Below are positions 1 to 64,000 of a stretch of DNA of 64,000 nt, in pieces; within the stretch, counting starts at the first letter, position 1; the number at the start of each line of letters is the position of its first letter. Location of the stretch: positions 73,222,001 through 73,286,000 of the forward strand of contig CM060731.1 in the NCBI GenBank assembly GCA_030704615.1, read 5' to 3'. Source of the stretch: Takakia lepidozioides (Eukaryota; Plantae; Bryophyta). A program made the translations under genes and the position numbers. Below the pieces are notes generated by a model. The model did not search any database and was not told the DNA's origin. It saw only the letters and a list, made by a program, of their open reading frames with translations.

Positions 1-357
1 CTAAAACCATGACAGCTGTCGTGCACCTAAGCATCGTGCCACAACATACATCACTGTCCACCACACAATCTAAGCACACAATCCTAGAAAGCTATACCAC
101 AATCGCCCCCCTAGCTGGTGGTTAGGTCCCTCTAACTCCAGATAGCTACAAGATGTAATAGCCACAGCCGTACTAAGTCCTCTATCACTGTCCCTATTGT
201 ACTCAAACTCTATAGACCAAGAGGCCGGGTACAAGAGCAACCCCATCGTTAGTTGCCGTCTTGCAATCTGTGAACTTGAGTCAGGATCTCGTGTGTTGGT
301 CTCCTAGTAGCTTGGCCTTGCATTTCTTGTTAGCCTCCATGGTTGTATCCACTCCCA

Positions 358-500
358 CTATCCAATGCAATGCGGACATAACCAATCCCCATCATGAACC
401 ATCTCAAGAGGTGGAGTCAAGCATCCCATATGCCAACCTCTAGAGCATTGATCACACACCAGCATGGTGGCTGCCCCTCTAGCAGACCCACACAACATGC
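358..500 (-). other. PHD finger at the integrase C-terminus (copy A)
   Basis: CMLC..MLVCDQCSRGWHMGCLTPPL..DGDWLCPHC is a C4-H-C3 PHD pattern. Confidence 0.9.
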
Positions 501-1767
501 ACCTTAAACTTGCAGGTACCACTGCCAGGTTTGGGTCAACCCTTTCATCAACATTTGGAAGGTGACATGGCGCGCAATTACGCACATGGTCCTTCCAAAT
601 CATGCCATCCCGACCCTCCAAGATCAGGACTCCTGAGGGCAACACCTCTCGAACCCTCAAAATAGTACGTCATGCAGTCACATCCAAGGTCGTAGGAGGA
701 GTCTACTGCAGATAAACATAGTCACCAGGGTTGAATCTTCGAACCCCAGGATGATAGCCCCCACCACGTATGGTAGCATACCTCAACGTATCACGATGTT
801 GTGCAATGGCAAGGTTCTCGAAAGCCATGGGCATGACTTTCTTGAACAACTCTACACGCTGCTCATATACACGTGCCCACACGTCCGGATCGTCAAGGTT
901 AAGAACTGTAGCAGCTTCTCTGCGAATGGATGTAGGCAAATCCGGCTCTCGGCCAAAGAGAAGAAAATATGGTGAGAAGGAGGCAAGTGATGCTTGCTTG
1001 CTGAACCTGTAGCCCATAGCTAACCAGGGTAACTGAAGGTCCAAATCTCCTAGGTGTCCCTTCTGCAAGCCATACTTGCGCAAACCCCTCTTTAATGTGT
1101 GAACAACTCTCTTTGCCAAGCCATCGGCCTCAGGATGATCCCGAGAAGTGGTGCGGTGGTCTATCAAGGCCTTGTCATACAAAGCCTGAAACTTCCCCAA
1201 GAACTTTCTCCCTTGGTCCGTGAGTACCTCAGCTGGAGCACCGAATCGGCTAAGCACACAATCCAATAATGTTTACGCAGCTCCCTCACTAGCCTTATCA
1301 GGCAATGGAACCAATTCAATCCACTTGGAGAAGTGCTCCACCATCACCAACACGTATTTGTTGTGGCGCATGGTCAGTGGCAACGGCCTTGCGAAGTCAA
1401 GACTTCACCTGTAGCCCAATCCCATGATCGGAAGAGGGTGCAATTGTGGAGTAGGGGCGTTGAATGAAGCACGCACCCTGTCACACACCATGCACCTAGC
1501 CACAAATTGTTGCACCTCTGTGTGCATACCACGCCACCAATACTGCCCCTGCAGTAGACTATGAGTGCGTCGCACCCCAAAATGCCCCAACTCCTGATGG
1601 GCATGCCGCACTAACCGTGCCCGCTGTGTTGGGTGAGGCACAATCCTCACTCGACCATCCTCCCACACTTGGAGCAGGTGTGTCCCCTCCCACTTGAACC
1701 TCTTGGCTCGTTGTAGGATCCGATCCCTCTCCTTGGCAATCACAGTGGCTGCAGTGTCTCCAGTGCG
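501..1767 (-). pseudogene. Retrotransposon DDE integrase (copy A, disrupted)
   Basis: H..GH..C..C zinc module (AHQELGHFG...CMVC), WSLDFA, VLTDQG, DGLA(E/K)R, and the C-terminal RFNPGDYVYL. Contains stop codons. Confidence 0.9.
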
Positions 1768-2740
1768 CCGTACTCTGCGCTGCTCAGCCATAGCCAAGCT
1801 GATAATCCAGGTCAAGCAATTGAGATCCATTGCTTGCCCCAACACCTGACGACGTGATGTATCAAAAAAGATGGCACCGCCGTGGTACCTGTGGTAAAAC
1901 CCATCGCCCGCTCGCGCTCGTCAGCATTGGGCTCCACTAATTGTTGCAACTGGCTATCCCACAAGAGGCCAGGTCCACCATCCCGAAAAGCATGGGATCC
2001 TGGGAAGCTGAGCAGTGTAGGTAATGTTGCTCGTGGTTGACCCACCATGTTGACCACTGCCAAAGGCGAACGGTCATCGTGTCTCACACGTTGAGACTGC
2101 CTCCCTGTGTCCAAAATGCTATCCACTGTGAGGTGTGCTGGCCGCTGCACCCCATCAAATACACGCTTGAGCAGTGCGGGTGGCATCAAGTTAGTCCACC
2201 ATAGCCATGGACGATGAGCCCATAACCCCACTGCAGCTGCATCCAGCAACACTGCTGACCCAAGCCACGACCGGACTTGATGCACACTGGCCATCACCCT
2301 GGCCCGAGAATCACCCATCAGTGGCACATTCTCCAAGATGTATGTTGGAGATACAGCTTGATGAAGCTGCAAGTGACGCAAAATCCGCACCATCTCCCAA
2401 AACAGACCCGTCCTCGAGTCTCGCAATCCATTGCCATGCCCGGCTGATGAATGCTCTTAGCAGGGCCAACCTACCACTACCAGATCAATGGAGCCAACCC
2501 GCTCCAAATCCTGCGCAACAAAATGTTTGCTGGCAAGGCTTGTTGGTATCCACGAACTGCAGACACTCGCAATAAATCAAGGTACTGCTGTACCAACTGA
2601 GCAACATGGCGCAGTGAGACGCGTCGTGCAGTCTCATCCCTCTCCACATACAGGTAACGTCGAATTCGTACACCTACCTGCAGTACTGCAGCCAATCCAA
2701 TGCTGATCCCGCCAAACAAGTCCAGAAGGCATATGCCTTC
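1768..2740 (-). pseudogene. C5 cytosine DNA methyltransferase domain (copy A, premature stop)
   Basis: LLDLFGGIS (motif I), YVERD (II), DLVVVGWPC* (IV; CAA>TAA directly after the PC), ENV (VI), HRPWLWWTN (VIII), ERERAMGF and LGQAM (IX/X). Confidence 0.9.
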
Positions 2741-5589
2741 ATCCGGGCACTGCCACACAAGAGGTGTGGTGTCCAATGGTGACAACTGAGGTGGTCCTGG
2801 TGCAATCGCCGCATTCTCCTCTTCTCCTGACGGTACGAAGGTCTCTACCCAGGCTTGTTGTACCCGTCCATTAGGAGCCTGCTGCAAATCCTTGCTCGTA
2901 CCCCATAATGGAGTGTGAGCAACCATGGCAGGCAACTCCGCCGTACCGTGCATGTCATCATGCTCTGCTAGAGGTGGCACATCCTCTGCATGGGCATTGC
3001 CTTCCAGCAACTCTCCAGGCCAACTAACTGCAGCTGTAAAGGCGGCTAGTGTTGGCATCTTGCCCCGCTGGGCAGCCGCAATACCCCAATGAATGTCACA
3101 GGGAGCTGTGCACGACGACCATCCCCTGACTGCCATCCAGGCCTGTAGGATGCTGACTCCTCCCAAAAGTCCAGGGTGAAGCCCATGGGATATAACACTG
3201 CCCCACCAACAAGGACATCGTAAGAGACCGCGTCTGTCACAATGGCCTTGGCTCGCATCACTGAGCCATCTACAGGATGATCTGGTTGTAGTCCAATGGC
3301 CAACTCACGCCGTGTCATGCCCCGAGCCTGCTCTGATCCTCCCAGAGATGTCTGTATCTGAAAAAGACAAGGCTCCATATCCGCCTCCATGAGGCCCAAA
3401 CCTGCAATAGCAGCTCTGCCCAACATCAGTGGCTGAGCTCCTGAGTCCAACAAGACCCGCAGTGGCCGGTACTTCTTGCCTGCCGGTCCACTCAAAGTGA
3501 AAATGCCTCCCTGGTTGTCTAACAAGACAACTCCAGGTGTCACCATGGCGCGCTCAAATGCTGGCCTAGCTGGCAGCTCCGTCAACCTGGCAGCTGCAGC
3601 TTGCCATGGCGCAGCCGTGGCAGTCTTGACCCTCAAATCCGAGGATCCCTCTGCCACTACACCTTCCAGTAACTCCGCAGAAGATGAAGTGACCTCCTCA
3701 CTATCGCAGAGTGTTGCTGCTAGTCTGAACACTGCAGCTGGTCTTACCCCCGGCGTCACAATCATGGTTGCCGAGAACAGTGGGGCTTGACACACAGAGG
3801 TGGCTGCCCCCAATAACACACCGGCTGCACTAGCCTTCGTAGCAGGTGTCAGTGCTGCACGTGTAACTCTCCCCAATGGCATAGTAACCTCCGCCTCGGT
3901 AACAATCGGACGAGAACTAGGTGCCATGGATGGCGTCGACACTGTCTCCGCCAATGTGAATGACTGAGGAAGCCTCGCCTGACGGCTTGCCTCCCCACGC
4001 TATGGATCCAATTCCACCTTTGCACCTCGTGGCTCAGGAACTCGTGCTGCTCCTCGAGTCACGGCTGCAGCAGACTCCACCTGCACTAGTGGTAGTGCTG
4101 CTCCGCACATGAATCCCATGCCTCCCATATCTCCTCCCTCAGGAGCAGGAGGTGGACCATCCCGGCTGGGAGCTGGTACTACCTGAGCTGTAGCCATGGC
4201 AGCGAGCCTCTGCTCTAGCTACTGAAGCCGGTTGGCCATGCCTTGGTCAACACCCTGACCTCCGCGTCCTTGGCCATGTTGAGCTTGCCCTTGGCCTGCA
4301 CCTCGTGCCCGACCACCTCGTCCTCTCTGGGCTGGTCCACCTCGCCCCCGGCCACCATTGTTCCCTTGGAACTGGCCTGGGTGCAACTCAGGATGCAAGT
4401 CATAACACTGGGCATCTCCATGCCTATACTTGCCACAATGCCCACACTGCAACTGTGCAGGCTGTGCTTGTGCCGGCCTTCTGCCACTCTCTGGGCAATC
4501 TCTCTTGACATAGGGTCCTCCACATGTCCAACATATTACCCCTGGTTGCTGTTGGCCTGCAAAAGATGCCACGGGCCTCTGCACCTGAGGTCCCCTGTAA
4601 GCTCCATGGAACTTGGGTTGGGAAACCTTGCCCCCCTGACCACGCTATTGGCCAGTCCCTTGTGCCTGTGGGCTGGCAGCTGCGCCTCGTGCAGGCATGT
4701 CCTTGCCAAATCCAATGGTAACAACTCGCTTCTCCACCATGTTGAGCTCAATCCGCTCAGCCAGCAGAAACACATCCGCTAATGTGGGTTGAGCCGCTTG
4801 TAACAGGGTTGTATCCCGCACCCTTCTCCTGAGCTCCTTGTCCAAAATTCCATACCAGAACTGGACTGCCTGAGCTTCAGTAACCCCTTGGGTCACACTT
4901 ATCAAGCGCCTCATACGAGTGTAGGCCTCTCGCAAGCTCTCACTGGATTTGCGTTGGAAGTCTTGCAAACTTTGCAGCTTCTCTGTCCGTACACCTTGGT
5001 AGTTCCTCCGCAACTCCTGGAAGAACTCCACCACCGGGTTGAATCTAGGCACATGTGTTATAGTCGTGGCAGGAGGAGTAGTAGCACCTTTTGAACTGGT
5101 ACCACCTGCAGAAGTACCGGCACTACTTGTTCCACTACTAGTGCTTGTAGTTGGAGATGTTTGTGTAGCTGCTGGTGTCACCGGTGCCCTTGTGCCTCTA
5201 GTGATTGAGACATAATTAGGTGACCAATACTCTCGTCACTCCTCAATCTCCACCGCATGTCCCCGCCTAAATTCATGGTAATCATCCATGGGCAGCCCCT
5301 CAAGGTGCTGGAATAGCCTCTTCCACGTCATAAAGGGCGTAAACAGTTGTGGATTGCGCATTTGCTGCAAATCACACCAACTGTCAAACTCTTGTATAAA
5401 GTCATCAAGCTCGATGGTGTCCACAGCTCCAGAGTACCTACGTGGCCCCTTGGTAGCTCCATACATCTCCTCCATTGTGTCCCACAACAATGGCACGGAA
5501 ATGACTTGCACCCTCGGCGAGAATCCTCCAGACTCCGAGTCTGAACCTTCCTCAGAAGACACTGAAGGTGAAAGTGGCCTAAACCGCAC
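2741..5589 (-). pseudogene. Gag and aspartic protease (copy A, disrupted)
   Basis: Retrotrans_gag-like FQRKSSESLREAYTRMRRL, zinc knuckles CWTCGGP and CGHCGKY.H...C, protease VLLDSGAQ. Confidence 0.85.
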
Positions 5590-6339
5590 ACCTCGTCTTG
5601 TGTACCCACTAGTATCGCTGGTGCTCGTACCAGCACTCCCTCAGCAGCTGGTGGCACCTCCGTGATGAAAACTCACAACCCAACCGGTTGTCAACCTGTC
5701 TCTAATCCCCACTTTCTACAAGGTAACCGGGTAGAGAACCTGTTGCGGCTACTCGTTCAAGCAGGAATAATAGGTTTCTAACGTAGACCTATACCTGCAC
5801 CTGCATCCACCGCAAGCACTCCTATGGTCTGCTGGTCATCAACCCAGCCTCACCATAGAAGAAACACTAGTGGTCTTGCTGGTCATCACTTCAGCCTCAC
5901 CACCGATAGCATACTCTAGGATTGGCCGGTCATCAAATCCGGACCAACCTCCTATGAAAACAAGTGCCCACACAAAGCTAACATGGCGCACAGTCAAGCA
6001 TGCAGGTGTGGAGGGGATCCAAACACAAGAAAATCAAGACAGCAACTCCCCCACACCAAAAACACTCCACAGTGTCGCTCCTGCAAGGACACCCCAGCCC
6101 AAACCCGGACTGACTCTTGCCTCCACCTACGGAAAGGTTTTGGCCTACAGTGAGGGTGAAAGACTATGGAGAAGAGAAACTAAAGCAATTCCTAACCCCA
6201 GAATGCTCTCATCCCACCACTCTCCCTCATGTCTCTATCCACTCGCTTGTATGGCCGTGGCAAGTACCCTTCAATATCCCTCAATCAATCCTTCAAGAGC
6301 TCTTCAACATTGTCCACCAAAGCTCCTCGAAGGGTCCTC

Positions 6340-6478
6340 CAAGGACCCCAAAGATCCTCCAAACACTCCTCCAAGGACCCCAAAGATCCTCCAAACACTC
6401 CTCAAAGGACCCCAAAGATCCTCCAAATACTCCTCCAAGGGCCCTCAAATATCTTCCAAACAATCCTCCAAAGGCCCT
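6340..6478. repeat. ~31-bp tandem repeat (AAGGACCCCAAAGATCCTCCAAACACTCCTCC, about 4 copies) in the 5' region of copy A
   Basis: Directly visible tandem copies. Confidence 0.9.
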
Positions 6479-6505
6479 TAAATTTCACTAAGTCCTTTCA
6501 CTGTT

Positions 6506-6900
6506 GATACCTTAACAGAGGTATAGTCTGAGGTTGCTAGGGTCCCTTATGTTGATGATACCTTTACAGAGGTATAGTCTGAAAATGAGGGTTCTGTTTG
6601 GTATACTAACAGAGGTATAGTCTGAGCTGATTAGGGTCCACATATGGTGATACCTCAACAGAGGTATAGTAAAAGGGACAAGCTCTTGTTTGGTATACTA
6701 ACAGAGATATAGTCTGAGCTGATTAGGGTTCACATATGGTGATACCTCAATAGAGGTATAGTAAAATGGACAAGCTCATGTTTGGTATACTAACAGAGGT
6801 ATAGTCTCACATTAGGGTTCACATATGGTGATACCTCAACAGAGGTATAATCAAAGGGACAAGCTCCTGTTTGGTATACTAACAGAGGTATAGTCTGAGC
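6506..6900. repeat. Tandem array of nine (G/T)ATAC(C)T.ACAGAGGTATAGT cores forming a ~90-bp dimeric unit
   Basis: Cores alternate with two recurring spacer types. Confidence 0.9.
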
Positions 6901-8629
6901 ATACACTACTAGGGTTTGTAATGAAGAGCTAGAATGCAAGTCCTTGACTTCTATGCTTCTACTCAAGCAAAAATATGGTCTCTAGGTGGTCATAAGAGGC
7001 ATCTTCTTGCTCTCTTCCACCCCAATGTGCAACCAAGAGTGGTCCAACTCAACTTGCAAGTCATTGTCCACCAAATCAATCCCCCTTCTAGTCCTTGGGA
7101 TTTGATTGCAAACTACCATATCTCCATTGCCGAGCAATCATGCATTTGTCTCCTCATCACTTGACAATTGCTCCAAATCAACATAAATTATCTCAATGTG
7201 TAGGAGCAATGCTTGTCACTTACAATAATGCTCTCAAGCAATCCGCCTTGGATCCCACTCTCACGCCATATGCCTCATTTGGGGTCTTGCACCAATCCAT
7301 TATCCATATGCTCTCCGTGGTCATTTGAATGCATGTTTCATGACCTCTTGGCCTATGTGTTGCTCTCCTTCATCATAACATGAATCAACACCTCTCCACT
7401 TCACACACAACTGGATCTCAAAGGCCTTCACCTCTTGCTAGTTCAAGAGCTCCCCTTCTCAAACTTGAACTTACAAACTCAAGCGAGCATGATCCACACA
7501 TGCACCACTTGCTTGGTCAACTATCCACCACAAAGCTCGCACTACCAAGAGCATGAATAGCCAAGTATTGCCTCCCCCTCTTGTCACATTACATAGTTAG
7601 GGTGAAGCTATGCATACATTGAATGATGATTTCCCTTCAAGGATTTCCCACCACATGTTCTCCAAGCCCTTCCAATGGCACCCTAAGCTTGGCTCCACAC
7701 CAGCATGATTGGAAGATTTCTTCACATGCTCCCTTTCAAAACCTCTTGAGCTTCTTAGTGCTCTCCAAGTGCTTGCCCTTGTTGTCTTCAAGCCCAAGCA
7801 TATATAGCTCCTTGGCTTCTCTTCCACAACATCCACACTTTGAACTTGCTTAATCCTAGTTTGATAGTGAAATGAGCACTAACAAGCCTTTAGTCACTCT
7901 CCACAAGCCATGGCGCACACCATCGACTCCATAATGCATATAAAGGATTCTCAAACCCTAGAATCCATGCTTCCACACACACAAGACTTCCTCCTTACAA
8001 TCCTTGCAAAATCTTGTGACTCAAGAGCTTTATTCTCAAGCTCTCCAACTCCTTGGTGCATGCAATACTCGAGCACCTTTCCTTGCAACCCCTTGCAAGC
8101 CTTGTGATACAAGAGCTAAATTCTCCTAGCTCTCAACCTCTTTAAAATACAAGTGCAAAACTAATCATTACACTCCGCACTCACAAGCATAAGGTGATCT
8201 TCTTGTAGTGATAAGAGATGAGAAATGAGAGAAGTAGAAGACAATGAAAGCTCTCAAAGCATGAAGCAATCACATGAAGAACAAGCCCTAGTCCTTCCAA
8301 GTGAAATCCACTCTATCACATAAACTAAGTCAAGCCAAGGGCACCTTTGCTAAAGGAATCCACCCTACAAAGCCCTCAACACACTCCCTCTCAATACCTA
8401 GAGCTATGGAGGTGAGAGAAGCTCATGGAGGCTCAACTACAAGAAGATGAGCCTCCTCAACACTCACAAGGGGAAAACCTATCTCCATGTCTCAAGTGAG
8501 GCTCGACACCTCACTTGGCATGTGAGACCAAATGAAGTCCCAACACACAAAATATAAATATAAATATCTAAAATGTCCTAGTTAACTAGAAGTAGGTAAT
8601 TCTAGATAACCATGACTAAAACCATGACA

Positions 8630-9535
8630 CCTGCTTTGGAATACGGATCTGCAATATGGGTTGATAACTCCAACCAGGCTAAGTCTCTAGAATCCATTCA
8701 AGTGGGGGTGCGTAAGGAGTGTATGTCAGCATGCTCCAAAACAGCCAATGTGACTCTTCGGGGTGAACTTGGCATTCCATCCTTACGCTCCCCACGAGAT
8801 GAATTCAAGGTCAGATGGTGGGGTCAGCTGCAACATATGTCCAACACCAGATATCCTAAGTTAATCAACTCTATATCTTGGAAACACGACCGCCCTCTCA
8901 AACAGGTCAAGTCCTGGCAGAAGAGAGTAGAAGAGATGGATCTGGATCCGCAAGTCTTGACCCTGCTGGATAAATCTGACTTAGAGGGTGTAGTGTCCAA
9001 AGCCATGTCTGTTGCCATGAAATTGTCTGATGAAAATGAAGTTAGGCAAAAAACTTCCCTGAACTTGTTTCCAGTCTGTGATATGGGGGAGGACATCTTG
9101 GATGACCTCAAGGGTCTACCCACTCTGGGCACTAGACTGAAATTTAAACTCAGGGCAGGAAGCCTACCTTTGAACAGCAAACAGAAGCAGAGAGGAAAGG
9201 GAGAGTGCAATTGCCCGTTGTGTGGGCAACCTGAAGACAATATTCATTTTCTGATTCATTGTCCGGGGTTCTCTCACCAAAGAGACTTTCTCCTCAAATC
9301 TATCAAGGGAATTGTGCCTGTACCTCTGTTTACCTTTGAAAGTCTCGAGGCTGAGCCAAAAGCCCAGGCCATTCTGAGGCCTAGTTTTTGGGCAAATCAC
9401 ACACAGCAGATTGATGCTTGTGTGAAGGGATTTCTAGAGGATATCTGGAAAACCCGGATCAATTCTATGTATCAATGGCACAAGCTACGACAAACAACGT
9501 CTTATGAGTACATTCTCTCCAAAGCACCATTGTGA
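8630..9535 (+). mobile_element. Non-LTR retrotransposon (LINE) ORF2 C-terminal remnant, interrupted at its 5' side by copy A
   Basis: PALEYGSAIW...LRGELG (RT thumb/C-terminal region), LKFKLRAGSLPL, and the CPLCG..EDNIHFLIHCP zinc motif typical of LINE ORF2. Confidence 0.8.
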
Positions 9536-10499
9536 CATCTCATAGAAGGTTGTTTGATTCATGCTAGCATATCTAAGGATGTAATATGGATATGCTGGTT
9601 ACTGCAGAACCTTCAAAAAAATGTCATATCTTAAACTGTAGTGAATGAAAGAAATTGGAATTGAAGTGAGAGCATAGGAGTGAATTAGAGAGAGAATGAA
9701 GTGCAATTAAATGGCAAGTGGGAGCCAAACTGAGTGTGAGATTGGTGTTTATCGGCCTTGACATTGGCGACTAGCTGACTTCGAAACCTCAACCAATTAT
9801 CACCTCAGCACTTACCAGGGGCTTACATTCAATGCAAAATCTGAAGGAAAGTGCAGAAAGCAGGAAAGCTCGATTAGGAAAGTGTGCGGCGTGGGCCCGC
9901 GCGCGTCGCCTTTGTATTGCACTACTTCCTTGGCAGGCAACCCTCCCCTCTGGGGGACCCTAATAACACAAACTGGATGATTGCAGGTCTCACTATTTGC
10001 AACATTTTAGTCGTCAATTGTTCTGATGACGAGGTGGTTTGTGTGTGTGTTCAGCAGCGCCTAGAGATGCGGAGAGGCGTGTTTGGTGACCGTCGAGATT
10101 CAACCGCTGCCCTAGAGTCGAAGCGACTCGGAGTAACAAAGCTCTTCATCTTGCACAGCCTCTTTGCTTCGTATCGTGTTCCGGTCCTCGAGCCTCTCCT
10201 TATGATGGGAAAGCGATTGGATTTGCTAAGAACAGAAGAGAGTTCGGAACTCGAGCCTCTTCTTACGATGCCAAAGCGATTGGATTTGCTAAGAACAGAA
10301 GAGAGTTTTTGTCGCAAATAGTCTGGTGTTCGGATAAGCTTGATATATTCTCCTGCCCGTGAGTCTTCTTGTGCTGAGGGGACTTCCAAGCGTAATCTTA
10401 TAAGTCTCGACCAGTTTTCCTAGGTTGATGAGCCCTCAGTGACAGCGTGTTATCTGTGTTGAAACACATAAGGCTCGAAACACATAGAGCTCGCTCATT

Positions 10500-12132
10500 A
10501 TGAAGCCATTTTGGTACGACAATCCAGGCGGTCAGTACTTCCCAATAGTGGAGGCTATACTGGTTATAGCAGGGGTAGCAGCAGCCTACAAAGAAAAGAA
10601 AGGATCGGGTCTCCAATATTCAAAATTTTCACTTGGTGCTAAACTCAAATTCCAACTGAAAAGTAAGAGAGGAATGCTGCCACTCTACATGCCTGCAGCC
10701 ATAATGTCGGTGTCGTTTTTGGCATACAGACTTGGATACTTCCCCCTCGCCACAGTGTTTGATAAAGTGGGACTCTCTGGTATTGGCTCATTTTTGCAAC
10801 AGCATTCATCGGACAATGTCCGCGTTCTGTTTCTAGCTGCTGCTCTCTCAGTTCACTTTACAAAACGAGTTCTGGAGGTAATCCGCTTGTACACCATATA
10901 TGTAGGTTCACTGAAAGTAGGGGGAGGAGAGGGGGACGAGAAAGTGCTAGGGAAAGAACCATAGAGACAAGAGCGAGAGTGCAAGATAGAGATACAGACT
11001 GATAAATGCCAATAAGGTTATTCTACCTAGTTTGCGGACAAGATTGACACCATCGCACTTGAATGTGAACACTAATTTCATTCATTTCAAAAGACAGTTT
11101 GTCTGTTCTAGAGGAAGGTCAGGGGAAGGTCAATGACTGATCTGTCGAGTGTATGCCATGCAAAAGTGGTAGTAATTTGTAGTTGGCGCAATTCCCCATA
11201 TGAAGTACTATGGTATGCAGGGATCGAAAAGTAAAGGTGCTTATACAGAGCGTTAACGCTCCTCAGCAGAAAGTATGATCGTTGCGGAGTATGCGAGGAT
11301 TGTCTGGTGTAGATTACAACACAATGTCATTACGTTGAGAGATCTATGTTTCTGTGTGAACTTATAGGTCTGCATCAGTTCATGCACAGGAATAATCCAC
11401 GCATATGTACAGATACCTGCACATGCTCTAATAGTCTCTACTTTCATTTTCCACCTAATTTTATAAGATGCTAATGCTTAATTCTGAAGTCCATTGAGAA
11501 CCATTCTGCTTACTAGGCTGTACAGACGATCTACAACCTCATCAGAAGACTTGTGAACTAAACATTTACTCGTTAGTTTCCATGCTCAGTACTGTAGTCA
11601 TAACTCTAGAAACTGTAATCCACCATTGCAGACACTCGCTGTTTGTCAATGATTGGAGCAGGTGCTGTTCCTACATCGGTACTCCGGATCAATGGATGCG
11701 TCGCACGGTATTGTGATATCATTGAGCTACGGCCTGATCGTCTTTAATCTCTTATATACACAACAACTCTCCTCGGGCCTCACAGCGCCACCAACAGACT
11801 TGATGTGGATTGGCATTCCGCTGTTTGCGGTGGGGATAATCGGAAACTTCTACCACCACTACATCCTGTCCAAGATCCGCAAGGATGGAAACAACAAATA
11901 CGTACTGCCTCGTGGTGGCCTGTTTGAGAAATTGGTCTGTCCACACTACATTTTCGAGGACATCGATTTTCTGGGTATGGCCATGATCAGCCAAACAATA
12001 ATGGCGTTCGCCATATTCACATTTGTTATCATCTACTTGACTGGGCGGACCTACAACACCAAGCAATGGTATATGAAAAAAGTGGATGGATTTCCATCAG
12101 AGAGGAAACTTCTTATACCGAAAGTATTCTGA
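10500..12132 (+). CDS. 3-oxo-5-alpha-steroid 4-dehydrogenase (steroid 5-alpha-reductase/TECR family) membrane protein; exons 10500-10877 and 11662-12132 (~282 aa)
   Basis: YSKF, HFTKRVLE|VLFLHRYSG, GNFYHH..L, YVLPRGGLF..VCPHY..E, and W-Y..K...FP..RK.LIP. The GT-AG intron is in phase 0. Confidence 0.9.
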
Positions 12133-12824
12133 ACATGGTATGCAAGTTCTCTGTTGACTTGCACTGTCTTACAGCGGCTGCAAATTCAGGAGGAATCTCA
12201 TGGAATGTGCTTAGCGTGCAAATATCGTGTCATGAGTTCCAACTCTGAATTCTATCTTTGCATGTTGTTGGCAAATTAATGCATGTGTACCACATTTGGT
12301 GCCTTGGTGATGGTTTCAGGAAGAAAAGTACTGAGATGTGCTGCATCAGCACCATCTGTGAGTTCAACACATGCTTGAGTGTTAAACAAGATTCAGATGG
12401 TTGTCATTATTATATGGGAGATCAGTCTTTGGGTTTCAACTATGGAAACAACTTGCATGACACATTCTCATAACAGAGTTGACGCTTGCAGCTGACAAAG
12501 TTTCTTTCCTGAAACCTTGAAAATGCAATCAACTCAATTGTAGGTGGGCGAGGAAGAGAGATTGAGAATCACGTTGCGATTAACAAAAAACCTATAGACA
12601 GGAAGGAAAATGATTCCTGAACTACTGATTTGAACAGACAGGCAATATGTGTGCTCATTCCAGGCAATTGACTTGCTTAAATGCATCTTCCACTGTCTAG
12701 GTAGGACTAATTGGAGTTCATAATGGTAACTAGATGCAGGCATGCAACACAACTGCTGAGACATAAAGGAGGTATATACTGTATGAGCAAGGGTCGTATT
12801 TACATCCACCAGCATCTTGCCTTT

Positions 12825-12849
12825 GAGAGAGAGAGAGAGAGAGAGAGAG
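12825..12849. repeat. (GA)n microsatellite
   Basis: Directly visible. Confidence 0.9.
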
Positions 12850-13318
12850 CCCACATAGTCATTGATTGTTTTCTCCCATTGTTGGCTATGATGTACCCTT
12901 AAAAGCATATTGTATGGAGGATAGTCATAGTCAGTTGTGGGGTTTCAACCGCCAAGCAAGTTACATCCAGACCCAACACACACTCACCAAAATGATGCCT
13001 CCCAGCAGAAGACAAACAGGGAGTAGAATGATGCCAGGCATTATGTTGTACCAGAAAGCACAAGGATGATTCCAGCACTGGCTGCTGTCCAAATGAATCA
13101 ATAAAAGAGTGTATGTGTGTCACTGTGGTCGACATCGTTTCACAATCCAGGACCAACCCTGACACGTAAAATCAGTACAGAACAAGACTAGAAATGGATA
13201 CATTCCATGAATCAATGAAGACACTCAAACTTCAATCCTTCCGCACCCTGCAGCTTCTCATAACACGCAAAGATGGGGTTCCCTTAGAGCAAGACCTCTC
13301 AATCTGAGACAGTGTTGG

Positions 13319-14674
13319 CTATTCTAATCGAACCTCAAACCACTGGATGGAGCCCTGACCACCCCCAAGGTCCAGTTCACATACAGAGCTTACCAGATAC
13401 TCCACAGCATCCTCCACATTGCTGTACTTTGCCAAATCCAGGGGCAGTTCTTTGCCTGGCCACTCTTGCAGCCACATCTTCCACCCATCATCAGCAATAA
13501 AGGGGAAATGTCAGTAAGCGCTGCATCTCATCTTGTTTTGTCTTCCATGCTGACAGAATCCATACCGAGTTTATACGTTGAGTGTGGTAGCATCTTACCT
13601 TTAATCTCGACTGTAGCTCTTCCAATGTCACAAATTGCTCATCCTCCCCCGGCTCTATCAGTACATAATTCTCATTCTCTCCATACAATACCCTGCGTGC
13701 TCCCCCTCCCTCTGCCACAACCTGCCCCACCCAATCAGTTGATAGGCAAGAGATCAAGGGGTCACACAATTGCTTGGAACTAGCAGTTGGGAGGCAATGA
13801 GTAAAGCAATATTGGCGCCTGTCGAATCTTTATGTTTAATTGTGGATGGTATGGATCAAAACAAAATGCACCACTTTGTAAGTCATCCTATACCCCTCTC
13901 TCCTCTCTCCCCAGCTGTAGGAAGGAAAAACAGCGTTCATCTATCAGGACAACGCTTGTAGAATTTGACAACCCACTATGAAGAAACACCACATCGGTGA
14001 TTGGGAGATGGCTTTGCAAGTATGATTTGTACAGACCTGCCGCAATCGTTGTCTTCGAGATAAGGGCAAAAGAAGTGCACGAAATGGTTTGTCAGTTGCT
14101 TTTTGGGCAGAGCTCGAGAATTTCGCTCCCAAATTTGTCACAGCTTTGCAACCTGCTTACACAGTAGGATCAGAACAGCTCGTATTTCTATGTTCCCAAT
14201 CTTTAGTGGCCTCAGGGTAGAACTTTCTTGCTCTATTCTAAGAGTAAGACAAGAAGAGAAGCATATGAGCATGTCCAGGAGGTGCATCGTTGCGAACAAG
14301 GCTGGACTCTCACTGTCATCCAATCAGTCTGACATTCCCGGTAGACATTAAAAGCCAGGCTCCCTTCTTTTTTGTCCAACCATGTGAGCCACAGCATACG
14401 CTCTGAGAGTCTCCACTTCAGCACCATTGTAAGCAAATTCACGAAAAGAGGAACTTCGAATTTGTCTCTGGACATTTATGTGTCTGTGGGTGTGCAAAAT
14501 CTGTTCTCCATTCCCACCCTCAGTGCCAGGACCCACCATCTTAGAATGCAAAAAGAGGGGGAGAGAAGTACGAAAATCCGAAGCCCCGTGGTACTTTCCA
14601 TGGAAGAAGCACGAGTCCTGAGGTCTCCCTGGGCCAGTGATGAGGCAGGCTGCTGCGGCGCTCAGAGCGGCCAT
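13319..14674 (-). CDS. CRR7: Chlororespiratory reduction 7-like plastid NDH assembly factor; confident exons 13599-13692 and 13319-13477, upstream transit-peptide exons approximate
   Basis: [25 protein letters not shown]|[52 protein letters not shown] matches the CRR7 family. Candidate start [10 protein letters not shown] at 14674. Confidence 0.75.
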
Positions 14675-16371
14675 AGCTCCTCCCTGCCAGTGCCTTCCCT
14701 TTTGTTCCTGCCTTTTGGGCACACTTTACAATAATCTGGGATAAGGGATTCAAATCTTGTCCGACCTTTGCTTCGCTCTTTCCACATAAATCCCGGCGTT
14801 ATGGACATTTTACTACCTGGGGCCAAAAAGGGAGATATATATGTTGGCATGCCAGGAACGAAGGGCTATTGTCTTCTGTTTGGAAGGTGAACAAGCCATA
14901 TGGCAGTTGCTCATAAGGAGTGCAGCATACCAATGCCAAGTGGGTTGTTGCTCTTACAGGTTCACCCACAACTAGCCTACCTTCCTTGATCAAGTGGATG
15001 TAGCTTCATGCTGCCTGTGACATTGAAGACTATGGCTCATAGTTACCATCATAAGCATAAGTACAATGTGGTAATCAGGCAGCTGCCATCACCAGCTGAC
15101 TACCAGTTGGACAGCTTTGCAACTGACACAAATCAGAAAGTTACAAACGACTCCCACCCGTTATCAGAAACTTGCTTTCACACAATGAGTAGGGCAATAA
15201 GTGCTTTGAGATGCTAGCAAATACAATGGTCCCCTTGTGTTCAGCACTATGCAAAACATACTTCTAACTTGAACAAGAGTAGCTATGTTGTAACAGGGAC
15301 AGGATAAATTAGGCTGACAACAGCAGTCTTGTTCTTCACATTACACAAATTTGACATGCAAGCTTTAAGCAGTGGTGTGTGGCATCAAGCTGAGAAGGCT
15401 AAAACCCCCAAGAACAGGGAAAAGGTTCTCCACCAACTGCATATTTCACTTGCTGCTGAAGAAGAGTAAATACCATGCAACCAAACAACATACATGCTAC
15501 CAGACGGGCCATGGAAGCAAATGGCATACTGAATTGCATTTACATTCTGAACTCCCTACAAGCTGTACTCAGGTACTACACTCTGCTTTGAGTTTTAGCT
15601 GCTTCAAAAACTCCAGATAAACCCACATAACAAATGGTTTGACTTCTAATCCATCTACAACATAGATGTGAAGCAAGTGCTTCCTCCATGAAAGAAAGAA
15701 TGACACTTAAATCCACTCCCCATAATACTGGGTAATCCACAACTGTATTATTCAAGATTCCAAGAATGTCCTGTTCACCAACATCACACACTGCCCACAC
15801 TCCTTGCACATATCCCTGTGAACTACTGGCCAGGTCGTGCGTGTGGAATGCAGTTTCCCATCAAATTGCAGCCTTAGATGGCCCGCGAAGTAGCAGCTGT
15901 CATGGAAATTGCGAGGCTGCACAACATAATTGCACATTGCGTCTCAGCTGGGCCTTCTCTCTAAGGGGTGAACTTTCAGCAAGAGGTAAATCAGAAGCAG
16001 GTACAGACTGAACACACCACTTGAATCAAAGGCACCTTGGAATGAGCAAGTCTCTCGAAACAAAAACTGATAGCAAACGGCCGAACTCTTGGACGTGCGC
16101 AAAACCATCCATACAGGAGTCTCACAGTGTAGCCATAAGATCCAGCAAAGAAGCAAAGTCCCCTTTAAACACTAAGTGAATTGACCAGGCTTGAATCTAA
16201 ACTATGGATGAGAATTCCTGCCCACCCTTGCCAAATAACAATTTGACTACAATTTTGTAGTGATCCAGTGCACCCTAGCAGCTGCTAGCACGTAGTAGCA
16301 AGCAAGGAACAAACACCCAAAGGGTGCTTTCTTTGAGGGGTTAAAGCTAACAAAAACTGCAGCCCGAACCA

Positions 16372-18658
16372 TTACGTACGCGCCCTTTTGTTGGTGCAGG
16401 ATGGACACTTGTACTGCTTAATGTGTTCAGCTCGTGCTGGTGTGATCTTTACACATTTGCCATGGAACCACTTTTCGCAAATGTCACACCCTATCCAAAA
16501 CTCATCAGCAGTGTAGGGTCCTCCACAACTTCCACAGAATGTATCACCATGCTCCTCCTCCTCATCTTCAAGGGTTTCCTCTTCTTCCTTTGGGGCAGGG
16601 GGACCAGGCTTTGAGGGCTTGGTCGGTTCAGTTCCCCGCTGCTGCACATAACACCACTCCAAACATCATCAATCACAGAATGTGTATACTAAACAAGCCA
16701 AGCCACTCGATATGACACAACTTCAGTGGGTAAGCCTTCTCATCACTGACCTCTGCAATGAAACCCCGACATCAACATTCACTTACTGACAAGTCCACAT
16801 GCAGAGTTGACCGTAATCAACTACAATAAATCAAAAAATCTCCCTCCCACTATCAGCCCTTGCTCATGCACGAAACCTTTTTCCATCACATCATAGAACA
16901 CTCTGCAAGGCACGGCATTGAGTTATGCATTAATTCAAGTAGTTCCTTCCAAGAGAATGACAGTTAAACCAAATAGACACAATGGGACAGTGACTCACCA
17001 CTTTTCCTGCAGCCTTGGCTTTGTTGCCAGTGTTATTGATGCTGGTTTTCTCCTTGACAGGCTTCTTGCCGGTCACTACATCAAACACGGTCGGGAGTTC
17101 ATTGATCATATTGAAGAGACGCTTCCTGTACAAAGGCCCAACCAAAAGAACACGGTAGGTAAAAGATGGTATAATTAAAAGACTGTGACTACTGAGTTGA
17201 ACTGCTGCAGAACTTCAATTTTTTTGAAGCCATGCCCTCTAGCTTACATAAAGGTCTGTCCAAATGGAAACTTTAAAAATGCTCGATGACAACTTTCTAA
17301 ACTGTCGAGAAGCACCACCTCTCATTATTCATTTGAAAACTCGAAAACCCAGTAATTTGATAAGTAAGCTGCAAAAGAACAAACGCATGCTTAATTGATC
17401 CAATCAAAAGTAAAATTAAAGAATTCACCAGAGACATGTGCAAGTCCTGACTATTTACGAAATTCAAAGTAGAAATAATAATACTAGCAACTCCCATTAG
17501 TGGAGTTTATTAAGGGATGCCAGGAGGAGAAAGAGAAGACTTGTAGATGGTCTGACCTTTCATTTTTGTCAAATCGGGCACCATAATAGAATGAAACTGC
17601 CAGAAGCCAGGCATCGCTGTGCACAGCCACTAAGGACAACCAATCCTTTCGTTGCATGCCATCTCTAGCAAAGTTGATTCCCAAAGCAGGTTCAGGTAGC
17701 TCTGGAGGAACCTCTTCAGCTGGTAAGTTTACCTCCCATGCTTCCTCAGGAAAGCCATAGAGACAGAGGTTTTCCTTCTCTGCCCATGATCAATATAACA
17801 ATGAGTCCACCTTGTAAAAGCTGGGTCGGAAGAATCCATTGATATCAATGATCAGAATTTTACCACAGGAAAAAAAATACACAACTAAATAACGAATAAC
17901 TTTCTTGTGCAGACTTGATACAACCACTACCAAGATACATCAACAAACTGCCGCATCATTTTCGAAGCCCTTCAACATACTCTGCAGCAAAGCAACCTAG
18001 AGTATTCCCAAACCCAATAAAACCTCGACAGGGATCTGACGTCAGATCCAACCAACCTGGATCGCACTGCCGGTAAAATTCTTCAACCTCTGCAAAACCA
18101 ACCCAAAGAGGACACTGAGGGTGAGATCGACTCAACGGGTATGACAATAACAAACAATAAGTATACATTGAGCGGCAGGCACGGAAATGGAATCAATGAC
18201 TGGAATACCTATCCGTAGGTGCAATCACAAAAAGCTTCATGTACAGGTCCTAAGCTGTCCACCACAAGCTTTGTCGTGTGATTCATAGAAGACAACGTCT
18301 AAATAACAAATAGCGCACGAAACCCACGCTAGCACTTTACACGAAATAAAACAAATGTCAACCAATTCTCACATAAGACTATCTGAAGCGCCTAGACTGA
18401 CGTCTGTGAACACACAGAAGAACTCTTACTTCAACAAAGCCAGAATATTTTCCTTCCTGTAGCCGGACATAACTTGAAGTCATACGCTGTCCACAACGTC
18501 AAAGGCACTCAGAATCACAAGAAGTAACATTACGCAAAACACTCCAACTCAACCCTACCTGTCGTCAAGGCCTTCAGCATTCCTGATCGACGCCCCTTGA
18601 AGTCCTTAAAGACTTCTTCAACCGTACGGGGATTAGTGGACACGGATGCCCCCTCCAT
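16372..18658 (-). CDS. Alfin-like PHD finger protein (AL family), multi-exon
   Basis: Exons [116 protein letters not shown], and the [44 protein letters not shown]. Confidence 0.95.
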
Positions 18659-21317
18659 TGTGCAGACAGGCACTTGATACGTATCTCTGAAAGAAGGAGA
18701 GTGACGAAAAGTATCACGGAGTTCCTACAGCCTACACCCTAAAGCGACACAACGACGCGGAAGCAAAAAATCTCGGAAAGAGAGCTGCAACGCCGCACAG
18801 TAAACACACGCAGAACCACTTTGCACCAAAAGAACGGCCTCGGCGAGCTTCGCATCTTGAAATACTCTAAACTCTCAACCAAAGATCTCACCAACCAGAA
18901 ACCCTAGGGCTACCAGCCACGCGCGCCACACAACTATCCTCCACCCCTCTCTCTCCTCCCAATAATCACACGCCCGATCCCTGCAGCGCTCGGCCTCAGG
19001 ATTTATCGAGCGCGCAACGCAGCGAAGCAGCCAAGGAGGGAACTCGAGCAGACGAGCCCGCATCCCCAAAGCCCACCCCGATACAAAGCCATCCATGCCC
19101 ATCCCATGCCCATCCATGCCCATCCCATGCCCATCCATACGCCCGTACACCGGTCAGCGTAACGCGACCACACTTTGAACGGGGCGCTTTCGCCTTCCCT
19201 CCACTATGTATCGCCACAATACTCCAGTTTTGGTAGGGAGTCCAAATAAGCTGCGAATAAAGGGATAGCCAAAGTTGGAGAAAATCGACCCCCGAAGTGG
19301 CGATTGAGGACCCGAGTTCGAACCCGAGGAGGGTTGCAAAAGGAACGGCGGGGGTTAGTGACCCGTGCGTCGCTTTTTCAGGCCATGTTCGGCATCTCTT
19401 CATCGTACCGTCCATCCCGATAATCCAACGGTTTTTCGTCTCCGGGCCAGCAGACCTACCCTAGCTGGGAACCCTACCGCATGCATCGGCATGCCATGGC
19501 ATGCCGGCACCGTCATCGCATTCAAAAATAGTTGGAGCTCGTCGTCCTGGATTGGCAATGCTCGAATTGGAAACAGAGGAGCAAGCAATCGCTTCAACTG
19601 TTTTACAGAGGAATTCTGCCTGCGGCACCGTGCTTGCACCGTCTGTTTCTGTATCTGTATATCTCTCGACATTTCGAGGTTTTCGTTGTGTGTCTCTCTC
19701 CGTAATTCTAGTCTGGTTGGTTGCCTCAGTTTTTCACGATCGGCACAGGGAGTAGGTGGTATGATGGAGGATCGTGGATGAGAGAGCGTGAAGAAATCCA
19801 CATGGCCAGATAAATCTGGCCATGTAGATGACGTGGAAGCGATGTAGAGGAGGAAGGAAATTGTAGGAGACAAATTCTGTTCGCAATTCCGAAGGTTGTG
19901 TCTTCTTCCACAAGCAAGCGCATTCCGCTTCTGTATGCCCATCTTCGGGAACTTCTACTATCGCGCCTTCCACCCTTGAAGCGCCCTGTGTTACTTGCAT
20001 TCTTGCAGTAGAATGAGCGTGCTCGCCGCCGCAGCTGCACATTTGTTGTTCAACTGCCAGGGCCAGACCCTGGGGAAAGAACGGGGATCAGGCCATGTTG
20101 CTATCGTCAGCGGTCGTCAGGCGCAGGCATGGATCAGAGGTTACTCGGCAAACTTGGATTTTGAGTAGACGCATTGCGGTTCTTTTCTTTGCGTTCTTTC
20201 TGTTGGGGACACATCAAGGCGTCACTACTGATGACATCCTAACGGAACAGGGGAAATTAACATTCCACTTTCGAAGCCATCGGTCGACCTGCCAACGGTC
20301 ATACGCGGGGTCTTGCTAGTTTTACCTCTCGAAGCTCTCAATCGTCGCCTCCATGGACAGACTTTTATACGCAGCACACTGTAAGTTCGAACACGTCTTC
20401 TTTTCTCATGCACATATCCTGCACTTGCAGAACTCCTCCTTCTGCACAAACTGAAACTCCCCTCTACTATTCGCAATTTCTCGACGTCTCTCTGCTGCAG
20501 TGGCTGAGCAAAATCGCAGCGATTGTGGTGCCATCGGCGATGTGCTGAGCTCCAGAAACTCTACTCAGAGTCTGCGAAGCAAATTCACATGACAATGTTT
20601 CCGTTGCTTCTTCACAGAACGACGAGCGAGCAGCTTCGTGATGCGTGCATGATCCCATCAATGCAGATAGGCCTGATTATATATATATGTATTATACCAA
20701 ATACAGTTTAGATACTGCCTGACTACTTTGTGCCCGGGTGGTGTAAGTAGTAGGTACCTACCAGGTAGAGGTAGGTGGGCGGTAGGTATGTGTTGAAGAT
20801 ACGGGTGTGTAATACGGTGAGAGTAAGTATAGCCGCTGGCGATTGGGCAAACCCTAGTTTGGATTGGAACCTGGAATCGACGGCTGCGAGGCAGTCTAGA
20901 GGATTCCGCGAGATCCCTGTGCTTCAAATATGGGAGCGCGACGAAGAGCGACGGTGGTCAGACGACGGCTCGCGCCTCAGCTCCACACCAGCGATTGCAG
21001 AGCGGGAGGAGGATCGCAGAGCGCGATTGCTTGCACCAGCCTTGCTGATCTCAGTTGCTGTGCTGAGGAGGCTTGATCGGGCTTGGAATTGCTTTTTCCC
21101 AGGGGAAAAACAAGGTGGAGGAGAGGAGGGAGGGGCTGGAAGGCTACCACAGGTGTTTGGGGAGTTTTGCTGCTCTTGACACTCGCTGGGGGCGCCGGGA
21201 CAAGAGGTAGTAGGCGTAGGGGATTCAGTGGGATCAAGAGGGAGAAAGATTGACGAGAAGAGGGAAAGCGGGAGGAAGAGAGGAAGGAACTGGTTTTGCA
21301 GCGGGAAGGAGAAGGAT

Positions 21318-24300
21318 ATGGGAATGGAGGTTGCAGATGGGGTGACGAAGAGGCTTGGTGAGGAGGGAGTGAGCGACGAGGAGCTGGTGGCGATAGCTCG
21401 GTCTTGGGTGCTTCGAGCTCTCACCTCGGTGTCAAAAGGAGACAGAGGTCATTATAACAAATTAGTGTCCGATGTAAGAGATGTTCGCCTGAATGATCCA
21501 GCAAGTGAATCCGCTCTCGCGCTAAGAATCAAGGCCCTATCCCAGAACGTTTCTTTCATCGATGAGAATGTACACCAGGTCTTGCTCAACCAATTGTTAG
21601 GAATGAGTTTCTGGCTGTATACCGACGAAGTTGTTGGCTCTCTGATGTCCTTAGTTGTCAATCTTGCAACTGCAAACGGCAGCTGCGTTGCACAATGCCT
21701 GGATGTGCTGGTACGGAATTTCTTGCCACCGTCCTGCGGTTTGCCCGCCTTCCTTGATTCGTTGAGCAGGACTAGGATGATGATGGGGTTGATGAGCATG
21801 GACAATTTGCGGATGCAATCTGCTGAGCATGTGTCCAAAAAAGATGCGGTATGTTATTTCTTTCTCTCACACTCGCCCTCCCCTTACTATATATTGTATC
21901 CTCCCGCTTTTGGTCGCACTCCCTGTGTTCTGTTTCCATGAGATATTCGTAATGTAGCTTTTGACATTTTCAGCATTAACACCTTGCAGTAAATAGAGTC
22001 TCTGAACTATGAAGTAGGAAACATAGATGTATACGTTGGAGGCGGTGAGGGGGGGAGGGTAGTCTAGTGGAAGAAAGTTCAGGGTTTCTATTTAAATGGA
22101 AAAGTTGCCAAGTTCTTTGTATGTCAAGACTTCGATGTTACCAGTTGGACTGATAGTAAGGCAGCTGTGGTGAAATAATGTGTGTGAGGTTGATCAAAAC
22201 TGCAGCCAGTGGCTTGGCATCAGCTAAGTTGCTCTGGTATTCCCTGCACTTTTAGGTTCCACGCTCAGAGCTGTCTCGCTCTGAACAAGGCTTTGAATGG
22301 ACAGCAATTCCTCTCTGAGACACACATACTGGCCATAGCTCCTCAGGCACAAGCAGGCACCAAAAAGGAAGGAAGTCCAGTTTAGCGAGTTCCTGCAGGT
22401 GAAGTAGAGAGGCCTGTGTAGACACACGCTAACTATGAGGGGTAAATGAGCCCCTCAGTCTTTTGAATTTTGGACTCCAGAAAACATTCCAAGGTCGAAT
22501 TCTGTCTCTGCGGTAAGCTGTGCAAGTGAGAATGAATGTGTATACGCCTTCAACATCCCCCATGGTGCAGTATGTGGAGTTTTATCTACGATTTACTGGT
22601 ACTCTATGTGGCCGCCTCGCTGGACCAGACCTGTTTGGGTAGGCATGCTGAGCCTAGTCATGGAGCCTCGAGGTAATGGCTGCTTACAAGTGCATACAGA
22701 CAAGTGTTCCCACTGTCTGGGACCTTGACATAGGTACAGCCGGCGATCTCAATTGGCATCATCACAACTCGCAAGCTTTTCCTTGTTGAGCAGTGTAGTA
22801 TAATACTTACCATGCAAGACATTTTGTTAGTATTTTGCACTAGGTTTCAGATTATTGCTCGAATGGGTATATGTGAGGTCACCAAGAGCTGTCAGTTGTA
22901 CTGTAGTTGAGCCTCATTACATGCTTTCACATCAATGTCATGGATCGGATCGGCTCAACGGCATTCTAAATTTGTTTTCTATGAAGGTGCAACTCAGAAG
23001 AGTTGTACTTATATTTTAGTGCTGATTCATGGTCTCAATGTATACTTGATGATGAGACCAGCACAGCCACTCAACACTGTAGGTGAACACATGGCTTATG
23101 TGGCTGCAATTGCAGTGGCAATCACGCACAACAGAGGAAGAGAGGGTTTCAGCTGTTAAATTGAGATTGCTTGCTACTGGTCAGTGGTAAGTAGGAAATC
23201 GTGGTGTTGGGTCTCTGCTGTTAATCAGCAGACTTGGGGCACCCTCTCTGATTACATGATGGCCAGGAGAGAGTGGAGGGATGTATGCCTATGCCTTGCA
23301 TTCCAAGGAGGGAGCACACGACTTCACTCTCGTGGCTCGAGACATACACTCTCAGAGGGAGGGAGGTAGCTTTTAGAGAATGGTTTACTGGGGTATTATT
23401 TTCACCTACTATAAATTGATTTTAGTAGTATCTTCGGACACACAAGCTTACATTTGAAGATGCTTTTTTAAGTTAGTGTAATGCATGAGTGCCTTGTTCT
23501 AAGACCGTGTTATCTCCCTTTTTGGCATTGGACCACTCAGCTGGGGGTGCTAGTGTCATTCTTGACAATCTAGTGTATCCTGTCTCATAAGTATCATAGA
23601 GCCTGCAACAGTGCCTCCGAAAGTGTATTGTTATGACAGCTAATTGCCAATAAACCTTTTCATCGTTTTTCAATGGATTCTGTTATTTGCTGATGTCACG
23701 TTCACACTGATGCAGGTCTTGGGCCCCCTTCATTCAGCTATGCACCAGATTGCAGAGCTTGTGCCCACGGCAGCATTTCGTCTGCAGCGGATTATTGTGC
23801 AGAAAATGCCACACAGAACAAGTGAGAAGCAGTGGATGGCCCTATATTTTGAGAGCATGTTGAGATTGGAAAGTAGCCCACTCGGAAGGGCCATGGGGGG
23901 CCAGATGTTAATGGCAATTGTGGACCGTCTGATTGAGATTGATGTAGAGATACGGTGGGAGGATATTTTGAAGGAGGATGAGAGCAACAAAGTTTTCATG
24001 TTCCACATGAATCTTGAGGATGACACCACTGTTGGAGAGAAAGAAGGTGATGATGGTGTTTGTCTTGCTGACTCAACGGGCCCTGGCAGCGAGGCCAAGC
24101 TTCAGCATGGACTAGTGGCTGCCTGGCCACCACAGAAAGGAGAATTGCCAACACTTGATGAAATGGCTGACAAGATGGATCTGATGATGGACATGACCTT
24201 TGAGCACTTGCAGATGTGTGCTAAACGGGCTGATAGTCACCAGGTGTTTGAGGCATTGGTTCGGTCCTTCCAATCAACAATATTGGACACTTACAAGTCC

Positions 24301-25329
24301 AAATTCACCCAGTTTCTGATTTTCTATATGTGCTCCCTTGCTCCCACTACATGGGCTGGTAGCTTTGCTTCCCTCCTTTGTGAAATCTTTCTCTCCAAGT
24401 CACGTCCTCCCAACACTCGGATGTCTGCAGCTGCCTACCTTGCAAGCTATCTGGCTCGAGCAATTTATTTGCCTCAATCAGTGATACTGGATTCCACCAG
24501 GCGTGTGCTGGATTGGTGTGTATCTTATGCTCAGTTGTCTGATGATAGAAGGAATCCTACCATGTGCACCGCAGATCCGGTGGTACATGCGGTCTTCTAT
24601 TCTGCATGCCAGGCAGTGATGTATGTGCTGTGCTTCAGATTAAGGGGACTTACAGAGGACCTCGCACAGAAAGGTGCATTGCGTACGCTACCATTGCAGG
24701 AGCTGGTGGAGCATCATCTGAATCCATTGGGCTTTTGCTTACCGTCAGTGGTTGAAGAGTTTGTGAAGCAGGCAAGTATAGCTCAGCTGATAGATTGCAG
24801 GGCATGGGAAGACTTCAGGGACATGGTCAGGGCACAGTCTGCAGGCTCTTTTGGGGGAGAAGGCAGGCTTGACATGTTCTTTCCATTTGACCCCTATCTA
24901 CTGAGGCAGTCCGAGAGGTTCATCCGACCAAATTTCATTCACTGGTCATCGGTTGAACCCCCAGATAGGCAGGAAGACAATTCTGACCAAGAATATGCTG
25001 ATATTTCTGCAAAGTCTTCAGAACCAAGCTCCTCCTGGGAAGACGATGCAATCTCCATGCACCGAGATATGGCACACTCGCCAGAGTCTGCTGTGGGCAG
25101 CTTAGATGAGGTGTTTGGCGAAGACGATGAGATGGGTAGGCATGGTAGAGAACAGCCTGTAAGGCCAGGGAGGTTCTATCAGGGAAGGTTTGAACCTAGT
25201 AGTTTTAACAGCAATGATGGAGGGTTGGTGGATTCTTTCTTGGACCATATGTCTTATACACCACCTCGGGAACTTCCTAGACTGCCTGCTATGCTCCCCC
25301 CAACACTTCCTCCTTTCTTGTTACGATAG
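21318..25329 (+). CDS. RRN3: RNA polymerase I-specific transcription initiation factor RRN3; exons 21318-21848 and 23716-25329
   Basis: LIEIDVEIRWEDI, TYKSKFTQFLIFY, AAAYLASYLARA, FYSACQAVMYVLCFR, LDMFFPFDPYLL. The GT-AG intron is in phase 0. Confidence 0.92.
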
Positions 25330-26339
25330 ACACTACTATACTCGATGAGGAATTCTGGCCAGTAAAATAAACACCCGTCTCTTTTCTGTCTGTTTCAAAA
25401 ATTGATTGGTGGAATATTTGATGGAATGCTGCACGCAATTGCTTCACTTTGGAAGGTAATAAGTGTTCTAATCCAGGACTGGAGTGATACCTTTAACACC
25501 TAAAAGGGCCTTCCAGCAAGATAGATGAACACTGCATTCACAGTAACAGTGTATTAGAGATCTTATATGTAAGAACCCAATGGAATGGAATTGACTTTCA
25601 AAGATAAGAATATTGTTATCAGCAGCATGCAGGTGGTATGATCAGCCCTGGAAACTGGGTCTTTACTGTTCTGTCATCCCCTACACAGTTACTGGCTGGA
25701 GACAGGTCTAGTCTGGATGGACCTCATGCCAGGCTGCCAGGCAGGCAATTCCAACTGCCTACCAAGAGATTGGTGATTTAGAGGCCTTCACCTTCTAAAT
25801 TGAAGTTAATGATGCTTCTCAGTCATAGAGCAGTTCTTGCTAGTGTATTCAATCTACTTCAAGTTGAATACTACCAAAGAAAGTCTCTCCAGCACTCCAA
25901 GGTAATAGATGGCAATGGGATCTGGGCTTGGGTGATTCTGGCACTTAAAAAGCATTCAACAGGAAATCTGGAAGGCCAGAACCGAACTTCTTGGCAGAGC
26001 CCAGTCCACTGCTGGATGATAGTAGGAACACATACAATTTCTAACATACCCAGTCTCCCCAAAATTGTCAGGGACCTCCAAGCATCCATCCTTCTTACAT
26101 GCGAAGTTCCTGAAACTTCTGCATCAATCCATTCGTCCTCACAATCAGCAGACACTGCATCTGCAAATAAAACTTTCCGTGACTTCACTGCTGCTGGTCA
26201 ACTCATGTGAAAACCACCATGGCCTGCTTTCTGCAGTACATTCAGCGACTGAAAACATGATTAGGCCTTTCTTTTCCACCCTCTGAATTTGAAGAGACCC
26301 AAGCCCCTTCATCACTTCCAGAATGGGTGGGGTTACGGA

Positions 26340-26662
26340 CATGGATGATGCATCTCCTAGAACAACTGTCCGCCCAACAAGTTTTGACATGTACTTGGTC
26401 CTGTGTTGCAGTCACCACAACCTTAAGGGTCTTGAGAACATGGGGACGTGTCCCAGGGGGAGTGCTGATAAGCCCAAAGCAATGGCCAGCTGCTCACTCT
26501 GAGGGAATTCTTTTGAGCTCCTCTACATGAAGTGTGCCCAGTACGTGCCCTGCCTTCATCCACCCACATAATCTCCTTAGTTCAGCATGGATTCCAGATG
26601 TATGCACCCAGTTATCAACCTCCATGCGGCTGCGCTGCCATTTCTTCCTGAGAGGTCCTCCC
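26340..26662 (-). pseudogene. Eroded E+/DYW deaminase domain downstream of the PPR stop codon
   Basis: Frame-broken remnants: RKK..SRMEVDNWVHT, IHAELRRL..MKAGHV, SEQLAIALGLISTPPGT, KTLKV/CGDC, KYMSKLVGRTVVLGDA. Confidence 0.8.
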
Positions 26663-29600
26663 TCATTTTCTCTGTGTATCCCACTTGAGCATCAATTGTG
26701 CCACACGTTCTGCCACCTCAACATCACCATGAATTCTGCAGGCACCAAGCAAGGCCCCCCACACCTGAGCATCCGGTACAACTGGCATTCGGTCAATGAG
26801 TTCTTCTGCAACGTCCAATTGCCCTGCACGGCCAAGAAGGTCCACCATGCAGCCAAAATGCTCCACTGTGGGAGTAAGGCAATCATCAGAACACATGGAA
26901 TCAAAGTAGTGACAGGCCTCATCCACCAGGCCCACATGGCTACATGCAGAGAGAACACACACAAAGGTGATATCGTCTGGCTTCAAGCCTTCCTGTTGCA
27001 TTTGTTCAAACAGTTGCAGGGCCTCCCTAGCACAACCATGCTGACCATATCCCGCAATCATCGCATTCCATGACACCACATTTCGTTGAGCCATACTATC
27101 GAACACTTGACGTGCATCCTCTACACTACCACATTTTGCATACATATCAGCAAGGGCCGTCGCCAGAATCACATCTGGTGCAATCCCAGCTTGCATGATG
27201 TCAGCATGTACCTTTTTGCCTTTTTCTAGGGCTGCCAGACTGGCACATGCATTGAGAACGCCGATGAATGTGACCTTGTCAGGCAGCACCCCTTCCTGTA
27301 TCATTTGCTTATACATCTCAAAAGCCTCCATAGCAAACCCATGCTGAGCATATCCTGCAATCATCGCATTCCATGACACAACATCTCGTTGAGCCATGTT
27401 ATCGAAAACTTGACGTGCCTCCTTGACACTACCACATTTGGCATACATGTCAGCAAGGGCTGTCTCCACCATTATATCTCGGACTATTCCAGTTTTGTTG
27501 ATGTCAGCATGAACCTTTTGGCCTTTATCCAGGGCTCCCAGGCTGGCACATGCATTGAGAACAGATATGAAGGTGACCTTGTCAGGTGTCACCCCTTCCA
27601 GTATCATTTGCTCATACATCTTGAAAGCCTCCCCACCACAACCATGTTGACCATATCCTGTGATCATCGTACTCCAAGCGACCACATCTCGTTGAGCCAT
27701 ATTGTCGAACACTTCACGTGCATCCTTTATACTCCCGCATTTGGCATACATGTCAGTAAGGGCAGTCTCCAGCATGATATCTGCTGCAAATCCACTTTTG
27801 ATCATATGAGCATGAACCTCTTTGCCCTGTTCCAGGACCCCTAGGCTGGCACACACATTGAGCATGCAAATGAACGTGACCCTGTCAGGTGTCACCCCCT
27901 CCCCTATCATTTCTTCATATGTCTTGAAAGCATCTCCATGAAACCCATGCTGAGCATATCCTGCAATCAATGCACTCCATGAGGAAGCAGGCCGTTGAGC
28001 CATATTGTTGAACACTAGACATGCATCTTTCATGCTCCTGCATTTGGCATACATGTCAACAAGGGATGTCTCGAGTATAATATCTTGCACGATTCCAGAC
28101 TTGACGATGTCAGCATGGATCTCTTTGCCCTTTTCCAGTACTCCTAAGTTGCCACATGCATGGAGAATGCAAGTGAATGTGACCCTGTCAGGAGTCAACC
28201 CATTCTGTAGCATTTGCTCATACATTTCAAAAGCCTCCATAGAACAACCATGTTGAGCATATCCTGTGATAATAGTGCTCCATGAGACCACATCTCGTTT
28301 AGCCATCTTGTTGAAAACTTGACACGCTTCCTTCATGCTCCCACATTTGGCATACATGTGAACAAGGGCATTCTCCAAATTGATATATGGGGCAATTCCA
28401 GCTTTGATGATATCAGCTTGGACCTCTTTACCCTTTTGCAGGTCTCCGAGGGCTGCGCACACATTTAGGATGCAAATGAATGTGACCTTGTCAGGCATCA
28501 CCCCTTCCTGTTGCATCTGCTCATACATTTTGAAAGCATCCCTACCACCATCACATGCATGCTGAGCATATCCTGTGATCATGGCATTCCATGAGACCAC
28601 ATTTCGTTGAGCTATATTTACAAACACTTGATGCGCATCACTCATGCTCCCACACTTGGCATACATATCAATGAGGGTATTCTCCAAATTTACATATGGT
28701 GCAATTCCAGATTTGATTATTTCAGCATGGACCTCTTTGCCCTTCTCCAGGGCTCGTAAGCTGGCACATGCATTGAGAACACAAATGAATGTGATTCTGT
28801 CGGGCTCGACCCCTTCCCGGTGCATTTGATCATAGATATCAAAAGCCTCCCTGCCACGTCCATGCTGAGCATATCCTGTGATCATGGCATTCCATGAGAC
28901 CACATCTCGTTTAACCATATTGCTGAACACTTCATGTGCATCCTTCATGCTCCCACATTTTGCATACATGTCAGCAAGGGCAGTCTCCAGAATGATGTCT
29001 AGAGCGATTCCAGCTTTCATGATGTCCGCATGGACCTCTTTGACCTTGTCCAAGGTTCCTAGCCTAGCACACGCATTAAGAACAAAAATGAAGGTGAGCC
29101 TGTCAGGCTTCACTCCCTCTTGTTGCATTTGCTCATACATCTCAAAAGCCTCCCTGCCACATTGCTGCTGAGCATATCCTGCAATCATAGCATTCCATGA
29201 GACTACATTCCGTTGAGCCATAGAGTCAAACACCTCATGTGCATCATTCATGCTGCCACATTTGGCATACATGTCAGCAAGGGCGGTCGCTAGAATCATG
29301 TCAAGCACAATTCCAGCTTTGATGATGTGAGCATGGATCTCCTTCCCCTTTTCCAGGTCTGCTAGGCTGGCACACGCATTGAGAACACACGTGAATGTGA
29401 TCCTGTCGGGCATCAAGCCATCCCATTGCATTTGCTCATAGAGCTTGCAAGCCTCCCTACCACCAGCATGCTTGGCATATCCTGTTATCATTGTGTTCCA
29501 TGTAAACCTATCTCGTTCTGGCATTTTGTCAAACACTTGCCGTGCATCTCCGACACTTCCACACTTGGCATACATGTTAACAAGGGTGTTGAGTACAAAG

Positions 29601-29887
29601 ATGTTGGGCCTGATTTCATTCTGGATAATGTGAGCGTGCACCTGCTTTCCTGCTGCTAGGTCCTTCCTTTTGATGCACTCCTGCAAGAGAGAGACACAAG
29701 TAGTGGAATCTGCCGAAATGCCTCGTTCATTCAAAATATGCAGCACCTCTTTCAGTCGTCCTGCCTTACATAGTGCCCTCAAATCCACCCAATTGCTGGA
29801 AGAGTTGCTGATTCCATCTCTTCTTTCGAAAGCAGAAGTGACGGTGGAGGTGCCTGATTCAGAAGACTGAAGTTGACTTAACATCAT
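26663..29887 (-). CDS. PLS-class pentatricopeptide repeat protein (organellar RNA-editing factor type) ending in a truncated E domain
   Basis: A 1074-aa ORF of regular P-L-S triplets (MYAKCGS..A..VF..M..RDVVSWNAMIAGYAQHG..P.D.VTF..VLNACA), followed by HFGCMVDLLGRAG and VWGALLGACRIHG. Confidence 0.95.
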   Translation of the reverse strand: MMLSQLQSSESGTSTVTSAFERRDGISNSSSNWVDLRALCKAGRLKEVLHILNERGISADSTTCVSLLQECIKRKDLAAGKQVHAHIIQNEIRPNIFVLNTLVNMYAKCGSVGDARQVFDKMPERDRFTWNTMITGYAKHAGGREACKLYEQMQWDGLMPDRITFTCVLNACASLADLEKGKEIHAHIIKAGIVLDMILATALADMYAKCGSMNDAHEVFDSMAQRNVVSWNAMIAGYAQQQCGREAFEMYEQMQQEGVKPDRLTFIFVLNACARLGTLDKVKEVHADIMKAGIALDIILETALADMYAKCGSMKDAHEVFSNMVKRDVVSWNAMITGYAQHGRGREAFDIYDQMHREGVEPDRITFICVLNACASLRALEKGKEVHAEIIKSGIAPYVNLENTLIDMYAKCGSMSDAHQVFVNIAQRNVVSWNAMITGYAQHACDGGRDAFKMYEQMQQEGVMPDKVTFICILNVCAALGDLQKGKEVQADIIKAGIAPYINLENALVHMYAKCGSMKEACQVFNKMAKRDVVSWSTIITGYAQHGCSMEAFEMYEQMLQNGLTPDRVTFTCILHACGNLGVLEKGKEIHADIVKSGIVQDIILETSLVDMYAKCRSMKDACLVFNNMAQRPASSWSALIAGYAQHGFHGDAFKTYEEMIGEGVTPDRVTFICMLNVCASLGVLEQGKEVHAHMIKSGFAADIMLETALTDMYAKCGSIKDAREVFDNMAQRDVVAWSTMITGYGQHGCGGEAFKMYEQMILEGVTPDKVTFISVLNACASLGALDKGQKVHADINKTGIVRDIMVETALADMYAKCGSVKEARQVFDNMAQRDVVSWNAMIAGYAQHGFAMEAFEMYKQMIQEGVLPDKVTFIGVLNACASLAALEKGKKVHADIMQAGIAPDVILATALADMYAKCGSVEDARQVFDSMAQRNVVSWNAMIAGYGQHGCAREALQLFEQMQQEGLKPDDITFVCVLSACSHVGLVDEACHYFDSMCSDDCLTPTVEHFGCMVDLLGRAGQLDVAEELIDRMPVVPDAQVWGALLGACRIHGDVEVAERVAQLMLKWDTQRK

Positions 29888-31670
29888 CCTGCATGACTCA
29901 AAACTCTTATGTTACAGACCTTCCCCTCAAACTCAGATAATATTTCTCAAGGTCCAAGAGATTTCAAAGCAAGCTCTCTACATGATGACAGGCTCCTTCC
30001 TACATATCAACAGCATTACAACACTATTCCAGTCACCTACTTTAAGACTCTACTATGCCAATTCTAGCTGTTTGATTTCTGACCCTTCAATCATCCTCAA
30101 AACAATATCCATTGTGTTATTGGCCTGGAGCTCCGTGAACAGTGAAGTTAGAAGTATCACCAGATTGTGCTCGACTCCTATATTGCTGATAGCTCGCCTT
30201 TCACGCAAGGAGGGTTCGACCAACCATCAATCCAAAGGACCTCCTTTGGGCGCTTATGTCTGAAATCTGGTGATCTTGGGCTTTTCTATGAAAACCAACA
30301 GCGGACAGCTGAGCAACCATAGCTTCAACCACAGACAGTCTTAAACTGACCAGGCTACAACCACCCAAGCTCTGACCATCACAATGAAAAGGAACAACGT
30401 AATAGGTACATTCTTCATTGCAAGAATGTACCTATTGACTACTCATCATGAGTTTTACAAGTCCTCCGTGAGTCTAAATGACGATAGCCTCACCTTAACA
30501 AACCTGTTGTCCCACCACTGTGAAGGGTCTGAGAAGAACTCCTGCCAGAGCCGTTCGATGCTTATTGCTTGACCTGCCCGCATTAACTGTAAGAACATGA
30601 CATCTTTGCCATCTTGTGAGTCTCACTCCATATTGAGCAGTGATATCAGCATAGATCTTCAGCAGATCCCATATAAGCTGGGTGAGGATTCTACTGGAGG
30701 TTTTCCAACAATTTGGACCTCTCTCTTTCAGTGATAAATTTCTTTCTTTCTTTCTTCTTGTCACTCATGAAGTTCCTTTCTCTCTCTCTCTCTCTCCTCC
30801 TCCTCCTCTTTAGTCAGCTTCGTGGATTACATGCATGAGGCAAAGCGAAGGCAGAAGGGGTTGTAGTGTACTCTAGCATGATGTCTATGCAGGCCCTTAC
30901 ATCAATACTCAATTTCCCTTTACTGTGTTTCTGCACAACCCAATGGGTTTTAAGTGATGTGATTCCATACCCTGCCTCACAGCCTTCTGTAGCACCAAGA
31001 TGAGATGCCATGGAATTGTAGTCTCACAAACCAAAATTGAACGACATAAAAGGAAGCGAGCTTCTCTCACGGCCTAGCTTCCACATTTCAAACTCTAGTG
31101 TTCTGAAATTGTCAACAGTATCACATTTTGACTCTTGATAAACTCTGGAAGGGTTTGCTTGATTGACAGCAGAGATAGCAAACTTGGGTTTTCCTGGCTT
31201 TCCCATGGTGCAGGATTTGAACCTGGGAGCACCTGGGGGGTATGCTGCTCTCTATCCAACTGATCTACCCACTGGTAGTTCATCCCCTTGCTTTCGAAAA
31301 GAACAAAAACAAGAAAAGAACTAGGGCTTCGCGTTGCTCCGCACTACTAGCTACGACTTTTGAGAAGGACGTCGGGACGGATGGGCCATATTCGAGGATC
31401 ATGAGAGAGAGTAGGGATCATGCAGCCTGCCGAAATGTTAGTCACGCAGTTCCGATTGGTGTGGGGGGGCGGGGAGGGAGGGAGTTGGAGGGTTTTCCAT
31501 GGGTCGTCTTGGTACAACAAGTAGATAAGGAGGGTGGTCATTATAAAATATGGTGGCCCTTACATGGAACATTTAGATGTGTCTAATTTAAGCTCTACCA
31601 AGCTATGTTGTTATTCTAGTTGTCATGGTTCGACTCTCCTCTCGTGCTTTGGCCAACAGTTTGACCCCTT

Positions 31671-32325
31671 TTAGTTGGAATGAAAGCGACGGAAATTCAT
31701 CCAATATCGGATGTCACACTTGACTGCAACGAGATCCCCTGAACGTACGGATTCTCCATCCATTTTTTGGCCATTTTCGTTAAGGACTTCTATTGTATTG
31801 TACATCTCGTCGTTGTTTGTTTTTTGACATTTGTTGTTACCAGTCGTCAAGCCAAAATTATTTGCGTTAGTTTTTAGGAGCTTTTTCGTGAAGCTCATGT
31901 TGTTTCCACCCATCCACGTCATGTCCTCGCCTCTCCTCCTCCAATTATCGGACCATTCCGTTATTGTATTTGCGTAGTCGAACAGAAAATGGTTGTCTTC
32001 TATCAATATTGTGAATTTTGCGTTTTTTAGTTCTTCGGCGAAAGTCACAAATCTGTAATTCCCGGTTTTGCCAAGGTAGGGGAATTTTGCAATACCTACG
32101 AAGATGGCTATTTCTTCACGGTCCGAAGGGACGTTCCACAAGGCGCTGTGGAAGTTTGTACTGTAGGGCAGGCGCTTCCATGTGTTCCCCACCTTTAGGG
32201 CATGATGGTCATTGGACGTGAAACTGTCGTATATCACGTTTGTCATGTCTTGGTGGGTTAGGTATTTCCTGGATTTGTTGGTCCGTTACAGTGTCTATTG
32301 TGTCGGCTATTTCCGATGTTGACAT
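31671..32325 (-). CDS. Intronless orphan ORF (one frameshift near 32247), possibly an OB-fold ssDNA-binding-like protein on a small insertion
   Basis: A 191-aa ORF with a likely upstream start MSTSEIADT at 32325 and a C-terminal EVLNENGQKMDGESVRSGDLVAVKCDIRYW. Confidence 0.4.
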
Positions 32326-33929
32326 GGTTGTTTGTATGTATGGTACAAAGAGAGAGAGAGAGATATGAAAGTATATATCGGTGGGTTTTTTAGGAGAATT
32401 AAACCCTAAGAGTTTGACTTTAAAATTAATCACGCTAATCTATAGAATTGTGGCTTTCTCTCTCAGACCGAGGTTGATGCTACACCGCTTTGCTGGGAAG
32501 TTAGGTGCAAAGTACGATGGAACAATATGTTATATTCCTCTGCTTCACCTGCATTTCCAACAAGGTGTCACTGTTAAACCTTATGGCTATTTTTTCTTGC
32601 TTGTCTACTGTGTGTAAGTCGGTAATTTTTTTGCTACCCAAAGACTAGATCTCACAACTGGCTTGTTTTGCAACTGCCATTGGCAATTGACCATCCTAAT
32701 TGCAAAATCCAGTTTTAACATTATGTAGATATAGTCTGTTCTGCCCACCACAGTCTAGTTTTCTTAATAGTAGACACCAGAGTCATAGAGCGATCATTTG
32801 AGAGACAGTGGAACGAGCTGCTAAAAGAGGCTGAGCAAGTGACGGAGACAGAGGATCTGCAGATAAGAGGATATGAACCACAGCTGGAGAGAGAGCAAGT
32901 AAGTGAGGCGGTAACTTATAACTAGCAAAGCAATACTGGTGCTTGCTGGAGGCTGGTCAAATCAAGACCACACATGGCATGGTGGAGAAGAGAAAGTAAG
33001 GAAGGTAGAGCAGGGAAAGAAACAGAAAGGTAAGCAGGGTGCAAGACACATCAATCTAATGCAGATTGAACCAGGAGACAAAGACATTAGTGACATCAAC
33101 CATGCAAATCTCATTGTTGACAACCAACTCAAACTACTATTTTCTCACAGTTTCTACCATTTTACTTGTGAAGGTATGAGCACTTTGAATGAATCCAGTG
33201 TCAATTGTGACAGGTTGTGTACAAAAAACAACTTGGTGAGCATATCATGAAAAGATTAAAATCCCGTGCAACGACAAATGAACTGAACACTGTAATCTCC
33301 ACCCACAAATATACGAATTCCAGAGATTGAAGCACCCCTCCTCCAAGATCTATCAAATTCATTAGAGAGAGACTTGGAGAGGACAAAAACAACAAGCACT
33401 TCTAAAACCATGTCCTACACATTTCACCAACAGTGTCTACACTGACACCAATTGAATAATTAATCGGTTAAATTAACAAAGTGATAGAGAGCCTCCCAAT
33501 TCTCACCTTCTTAGGGTGGGCTCCCACAATCTACAGATAGAGACTGGCAAATGGGGAAACCTGCGACGGAGAACCGCTTATGCCCAGCTTGCATACACTA
33601 GTAGAAAATCCAGCTTTTACGTCTGCTATTTTCCAGTCATATCAGCCTTTTATGACTGCATGACTGCCCAGTCAGATAAACCCGGTCAGTTGTGACAAAT
33701 GAGTCGTAAGCGCCATAGAGTCGTATCTGCCAGTCGTGAAGCTCATTGTTGACGTGGCAACGGGGGAGTGCAGCTACCGAGTGAGCCTAGCCGCGTGAGC
33801 CCAGGAGCTCGGCTCACGCTTTGCCCTCTAAGCGTGAGCCCAGGGGTTTAGTGGAGGAAGAAGCAGGCCCCATACCCGAGTCCTCTGTTTAGAGAGGGTC
33901 CTATTGTCGTGGAAGCAGTTATAGCGCTT

Positions 33930-34900
33930 AAAAAAAGAGGTATAGAAAGAATGGAATGGTCATTGTGAAACTTACTGAGGTTTTTTTATTGAAGAAGAGG
34001 TGAAAAAAAAAGGCTGGGTGAGTCATCATGAATCTTATTTAGGGATTCTTGCATGAACAAGAGGCAAAAAGTTGGATGTCATTGTCAGCTATCTGACGTT
34101 TGGATGCTCATTGTCAAGCTATCTGACGTTTCCAGTATTTCATCCATGGTGGATGGATGATGGATGGATGAAATATTGAAGGAGAGGTTTAAAATAATGA
34201 GGATGGGCAAGAATAGGCCCCAAAATATGACCCCTCATTGTGAAACAGGCAATGGTTTTTGTTAATGTAGATGAGGTGAAAATTAAACAGATGGTCATCT
34301 TCAAGCTTATTTAGGTTTTGTTTGTGAAGAAGATGTGTAACAAAATGAGCGGTTTATTGTGGAACTTGTTCAGGTTTGTGTTATTGAAGATGAGGTGAAA
34401 AAAAAACACATGGTCATTGTGATTGCTTATTTAGGGTGTGTTTGTGAAGAAGAGGTAACAAAAAACATTGAGCTATCCTTGTGAAACTTGTTTAGGATTT
34501 TGTTATTGAAGAAGAGGTGAAAAAAAAATCAGATGGTCATCATGAATGCTTATATAGGGTTTTTTTGTGAAGAAGAGGTGAAAAAAGAAATCAGATGTCA
34601 TCATGAATAAATTAGGGTTTGTTTGTGAAGAAGAGGTGAAAAAAAAACTTGAGCTCTGTCATTGTCAAACTTCTTCAGGTTTCTGTTATTGAAGAAGAGG
34701 TGAAAAAAAAATCATATGGTCATCATGAATGCTATTTAGGGTTTGTTTGTATAGAGGACGTGGAAAACAAATGAGCTGTCATTGTGCAACTTGTTCAGGT
34801 GCTTGTTATTCAAGAAGAAGTGGAAAAAAAAACAAATTGTCATCATGAAGCTCATTTACACAATGCTTCTGTAGAGGCTGTGAAAAAAAAAAATGAGCTT
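33930..34900. repeat. Degenerate ~60-bp tandem array (TTGAAGAAGAGGTGAAAAAAA...GTCATTGTG), subterminal to the CACTA end
   Basis: About 14 visible units. Confidence 0.85.
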
Positions 34901-35104
34901 TCATACTGACACTTGTCCATGTTTGGCAGGCCCTCGAACAATTTATTTTTATTTTTATTTTTTATTTTTTTTGGCCCGGGGCAATATTGGGGGTGGGGGC
35001 AGAAGTGGTGTGCGTTGACACACTCAATTTTAGAGGCTCATTAACCAAATCCGATGAAAAAATAAACTACATTTCGTAACGAGACATCGTCTGCTTGTCC
35101 AGAT

Positions 35105-35751
35105 TTAAGAACTGTGTATACATGTTCTACAAACAATGTAGCCATTTCCGACATTGCGAAAAATCGCAACATATGCAACACTACTCGATATTGCCAATGT
35201 CTCGCTGCAAAAGTGTCCGTACCTCACAGGACCTAGTGTCGCCTGGTGAATGATTTGGTCTCTTTTGGGATCATAATACATCCTGCGCAAAAAAATGTAG
35301 TAAAGATGCTTGCAGGGAACCCATTTCCCTCTCTTTCCTAGAGCTTCCTCACGCATGCACACGAAGTCGGGACAGGTACACCCCGGAAAATTTCCCACCG
35401 TCACCTGATAGGCCCTGTCGTGCAAAACAAACCCAGATGTGAAGTATAAACCCGTCCATATCCAGGTGAAGGTACTTCCATAGTTCCTGTTACCCGAGCC
35501 TGAAGTAGTCTAACCGATTCCACCTTCGCATCGTGATTAGGCCTCGAAGCCACCCGATGCACTGTTTTGTCATCCCTTCTTGTGGGATGCGAAGTATCGT
35601 CTGGAGGAGGCACCATAGCAGCGAGGCCACCAAGAGTCGACGCCGCAGATCGGTGCAGACGAAAGCCGACGTCCTCCAACTTGCCCATCTCCAGCTCGTC
35701 AATGATCATCCTGAAATCATGATCATGAAAAAATTGAGTGTGTTGACGCAC
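35105..35751 (-). pseudogene. SWIM zinc-finger protein (transposon accessory, frameshifted)
   Basis: YQVTVGNFPGCTCPDF...WVPCKHLYYIFL fits the CxC..CxH SWIM motif and is homologous to 61479-61898. Confidence 0.75.
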
Positions 35752-36124
35752 TCAGTTCTCGGGGGGGGGGGGGGTGTTCCCCCAAAACCCGTCGGGTACC
35801 CGGGGTAAAAATCCTGAAATCGTGATCATGAAGAAATTGAGTTCGTTGATGCACTCAGTTGTCCGGGGGGGGGGAGGAGAGGGAACCAACAAATAAATAA
35901 TAAATAAATTTTATTTTATTTTGGTTATCATACAATCTGTCACGATGAGATGTCGCCGGGAGCTGGCAAGCTACTTGAAAGCCTTGGGGATGCGGATTAT
36001 CAAGACGTGGAACTGTGTCAACAGCCTATATCTGACGAAGGGGGATTGCCCAGGGCAGAAGGTGGGTTTCAAATACTTCGTTTTTATGCCTTCTCTGTTG
36101 AAGTTCCACTGTACTGACTAATAT

Positions 36125-37149
36125 TGTTAGAGGACTGTCTGGGACTTAGACACTTATACGGGATCTGTAGGGTACCCTTAATTTTGCACAGACTGAGACC
36201 AACAGGAGCCTTAGGGGTGACAGCAGCGCACTGTAGAGGGGGGTTACACAGCCCGTCCCAGCCAACACAGCCCGTCACAGTCGTCACAGCCAACACAGCC
36301 AACACAGCCCGTCACAGCCGACACAGCCAGACACAGTCAGCCACAGCTCGTCAACAGCCCGACACAGCCATCACAGCCAACATAGCTCGTCACAGCCGAC
36401 ACAGCCACACACAGTCGCACAGCCAGTCACAGCCCCGTCACAGTTTCACACAGCCAGTCACAGCTTGACACAGCTGTCACGACCATAGGGGACGGAGAGC
36501 AGGACAGGGAACGACTATGGGGAACAAACACCTGCAAATGGAACATGTTAGTTCACGGACGACGGTTAGTGAGGGAAACGGTTAGAGCCACGGGTAGGAA
36601 AATCAAGGGAGAAGAGAGAGAAACAAGGACTGAGAGGATGATTATTCGGGGAAGCACTTCACGGGGAAGAATTCTTGGTCATGGAGGAGAGGGGATAGGG
36701 AAGCGAAAAGAGTAAGAACAGAAGAAAAGATGGAGAGGAAAGGTGACGGTGAGAAGATGATTAGTAGATGCTTGTTATATGCAAAGCTGTAGTGATATTG
36801 TAGAGCAGATTAGAGACACAATGGCTTCGGCCTGATACCTGATAAATCATAATCTGATACTTATACGATACAATCACACTGTGTAGAGAGATCTGAGTGA
36901 AGCTGTGGAATGAATGATGAGTTGATGGAATCCGATAGATTGATGAAGCTGATACTTAAATTATCACTAGTAAGGTAGCTAACATGAATGCGGAAAGGAA
37001 AACAAATAGGAAACACCCCCATGATACACTAGTTGTAGGTCATGACTGATTGTTCTGAGCGGGCTGAGTACTTAGAGATTTCCAACTCTTCTATCTTGGA
37101 GTTTCCGCCTCGGATAGCGAAGGGATGGGTGAGTAAAAGCCGCGCGACA
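36125..37149 (+). repeat. 5' LTR of element C (contains a CACAGCC-type simple repeat at about 36245-36480)
   Basis: TGTTAGAGG...GCGCGACA, highly similar to 55942-56948. Confidence 0.95.
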
Positions 37150-37151
37150 TT

Positions 37152-37168
37152 TGGCGACCATACTGGGG
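37152..37168 (+). promoter_or_regulatory. Primer-binding site of element C (tRNA-Arg-like)
   Basis: TGGCGACCA begins 2 nt after the LTR end. The tRNA assignment is from recall. Confidence 0.7.
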
Positions 37169-37755
37169 AACTGAGTCATGAACAACCAGATGTGACAGAC
37201 ATCTAGTGGGATCATGGTGGTTGGACCATTAAAGAATTTGAAGTGAATCAAATTCCCTGTGGAACGAAGGAAGAAAGATTGTCCAACAATTCTTTCAAAG
37301 GTTCTTGGAATTGCCAGACGGTTGTAAGGAAAATATTCTTAAGCGAGTGCATGATGCTGATCCGGAATGGGGTTTGGAGAAAGGAATGATAAAGATTTAT
37401 CAGGTAGCCTGTAGAGGAAGAGCACGTTGGTTACCAACATTGGTTTATGTGATAGCATTGCTATCCATTAAGCGAGTAGAGTTTGAAGGCTTGGAGAAAG
37501 AAAGGTGAATGTTTATACTCATATGCATGAAGAGCTTGTACTGGTAAAGATTGGATTCCAAAGGATATTTTGTGGATCAAACTCACACCAAGAACAGCTT
37601 TCCAGACTTGTTTGCCATATGGTTATATGGTAACGGAGACTTCAAGTATAGCCAAGGGTGCATTGAAGCTTGAAAGAAACCCAGGCATATACGAGAGATA
37701 TTACAGAAGAGAGTTTTGGTTATTGCCACATTAAAAGAAATGAAAGACATGGGAC

Positions 37756-38368
37756 ATGAGTGATGAAAGAGAAGCTAGACGCCAGAGATATTCAGCAAAA
37801 AGAGAAAGCTATCTGAAAGCTAATTATCCATATCTTTGGGAGAGAGGAATAGACATAGGGGAATCATCTGGACCTCTCACACCATTAAGATCAAAGAGTA
37901 CATCACCCATACCGGAAGAACTAGAGTTGGATGCCACTCCTTCTGTTTCTTTGCAAGAAAGATTAAGGGAATTGGTACAGGAAGAAGATCAATCACGAGG
38001 TGAAAGATCTGAGGTACATCCCTGGATAAAAGATTTGACAGAAATCTTTGATAAGAGTTGGCATGGAACACCAAAAGCAGGAACTCCAGTTTCTGAAGCG
38101 GAAGGTGAAGAAAGAGAAGAGGATGTGGCAGAGCCAACGGAGAGTTCAGACTCTCCAACACCATTACAGTTGAGTTACATGAGTGAAGAAGAAACCCAAG
38201 GGCAGAACTTGGAGGATGAAAACAGAGAGAAGAAATTGGAAGAGGAAGAATATGAAGAAGTAGACCCAACAGCTGAGGTTGAGACTACAACCAGGACATC
38301 CCAACCCGTTGGACCTGGATCAAGTGGAGCACTTGGATCACAGGCCAACGAAGGTGTCGGCTCAGGGG
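37756..38368 (+). pseudogene. Element C gag, N-terminal part (cut by insertion of copy B)
   Basis: The ORF ends ..GSQANEGVGSG at the insertion and resumes as GSGGRPGSGSGG at 50590. Confidence 0.75.
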
Positions 38369-39577
38369 TGTCAAGTTAAATAAGCACAGTGTGAAAACAG
38401 CTAGAATAAAAACTAGTTATTTGTATTTAACACTTGGATTTAGGTCAAGTGTTAAATCAGGTGTCAAGTTTAGTTTGACACCTGGTCCGTCTTATCTTCA
38501 CGAGAGCGGCAGTCGCGCGGCTCATCTTTCTCGAGTTGAGCCTGCGCGACCGAGCTCCTGCATGTGTTTAGATTTGAGTGTGCTTATGTAGGGGTACAGG
38601 TTGTTGTGGGGTGGAGTCCCCATAGCTTGGGGTGCCCCTGGCTCGACTACTATTTCTAAGAGTGATGGTTTGGTTTTCATGTTTTGTGTCAACAGTGTGT
38701 TCGTTGGATTTCTATCACTCGAGAAAGATGATCTCTTACCTGTGAGTGCAAGGTAGGAGTTGAGGGTTAGCACTTGCAAGATTACCTGCGTATAAGTAGT
38801 GATTAGTTTGAGAAGCATATCATTGAATGTGACCACAAGATTCAGCGTGCCCTGAAACGCCTGGAGGATGACGATGCCAGAGCCGCCATTGTTATTGCAG
38901 TCGCTGAAGCTACCAAGTCACTAGAGGCTTTGGGGTACACAAGGAGATACTTAAAAATGCAGCAGCAAATGCTAGTTGGCACCACCATGATCCTTGAATG
39001 GATGATCGTTTCACCAGTAAGCTTATAGAGGAGCTCTTCTGGTCTTGTGTGTCATGTCTGAAGGCTTCATTGCATACCACTGATCCTCTTTCAAAGGAAC
39101 AACCGCTTGACTGTCCAGGCTTTGCAGAATCAGAAGCTTGAAGTCACAACGAACGATGATGATGATGTGGAACAGTGGGTGGAAGCTTGTCTTCCAAATT
39201 TTTGGCAGCAGATGACACTGCAGCGCGGAAAAGAATGCTTTGCTCGGAAGAAGGCTCTGATCCAACTAGTTGTGTGTATCTGTGACTTGGCAGAGGACTG
39301 GGCATAAATGACATTTGGTGGGTCTCAAAAGTGGGTCCACATCTGAACGTTGTCACTTGGGGCTGCAAGTTATCGTGATTCAGGGGTGACTCTAACTGAA
39401 TCACCATTGACAAGGACAGTAGTGGCAAGTGCTGTTTAGGGAAGACACCACTGTGGACGACTTGATTCATGTGATAGAAGGCTAAATACAGCAGTGGTGG
39501 ACTAGCCAACAACCGACAAGGCAATCCAGCATGCAGTACCTGGACAGTTTCTTTTTTTTTTTCAAAATGGATTGCAG

Positions 39578-40270
39578 GGATATCAGCAGATGAGAAGGCA
39601 AGACTGCTACACTGTGTTGTTGTAGGTGGTGGTCCTACAGGGGTGGAACTCAGTGGTGAGCTCAGTGACTCATCAGGAGAGACGTCTACGGCTAGTTCGG
39701 CCATGTGAAAGATTTTATCCATGTCACACTTATTGAGGCAAAGGAGATTTTTTTTTTTTTCATCTTTCGATGTTCGACTCCGGGAGTACGCGACCAGGCA
39801 CCTGATCAAGGGTTTGGAGGGATAAGCTGGAGGGTCTTAAACGCATAACTGTTTTCAGACTGGGGTAAAGCTGATGCAGGATGTAGTCAAGGATGTTCTG
39901 CCAGACAAATTAGTGCTTACGGATGGGACGGAGGTGCCATACGGGCTGCTGGTTTGATCAATGGGTGTTGGATCTTCTTCCTTTGTCCACTCCTTACCTG
40001 TGAAGAAGTGCCCTGGTGGAAGCTTGGCAGTTAATCCAGTTACTAATGGAAGCCCTACCGCAAACAAAGAGTGTTGCTGAGAGACAAGGAAAGTACCTGG
40101 GCAAATCTTTGAACAAGCTGGCACAAGCAGGTGGTGGTCAGGCTGGGGTCCTTTTGTAGATATTCTGTGGGCCTTTAATGAGCAAGTGATCCAACCATAC
40201 TCTAAGCTCAGGCGTTGAGCAGCCTTACAAGATATGAGCTGAAGGGATTGACTCAACGTTGCCATCGGTG
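39578..40270 (+). pseudogene. Captured fragment of a type II NAD(P)H dehydrogenase (NDA-type) gene inside copy B
   Basis: [77 protein letters not shown], with stops and frameshifts. Confidence 0.85.
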
Positions 40271-40810
40271 TAACAAACGCGCATTGGCGTACCTGGCATC
40301 CTGAGTGCCCGGAGCACAGGGTGTACTGATCTGAAGCCTTCTCACGTTCTCCTTGACAGAAAGGCCAAGACCCGCATCACCGACCTTCACATCCCACGCA
40401 CTGCCACAGCATAAGAGCACAGAACGAGAGGAGGGGTGAATCCAGACTGTGAGAACTACATGAACATGTTTGGGAACCCGAAGATAACCAGGGAACAGGG
40501 AACCAAGACAAATATTTTTTTTTTTTTTTTAAAGTTTTCTTTGTATTTGTTTGGTCTTTTGATCTAATTTAAATGATTTAGAGCCAAATTGGTCATATCT
40601 TTGTCAAATGGACTCTGTTTGACTCAGTTTTTGGGGGGATAGCTGCAGAAAGGGGAAATCTACCTATCTTGACCTGGTTTTAGTTTTTGGGACTCTGCTA
40701 AAAATCTATGGAATTTTTAGAGTGTGAGTGTGCCATGAAAGATCCACAATTCTGTTTATAGAGCCTGTTCTGGTCTACATGAGAGATAAACCTGGGGATG
40801 TACTCCTTGT

Positions 40811-41558
40811 ATGGCTGGGGGAAATGAGGACGTGATTGAAGGGCAAGTCTCTTCTCTTAGCCTGTGCACCAAAGGGGACAAGATTTATGTTTCCCAAGGA
40901 ACTCAGACTGATTTGAGTGGAGAACAGTTGGACGAGTTGATTGCATACTGGGAGTCAGGCATTAGTAGTGGACAACAAACTGCTGTAGTTGGCGTTGAGG
41001 GCCTCAATATCGCTTTGGACAGTCAGAACTCTGTTGGAGCCAGCAGTTCTGCAGCTGTAGGTGAAACCCAAAGTGGGTGAAAGCTAGGCTTGGAACACAG
41101 CAAAGACAGCCCGGGGACCAAGGTGTTCAGCCACAAGGCCGTGGTATACTGGAGCAGAGGAGCAGGAGCCACACAAGTTTGTGCAATCAGACATGGTTGC
41201 AGCCGGATACGCTCTGCACAAGGCAACCACGAGCGGGGGTTCATCAGCAATGACATGTTTGTTGTGCGTGAAGGAGATGCAGTCATTCGCAATGAGGACA
41301 CCCGCAACCGTCTCAAAGCTTTCGAGTTTAAGAGACTATCAGACCCTACCTTTGTTTTCTTTAGTATTCAGTGAGCGGGAGATAGGGGAGTATTGCTTTG
41401 TCTCTACCTGGCAGAAAGAGGAGGAGGGTTGGTTAGAGCGAGCTACTGTAGCTTGGGACAAGGTTAGTGGCAGGTTTCTGGACATAGATATACCTCCTAC
41501 ACCTTACCATCATGCAGAGCGAGGCACTTTGAGAGAAGTCTGGCAGTTGATAGCATAG
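40811..41558 (+). other. Unknown accessory ORF remnants upstream of gag in copy B
   Basis: Three consecutive or overlapping plus-strand ORFs with protein-like composition; no recognised domain. Confidence 0.3.
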
Positions 41559-42078
41559 ATCAGGATTAGATCTTGCTTGGTTGGGCTTTTATTCTTCCCC
41601 TCCATCTCTGTACTATTTTCATTACCATGTACTTGTAGTTGCCAAAGCCTCTCTTGGTGGAGGCCAGTCAGTCCGGGGTTTTGGGCTGGGCTATTCTGCA
41701 GGATCAGCATTGCAGCTGGATTTTGGTGTGGGGGTGTTGATGTTTTTGATTTCTTGTGTTTGGATCCCCCCCAACACCTGCATGCTTGACTGTGCGCCAT
41801 GTTGGTTTTTGTGTGGGCGCTTGCTTTCATAGGGATTAGGCCGGATTTGATCACCGGTCAATCCTAGAGTATGCTGTCGGTGGTGAGGCTGGAGTGATGA
41901 CCAGCAAGACCACCAGTGTTTCTTCTATGGTGAGGCTGGGTTGATGACCAGCCAACCATAGGAGTTCTTGCGGTGGATGCAGGTGCAGGTGCCCTGAGCC
42001 ATTGGGATATGACCCTTAAACTGCAACAGGTGCCCACCGTGTCACTATTAGATTAGTACTAGAGCCTTATAGTGTCAC

Positions 42079-44640
42079 GTGGAGGAGGTGCACATTGTGA
42101 GTGTCATTACGGAGTTACCCAAGGGTTTTGAGGGGAGTACGGCTACAGGCAGTAACAGTGAGAGTGGGTTCACAAGACGAGGTATTCGGTTCAGACCACC
42201 TTCACCGCCACCCTCAATTACTGTAGAGTCAGACACAGACTCGGAGGCTTCATCAACAAGTGTGCACTTTCATTCGCCATTGGTGGGACGACATGGAGGA
42301 GATGTATGGAGCTACCAAGGGGCCTCGTAGGTACTCTGGAGCTGTGGGCACAATGAGTTGGATGACTTTATCCAGGTTTGACAGCTGGTGTGATTTTGCA
42401 GCAGATGCGCAATCCACAGCTATTCACCCCATTCATGGCGTGGAAGGGACTGTTCCAGCATTTGGAAGGTCCGCCTATGGACGATTACCACGAGTTCAGG
42501 CGAGGACATGAAGTAGAGATTGAGGAGTGGAGGATGTATTGGTCACCTAACTACGTCTCCATTACTCGAGGCACAACGCGACCAGTAGCTACATCAGTAC
42601 CAATAGCTCCCACTGCCAGCACTAGTGGAGCAAGTAGTGCTGGTACTTCTGCAGGTGGTACCAGTTCAAAAGGTGCTACTACTCCTCCTGCCACGACTAC
42701 AACACATGTGCCTAGATTCAACCCGGTGGTGGAGTTCTTCCAGGAGTTGCGGAGGAAACTACCAAGGTGTACGGACAGAGAAGCTGCGAAGTTTGCAAGA
42801 CTTCCAGCGCAAACCCAGTGAGAGCCTGCGAGGGCGTACACTCGTATGAGGCGCTTGATAAGTGTGACCCAAGGGGTTACTGAAGCTCAGGCAATCCAGT
42901 TTGGTATGGAATTCTGGACAAGGAGCTCAAGAGAAGGGTGCGAGATGCAACCCTGTTACAAGCAGCCCAACCCACATTAACAGATGTGTTTCTACTTGCT
43001 GAGCGGATTGAGCTCAACATGGTGGAGGAGCGAGTTGTTACAATTGGATTTGGCAAGGACATGCCTGTACGGGCAGAACTGTCAGCTCACAGGCACAAGG
43101 GACTGCCCAACAGCGTGGTCAGGGGCAAGGTTGCCCAGCCCAAGTTCCATGGAGCTTACAGGGGACCTCAGGTGCTGCAAGGCCCGTGGCATCTTTTGCA
43201 GGCCAACAGCAACCAGGGTGATATGTTGGACATGTGGAGGACCCCATGTCAAGAGAGATTGCCCAGAGAGTGGCAGAAGGCCGGCACAAGCACAGCCTGC
43301 ACAGTTGCAGTGTGGGCATTGTGGCAAGTATGGGCATGGAGATGCCCAGTGTTATGACTTGCATCCTGAGTTGCGCCCAGGCCAGTTCCAAGGGAACAAT
43401 GGTGGCCGGGGCGAGGTGGACCAGCCCAGAGAGGACGAGGTGGTCGGGCACGAGGTGCAGGCCAAGGGCAAGCTCAACATGGCCAAGGACGCGGAGGTCA
43501 GGGTGTTGATCAAGGCATGGCCAACCGGCTTCAGCAGCTAGAGCAGAGGCTCGCTGCCATGGCTATAGCTCAGGCGGTACCGGCTCCCAGGCGGGATGGT
43601 CCACCTCCTGCTCCTGAGGGAGGAGATATGGGAGGCATGGGATTTATGTGCGGAGCAGCACTACCACTAGAGCAGGTGGAGTCTGCTGCAGCCGTGACTC
43701 GAGGAGCAGCACGAGTTCCTGAGCCACGAGGTGCAGAGGTGGAATTGGATCCACAGCGTGGGGAGGCAAGCCGTCAGGCAAGGCTTCCTCAGTCATTCAC
43801 ATTGGCGGAGACTGTGTCGACGCCATCCATGGCACCTAGTTCTCGCCCGACTGTTACCGAGGCGGAGTTACTATGCCATTGGGAGAGCTACACGTGCAGC
43901 ATTGACTCCTGCCAAGGCTAGTGCGGCCGGTGTGTTATTGGGGGCAGCCACCTCTGTGTGTCAGGCCCCACTGTTCTCGGCAACATGATTGCGACGCCGG
44001 GGTGAGACCAGCTGCAGTGTTCAGACTAGCAGCAACACTCTGTGAGAGTGGGGAGGTCACTTCATCTTCTGCGGAGTTAGTGGAAGGTGTAGTGGCAGAG
44101 GGATCCTCGGATTTGAGGGTCAAGACTGCCACGGCTGCGCCATGGCAAGCTGCAGCTGCCAGGTTGACGGAGCTGCCAGCTAGGCCAGCCTTTGAGCGCG
44201 CCATGGTGACACCTGGAGTTGTCTTGTTAGACAACCAGGGAGGCATTTTCACTTTGAGTGGACCGGCAGGCAAGAAGTACCGGCCACTGCGGGTCTTGTT
44301 GGACTCAGGAGCTCAGCCACTGATGTTGGGCAGAGCTGCTATTGCAGGTTTGGGCCTCATGGAGGCGGATATGGAGCCTTGTCCTTTCCAGATACAGACA
44401 TCTCTGGGAGGATCAGAGCAGGCTCGGGCATGACACGGCATCAGTTGGCTATTAGACTGCAGCCGGATCATCCTGTAGATGGCTCAGTGATGCGAGCCAA
44501 GGCCATTGTGACAGACGCGGTCTCTTACGATGTCCTCGTTGGTGGGGCAGTGTTATACCCCATGGGCTTCACCCTGGATTTTGGGAGGAGTCAGCATCCT
44601 ACAGGCCTGGATGGCAGTGGGATGGTCGCCGTGCACAGCT
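42079..44640 (+). CDS. Gag and aspartic protease of copy B (frameshifted in this sequence)
   Basis: FQRKPSESLR, CWTCGGPHVKRDC, CGHCGKYGHGDAQC, VLLDSGAQ. Confidence 0.85.
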
Positions 44641-45004
44641 CCCTGTGACATTCATTGGGGTATTGCAGCTGCCCAGCGGGGCAAGATGCCAAACACTAGC
44701 CGCCTTCACAGCTGCAGTTAGTTGGCCTGGAGAGTTGCTGGAAGGCAATGCCCATGCAGAGGATGTGCCACCTCCAGCAGAGCAGGATGACATGCATGGT
44801 ACGGCGGAGTTGCCTGCCATGGTTGCTCACACTCCATTGTGGGGTACGAGCAAGGATTTGCAGCAAGCTGCTGATGGACGGGTGCAACAAGCTGGGTAGA
44901 AGCTTTTGTACCGTCAGGAGAGGAGGAGAGTGCGGTGATTGCACCACCACCTCAGTTGTCGCCATTGGACACCACACCTCTTGTGTGGCAGCGGCCGGAT
45001 GAAG

Positions 45005-45960
45005 GCATTTGCCTTCTGGACTTGTTTGGCGGGATCAGCACCGGATTGGCTGCTTGCTACAGGCAGGTGTGCCGTTACCTGTATGTGGAGAGGGATGAGA
45101 CTGCACGACGCGTCTCACTGCGCCATGTGCTCAGTTGGTACAGCAGTACCCTGACTTGTTGCCTGTGTCTGCAGTTCGTGGATACCAACAAGCCTTGCCA
45201 GCAGACATTTCCTTGTTGGGGGCGCAAGATTGGAGCAGGTTGGCTCCATTGATCTGATAGTGGCAGGTTGGCCCTGCCAAGGGCATTCATCAGCCGGCAT
45301 GGCAATGGATTGCGAGACTCGAGGACGGGTCTGTTTTGGGAGATGGTGCGGATTTTGCGCTGCTTGCAGCTTCATCAAGCTGTATCTCCAGCATACATCT
45401 TGAGAATGTACCACTGATGGGTGATTCTCGGGCCAGGGTGATGGCCAGTGTGCATCAAGTCCGGTCGTGGCTTGGGTCAGCAGTGTTGCTGGATGCAGCT
45501 GCAGTGGGGTCACGGGCTCATCGTCCACGACTATGGTGGACTAACTTGATGCCACCCGCACTGCTCAAGCGTGCATTTGATGGGGTGCAGCGGCCAGCAC
45601 ACCTCACCGTGGATGGCATTTTGGACACAGGAAGGCAGTCTCAACGTGTGAGACACGATGACCGTTCGCCTTTGGCAGTGGTCAACAGGGTGGGTCAACC
45701 ACGAGCAGCATTACCTACACTGCTCAGCTTCCCAGGATCCCATGCTTTTCGGGATGGTGGACCTGGCCTCCTGTGGGATGCTCAGTTGCAGCAGTTAGTG
45801 GAGCCTAATGCCGACGAGCGAGAGCGGGCTATGGGGTTTTCCACTGGGACCACGGCGGTGCCTTCTCTTTCTGAGGCATCACGTCGTCAGGTGTTGGGGC
45901 AAGCAATGGATCTCAATTGCTTGACCTGGATTGTCAGCTTGGCTATGGCTGAGCAACGTA
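45005..45960 (+). CDS. C5 cytosine DNA methyltransferase domain, DNMT3-like, within the copy B polyprotein
   Basis: LLDLFGGISTG, YVERD, IDLIVAGWPCQG (catalytic Cys codon 45275-45277), GLFWEMVR, ENV, AHRPRLWWTNL, ERERAMGF..GTT, RRQVLGQAM. Confidence 0.92.
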
Positions 45961-46399
45961 GAGTGCGGAGTGCACTTCCCTTGACGGTCTCTCTGCCTAC
46001 CGAGACGGTACAGGCAGCGAGTGGGGGCGAGCCGGTGAGGACCACGAGGTGTAGACATCCATGGCACATGTGGGAGGTGCTCGAGGTTCAGAGGGAGTTG
46101 GCAGCGAAGGCAGCTGTGATGGATGAGGTTGGGGATTCTTCTCGGGATGAGGAGGTTCTCAATGATGAGATGATGGGGCAGGATGAGGCCTTGTCATTGA
46201 CTGAGCAGGAAGGGGGTACTGCTCAAGAGGTTGCAGCATAGCAACCACGGGACGCGTCCTCTACCTCTAAGCCCACTGGACTTAAGGTTGCAGTTACGGA
46301 GGACAATTGGGAGCCTGACATTGGACCCATTGTCACGGAGGAGAGAGACGACGTATACGGCGGTTCCTGAGGGCTTACAGGAATTGCTTTGCCTTCAGT

Positions 46400-47720
46400 T
46401 TGAAGGACTTGGGAGCACTGAAGGGTCAAGAGATCCGTATTGAGTTGGCCACTGACACGCCAATCTTTCGGAGACCCTATAGATACAGTGACATGGAGAG
46501 GTCTTTGATTCAGATGAGGACTCAAGATCTCTGGGAGGCAGGTTTGGTGGAGCTCTCTGGTGGAGAGTATGCTTCAGCCACAGTGATGCCAGCTAAGAAG
46601 GATGTCTATGGCAATTGGACGGAGAGACGTATGTGCGGTGATTACCGGCCTGTAAATCGTCAGACCAAGTCCGATAGGTATGCCATGCCAACACCAGAGG
46701 AGATCTTTGATGCCATTGGGCATTCCAAGGTCTTTAGCACGTTGGATTTACGATCCGGATATCACCAGTTGCCGATCAAGGAGGCGGATAAGCAAAAGAC
46801 GGCATTCTGGGGGATCAATGAGCACGGGAAGGATTGCCTATACCAGTGGCGGTTCTTACCATTTGGGCTTAAAAACGCTCCCGCTGAGTTTCAAAGAGTC
46901 ATGGACAGGATTCTAGCAGGGGTGGAGTTTGCTCGGTGCTACATAGATGACATCATCATCTTTAGTGCTACGGTGGAGGAGCATGAGAGACACCTTCAGG
47001 GGGTATTTGAGCGCTTTGAGGACGCACGGATTGAAGTTACATCCGGGCAAGTGCAAGTTTTTCCACAACCAGATTGAGTATCTGGGTCACATGATATATC
47101 CTGGAGGATTGGGGGTACAGCAGACTAAGGTAGAGTCCATTGCACAGGTTCCACGCCCCACGGATGTGAGCCGAGTCGAGCTTTCATGGGGTTAGCAAAC
47201 TATTACAGACGGTTTGTTAAGGATTTAGTGCCATTGCAAAGGCTCTAACCAAGCTGACCAAGGTGGACCAGGAGTGGCAGTGGGAAGATGAGCAAGAACA
47301 AGCTTTTCAAGAGCTCAAGGCGAGGTTGACCTCGGCGCCCATCTTGAGACGACCTATCAGGGGCGTCCTTTTCAGCTGCATACAGATTGGAGCATGCTGG
47401 GGCTTGGAGCGGTGCTCACACAGGTGGATGATGAGGGAAGAGAGTTCGTAGTGGCTTATGCTAGCCGCTCGAACAATGCTGCAGTCTAAGTATAGCTCAT
47501 ATGAGGGAGAATGCTTAGCTGCAGTGTGGGCCGTGGCACACTTCAGGTGCTATCTATACGGCAATCTCTTCACCCTTGTCACGGATCACCAACCACTCAA
47601 GTGGTTGATGGAGTCAGACAAGCTTACGGGGAAGCTTGCACGGTGGGCACTCATCCTTCAAGAGTATGACTTTCAGGTGGTGCATCGACCGGGTTTGGTC
47701 AATCGCAATGCAGATGGGTT
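46400..47720 (+). CDS. Reverse transcriptase and RNase H of copy B
   Basis: RMCGDYR, LDLRSGYHQL, LPFGLKNAPAEFQ, YIDDII; RNase H YSSYEGECLAAVWA, TDHQPLKWL, NADGLSR. Confidence 0.95.
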
Positions 47721-47959
47721 GAGTCGCAATCCATGCACGAGCCAGCAGGATGACACTGGAGCTCGGTGGCATGGTGAGACGGACGAGGAGATGGTGCCCG
47801 GATGGCATGCATCTGCATTTCTGTGTATCTTGGCAGCGGAAGGCCAGGTTGGACCTACAACAGGGATGACTGTAGATCAAGTGTCTGAGGACCCTGAGGC
47901 CAGCAATGAGCAGGTGGCGCCAAAGATATACATGAGGATTCAGTTGTGTTGGACTACCT

Positions 47960-49368
47960 CCGCACTGGAGACACGGCAGCCACTATGACTGCCAAGGAGA
48001 GGGATCGGATCCTACAACGAGCCAAGAGGTTCAGTGGGAGGGGACACACCTGCTCCGAGTGTGGGAGGATGGTCGAGTGAGGATTGTGCCTCACCCAACA
48101 CAGCGGGCACGGTTAGTGCGGCATGCCCATGAGGAGTTGGGGCATTTTGGGGTGCGACGCACTCATAGTCTACTGCAGGGCAGTATTGGTGGCGTGGTAT
48201 GCACACAGAGGTGCAACAATTTGTGGCTAGGTGCATGGTGTGTGACAGGGTGCGTGCTTCATTCAACGCCCCTACTCCACAATTGCACCCTCTTCCGATC
48301 ATGGGATTGGGCTACAGGTGGAGTCTTGACTTCGCAGGGCCGTTGCCACTGACCATGCGCCACAACAAGTACGTGTTGGTGATGGTGGAGCACTTCTCCA
48401 AGTGGATTGAATTGGTTCCATTGCCTGATAAGGCTAGTGAGGGAGCTGCGTATGCATTCTTGGATTGTGTGCTTAGCCGATTCGGTGCTCCAGCTGAGGT
48501 ACTCACGGACCAAGGAGAGAGTTCTTGGGGGAGTTTCAGGCTTTGTGTGACAAGGCCTTGATAGACCACCGCACCACTTCTCGGGATCATCCTGAGGCCG
48601 ATGGCTTGGCAGAGAGAGTTGTTCAGACAGTAAAGAGGGGTTTGCGCAAGTATGGCTTGCAGAAGGGACACCTAGGAGATTGGGACCTTCAGTTACCCTG
48701 GTTAGCCATGGGCTACAGGTTCAGCAAGCAAGCATCACTTGCCTCCTTCTCACCATACTTTCTTCTCTTTGGCCGAGAGCCGGATTTGCCTACATCCATT
48801 CGCAGAGAAGCTGCTACAGTTCTTAACCTTGACGATCCGGACGTGTGGGCACGTGCATGTGAGCAGCGTGCAGAGTTGTTCAAGAGAGTCATGCCCATGG
48901 CTTTCGAGAACCTTGCCATTGCACAACACCGTGATACGTTGAGGTATGCTACCATACGTGGTGGGGGCTATCGTCCTGGGGTTCGGAGATTCAACCCTGG
49001 TGACTATGTCTATCTGCAGCAGACTGCTCCTACGACCCTGGATGTGACTGCAGGACGTGTTATTTTGAGGGTTCGAGAGGTCTTGCCCTCAGGCGTCTTG
49101 GTCTTGGAGGGTCGGGATGGCATAACTTGGAAGGACCATGTGCGTAATTGTGCGCCATGTCACCTTCCGAATGTCGATGGCAGGATTGACCCAAAACCTG
49201 GCAGTGGTATCTGCAGGTTTGAGGTGCATGTGTGTGGGTCTGCTAAAGGGGCAGCCACCATGCTGGTGTGTGATCGATGCTCTAGAGGTTGGCATATGGG
49301 GATGCTTGACTCCACCTCTTGAGATGGTTCCAGATGGGGATTGGTTATGTCCACATTGCATTGGATAG
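47960..49368 (+). CDS. DDE integrase with C-terminal PHD finger (copy B)
   Basis: HEELGH..CMVC, WSLDFAG, LTDQG, DGLAER, RFNPGDYVYL, then MLVCDRCSRGWHMG/CLTPPLEMVPDGDWLCPHC. Confidence 0.92.
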
Positions 49369-49393
49369 TGGGAGTGGATACAACCATGGAAGG

Positions 49394-50497
49394 CTAACAA
49401 GAAACGCAAGGCCCCAGCTACTAGGAGACCTTGAACACACGAGGTCCTGGCTCAAGTTCACAGATTGCAAGACGGCGACTAACGATGGGGCTACTCTTGT
49501 ACCCGGCCTCTTGGTCTATAGAGTTTGAGTACAATAGGGACAGTGATAGAGGACTTAGTACGGCTGTGGCTATTACATCTTGTAGCTATCTGGAGGTAGA
49601 GGGACCTATCCACCAGCTAGGGGGGCGATTGTGCAGACTACTTTATTGTGCATATATGTGTGGTGTGGTTTGGACAGCGATGTGTTATGTATGCGCACGA
49701 CAGCTGTCAAGTTAAATAAGCACAGTGTGAAAACAGCTAGAATAAAACTAGTTATTTGTATTTAACACTTGGATTTAGGTCAAGTGTTAAATCAGGTGTC
49801 AAGTTTAGTTTGACACCTGGTCCGTCTTATCTTCACGAGAGCGGCAGTCGCGCGGCTCATCTTTCTCGAGTTGAGCCTGCACGACCGAGCTCCTGCATCG
49901 TTTAGATTTGAGTGTGCTTATGTAGGGGTAAGGTTGTCGAGCCAGGGGCACCCCAAGCTATGGGGACTTCCACCCAAACAACCTGTACCCCTACATTCAA
50001 ATCAAAAATGCAGATCGGATTCGCAGGAACTGAGAATAAGATGGCCGCGCGACTGCCGCTTGTGAAGATAAGACGGAAGGTGCAACTAAATATGCTGATT
50101 TAACACTTGACCTAAATCCAAGTGGTTAAATACAAATAACTTTATTCTGCTGTTTTCAACTGTGCTTATAATTGCAGCTGTCGTGCGCATACATATCGCT
50201 ACACAACTACATCGCTGTCAAACCACACCATACATATTTGCACAATAAAGTAGTCTTGCCACAATCGCCCCCCTAGCTGGTGGATAGGTCCCTCTACTCC
50301 AGATAGCTACAAGATGTAATAGCCACAGCCGTACTAAGTCCTCTATCACTGTCCCTATTGTACTCAAACTCTATAGACCAAGAGGCCGGGTACAAGAGTA
50401 GCCCCATCGTTAGTCGCCATCTTGCAATCTGTGAACTTGAGCCAGGACCTCGTGTGTTCAAGGTCTCCTAGTAGCTGGGCCTTGCGTTGCTTGTTAG
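49394..50497. repeat. ~540-bp inverted repeat near the 3' end of copy B (arms ~49394-49937 and ~49977-50497)
   Basis: The second arm is the reverse complement of the 3'UTR, PPT, segment B, GC and segment A. Confidence 0.85.
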
Positions 50498-50586
50498 TTA
50501 TTGTGGCAGACTACTTTATTGTGCATATATGTATGGTGTGGTTTGGACAGCGATGTAGTTGTGTAGCGATATGTATGCGCACGACA

Positions 50587-53500
50587 GGGGGATCAGGCGG
50601 GCGGCCTGGATCTGGCTCTGGGGGGACAGGGAGTGTGGGAAGTAGTAGTGCAACTGAAGCTGGGAATACTGTGAATATCGTGGGGCCAGAAGCAGGGAGT
50701 GCTCAAGGGTCACCACTTGGTGGAAGATCCACCACAAAAACAACAGGTCCAGAAGGACCAGCACCAGCAAGGGTGCCAGCACCTGTCAGTGGGCAGAAGG
50801 TAGGGCCACAGATGGCGTTACAACCAACACGGGAAAAACCACATTTTCCAATATATTCAGGAAAAGGGGATCCCGATGTACACATTAGCCAATTTGAGCA
50901 CATGTGTATAGTGAACAATGAGAATGGCGATGATGCCAAGATGAGATTGTTTCCTTGTTCACTTATCAAGAAAGCAAGTGAATGGTATGCAAGATTCCTG
51001 ATAATCATTTCCTAACCTGGAATGGCTTGAATACAACATTTCGAAATAGGTTCAGGACAAATAAAACTGAGGATGAAGTGTATGGAAGTTTACAACAGTT
51101 GAAGCAAAAGAAGCATGAAACTATTGAGGAGTATATGGAAAAGATGGAATTGATGATGAAAAAACTGGCTGCAGTACCAGCACCCGGTTTACAGAAGACT
51201 TGGTTTGTGAGTGGACTAAGACCAGAGTTGCAAAAGAAAGTGGATATGTTACCCCATAATACAGTGGAGGAGGCATTTGAAACTGCGAACAGAATTGAGC
51301 AATTGGGAATGCTCAGGAGAGAGAAAAGGATGATGAGGACTCTGAGGATGAGTCAGATGAAGAAGAAGAGCAAGAACTAAAAAGAAAGAGTAAGAGAAAG
51401 GAGAAGTTGAAGAGGGATAACTATGAAAAAAGATTGGAAGAAATCTTGAAGAAGTATGCCACAGAGGCTGCAACACATTGGAGGAAGGGTGTATGGTGTG
51501 CAAAGTGCCAGAATGAAGGCCATACCACCACAGAATGCCACATGAAGGAGAAACACTGTACTATCTGTAAAATGGATAACCATTCTACTGAGAATTGTTA
51601 CTACAACAGAAGGACAGCTGCAAGAGAACCTAGGCAAGTAAGGGTGCATCAGGTGCAGCCCCAGCCAAGAAGAAACAATGATCAGGACCACTATGGTAGG
51701 TCTGGTGGTTATAACAATGGCATGGAAGGGAGAGGTAATTCAAGAGGGAATTACCAAGGAAATTCCAGAGGCAACTATCAGGGTAATCCAAGGGGGAATT
51801 ACCAGCCCGGGAATCAGGATTATAGAAATAATCCAAGAACAGACCAAGGGCGAGGACCCAATGGTGAAGAACTATGTTACTATTGTAATCAGCCAAGACA
51901 TCGCAAGGCAGCCTGTTCATTCTGGATAAGACACCAGAATGAGATGAGAGCTCCTGTGAATGAGGGCCCAGTGGTGGCAGCTCACATGGTTAGGCCATGT
52001 GTTGTACAGAAGTAAGTACAATGATAGTAACAAGAAGTAAAGCCAAACTAATACCTCCAGTAGTAGAGGAAGAAGATGATAATGAAGGTGGCAATGATAT
52101 GCCTGAAGATGAAGAGACTTGGAAAGATAAGAAGGAACTGCACAAGGAAGTGGCAGATACTATAGGGAAATGCAGAAGAGTACTGATATTCCTGTGGCAG
52201 ATTCCTCTGATTCTGATGGAGAAGAAGAAGGGAGTGAGGATGAAAGAAGAAAAGAAGATGCAGATATGCAAAGTAATGAAGAGACTTTGGCTGAAGTAAT
52301 ATGCCAGACCAAAGCAGAAATTACTATTGGACAGCTATTAGCTGTGGCACCTTATTGTAGGCACAGGCTGCTGTATCAAGCAATCAATCGAATTGCCCAA
52401 GAGACAGGAAACACAGACCTGAACAGCAAGGTGACCAGTTATAATGTGAAGCCGGAAGGGCGAGAAACAGTCATAGACTTTGATGATTCTATGCCAGTAA
52501 TCCAATTGAGAATTGGAAGCACAGAACTAACTGATGTACTGATAGATGGAGGTTCTGGAGTCAATATCATGACAGACCAATTAAGGAAGAAGCTTGGTCT
52601 AAGTAACATGAAACCAGCCCTATTTACAGTAACAATGGCAGATCAAAGAAGTGTACAGCCATTGGGATTGATAAGAGGAGTTAAGATATAGATACAAAAG
52701 ATGATCTTTATGATCACAGTAACTGTGTTAAAGATGGATGAAGTCATGGAGGCTTACTCCTTATTATTGGGACGTCCGTGGCTGAAACAGGCCAGGGTAT
52801 TCCATGACTAGAATTCTCAGTTACTAACCGTGCATAATGGGATACACGAGATACAAATTACCACAAAGAAATCTAGTAGATTACCTGCTACAAGAAGACC
52901 TCGAGGAGTCAGAGAGTATGACTGGAAAGGAGGACTGGATGAGGAGCAAGAAACTACTCTATTTGCTGCACACCCAGAGTGGGAGCAGGTTGCAGAGATG
53001 CGGCTGGAAAGCCTAAGTTGTTTTAAGAGGTATCTGCTGTGGTGTAGTGACAGCAACACCTACTGAAAAGGAAACCAGCAGTTACCCATCACATTTCTAT
53101 GAAGAAAGAGAAGGAGAAATGGAAATCCTAGAGGAACCAGCCATGGTGAGCTTACAGGATGAAGTGGTGAGTGGTTGGACAATCACAGCTGATGAGCAAG
53201 TGAGGGAAGTGAATGTGGGAACTAAAGAGGAACCGAGGATGGTGAAAGTAGGAGCTGATTTGGAGCGGAATTTTTGAAGAAGCTAAAAGCTTGTTCATCA
53301 AATACAGAGATGTTTGCTTGGAGCTATGAGGATCTAAAAGGGATACCACCTGAAGTCTGTCAGCATAAGATTGAACTGGAACCAGGGTCAGTACCAATCA
53401 AGCAGGCGAGGTACAGAATGAATCCCAACTACGCACAGAAGGTTGGAGAAGAGATTAAGAAGTTGGCTAAGGCTAAGTTTATATACCCAATAGAGTATAC

Positions 53501-54055
53501 AACTTGGTTGTCACCCATTGTTATAGTCCCCAAGAAGAATGGTAAACTAAGAGTATGTGTGAACTACAAGAAGCTGAATGCTTGTATGAAGAAAGATCCT
53601 TTCCCTTTGCCATTCACAGAAGCAGTATTGGACACTGTGGCAGGCCATGAGATGTACTCATTCATGGATGGGTTCAGTGGTTATAATCAAGTGCAAGTGG
53701 CAGAAGAAGAGAAGATCAAAGGAAGACAGCTTTCATCACAGACTGGGGTGCTTATGCATACAAAGTCATGCCCTTTGGACTTTGTAATGCACCAGCAACC
53801 TTTCAGAGAGTAATAAGTGAATCTTTTCATGAGTATCTGGATGATTTCATGCAGGTGTTCTTGGATGATTTCAGTGTGTACAGCTCTAAGAATGAGCACT
53901 TGCATAAATTGGAGTTATGTCTGGCCAGATGCAGGATGAGAGGTCTGGGCCTGAATCCAGAGAAGTGTACTTCTTGTGTGAACTCAGGGGTGCTTCTGGG
54001 ACACATTGTGTGTAAAAAGGGACTTCTTGTGGATCCCAGGAAGACAGAGGCCATT
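50587..54055 (+). pseudogene. Element C gag (remainder), protease and RT, truncated before RNase H
   Basis: YSGKGDPDVHI, LKQKKHETIEEY, CAKCQNEGH..EC, CTICKMDNH..NC, CYYCNQPRH...C, LIDGGSG, KKNGKLRVCVNY, FLDDF. Confidence 0.9.
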
Positions 54056-55941
54056 AAAGCCTCTCTACAAAGAAATAAACAGTCAAGCGGAAAAATGTAC
54101 AAAGGCAGAGGCAGAGAATGTTGAGCAAATGAACCTCATTGTCGATATGAAGAATACAATCTGTCGCAATGAAGATACTTTCAAGCAATACAAGCAGATT
54201 GAAGCTGATCAAGAGAAGTACATCCTGGAGTTGCAACAAACGCTCCTGGCCAATAGAAATGAAATCTCGGTCACTAACAAGGCTTGGAAGGAAGCTAATA
54301 ATCTACTTGCTGCCTACGCGAATTTGGTTGAACCTCATGCGAAGCGCATGGAGACTTTACAACAGCAGTTAGAAGTGTACAAACTCAGAGAGGAGCATAC
54401 TCTCAGAGGAACCACAAGCAACTTGGTGGATAACAGCCTTATGCAGGTCTGGTTAGCACAAGGGCCAGTGGAGGGCAAAGCACCACGAAAGCTCACCCAA
54501 AGCGAGATGAATGAGCTCAGACTGCAAGTGCAGAACATTGCCACAACTATAGACAATGTCTATAGTAGGATAGCAGAGTTACAGGAGGATGTAGACGGAC
54601 TGCAGACTCAAGTGGAGGACCTCACTTCAAATATCGACAAAAGAGTCTATATCCCTCAGGAACAGCTAATGGCTTCTTATTTACAAGCCAGAACTTTGGC
54701 TTTTCAGTCTTCACAGGAGGTGCAGGAGATGCCAATGATACAAGAGCCAGTACCAACCAACACCACAACAAGTCACTGTACCAGTAGCTGAACCTGTTGT
54801 TACTACAACCACACCACAGCCACCACAGCCTGAGGTATGGGGCAATGCTGCTTTTAAACCCACCTAAAACTCCAGCTGCAAGGGAGTACAGTAGGGCTAT
54901 GATTATGCCCTTCAACCAAATTCCCATCATGTTGGATTTAGCTTGGAAAGAATTTAGTCCTCCGCAGTCATTCGCACATTACTACCAAATCATGCGTATT
55001 TGGCTGCCAGTGGCAACTAGGACTAAAGTTCTTCCGAACAATCGACATATTGAGGATCATCACTTTGCACAATACTGGCATGAGGCAAGTACAATGTTGA
55101 AGGAATTATTTGCCTTCCAAGTTGTACATGGATTCATTTATACCAAGACCAAGGAGGTAGTAGTAAGTATTGTCATGGGATGCGGGTTATACTACGCTGC
55201 TTGTTTTCTGGTACGTTATCACATTGAGCAGCACAAGATGCAATCGCGCTTTCTGAGTTATTCCAGTGGGGATCATTGGATCTTACCTTCAGTGCCACCT
55301 CATATGTACCTATATGAGGCAAAAGTTATGATGCAAAAGGATTCTCAAATTCGTTCATGGTTTCAAGCGGCCTGGAACAATTTGTCAACACAGAAATTCG
55401 GCATTGATGATATTTTCTATAAGGGACATGTGGCATGGAAATACTTGCGCGGTGCACAAGCAATTGGTACCCCACTCACCTGGACAGACAAGGAGCTCAG
55501 TGTCTACACCAATTTTGCTGTTCAGCGGTTACAGCAAGTTGTAAAATATAAACTTCCAGACATGGTAGGACAACATTGTATGCCCCAGAGGATTCCACAA
55601 AAAGTTCGACAATTAAAACACCTGAGAGGCGATGAGGATTCTGATACAACTGTTTCTTCAGCGGATTCTTTTGACATGCGAGAAGACTATGCAATTCAGA
55701 TGGCAGAGAAGAAGCGACGGGGGTCTCCTATGCCTGAAAGGTTACCTCGATATCAGCCTCCAGAGGGCCTCACTTATCCGGGTAGTGTTCAAACATCTCC
55801 GTCAACCAGTGACAGACCTCGGGCTCGTACACACAGTCCACCACGAAACTCTCAACGTCAGAAAGGTGCTTACTCACAAGGGTTTGCTAATCGCAATCAG
55901 AAAACCGTGAGGACACGGCTTTTTGAGAGGGGAAGGGGTAA
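54056..55941 (+). CDS. Extra 3' ORF of element C (coiled-coil region plus an unknown 389-aa region)
   Basis: ORFs 54006-54791 and 54797-55966 lie between the truncated RT and the PPT GAGAGGGGAAGGGG. Confidence 0.55.
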
Positions 55942-56948
55942 TGTTAGAGGACTGTCTGGGACTTAGACACTTATACGGGATCTGTAGGGTACCCTTAATT
56001 TTTGCACAGACTGAGACCAACAGGAGCCTTAGGGGTGACAGCAGCGCACTGTAGAGAGGGGTTACACAGCCCGTCACAGTCATCACAGCCAACACAGCCC
56101 GTCACAGTCGTCACAGCCGACACAGCCAGACACAGTCAGCACAGCTCGTCACAGCACGACACAGCCATCACAGCCAACACAGTCCGTCACAGCCGACACA
56201 GCCACACAGCCAGTCACAGCCCGACACAGCCACACACAGTCGCACAGCCAGTCACAGCCCGTCACAGTTTCACACAGCCAGTCACAGCTGTCACGACCAT
56301 AGGGAACGGAGAGCAGGACAGGGAACGACTATGGGGAACAACACCTGCAAATGGAACATGTTAGTTCACGGACGACGGTTAGTGAGGGAAACGGTTAGAG
56401 CCACGGGTAGGAAAATAAAAAGGAGAAACAAGGACTGAGAGGATGATTATTCGGGGAAGCACTTCACGGGGAACACTTCTTGGTCATGGAGGGGAGGGGA
56501 TCGGGCGAAGAGTACGAAAAGAAGCAAAGATGGAGAGCACGGTGAAGGAGGAGAGATGATTAGTAGATGCTTGTTATATGCAAAGCTGTAGTGATATTGT
56601 AGAGCAGATTAGAGACACAATGGCTTCGGCCTGATACCTGATAAATCATAATCTGATACTTATACGATACAATCACACTGTGTAGAGAGATCTGAGTGAA
56701 GCTGTGGAATGAATGATGAGTTGATGGAATCCGATAGATTGATGAAGCTGATACTTAAATTATCACTAGTAAGGTAGCTAACATGAATGCGGAAAGGAAA
56801 ACAAATAGGAAAAACCCCCATGATACACTAGTTGTAGGTCATGACTGATTGTTCTGAGCGGGCTGAGTACTTAGAGATTTCCAACTCTTCTATCTTGGAG
56901 TTTCCGCCTCGGATAGCGAAGGGATGGGTGAGTAAAAGCCGCGCGACA
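55942..56948 (+). repeat. 3' LTR of element C
   Basis: TGTTAGAGG...GCGCGACA, preceded by the PPT at 55925-55938. Confidence 0.95.
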
Positions 56949-59222
56949 GTTATGAAGTCATGCTGATCGCACTGCCTGAATTGAGTGCTTCAGCGCACTC
57001 AGTTATGGCGGTGCATGAGCAATGACTCTGAACCAGTTCCATCCAGAATGGGTCTGCACTCCCACCCAGATGTGCTATGAAACATTCCTCACTAATTATT
57101 GTCATCTTCATCGCAGATCCGTCTATTTGAGGCCGTCTGTCTCGTGAGGGTACATCCACTGTCGACTCCCACCACAGTGGTGGAGTTCGAGCTTCATGGG
57201 GGATGATGTTTCATAAACGAGAGGTTCGATCCTGTCGTCGACGACATGCACTACAACTTTGTCGACTCCAACGTATGTTTGCGAAAGCCAAATGGAACGC
57301 CTTGGAGAGGGGCCCGTGAAAAAAACCCGGCTTTTATCCAAACAATCATTGAGAGTTGTTCTCGGCCAGGGGCCCGCATCATAGATCTCACTCTCGGCAC
57401 ACGTTTCTCTTCTTGCCTTTGTCATCGATTTCTTTTCTTCTGCACCTTCTTTACTCAATATTCTAAAACTCTAATTCCTTCAATTCGTCTCTTGCAAGCG
57501 CTTCTTACCATGCTTGCAAGGCAGATGGCAGGCACTTGTTTGGTATGGAAGGAGATGCAGATATTTTCACTGGCCTCCTTGCCGAGTTGCAAGGGGGCGC
57601 GTCTACCTCCAATGTCAAGGATGTCACTACGCAATTGATATCCTCGACGGTGACGACAAAGACCTGGACAATGACTTTTCATGTGAGTAAGTTCATTTTC
57701 TGTCTATTTGATCCCTATGTATATGCTCTGTCGCATCCCCTTCTGTTGTCTGATTGCTATCCAAATGGTGCATTTCTGATTGCAGGAATGTGACCGCACT
57801 CTCGTGGCCCCTGTCTTCCATATACTTGTGGGACTTGTGCTGGAGCCCACCTCCTAATTATGTCCTTCCCGATTACGCGAAAGACATTGCTCGTGTGCAA
57901 ACAACTGTGCTTTCTCCCCTACCCTTGCATTGGAGTTCCAGGAAGACGCTTAGGCACCTCTTCATAGATGATAGTGTAGCAGTTTCAGGTGGTAGCAGTG
58001 TGTGACACCACCTATGGATGTACTTGAGGGCATTCATTTATGGAACATGAGGGGACACACTCTCCGTTTTCCGTTGCACCACCATTTCTTCCCACCATCC
58101 ATCGTAATGAGCACGGACTACAATGAAATTCACATCCCTGCATTGAAACATTCTCTCCCCCGCATCCTGCAAATTTGAAAGTGTTTTCCTTCTAATCATT
58201 GTTCTCAAATTCAACCGTGTGCATTCAATAAAAATTTCTCAACAGAGATGAATATGTGCATAGTCCAGTATACGGTCATTTGACATATGCCATCACACCA
58301 ATATTTGGTTGGATGGATGGAGGATGAATGTTTTTGGATGGATGAACCCCGATTGGATGTACACTATGGATGAATGTTGCATGCATGGATGGTCCCATGG
58401 ATGATGTCAGTGCGCAGTATCATGCACAGGGGCGGGATGGCGAGGTTCACTGTCGGGGTTGAGGTGGGTCCCTAAGGCTGATAAGGGTTAGGGTTTCTGT
58501 TTGGGGTTGCAGGGTTAATATGGATGAAGACGTGTTTCTGCGGTAATGGATCCTCTTCCACGGAAATAGACGCCGCATCTTTCCCAAAATCATGCCACGT
58601 GTCCTAGGCTCACGCCAGGCTCTTGGGCTCACGTGGCTAGGCTCACACTCTAGCATCCCCCGGCAACGGGGACGCCTAATCATAGTCATTGATAAGACCG
58701 TAATAATTGACTGCGAATCCATGTCAGCTTCACGTGGAACGGAAGGGATATGCCACGTGTCACGACAAAGGGAAGGTGACAAGGTCCTCACGACTGGCAT
58801 ATACGACTTTGGAGGATTAATCCCAGGACAACACGTGGAGAATACAAGGAACGACACGTGGCACGACAGGGTGACTTCCACAGATTAACCCCCAGGACAA
58901 CACGTGGATTAGGCTGGACATGACGAGTGGCATGACAGGGTGAGGGAGAGGGGGTCTTCCAAGACTGGCATGTATGACTCACGACGACTAACCCAGTGCC
59001 ACACGTGGCGCAAATGGGACATGACACGTGCCAGGACAATGGGCTTCGGGAGGGGCTTTTGTGACTGGCATGTATGACTTCGGACGTTTAATGCCAGGTC
59101 CACACGTGGAGATCAAATTACGCAGGGTGGGGGTGGTCGTTATGACTGGAACATATAACTTCCATGGTGCTGTGTCTGGATATAGTCTGGATATAGCACG
59201 TGGCACGCGTATGGGCGAACAC

Positions 59223-59254
<32 letters not shown>

Positions 59255-59649
59255 AGTGGCACGTGCCGGAGGCTCTGTGGATGGGAGGTAATCTAATCTG
59301 GTGCCGCTACAAAAATGCACAAAGCTGCAAAGTCTATGTAGACTTCCAAATGCCTGAGCAGAAGATGTATACACTGGCATCTCTCGGACTAGTGCAATCC
59401 TAACACATGGCAGATGATGGGGGGTTGCTATTCCATGAGCTCATGAGCGGGCATGGCTCACCCATGAGCCGCAAAGTAACACACTTCGAATTTCGGCAGA
59501 TTTTTTTCGGGCCCAAAACTATAAAATAATCAAAAATCGAAATTTCCGCGCTCATGCTGGAAGCACTCCGCTCATGAGTACCAGTGTACGCTCATGACTT
59601 GGAGCCCAGGCTCATGGACCGCTAGGCCAGGTCATAGAAAAACTGAATT

Positions 59650-60140
59650 CTGGGCAATAACGGCACCGAAATTATCCCAGATGCAGAGACGCAAGCGGAA
59701 TTAGGATCCGGGTTTGCAGACTCCGAAAACGCAATGGCGACCTATAACCGTGGATAGTACTGTTGCAGAAGTGCATGATGGTTGGGTATAACGGCGCCGT
59801 AATTGGGCACAGGAAAAGAAATAGCCGGCTGAAGGCTCGGGAGTGAAGCCAACAACGGTGAAAGTAATTGGGCTCCGCCAACCAAATACCCGGCTGCATC
59901 CTCCGGAGTGCAGGCGATAACGGCGCCGAAATGGGCCCCGAAAATCAAATACTCGGTTGAAGCCACCGGAGTGCAGCCGATAACGGGGCCGAAATTGGGT
60001 CCGGAAACCAAATACCCGGCTGAAGGCTAGGGATTGCAACCAATAACGGCGCCGAAATTGACCTGCGGAAACAAAATTCTCGGCTGAAGCTTCCGCACTC
60101 CATCCAATAACGGCGCCAAAATTGGGCTCCGGAGAGCAAA
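59650..60140. repeat. ~60-bp degenerate tandem repeat with core ATAACGGCGCCGAAATT
   Basis: About 7 visible units. Confidence 0.8.
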
Positions 60141-60244
60141 TACCCGCCTTACGGTAAGGGAGGCCTTGCTCTCATTTTGCTCTTCACTCTTCTCTGTTGT
60201 GCCCATCTCCTCCCTGCTTTGAGTTCGTGCTATGTCGTGAGGCC

Positions 60245-60796
60245 ATGTCGTGCCCGAATCACATCTATCGACGCCAGACGGGAGTCATTTTCCCGAAAGC
60301 AGACGACATCATTGTTTTCCTGGATGTTTACAGGGACGATCCTCGACTTGTCCAGCTGAGAGCAATGGAGTTTCTTCCAGGATTGCACGATTCTCCTGGA
60401 CCCCGGCTGGGGAGCAGGTGGTTCCTACGCATCATGGACTTGGACTTTCCGCATGAGTGGGAGCCGAACAGATCACGCACAGCGTTGCTGTATCGCTGGA
60501 ATTGTTGCGAGTGGACGTATGATGAGGGCATAGGTAAAAACTTTACATGTGGACGGACTGGCTCGGAAAGTGGGGACATTCTCTTCAGTTATGAGGATGA
60601 GGAGGAGGGGAACACAGGGCCCACTGTGAAAATGTCCTTCTACCAAGGGGGCGCTATCGATAAACACGACATCCTCGTTAGTTTCAACCGGGCGACAGAA
60701 ACCACTGACATTTTGTTCAAATATAGGCACCCGGTCACTCAGGAGGTCCTTGAGAGGCCAGTTAGAGTTCCTTCTTCTTGGGCGAGGGGACCATAG
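60245..60796 (+). CDS. Intronless hypothetical protein (183 aa) in transposon-like DNA
   Basis: Uninterrupted ATG-initiated ORF with globular-protein composition; no recognised motif. Confidence 0.45.
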   Translation: MSCPNHIYRRQTGVIFPKADDIIVFLDVYRDDPRLVQLRAMEFLPGLHDSPGPRLGSRWFLRIMDLDFPHEWEPNRSRTALLYRWNCCEWTYDEGIGKNFTCGRTGSESGDILFSYEDEEEGNTGPTVKMSFYQGGAIDKHDILVSFNRATETTDILFKYRHPVTQEVLERPVRVPSSWARGP

Positions 60797-61478
60797 GTCT
60801 TGCATGCTAGAGTAGACATGTTTCGACTCGCCGACACTCATGGCACATACATTTTCATTCAGAAATCAAGCAGCTTCCCTGTGCCATATGGGGAATATAC
60901 ATGCTTGGATAATCTTCTGTTAAGGTTTTTGCAATTCACTGCCAGTATGCTGGGACGTGTCCTTTGTCGTATGGATTGTTGTTTGCACAAAGTGCAGTAT
61001 GCAAATGCTGGAATGTGTAGTAGGACCCTTCCCACTGGGACACAGAACTAGCAATCGTGTAAAGACATCACATTTGCAGAACAGTAACAATGTATTTGTA
61101 GCAAATTGGAGTCTTCTCATAGAGGTGGACGAAAACGCCAGGATGGGCTGCGAAATCACTACAAATTGAATGAAGAGCAGTAACAAGGAAGCACTATGCA
61201 GTACATAGACCATAAACGGCGCTGAAATAGGCCTCAATGCCCGTTAATCTCCACACAATGTATGCTTTACTCGGATCCATTTGTAGACAACCAAAATAAA
61301 AAAAGCATGCGCATGCCATCCATGGCCAAAAACCACATTCTCATGTATTGCGGCACCAAAATTCACATGTAGCCATGGCGATGCGGCACCACCAAGTGTA
61401 TAATTCCTCCAAAAAAAATAGGATGCAAGAAGATGAATGTAATATAATTGCCACTTTCTCCTTCCCGAATGTGGAATG

Positions 61479-61898
61479 TCAAGCAGTCCGACCAGTGTCC
61501 TGCCGTAGGGCCTTGTGCAGCTCGTTGAAACTCAGTGTTGGAGCATGGATGAAGACGTCCACTGCGGATATGCAACTCATGCGCTTCAGAAAAATGTAAT
61601 AAAGGTGTTTGCAGGGGACGTATGCTGCATTCTTCGATTCCATAACAAGGAAGTCCTCACAGTTGCAAGCTGGGTACTGTGAAACCGTGATTGTATACAC
61701 GACACTGCGCGCAGCAGACCCGGCTGTTGACAACTGAAATATGCGCCCCATCCCGGGGTGAGGAACATCCCTGCAACCTTGCACTATGCAGGGCATTGCA
61801 AGAGCGTTGGCCATCCTGGTGTCGTTCGCCTTTGTTGGTGGCCGCCGTCTTTTCAGTTTCCCCCACCGATGGGTGGGCCAAGCTGCGGGGTCACCCAC
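61479..61898 (-). CDS. SWIM zinc-finger protein (second copy; 5' end uncertain)
   Basis: YTITVSQYPACNCEDF...YVPCKHLYYIFLKRM..IHAPTLS. Confidence 0.75.
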   Translation of the reverse strand: MGDPAAWPTHRWGKLKRRRPPTKANDTRMANALAMPCIVQGCRDVPHPGMGRIFQLSTAGSAARSVVYTITVSQYPACNCEDFLVMESKNAAYVPCKHLYYIFLKRMSCISAVDVFIHAPTLSFNELHKALRQDTGRTA

Positions 61899-62269
61899 CG
61901 GTATGCGGGGCGAAGAGCTTCTCGTGGGAGGAGGATGACGACTGGGAATTGGATTTCGTGGAACGTATTTTAGCTTTCAGAGAATCAGGATGGAAGTACA
62001 CGTTTACCCAAACACGGGAGTCCATGTTGAAGACGGGACCTCTCGGTACGCTCCGCAGCGAAGTCCTGCAGTGAGAAGAGTGTGTCCTACCTAATAACAC
62101 AAATGATTTTCTGGAGGATTCCGTATCCAACAGGATGGGTGATCAGTGCACGTAAAGATGAAGGTATGTAACGTACGTTACAAAAACGGACGACAACAGC
62201 AAGTTCACATCGGATATTTGGTGCCTGAATTGTAATGTACAACCACTTGGGCTACAATAAATCAGGCCT

Positions 62270-63905
62270 TCCCATGAATTTCGGCACCGAAATCTGGATG
62301 AACATCTCTGTCATGTAACAACTTTGGAAGCCAGGGGATGAATTCCGGCGACAGAAATAGTAATTTGTTCACCTCATGAAACTGACCAAGCATCCAACGG
62401 ATGGATTTCGGTGCCGAAATTCGGATGAACATCTTCTTCATCAAATTGTTTCTGCACATGAGGGTTGAATTTGGATGCCAAAATACAGATGAATGTGTTC
62501 CTGATTACAGTCGTGATTCACCACGTGTCCGGATATCAGTGCCGACATCCGAATGACAGTAATCCTGAATCGGCAGAATGGATGTATTTCGGCGCCGAAA
62601 TTCATTCTTCATCTCCTTTTCCGACCCTAATTCTGCTGCCCTGCGGATGGATTTCGGTGCCGAAATTCATCTGAAGTCTTTTTTTTTTTTTTTTTTTTCT
62701 TTGCGACAGATGAACTTCGGCGCCGAATCTCATCCAAGTCCTCCCTTCTAATTTTCCTTTTTCTTCGCGAGCAATGAATTTCGGCGCCGAAATTCATCCG
62801 AAGTCCTCCCGAAATTTTTTTTTTTCTTCGCCAGCAATGAATTTCGGCGCCGAAATTCATCCGAAGTCCTCCCGAAAAAAAAATTTTTTCTTCGGGAGCA
62901 ATGAATTTCGGCGCCGAAATTCAACCGACTCCATCCCTCCAAATTCTTTTCAGGGTTTGAGCGCCGGATTTCGGCGCCGAAATTCATCCAATGCCCTCTC
63001 TCCAATATTTATTTTTCTTTGAAATGGATGAATTTCGGCGCCGAAATTCATTCTTACTGTCCGCAATGAGTAACTCTAATATTACATTTTCTATGCGACG
63101 GATGAATTTCGGCGCCGAAATTCGTCCAAACCCGACACTTACTATTTGCTTCTGGATGATATAATTTTCCGTAAATCGTTGGAAATACCCCGTTCCGACG
63201 AAGATAACAGGAATATTCTGCATTTAATGGAGAAATCGGCATATTGAACCCATTCTGTCAAAATTAATTGTATTTTAGCCGTTTTTTTCATTTGAAACCG
63301 ACAGTATCCATTAAGTGGTCTTTTTCGCACGGGACGTTGCCGCACATAAAGTATAATTTCGGCGCCGAAATTATAGTTAAATGTCCAGAAATGGCAAGTC
63401 CAACAGGCATGGACAGCATCCGTCAGAGGCAATGATGGCGGCAAAGCATAGCATGGTGCCGATTTAGTCTTCGCTCTGGATGAATTTCGGCGCCGAAATA
63501 TGGATGATTTCACCTCGTCTACGCGTGGACGGAGATATTCGTAATGAATTTCGGCGCCGAAATATGGATGAAATGTGCCCAAGTGCAGCCGTTTCCACTG
63601 TTCCGGAATTAATTCCGGCTCCGATATCCCACTGACAGGTTTGCTCATGACGAATGAGGACTTGGGAAGCGATGAATTGCGGCGCCGAAATTTGTAAGTT
63701 TGTGTACGAAAGCACTTGAATAGGATGAATTTCGGCGCCGAAATTCATCCGTCCGCTGATGAAACGTACCGACCTGACTGTTGAATGTCATAGGCAGGGG
63801 ATTTTCATGGCGGTTGGGTTTCATGATGTGCGGATATTTCATTCAATGTCGGCTGCTCCGGGAACAGCATCCGGTGAACGGAAGGTATTTCGGTGCCGCA
63901 ATTCG
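62270..63905. repeat. Array of the palindrome (GATG)AATTTCGGCGCCGAAATT(CATC), roughly 18 copies, often at ~63-bp period
   Basis: Directly visible. Confidence 0.92.
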
Positions 63906-64000
63906 GATAAACCATCTTGTACTGGTGGCTGGAACTGGCACGCGTCGTGTTCCAGTCGACTTCATCCGTGCGAACGTGTCAGGGGTCACAATCTCTTCAT

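Follow-up and report, generated by a model that had tools for sequence, protein, structure and literature searches.

A moss Ty3/gypsy retrotransposon encodes a DNMT3-type cytosine methyltransferase that may act on its own new cDNA

The window, the whole 64,000-nucleotide stretch of Takakia lepidozioides DNA that we analyzed, holds two copies of a Ty3/gypsy retrotransposon. Copy A (positions 38369-50586, forward strand) is flanked by a 4-bp target duplication, GGGG (38365-38368 and 50587-50590), and contigs with the empty site, which have loose ends, run from 38368 into the sequence after 50590; the original prediction had recognized a real element, but its limits (42079-49368) were too narrow. 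The insertion lies in an unrelated, ordinary Ty3 element (36122-56951, forward strand) whose LTRs (36122-37152 and 55939-56951) are 92% alike. Copy A has the order gag-PR-DNMT-stop-RT-RH-IN-PHD, all on the forward strand. The gag region with its zinc knuckle and a spacer (42293-44190), found by tblastn with Marchantia P0008, is frameshifted in the assembly and shows 69 to 75% identity in its core. It is followed by an aspartic protease (44200-44600, LDSG at 44299; weak Asp_protease_2 match in copy B and in the related locus L081), the methyltransferase (45007-45960), reverse transcriptase with RNase H (46330-47740, YIDD at 46940; Pfam RVT_1 and RT_RNaseH), a DDE integrase with H2C2, core and C-terminal parts (48050-49170; Integrase_H2C2 and rve), and a C-terminal PHD finger with the stop codon (49205-49368; E 8.5e-11 in copy B). 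The PR-RT-RH-IN order, the Ty3-type RT and the DDE integrase bear out the predicted gypsy-like assignment, as does the RT-containing counterpart in L081, for which Ty3 Pol was the best match. PDB neighbors of the PHD finger were CHD4, KDM5A/B PHD1, ATXR5 and PHF21A; no Chromo match was obtained in L081 ORF2 or the window, the PHD finger being present instead.

Copy B (1-8629, reverse strand) begins with repeat A1 (8629-8209) and its own self-priming pair, followed by gag (from about 5475), PR, a broken DNMT (about 2740-1768), IN, PHD (510-361), a polypurine tract and a B1-GC-A2 segment cut by the window edge. It lacks RT-RNase H owing to a deletion that joins the equivalents of copy A positions 45968 and 47961. 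A neighboring RRN3 gene grouped within the moss clade with support of 100/100, which agrees with the predicted land-plant host, and the element family is present at high copy number in this moss.

The methyltransferase of copy A contains C5 cytosine methyltransferase motifs I to X in canonical order (I at 45022, II at 45085, IV at 45266, VI at 45402, VIII at 45519, IX at 45822 and X at 45894), exactly where they had been predicted and between the protease and RT as proposed. The copy A domain can be called complete only if no fewer than four frame changes are bridged. Both copies carry the domain, but that of copy B is damaged, with a stop directly after the catalytic Cys and an altered motif VIII arginine. 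When searched against PF00145, a stop-free piece of the copy B domain passed with 22.6 bits (gathering cut-off 22), whereas the frameshift-split pieces of copy A gave no Pfam match; a 187-residue piece of copy A covering motifs VI to X nevertheless matched 74 proteins with identities up to 79%. The family profile matched DNMT3A best (E 5e-20), ahead of DRM (8e-9 to 5e-7) and bacterial enzymes (1e-5), and the predicted fold of the homologue L003 (pLDDT 79) was closest to DNMT3A/B (Foldseek E 6e-17, TM 0.64-0.67). Of the proposed resemblance to DNMT3 or DRM rather than MET1 or CMT, the DNMT3 part is borne out by sequence and fold, which also led us to reject MET1 and CMT; a DRM identity was rejected because the motifs run from I to X without circular permutation. 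Copy A keeps all 12 DNMT sites that were checked. Among aligned relatives having a residue at the position, 226 of 229 carried the catalytic Cys and 233 of 238 the motif VI Glu. Median dN/dS was 0.17 for the DNMT domain (150 divergent locus pairs) and likewise 0.17 for RT-RH (132 pairs). The domain is thus under purifying selection like that on RT, as the original prediction required.

The methyltransferase forms the end of the first reading frame, for an in-frame TAG followed by CAA CCA (46239-46247, forward strand) separates ORF1 (gag-PR-DNMT) from RT-RH-IN-PHD. This context resembles that of TMV and is a predicted readthrough signal. We examined 80 loci, 29 of which were not scorable; of the 51 with an RT anchor, 50 had a stop at this position, and CAA followed it directly in 44 of these 50 (3.0% for any stop), although the loci belong mostly to one Sphagnum-like family and partly represent the same insertions, so that the counts are not independent. 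The L081 contig reads ORF1-TAG CAA TCA-ORF2 free of frameshifts. Copy A, L079 and L081 match the readthrough consensus CARYYA (PMC2754532) exactly and have no ATG after the stop; the commonest context, TAG CAA CCC ATG, is one base off the consensus and contains an ATG at which translation could restart. DNMT and RT run on without a stop between them in P0066, P0145 and the Klebsormidium model. On these sequence patterns, RT-RH-IN-PHD is likely expressed by stop-codon readthrough. An improbable alternative is that the stop is spliced out, as happens in Ogre elements, or bypassed by reinitiation at the next ATG. Public gene models from Marchantia and Sphagnum (P0004, P0005, P0014 and P0051) do bridge the stop by an intron, and the main Sphagnum-like family has the ATG, but the models place their splice points differently and could be artefacts of gene prediction, the three exact CARYYA matches lack the ATG, and under splicing there would be no call for the frame to be preserved on both sides of the stop, as it is across linkers of differing length. 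Because of the conserved stop and the frameshift-free contig, DNMT is likely made in capsid-level (Gag-level) amounts. The enzyme sits inside the polyprotein as proposed, but is predicted to be translated with Gag and protease ahead of the stop rather than simply in Pol with RT and integrase.

The ends of the element were unusual in that two full direct LTRs were absent, and copies had the form A-ORFs-B-A-B or A-ORFs-B. In copy A, repeat A1 (38369-38717, 349 bp, TG...CA) contains a predicted self-primer (38522-38535) perfectly complementary over 14 nt to the predicted primer-binding site immediately after the repeat (PBS, 38718-38731). This pairing covaries, four lineages having four different complementary pairs of 9 to 14 nt, compared with 0 and 1 in 1000 for complementarity of at least 9 nt in the control. 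At the other end, a polypurine tract (PPT) with a 2-nt spacer (49618-49629) precedes repeat B1 (49630-49702, TG...CA), which is followed by the first 233 bp of repeat A2 (49705-49937, 98% to A1), an inverted duplicate of the 3' region on the reverse strand at the A2-B2 junction (49933-50499, a real rearrangement or an assembly artefact), and repeat B2 (50502-50586), which ends in CACGACA. Since the PPT precedes B1 and not A, and the covarying self-priming site follows A1, the true LTR is B-GC-A. The B-A junction CACGACA-GC-TGTCA (49696-49709), a 10-bp palindrome and predicted integrase cut site, was identical in both window copies, L011 and L081 despite otherwise different repeats. A 4-bp target duplication accompanied all six copies with both ends (five independent insertions) and, with the TG...CA ends, the PPT and a PBS of self-priming type, fits Ty3/gypsy elements, in which such duplications measure 4-6 bp.

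The inserted copies thus appear to have been opened at a conserved palindrome inside the LTR, an arrangement that is probably best explained by integration of LTR circles. The spacer between A2 and B2 is the same 2 nt as behind the PPT, and L058 retains extra PPT-like bases there, both of which are expected at two-LTR circle junctions. The two junctions of a two-LTR circle are equivalent, yet only one permutation was seen: none of the 5' ends, 14 in the loci (from 13 independent insertions) and two in the window, had B before the 5' A, and the circle model has to be supplemented with a further rule to accommodate this. That asymmetry would be accounted for if the ends arose without end-joined circles, both being copied from the internal B-A junction, as has been proposed for the split repeats of DIRS and Ngaro elements, or linear cDNA being cut there, with the short A-ORFs-B copies produced later by B1-B2 recombination over a distance of only about 340 bp. 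The layout also matches the A-coding-B-A-B order of DIRS elements (PMC5890265). We regard this explanation as somewhat unlikely; the PBS lies immediately behind A1, so that B2 would have no RNA template under the standard copying scheme, the A2-B2 spacer and filler resemble a new end-to-end joint, and the 4-bp duplications go with a DDE integrase and no tyrosine recombinase. A DIRS/Ngaro identity was rejected on the same enzyme.

Relatives were found in Marchantia, Riccia, Calypogeia, Sphagnum, Closterium and Klebsormidium. The K. nitens protein GAQ92009 (PR-DNMT-RT-RH-IN, E 1e-73) joined the bryophyte elements at 0.90 in the DNMT tree; in the RT tree, which had no outgroup, Klebsormidium fell between PR-DNMT and RH-DNMT groups, and in a smaller tree the Closterium group lay outside the Klebsormidium-bryophyte clade, all of these being midpoint-rooted FastTree trees built without host DNMT3 or DRM and with weak deep nodes. 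The DNMT is homologous to that of KnitGypsy-Dnmt3 and occupies the same polyprotein position. That this is a moss Ty3/gypsy element with a DNMT3-type enzyme, akin to KnitGypsy-Dnmt3, can be stated with high confidence. Given the range of relatives and the shared repeat layout, it most likely represents the land-plant branch of that lineage (de Mendoza 2018) and not a new capture. The literature that we searched describes DNMT-carrying retrotransposons in algae only, and the original prediction likewise cited none from an embryophyte; the moss element extends the known range. Horizontal transfer, in place of descent from a streptophyte ancestor, is rather unlikely to account for part of the spread of the bryophyte elements. 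Sphagnum-like elements group with those of Marchantia to the exclusion of the moss Takakia (0.99 in the DNMT tree, 0.996 in the RT tree), unlike the host gene tree, and identity between copy A and Marchantia elements is 71% in DNMT and 78% in RT-RH, compared with 52% for RRN3; however, synonymous divergence of the window from the loci is close to saturation (pS 0.73-0.83), old coexisting sublineages account equally well for the pattern, and a distribution that includes Klebsormidium and Closterium is in line with descent.

We propose that the element methylates its own new cDNA before insertion, probably as a circle, a scheme to which we give an even chance. Most ribosomes would halt at the UAG, so that Gag-PR-DNMT would be the bulk product and RT-RH-IN-PHD would arise by leaky readthrough, yielding a particle rich in methyltransferase. 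The RNA would self-prime as in Tf1 to give normal cDNA bounded by B-GC-A LTRs, which would close into two-LTR or one-LTR circles. DNMT freed by the protease would methylate the double-stranded cDNA or circle de novo, the DDE integrase would open the CA-GC-TG palindrome to give A-ORFs-B-GC-A-B or A-ORFs-B, and the new copy would arrive with a mark like that of host heterochromatin. That cDNA is the substrate is about an even proposition, and the PHD finger probably helps to steer the integrase, which it would guide to H3 tails unmethylated at K4.

Two other roles for the enzyme were weighed against cDNA methylation. If released in Gag-like amounts to act outside the particle, DNMT could methylate chromosomal DNA at the insertion site, in sister copies or at host loci, and so damp the element's own activity or reshape the host methylome. 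The abundant upstream product would supply far more enzyme than one cDNA requires, and the copy load in the host is very high; domains of LTR-element polyproteins nevertheless normally function in the particle, and this enzyme has no attached targeting domain, the PHD finger belonging to the integrase. We consider such a role unlikely, although host effects and self-restraint are discussed in PMC5890265. Alternatively, the domain may no longer methylate DNA, instead binding nucleic acid or methylating RNA with a structural part in the particle or in circle formation. Expression of the K. nitens domain in yeast led to no methylation, a result that its authors deemed inconclusive, and human DNMT3B was likewise inactive in that assay (PMC5890265). 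The Klebsormidium gene model reads EHV in place of ENV, and the motif IV Pro is replaced by Glu in 76 of 228 relatives, including RH-DNMT-IN proteins such as P0129. Relative to its neighbors the element showed no extra CG loss, its observed/expected CG ratio (0.43-0.53) being higher than that of the neighboring Ty3 element and host genes (0.27-0.34), so that it bears no footprint of additional self-methylation like that of SymbioLINE. Against this reading of the domain stands the retention of the active-site Cys, Glu and both Arg in 96 to 99% of aligned proteins, together with the SAM-binding motif, and a loss of DNA-methylating activity is unlikely.

KnitGypsy-Dnmt3 shares with the moss element a Gypsy backbone with an unpermuted Dnmt3-like domain, purifying selection and DIRS-like split repeats, the last according to a figure legend (PMC5890265), and GAQ92009 shows the same PR-DNMT-RT-RH-IN order. 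The moss element differs in its land-plant host, its many more copies, and the placement of its DNMT at the end of ORF1, ahead of a conserved stop of the readthrough type; in the paper, DNMT shares the ORF of RT, and the text consulted does not mention a PHD finger, a site for self-priming, duplications of the target, short forms or circles. SymbioDIRS-Dnmt3 and SymbioLINE-Dnmt are likewise retroelements bearing C5 methyltransferases, and SymbioDIRS-Dnmt3 has A-coding-B-A-B repeats and related domains that gave de novo CG methylation in yeast (PMC5890265), but SymbioDIRS uses a tyrosine recombinase in place of the DDE integrase, Ty3-type RT and 4-bp duplications seen here. EpiLTRs, too, are Ty3/gypsy elements that combine a DNMT with a chromatin reader; they carry a DNMT4-related enzyme, DAM and a chromodomain, occur in Cymbomonas and Euglena, and are set apart from streptophyte Gypsy-DNMT3 in the preprint (bioRxiv 10.64898/2026.05.21.726589). 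Tcn1, present in mosses and clubmosses, and the Tf1/Sushi chromoviruses are self-priming Ty3/gypsy elements (PMC6317226), but with two full LTRs and a chromodomain where the moss element has a PHD finger, an added DNMT and a permuted LTR. Host DNMT3 (PpDNMT3, Yaari et al. 2019) and DRM have the same DNMT3-family catalytic core; the element enzyme is intronless, lies inside a retroelement and is not permuted like DRM, and its target-recognition region is longer than that of human DNMT3A.

A transposon-encoded DNMT3-type, predicted de novo methyltransferase is now placed in land plants. Among them is Marchantia, a model for which genetics and methylomes are available and in which the question raised in 2018 of the enzyme's use to the element becomes directly testable. 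Of our first matches, 21 were deposited Marchantia gene models, mostly named hypothetical protein, and Schmid et al. listed five Marchantia DNA methyltransferases, leaving out the element-borne ones. LTR circles are usually dead ends, and their use by a DDE integrase, if true, would bear on an old retroviral question and would explain why an abundant family like this one is overlooked by those LTR finders that require a duplication and two complete LTRs. More tentatively, there may be a Ty3 group with DNMT3 and PHD across green plants, with two domain orders and hundreds of families, persisting in mosses and liverworts, in which the integrase site shifted from the LTR ends to the internal palindrome, LTR circles became the integration substrate, readthrough loads particles with de novo methyltransferase, and CG methylation next to the palindrome may choose which junction is cut. 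In the 5' leader of copy A, a drop in depth marks a lower-copy stretch (38760-40700, edges approximate), within which lies a piece (39568-39669) of a host gene resembling NAD(P)H dehydrogenase; its Pyr_redox_2 match (E 5e-4) falls short of the curated cut-off. A 20-nt leader motif (41844-41863, forward strand) recurs in copy B and in the distant element L081.

Copy A of the element lies on the plus strand at 38369-50586, bounds that follow from the 4-bp duplication GGGG at both ends, within an ordinary Ty3 element whose empty site is present in public contigs. Three-frame translation of this copy revealed gag from 42293 with a zinc-knuckle region after it, a protease with LDSG at 44299, and a reverse transcriptase (RT) with YIDD at 46940, next to which came RNase H (RH) and integrase; a PHD finger ending at 49368 was the last domain. 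Methyltransferase motifs at 45022, 45085, 45266, 45402, 45519, 45822, and 45894, which we take to be C5 motifs I, II, IV, VI, VIII, IX, and X, respectively, confirmed the original prediction of a C5 methyltransferase (DNMT) between protease and RT on this strand. Copy B (1-8629, minus strand) was 90% alike over 41634-45968 and 96% alike over 47961-49633 of copy A, and RT-RNase H was absent from it. Exactly this segment was missing (at window position 1768/1767), with gag, protease, DNMT, integrase, and PHD kept, and the terminal repeats of copy B differed in sequence from those of A, although the interiors were 90 to 96% alike. The methyltransferase was present in both copies, as had been predicted, but it was broken by at least four frame changes in A and carried a stop after the catalytic Cys in B; a Pfam search did not detect the split pieces of copy A. 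Premature stops numbered 0 in 1,759 mapped codons of A and 7 in 1,372 of B. Because a near-matching contig from another sample (2,173 nt, 4 substitutions) contained 8 gaps relative to copy A and single-copy DNA nearby agreed with host sequencing run X3 over 3,007 nt with zero differences, the frame breaks of copy A seem to be read errors that polishing left behind in a repeat. Fusion of a host gene through assembly error was ruled out by a layout identical in the two copies, the relative loci, and named genomes.

The best PDB matches of a Calypogeia relative and of the family profile were DNMT3A/B, followed by DRM and then bacterial enzymes, and the predicted fold of a homologous locus, L003 (pLDDT 79), matched DNMT3A/B along its entire length. 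The motif order is canonical and thus not that of a DRM, so the proposed DNMT3/DRM likeness is narrowed to DNMT3. Among aligned proteins having a residue at the position in question, retention was 226/229 for the catalytic Cys, 233/238 for the motif VI Glu, and 227/236 and 229/235 for the pair of motif VIII Arg. Decayed genomic loci had these two Arg left in only 32/75 and 42/74 cases, a loss expected for CG-containing codons after insertion. A Glu replaced the Pro before the catalytic Cys in 76 of 228 aligned relatives. When the domain was checked for purifying selection using divergent locus pairs (pS 0.5-0.74), the median dN/dS was 0.17 for DNMT (150 pairs), equal to that of RT-RH (0.17, 132 pairs), with 0.12 for integrase (89 pairs) and 0.25 for protease (126 pairs); close pairs gave 0.5 to 0.7, reflecting decay. 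CG observed/expected was 0.43 to 0.53 in the element versus 0.27 to 0.34 in neighboring Ty3 and genes, and by this comparison CG depletion as a self-methylation mark was not found in the element. In the available portions of de Mendoza et al. (2018), yeast was not methylated by the Klebsormidium nitens enzyme, and human DNMT3B failed in this system too.

We obtained 74 homologous proteins, and the 27 with an organism name came from Marchantia (21), Sphagnum (3), Calypogeia (2), and Riccia (1), with no vascular plant among these named hosts. The family profile reached GAQ92009 of K. nitens (E 1e-73), with domain order PR-DNMT-RT-RH-IN; host look-up of profile matches identified Closterium for 3 of 10 proteins and Scenedesmus for 1 of 10. 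At E 1e-30 or better, 451 clusters (50% identity) matched the profile. The domain was placed after protease or before RT in 65 of 249 proteins, between RNase H and integrase in 101, and in a DIRS-like Pol in 1, and it stood alone in 82. In quick, unrooted trees built without host enzymes, the two Ty3 domain orders were split both by DNMT (96 rows at 0.97, 224 rows overall) and by RT (0.95, with every second RH-DNMT row omitted). In a DNMT tree of 52 rows, Klebsormidium, left out of the 224-row tree for low coverage, joined the bryophyte elements with support of 0.90, and Closterium lay outside that group. The Sphagnum-like elements were placed with those of Marchantia and apart from this moss, so either old sublineages or transfer must be involved.

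In a large sister group of Ty3 elements (P0126-P0136, P0163, P0203, and about 90 more proteins), this DNMT3-like domain came after RNase H and ahead of integrase, with a PHD next, and one of the named hosts was a chlorophyte (P0203, Scenedesmus); no description of this order was found in the available portions of the literature searched. In protein P0139, a DIRS-like Pol, the same DNMT stood between RT and RNase H, and a precomputed PF05869 (Dam-type) domain followed. Scans of IMG/VR with A2 and P0163 as queries gave no match, and the only match in a GTDB scan was contig L081 from a cyanobacterial bin. The whole of this contig (1-9285) was such an element, and its assembly was circular with a single B-GC-A junction; it is likely a eukaryotic carry-over rather than a bacterial gene.

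The accessible text of de Mendoza et al. (2018) presents the Gypsy element KnitGypsy-Dnmt3 as having been acquired in the K. nitens lineage and mentions DIRS-like repeats in a legend; the species table includes Physcomitrella and Selaginella and lacks Marchantia and Sphagnum. As far as their accessible text goes, Sarre et al. (2025) and the 2026 EpiLTR preprint refer only to "streptophytes" without naming land plants, and the supplementary trees of both may hold bryophyte sequences. Such elements were not mentioned in the available portions of Schmid 2018, Yaari 2019, Hisanaga 2023, PMC11982613, or Neumann 2019. A literature search that was thin on subscription journals returned no land-plant description of the family, its readthrough, or a permuted LTR. 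The claimed novelty in embryophytes is upheld to that extent but not for the kind itself, which is known from KnitGypsy-Dnmt3 (de Mendoza et al. 2018, as accessible); the element is a real land-plant member of a known, little-studied kind. Two of its features, a putative permuted LTR and a likely readthrough stop, are previously unreported.

That stop was scored in the best 80 of 146 loci from a metagenome scan for relatives; 6 were too short and 23 were without an RT anchor, leaving 51. A stop in the RT frame occupied the homologous place between DNMT and RT in 50 of these 51 loci and was followed by CAA in 44 of those, against a background, over all frames, of 1,116 CAR-followed stops in 37,144. 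The contexts were TAG CAA CCA in copy A, TAA CAA TTA in L079, and TAG CAA CCC ATG in the main family. In the frameshift-free L081, protease and DNMT shared the first frame, after which came TAG CAA TCA and 1,046 codons of RT-RH-IN-PHD, and many deposited proteins stopped about 95 residues past motif X. UAG plus CAR YYA is the TMV readthrough signal, and viral contexts gave 9 to 32% readthrough in plants (PMC2754532, accessible portions). Splicing or reinitiation are rival routes to RT-integrase; from the conserved stop and its context, we infer that the enzyme would be made together with Gag and that RT-integrase would depend on readthrough.

Long loci had the layout A-ORFs-B-GC-A-GT-B, in which A1, B1, A2, and B2 are the successive terminal repeats and GC is a 2-nt spacer. 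Six independent insertions had the long 3' end, truncated in L003 where the contig stops, and seven ended after B1; the forms of L011, L049, and L054 were not taken from the automatic long/short call, which misread them. A 4-bp target duplication was present in all six copies with both ends, representing five insertions and including short L014 and L041 and copy A. A candidate MITE at 49705-50169 was rejected, this stretch being repeat A plus an inverted duplicate of repeat A. A polypurine tract (PPT) lay ahead of B1, and the sequence directly behind A1 was complementary to a site 154 to 183 nt into A over 14 nt in copy A, 13 in copy B, 12 in L081, and 9 in the Sphagnum-like family, where 3 of 13 5' copies paired at that site and the rest had decayed or matched elsewhere. 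The priming-pair sequence differed per lineage with complementarity kept. This layout is that of self-priming, predicted for moss Tcn1 and known from Tf1/Sushi (PMC6317226, accessible portions). With the PPT before B1 and the self-priming site behind A1, reverse transcription should yield LTRs of the form B-GC-A.

The junction CACGACA-GC-TGTCA was identical in copies A and B, L011, and L081; given LTRs of the form B-GC-A, the inserted copies would represent circular permutations with their opening at this point. Retroviral integrases can cut palindromic LTR junctions. A two-LTR circle opened at the palindrome would give the long form and a one-LTR circle the short form, although short forms could instead come from B1-B2 recombination. 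The A2-B2 joint had two bases as after the PPT, with extra PPT-like bases in L058 and the inverted duplicate in the window, and would fit a joint made anew. One result counts against circle opening: of the 14 5' ends in the loci and the 2 in the window, none belonged to a copy opened at the other junction.

The nearest solved relatives of the PHD were fingers of CHD4, KDM5A/B (PHD1), ATXR5, DPF3, PHF21A, UHRF1, and AIRE, presumably readers of the unmodified H3 tail; by analogy, the PHD may direct the element away from H3K4-methylated promoters. Most likely, a particle would be rich in Gag-PR-DNMT and poor in RT-integrase, the enzyme, once released, would methylate the new double-stranded cDNA or circle, and integrase opening the internal palindrome would then insert the DNA.

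The RRN3 protein encoded beside the element (21180-25326) had Sphagnum as closest among named matches; in its tree it fell in a 13-row clade (100/100) that included both Sphagnum rows, as a deep branch by itself. The host is a moss. Contigs on 41000-51000 numbered about 93,500 of 2.79 million in run X1 and 92,600 of 3.04 million in run X3, and summed contig depth in X3 was 0.4 to 1.3 million over the element versus 55 to 140 over RRN3, measures that differ from copy number and are taken to mean no more than "very many copies"; in its host the family is very abundant. Several public contigs joined the interior (43286-45319) to the reversed 3' end (50177-50179), suggestive of nested insertion among copies. 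The copy A leader contained a lower-copy stretch (38760-40700) that may be a transcript captured by, and carried in, a subfamily; it had T-runs and a fragment resembling a host NAD(P)H dehydrogenase gene. A 20-nt leader motif (41844-41863), kept in copy B and at L081:8505 although the repeats of these elements do not align, is a possible packaging or splicing signal. A steroid 5-alpha-reductase-like frame lay at 11653-12129, and an intronless 1,082-codon PPR frame with 101-aa repeats (26663-29911, minus strand) adjoined RRN3; very many contigs similar to it in the host runs indicate a large PPR family. Tandem arrays occupied 33930-34930, 59790-60160, 62270-63930, and 6500-6900, with units of about 60, 64, 64, and 92 bp, respectively, and the array at 62 to 63 kb had a palindromic core.
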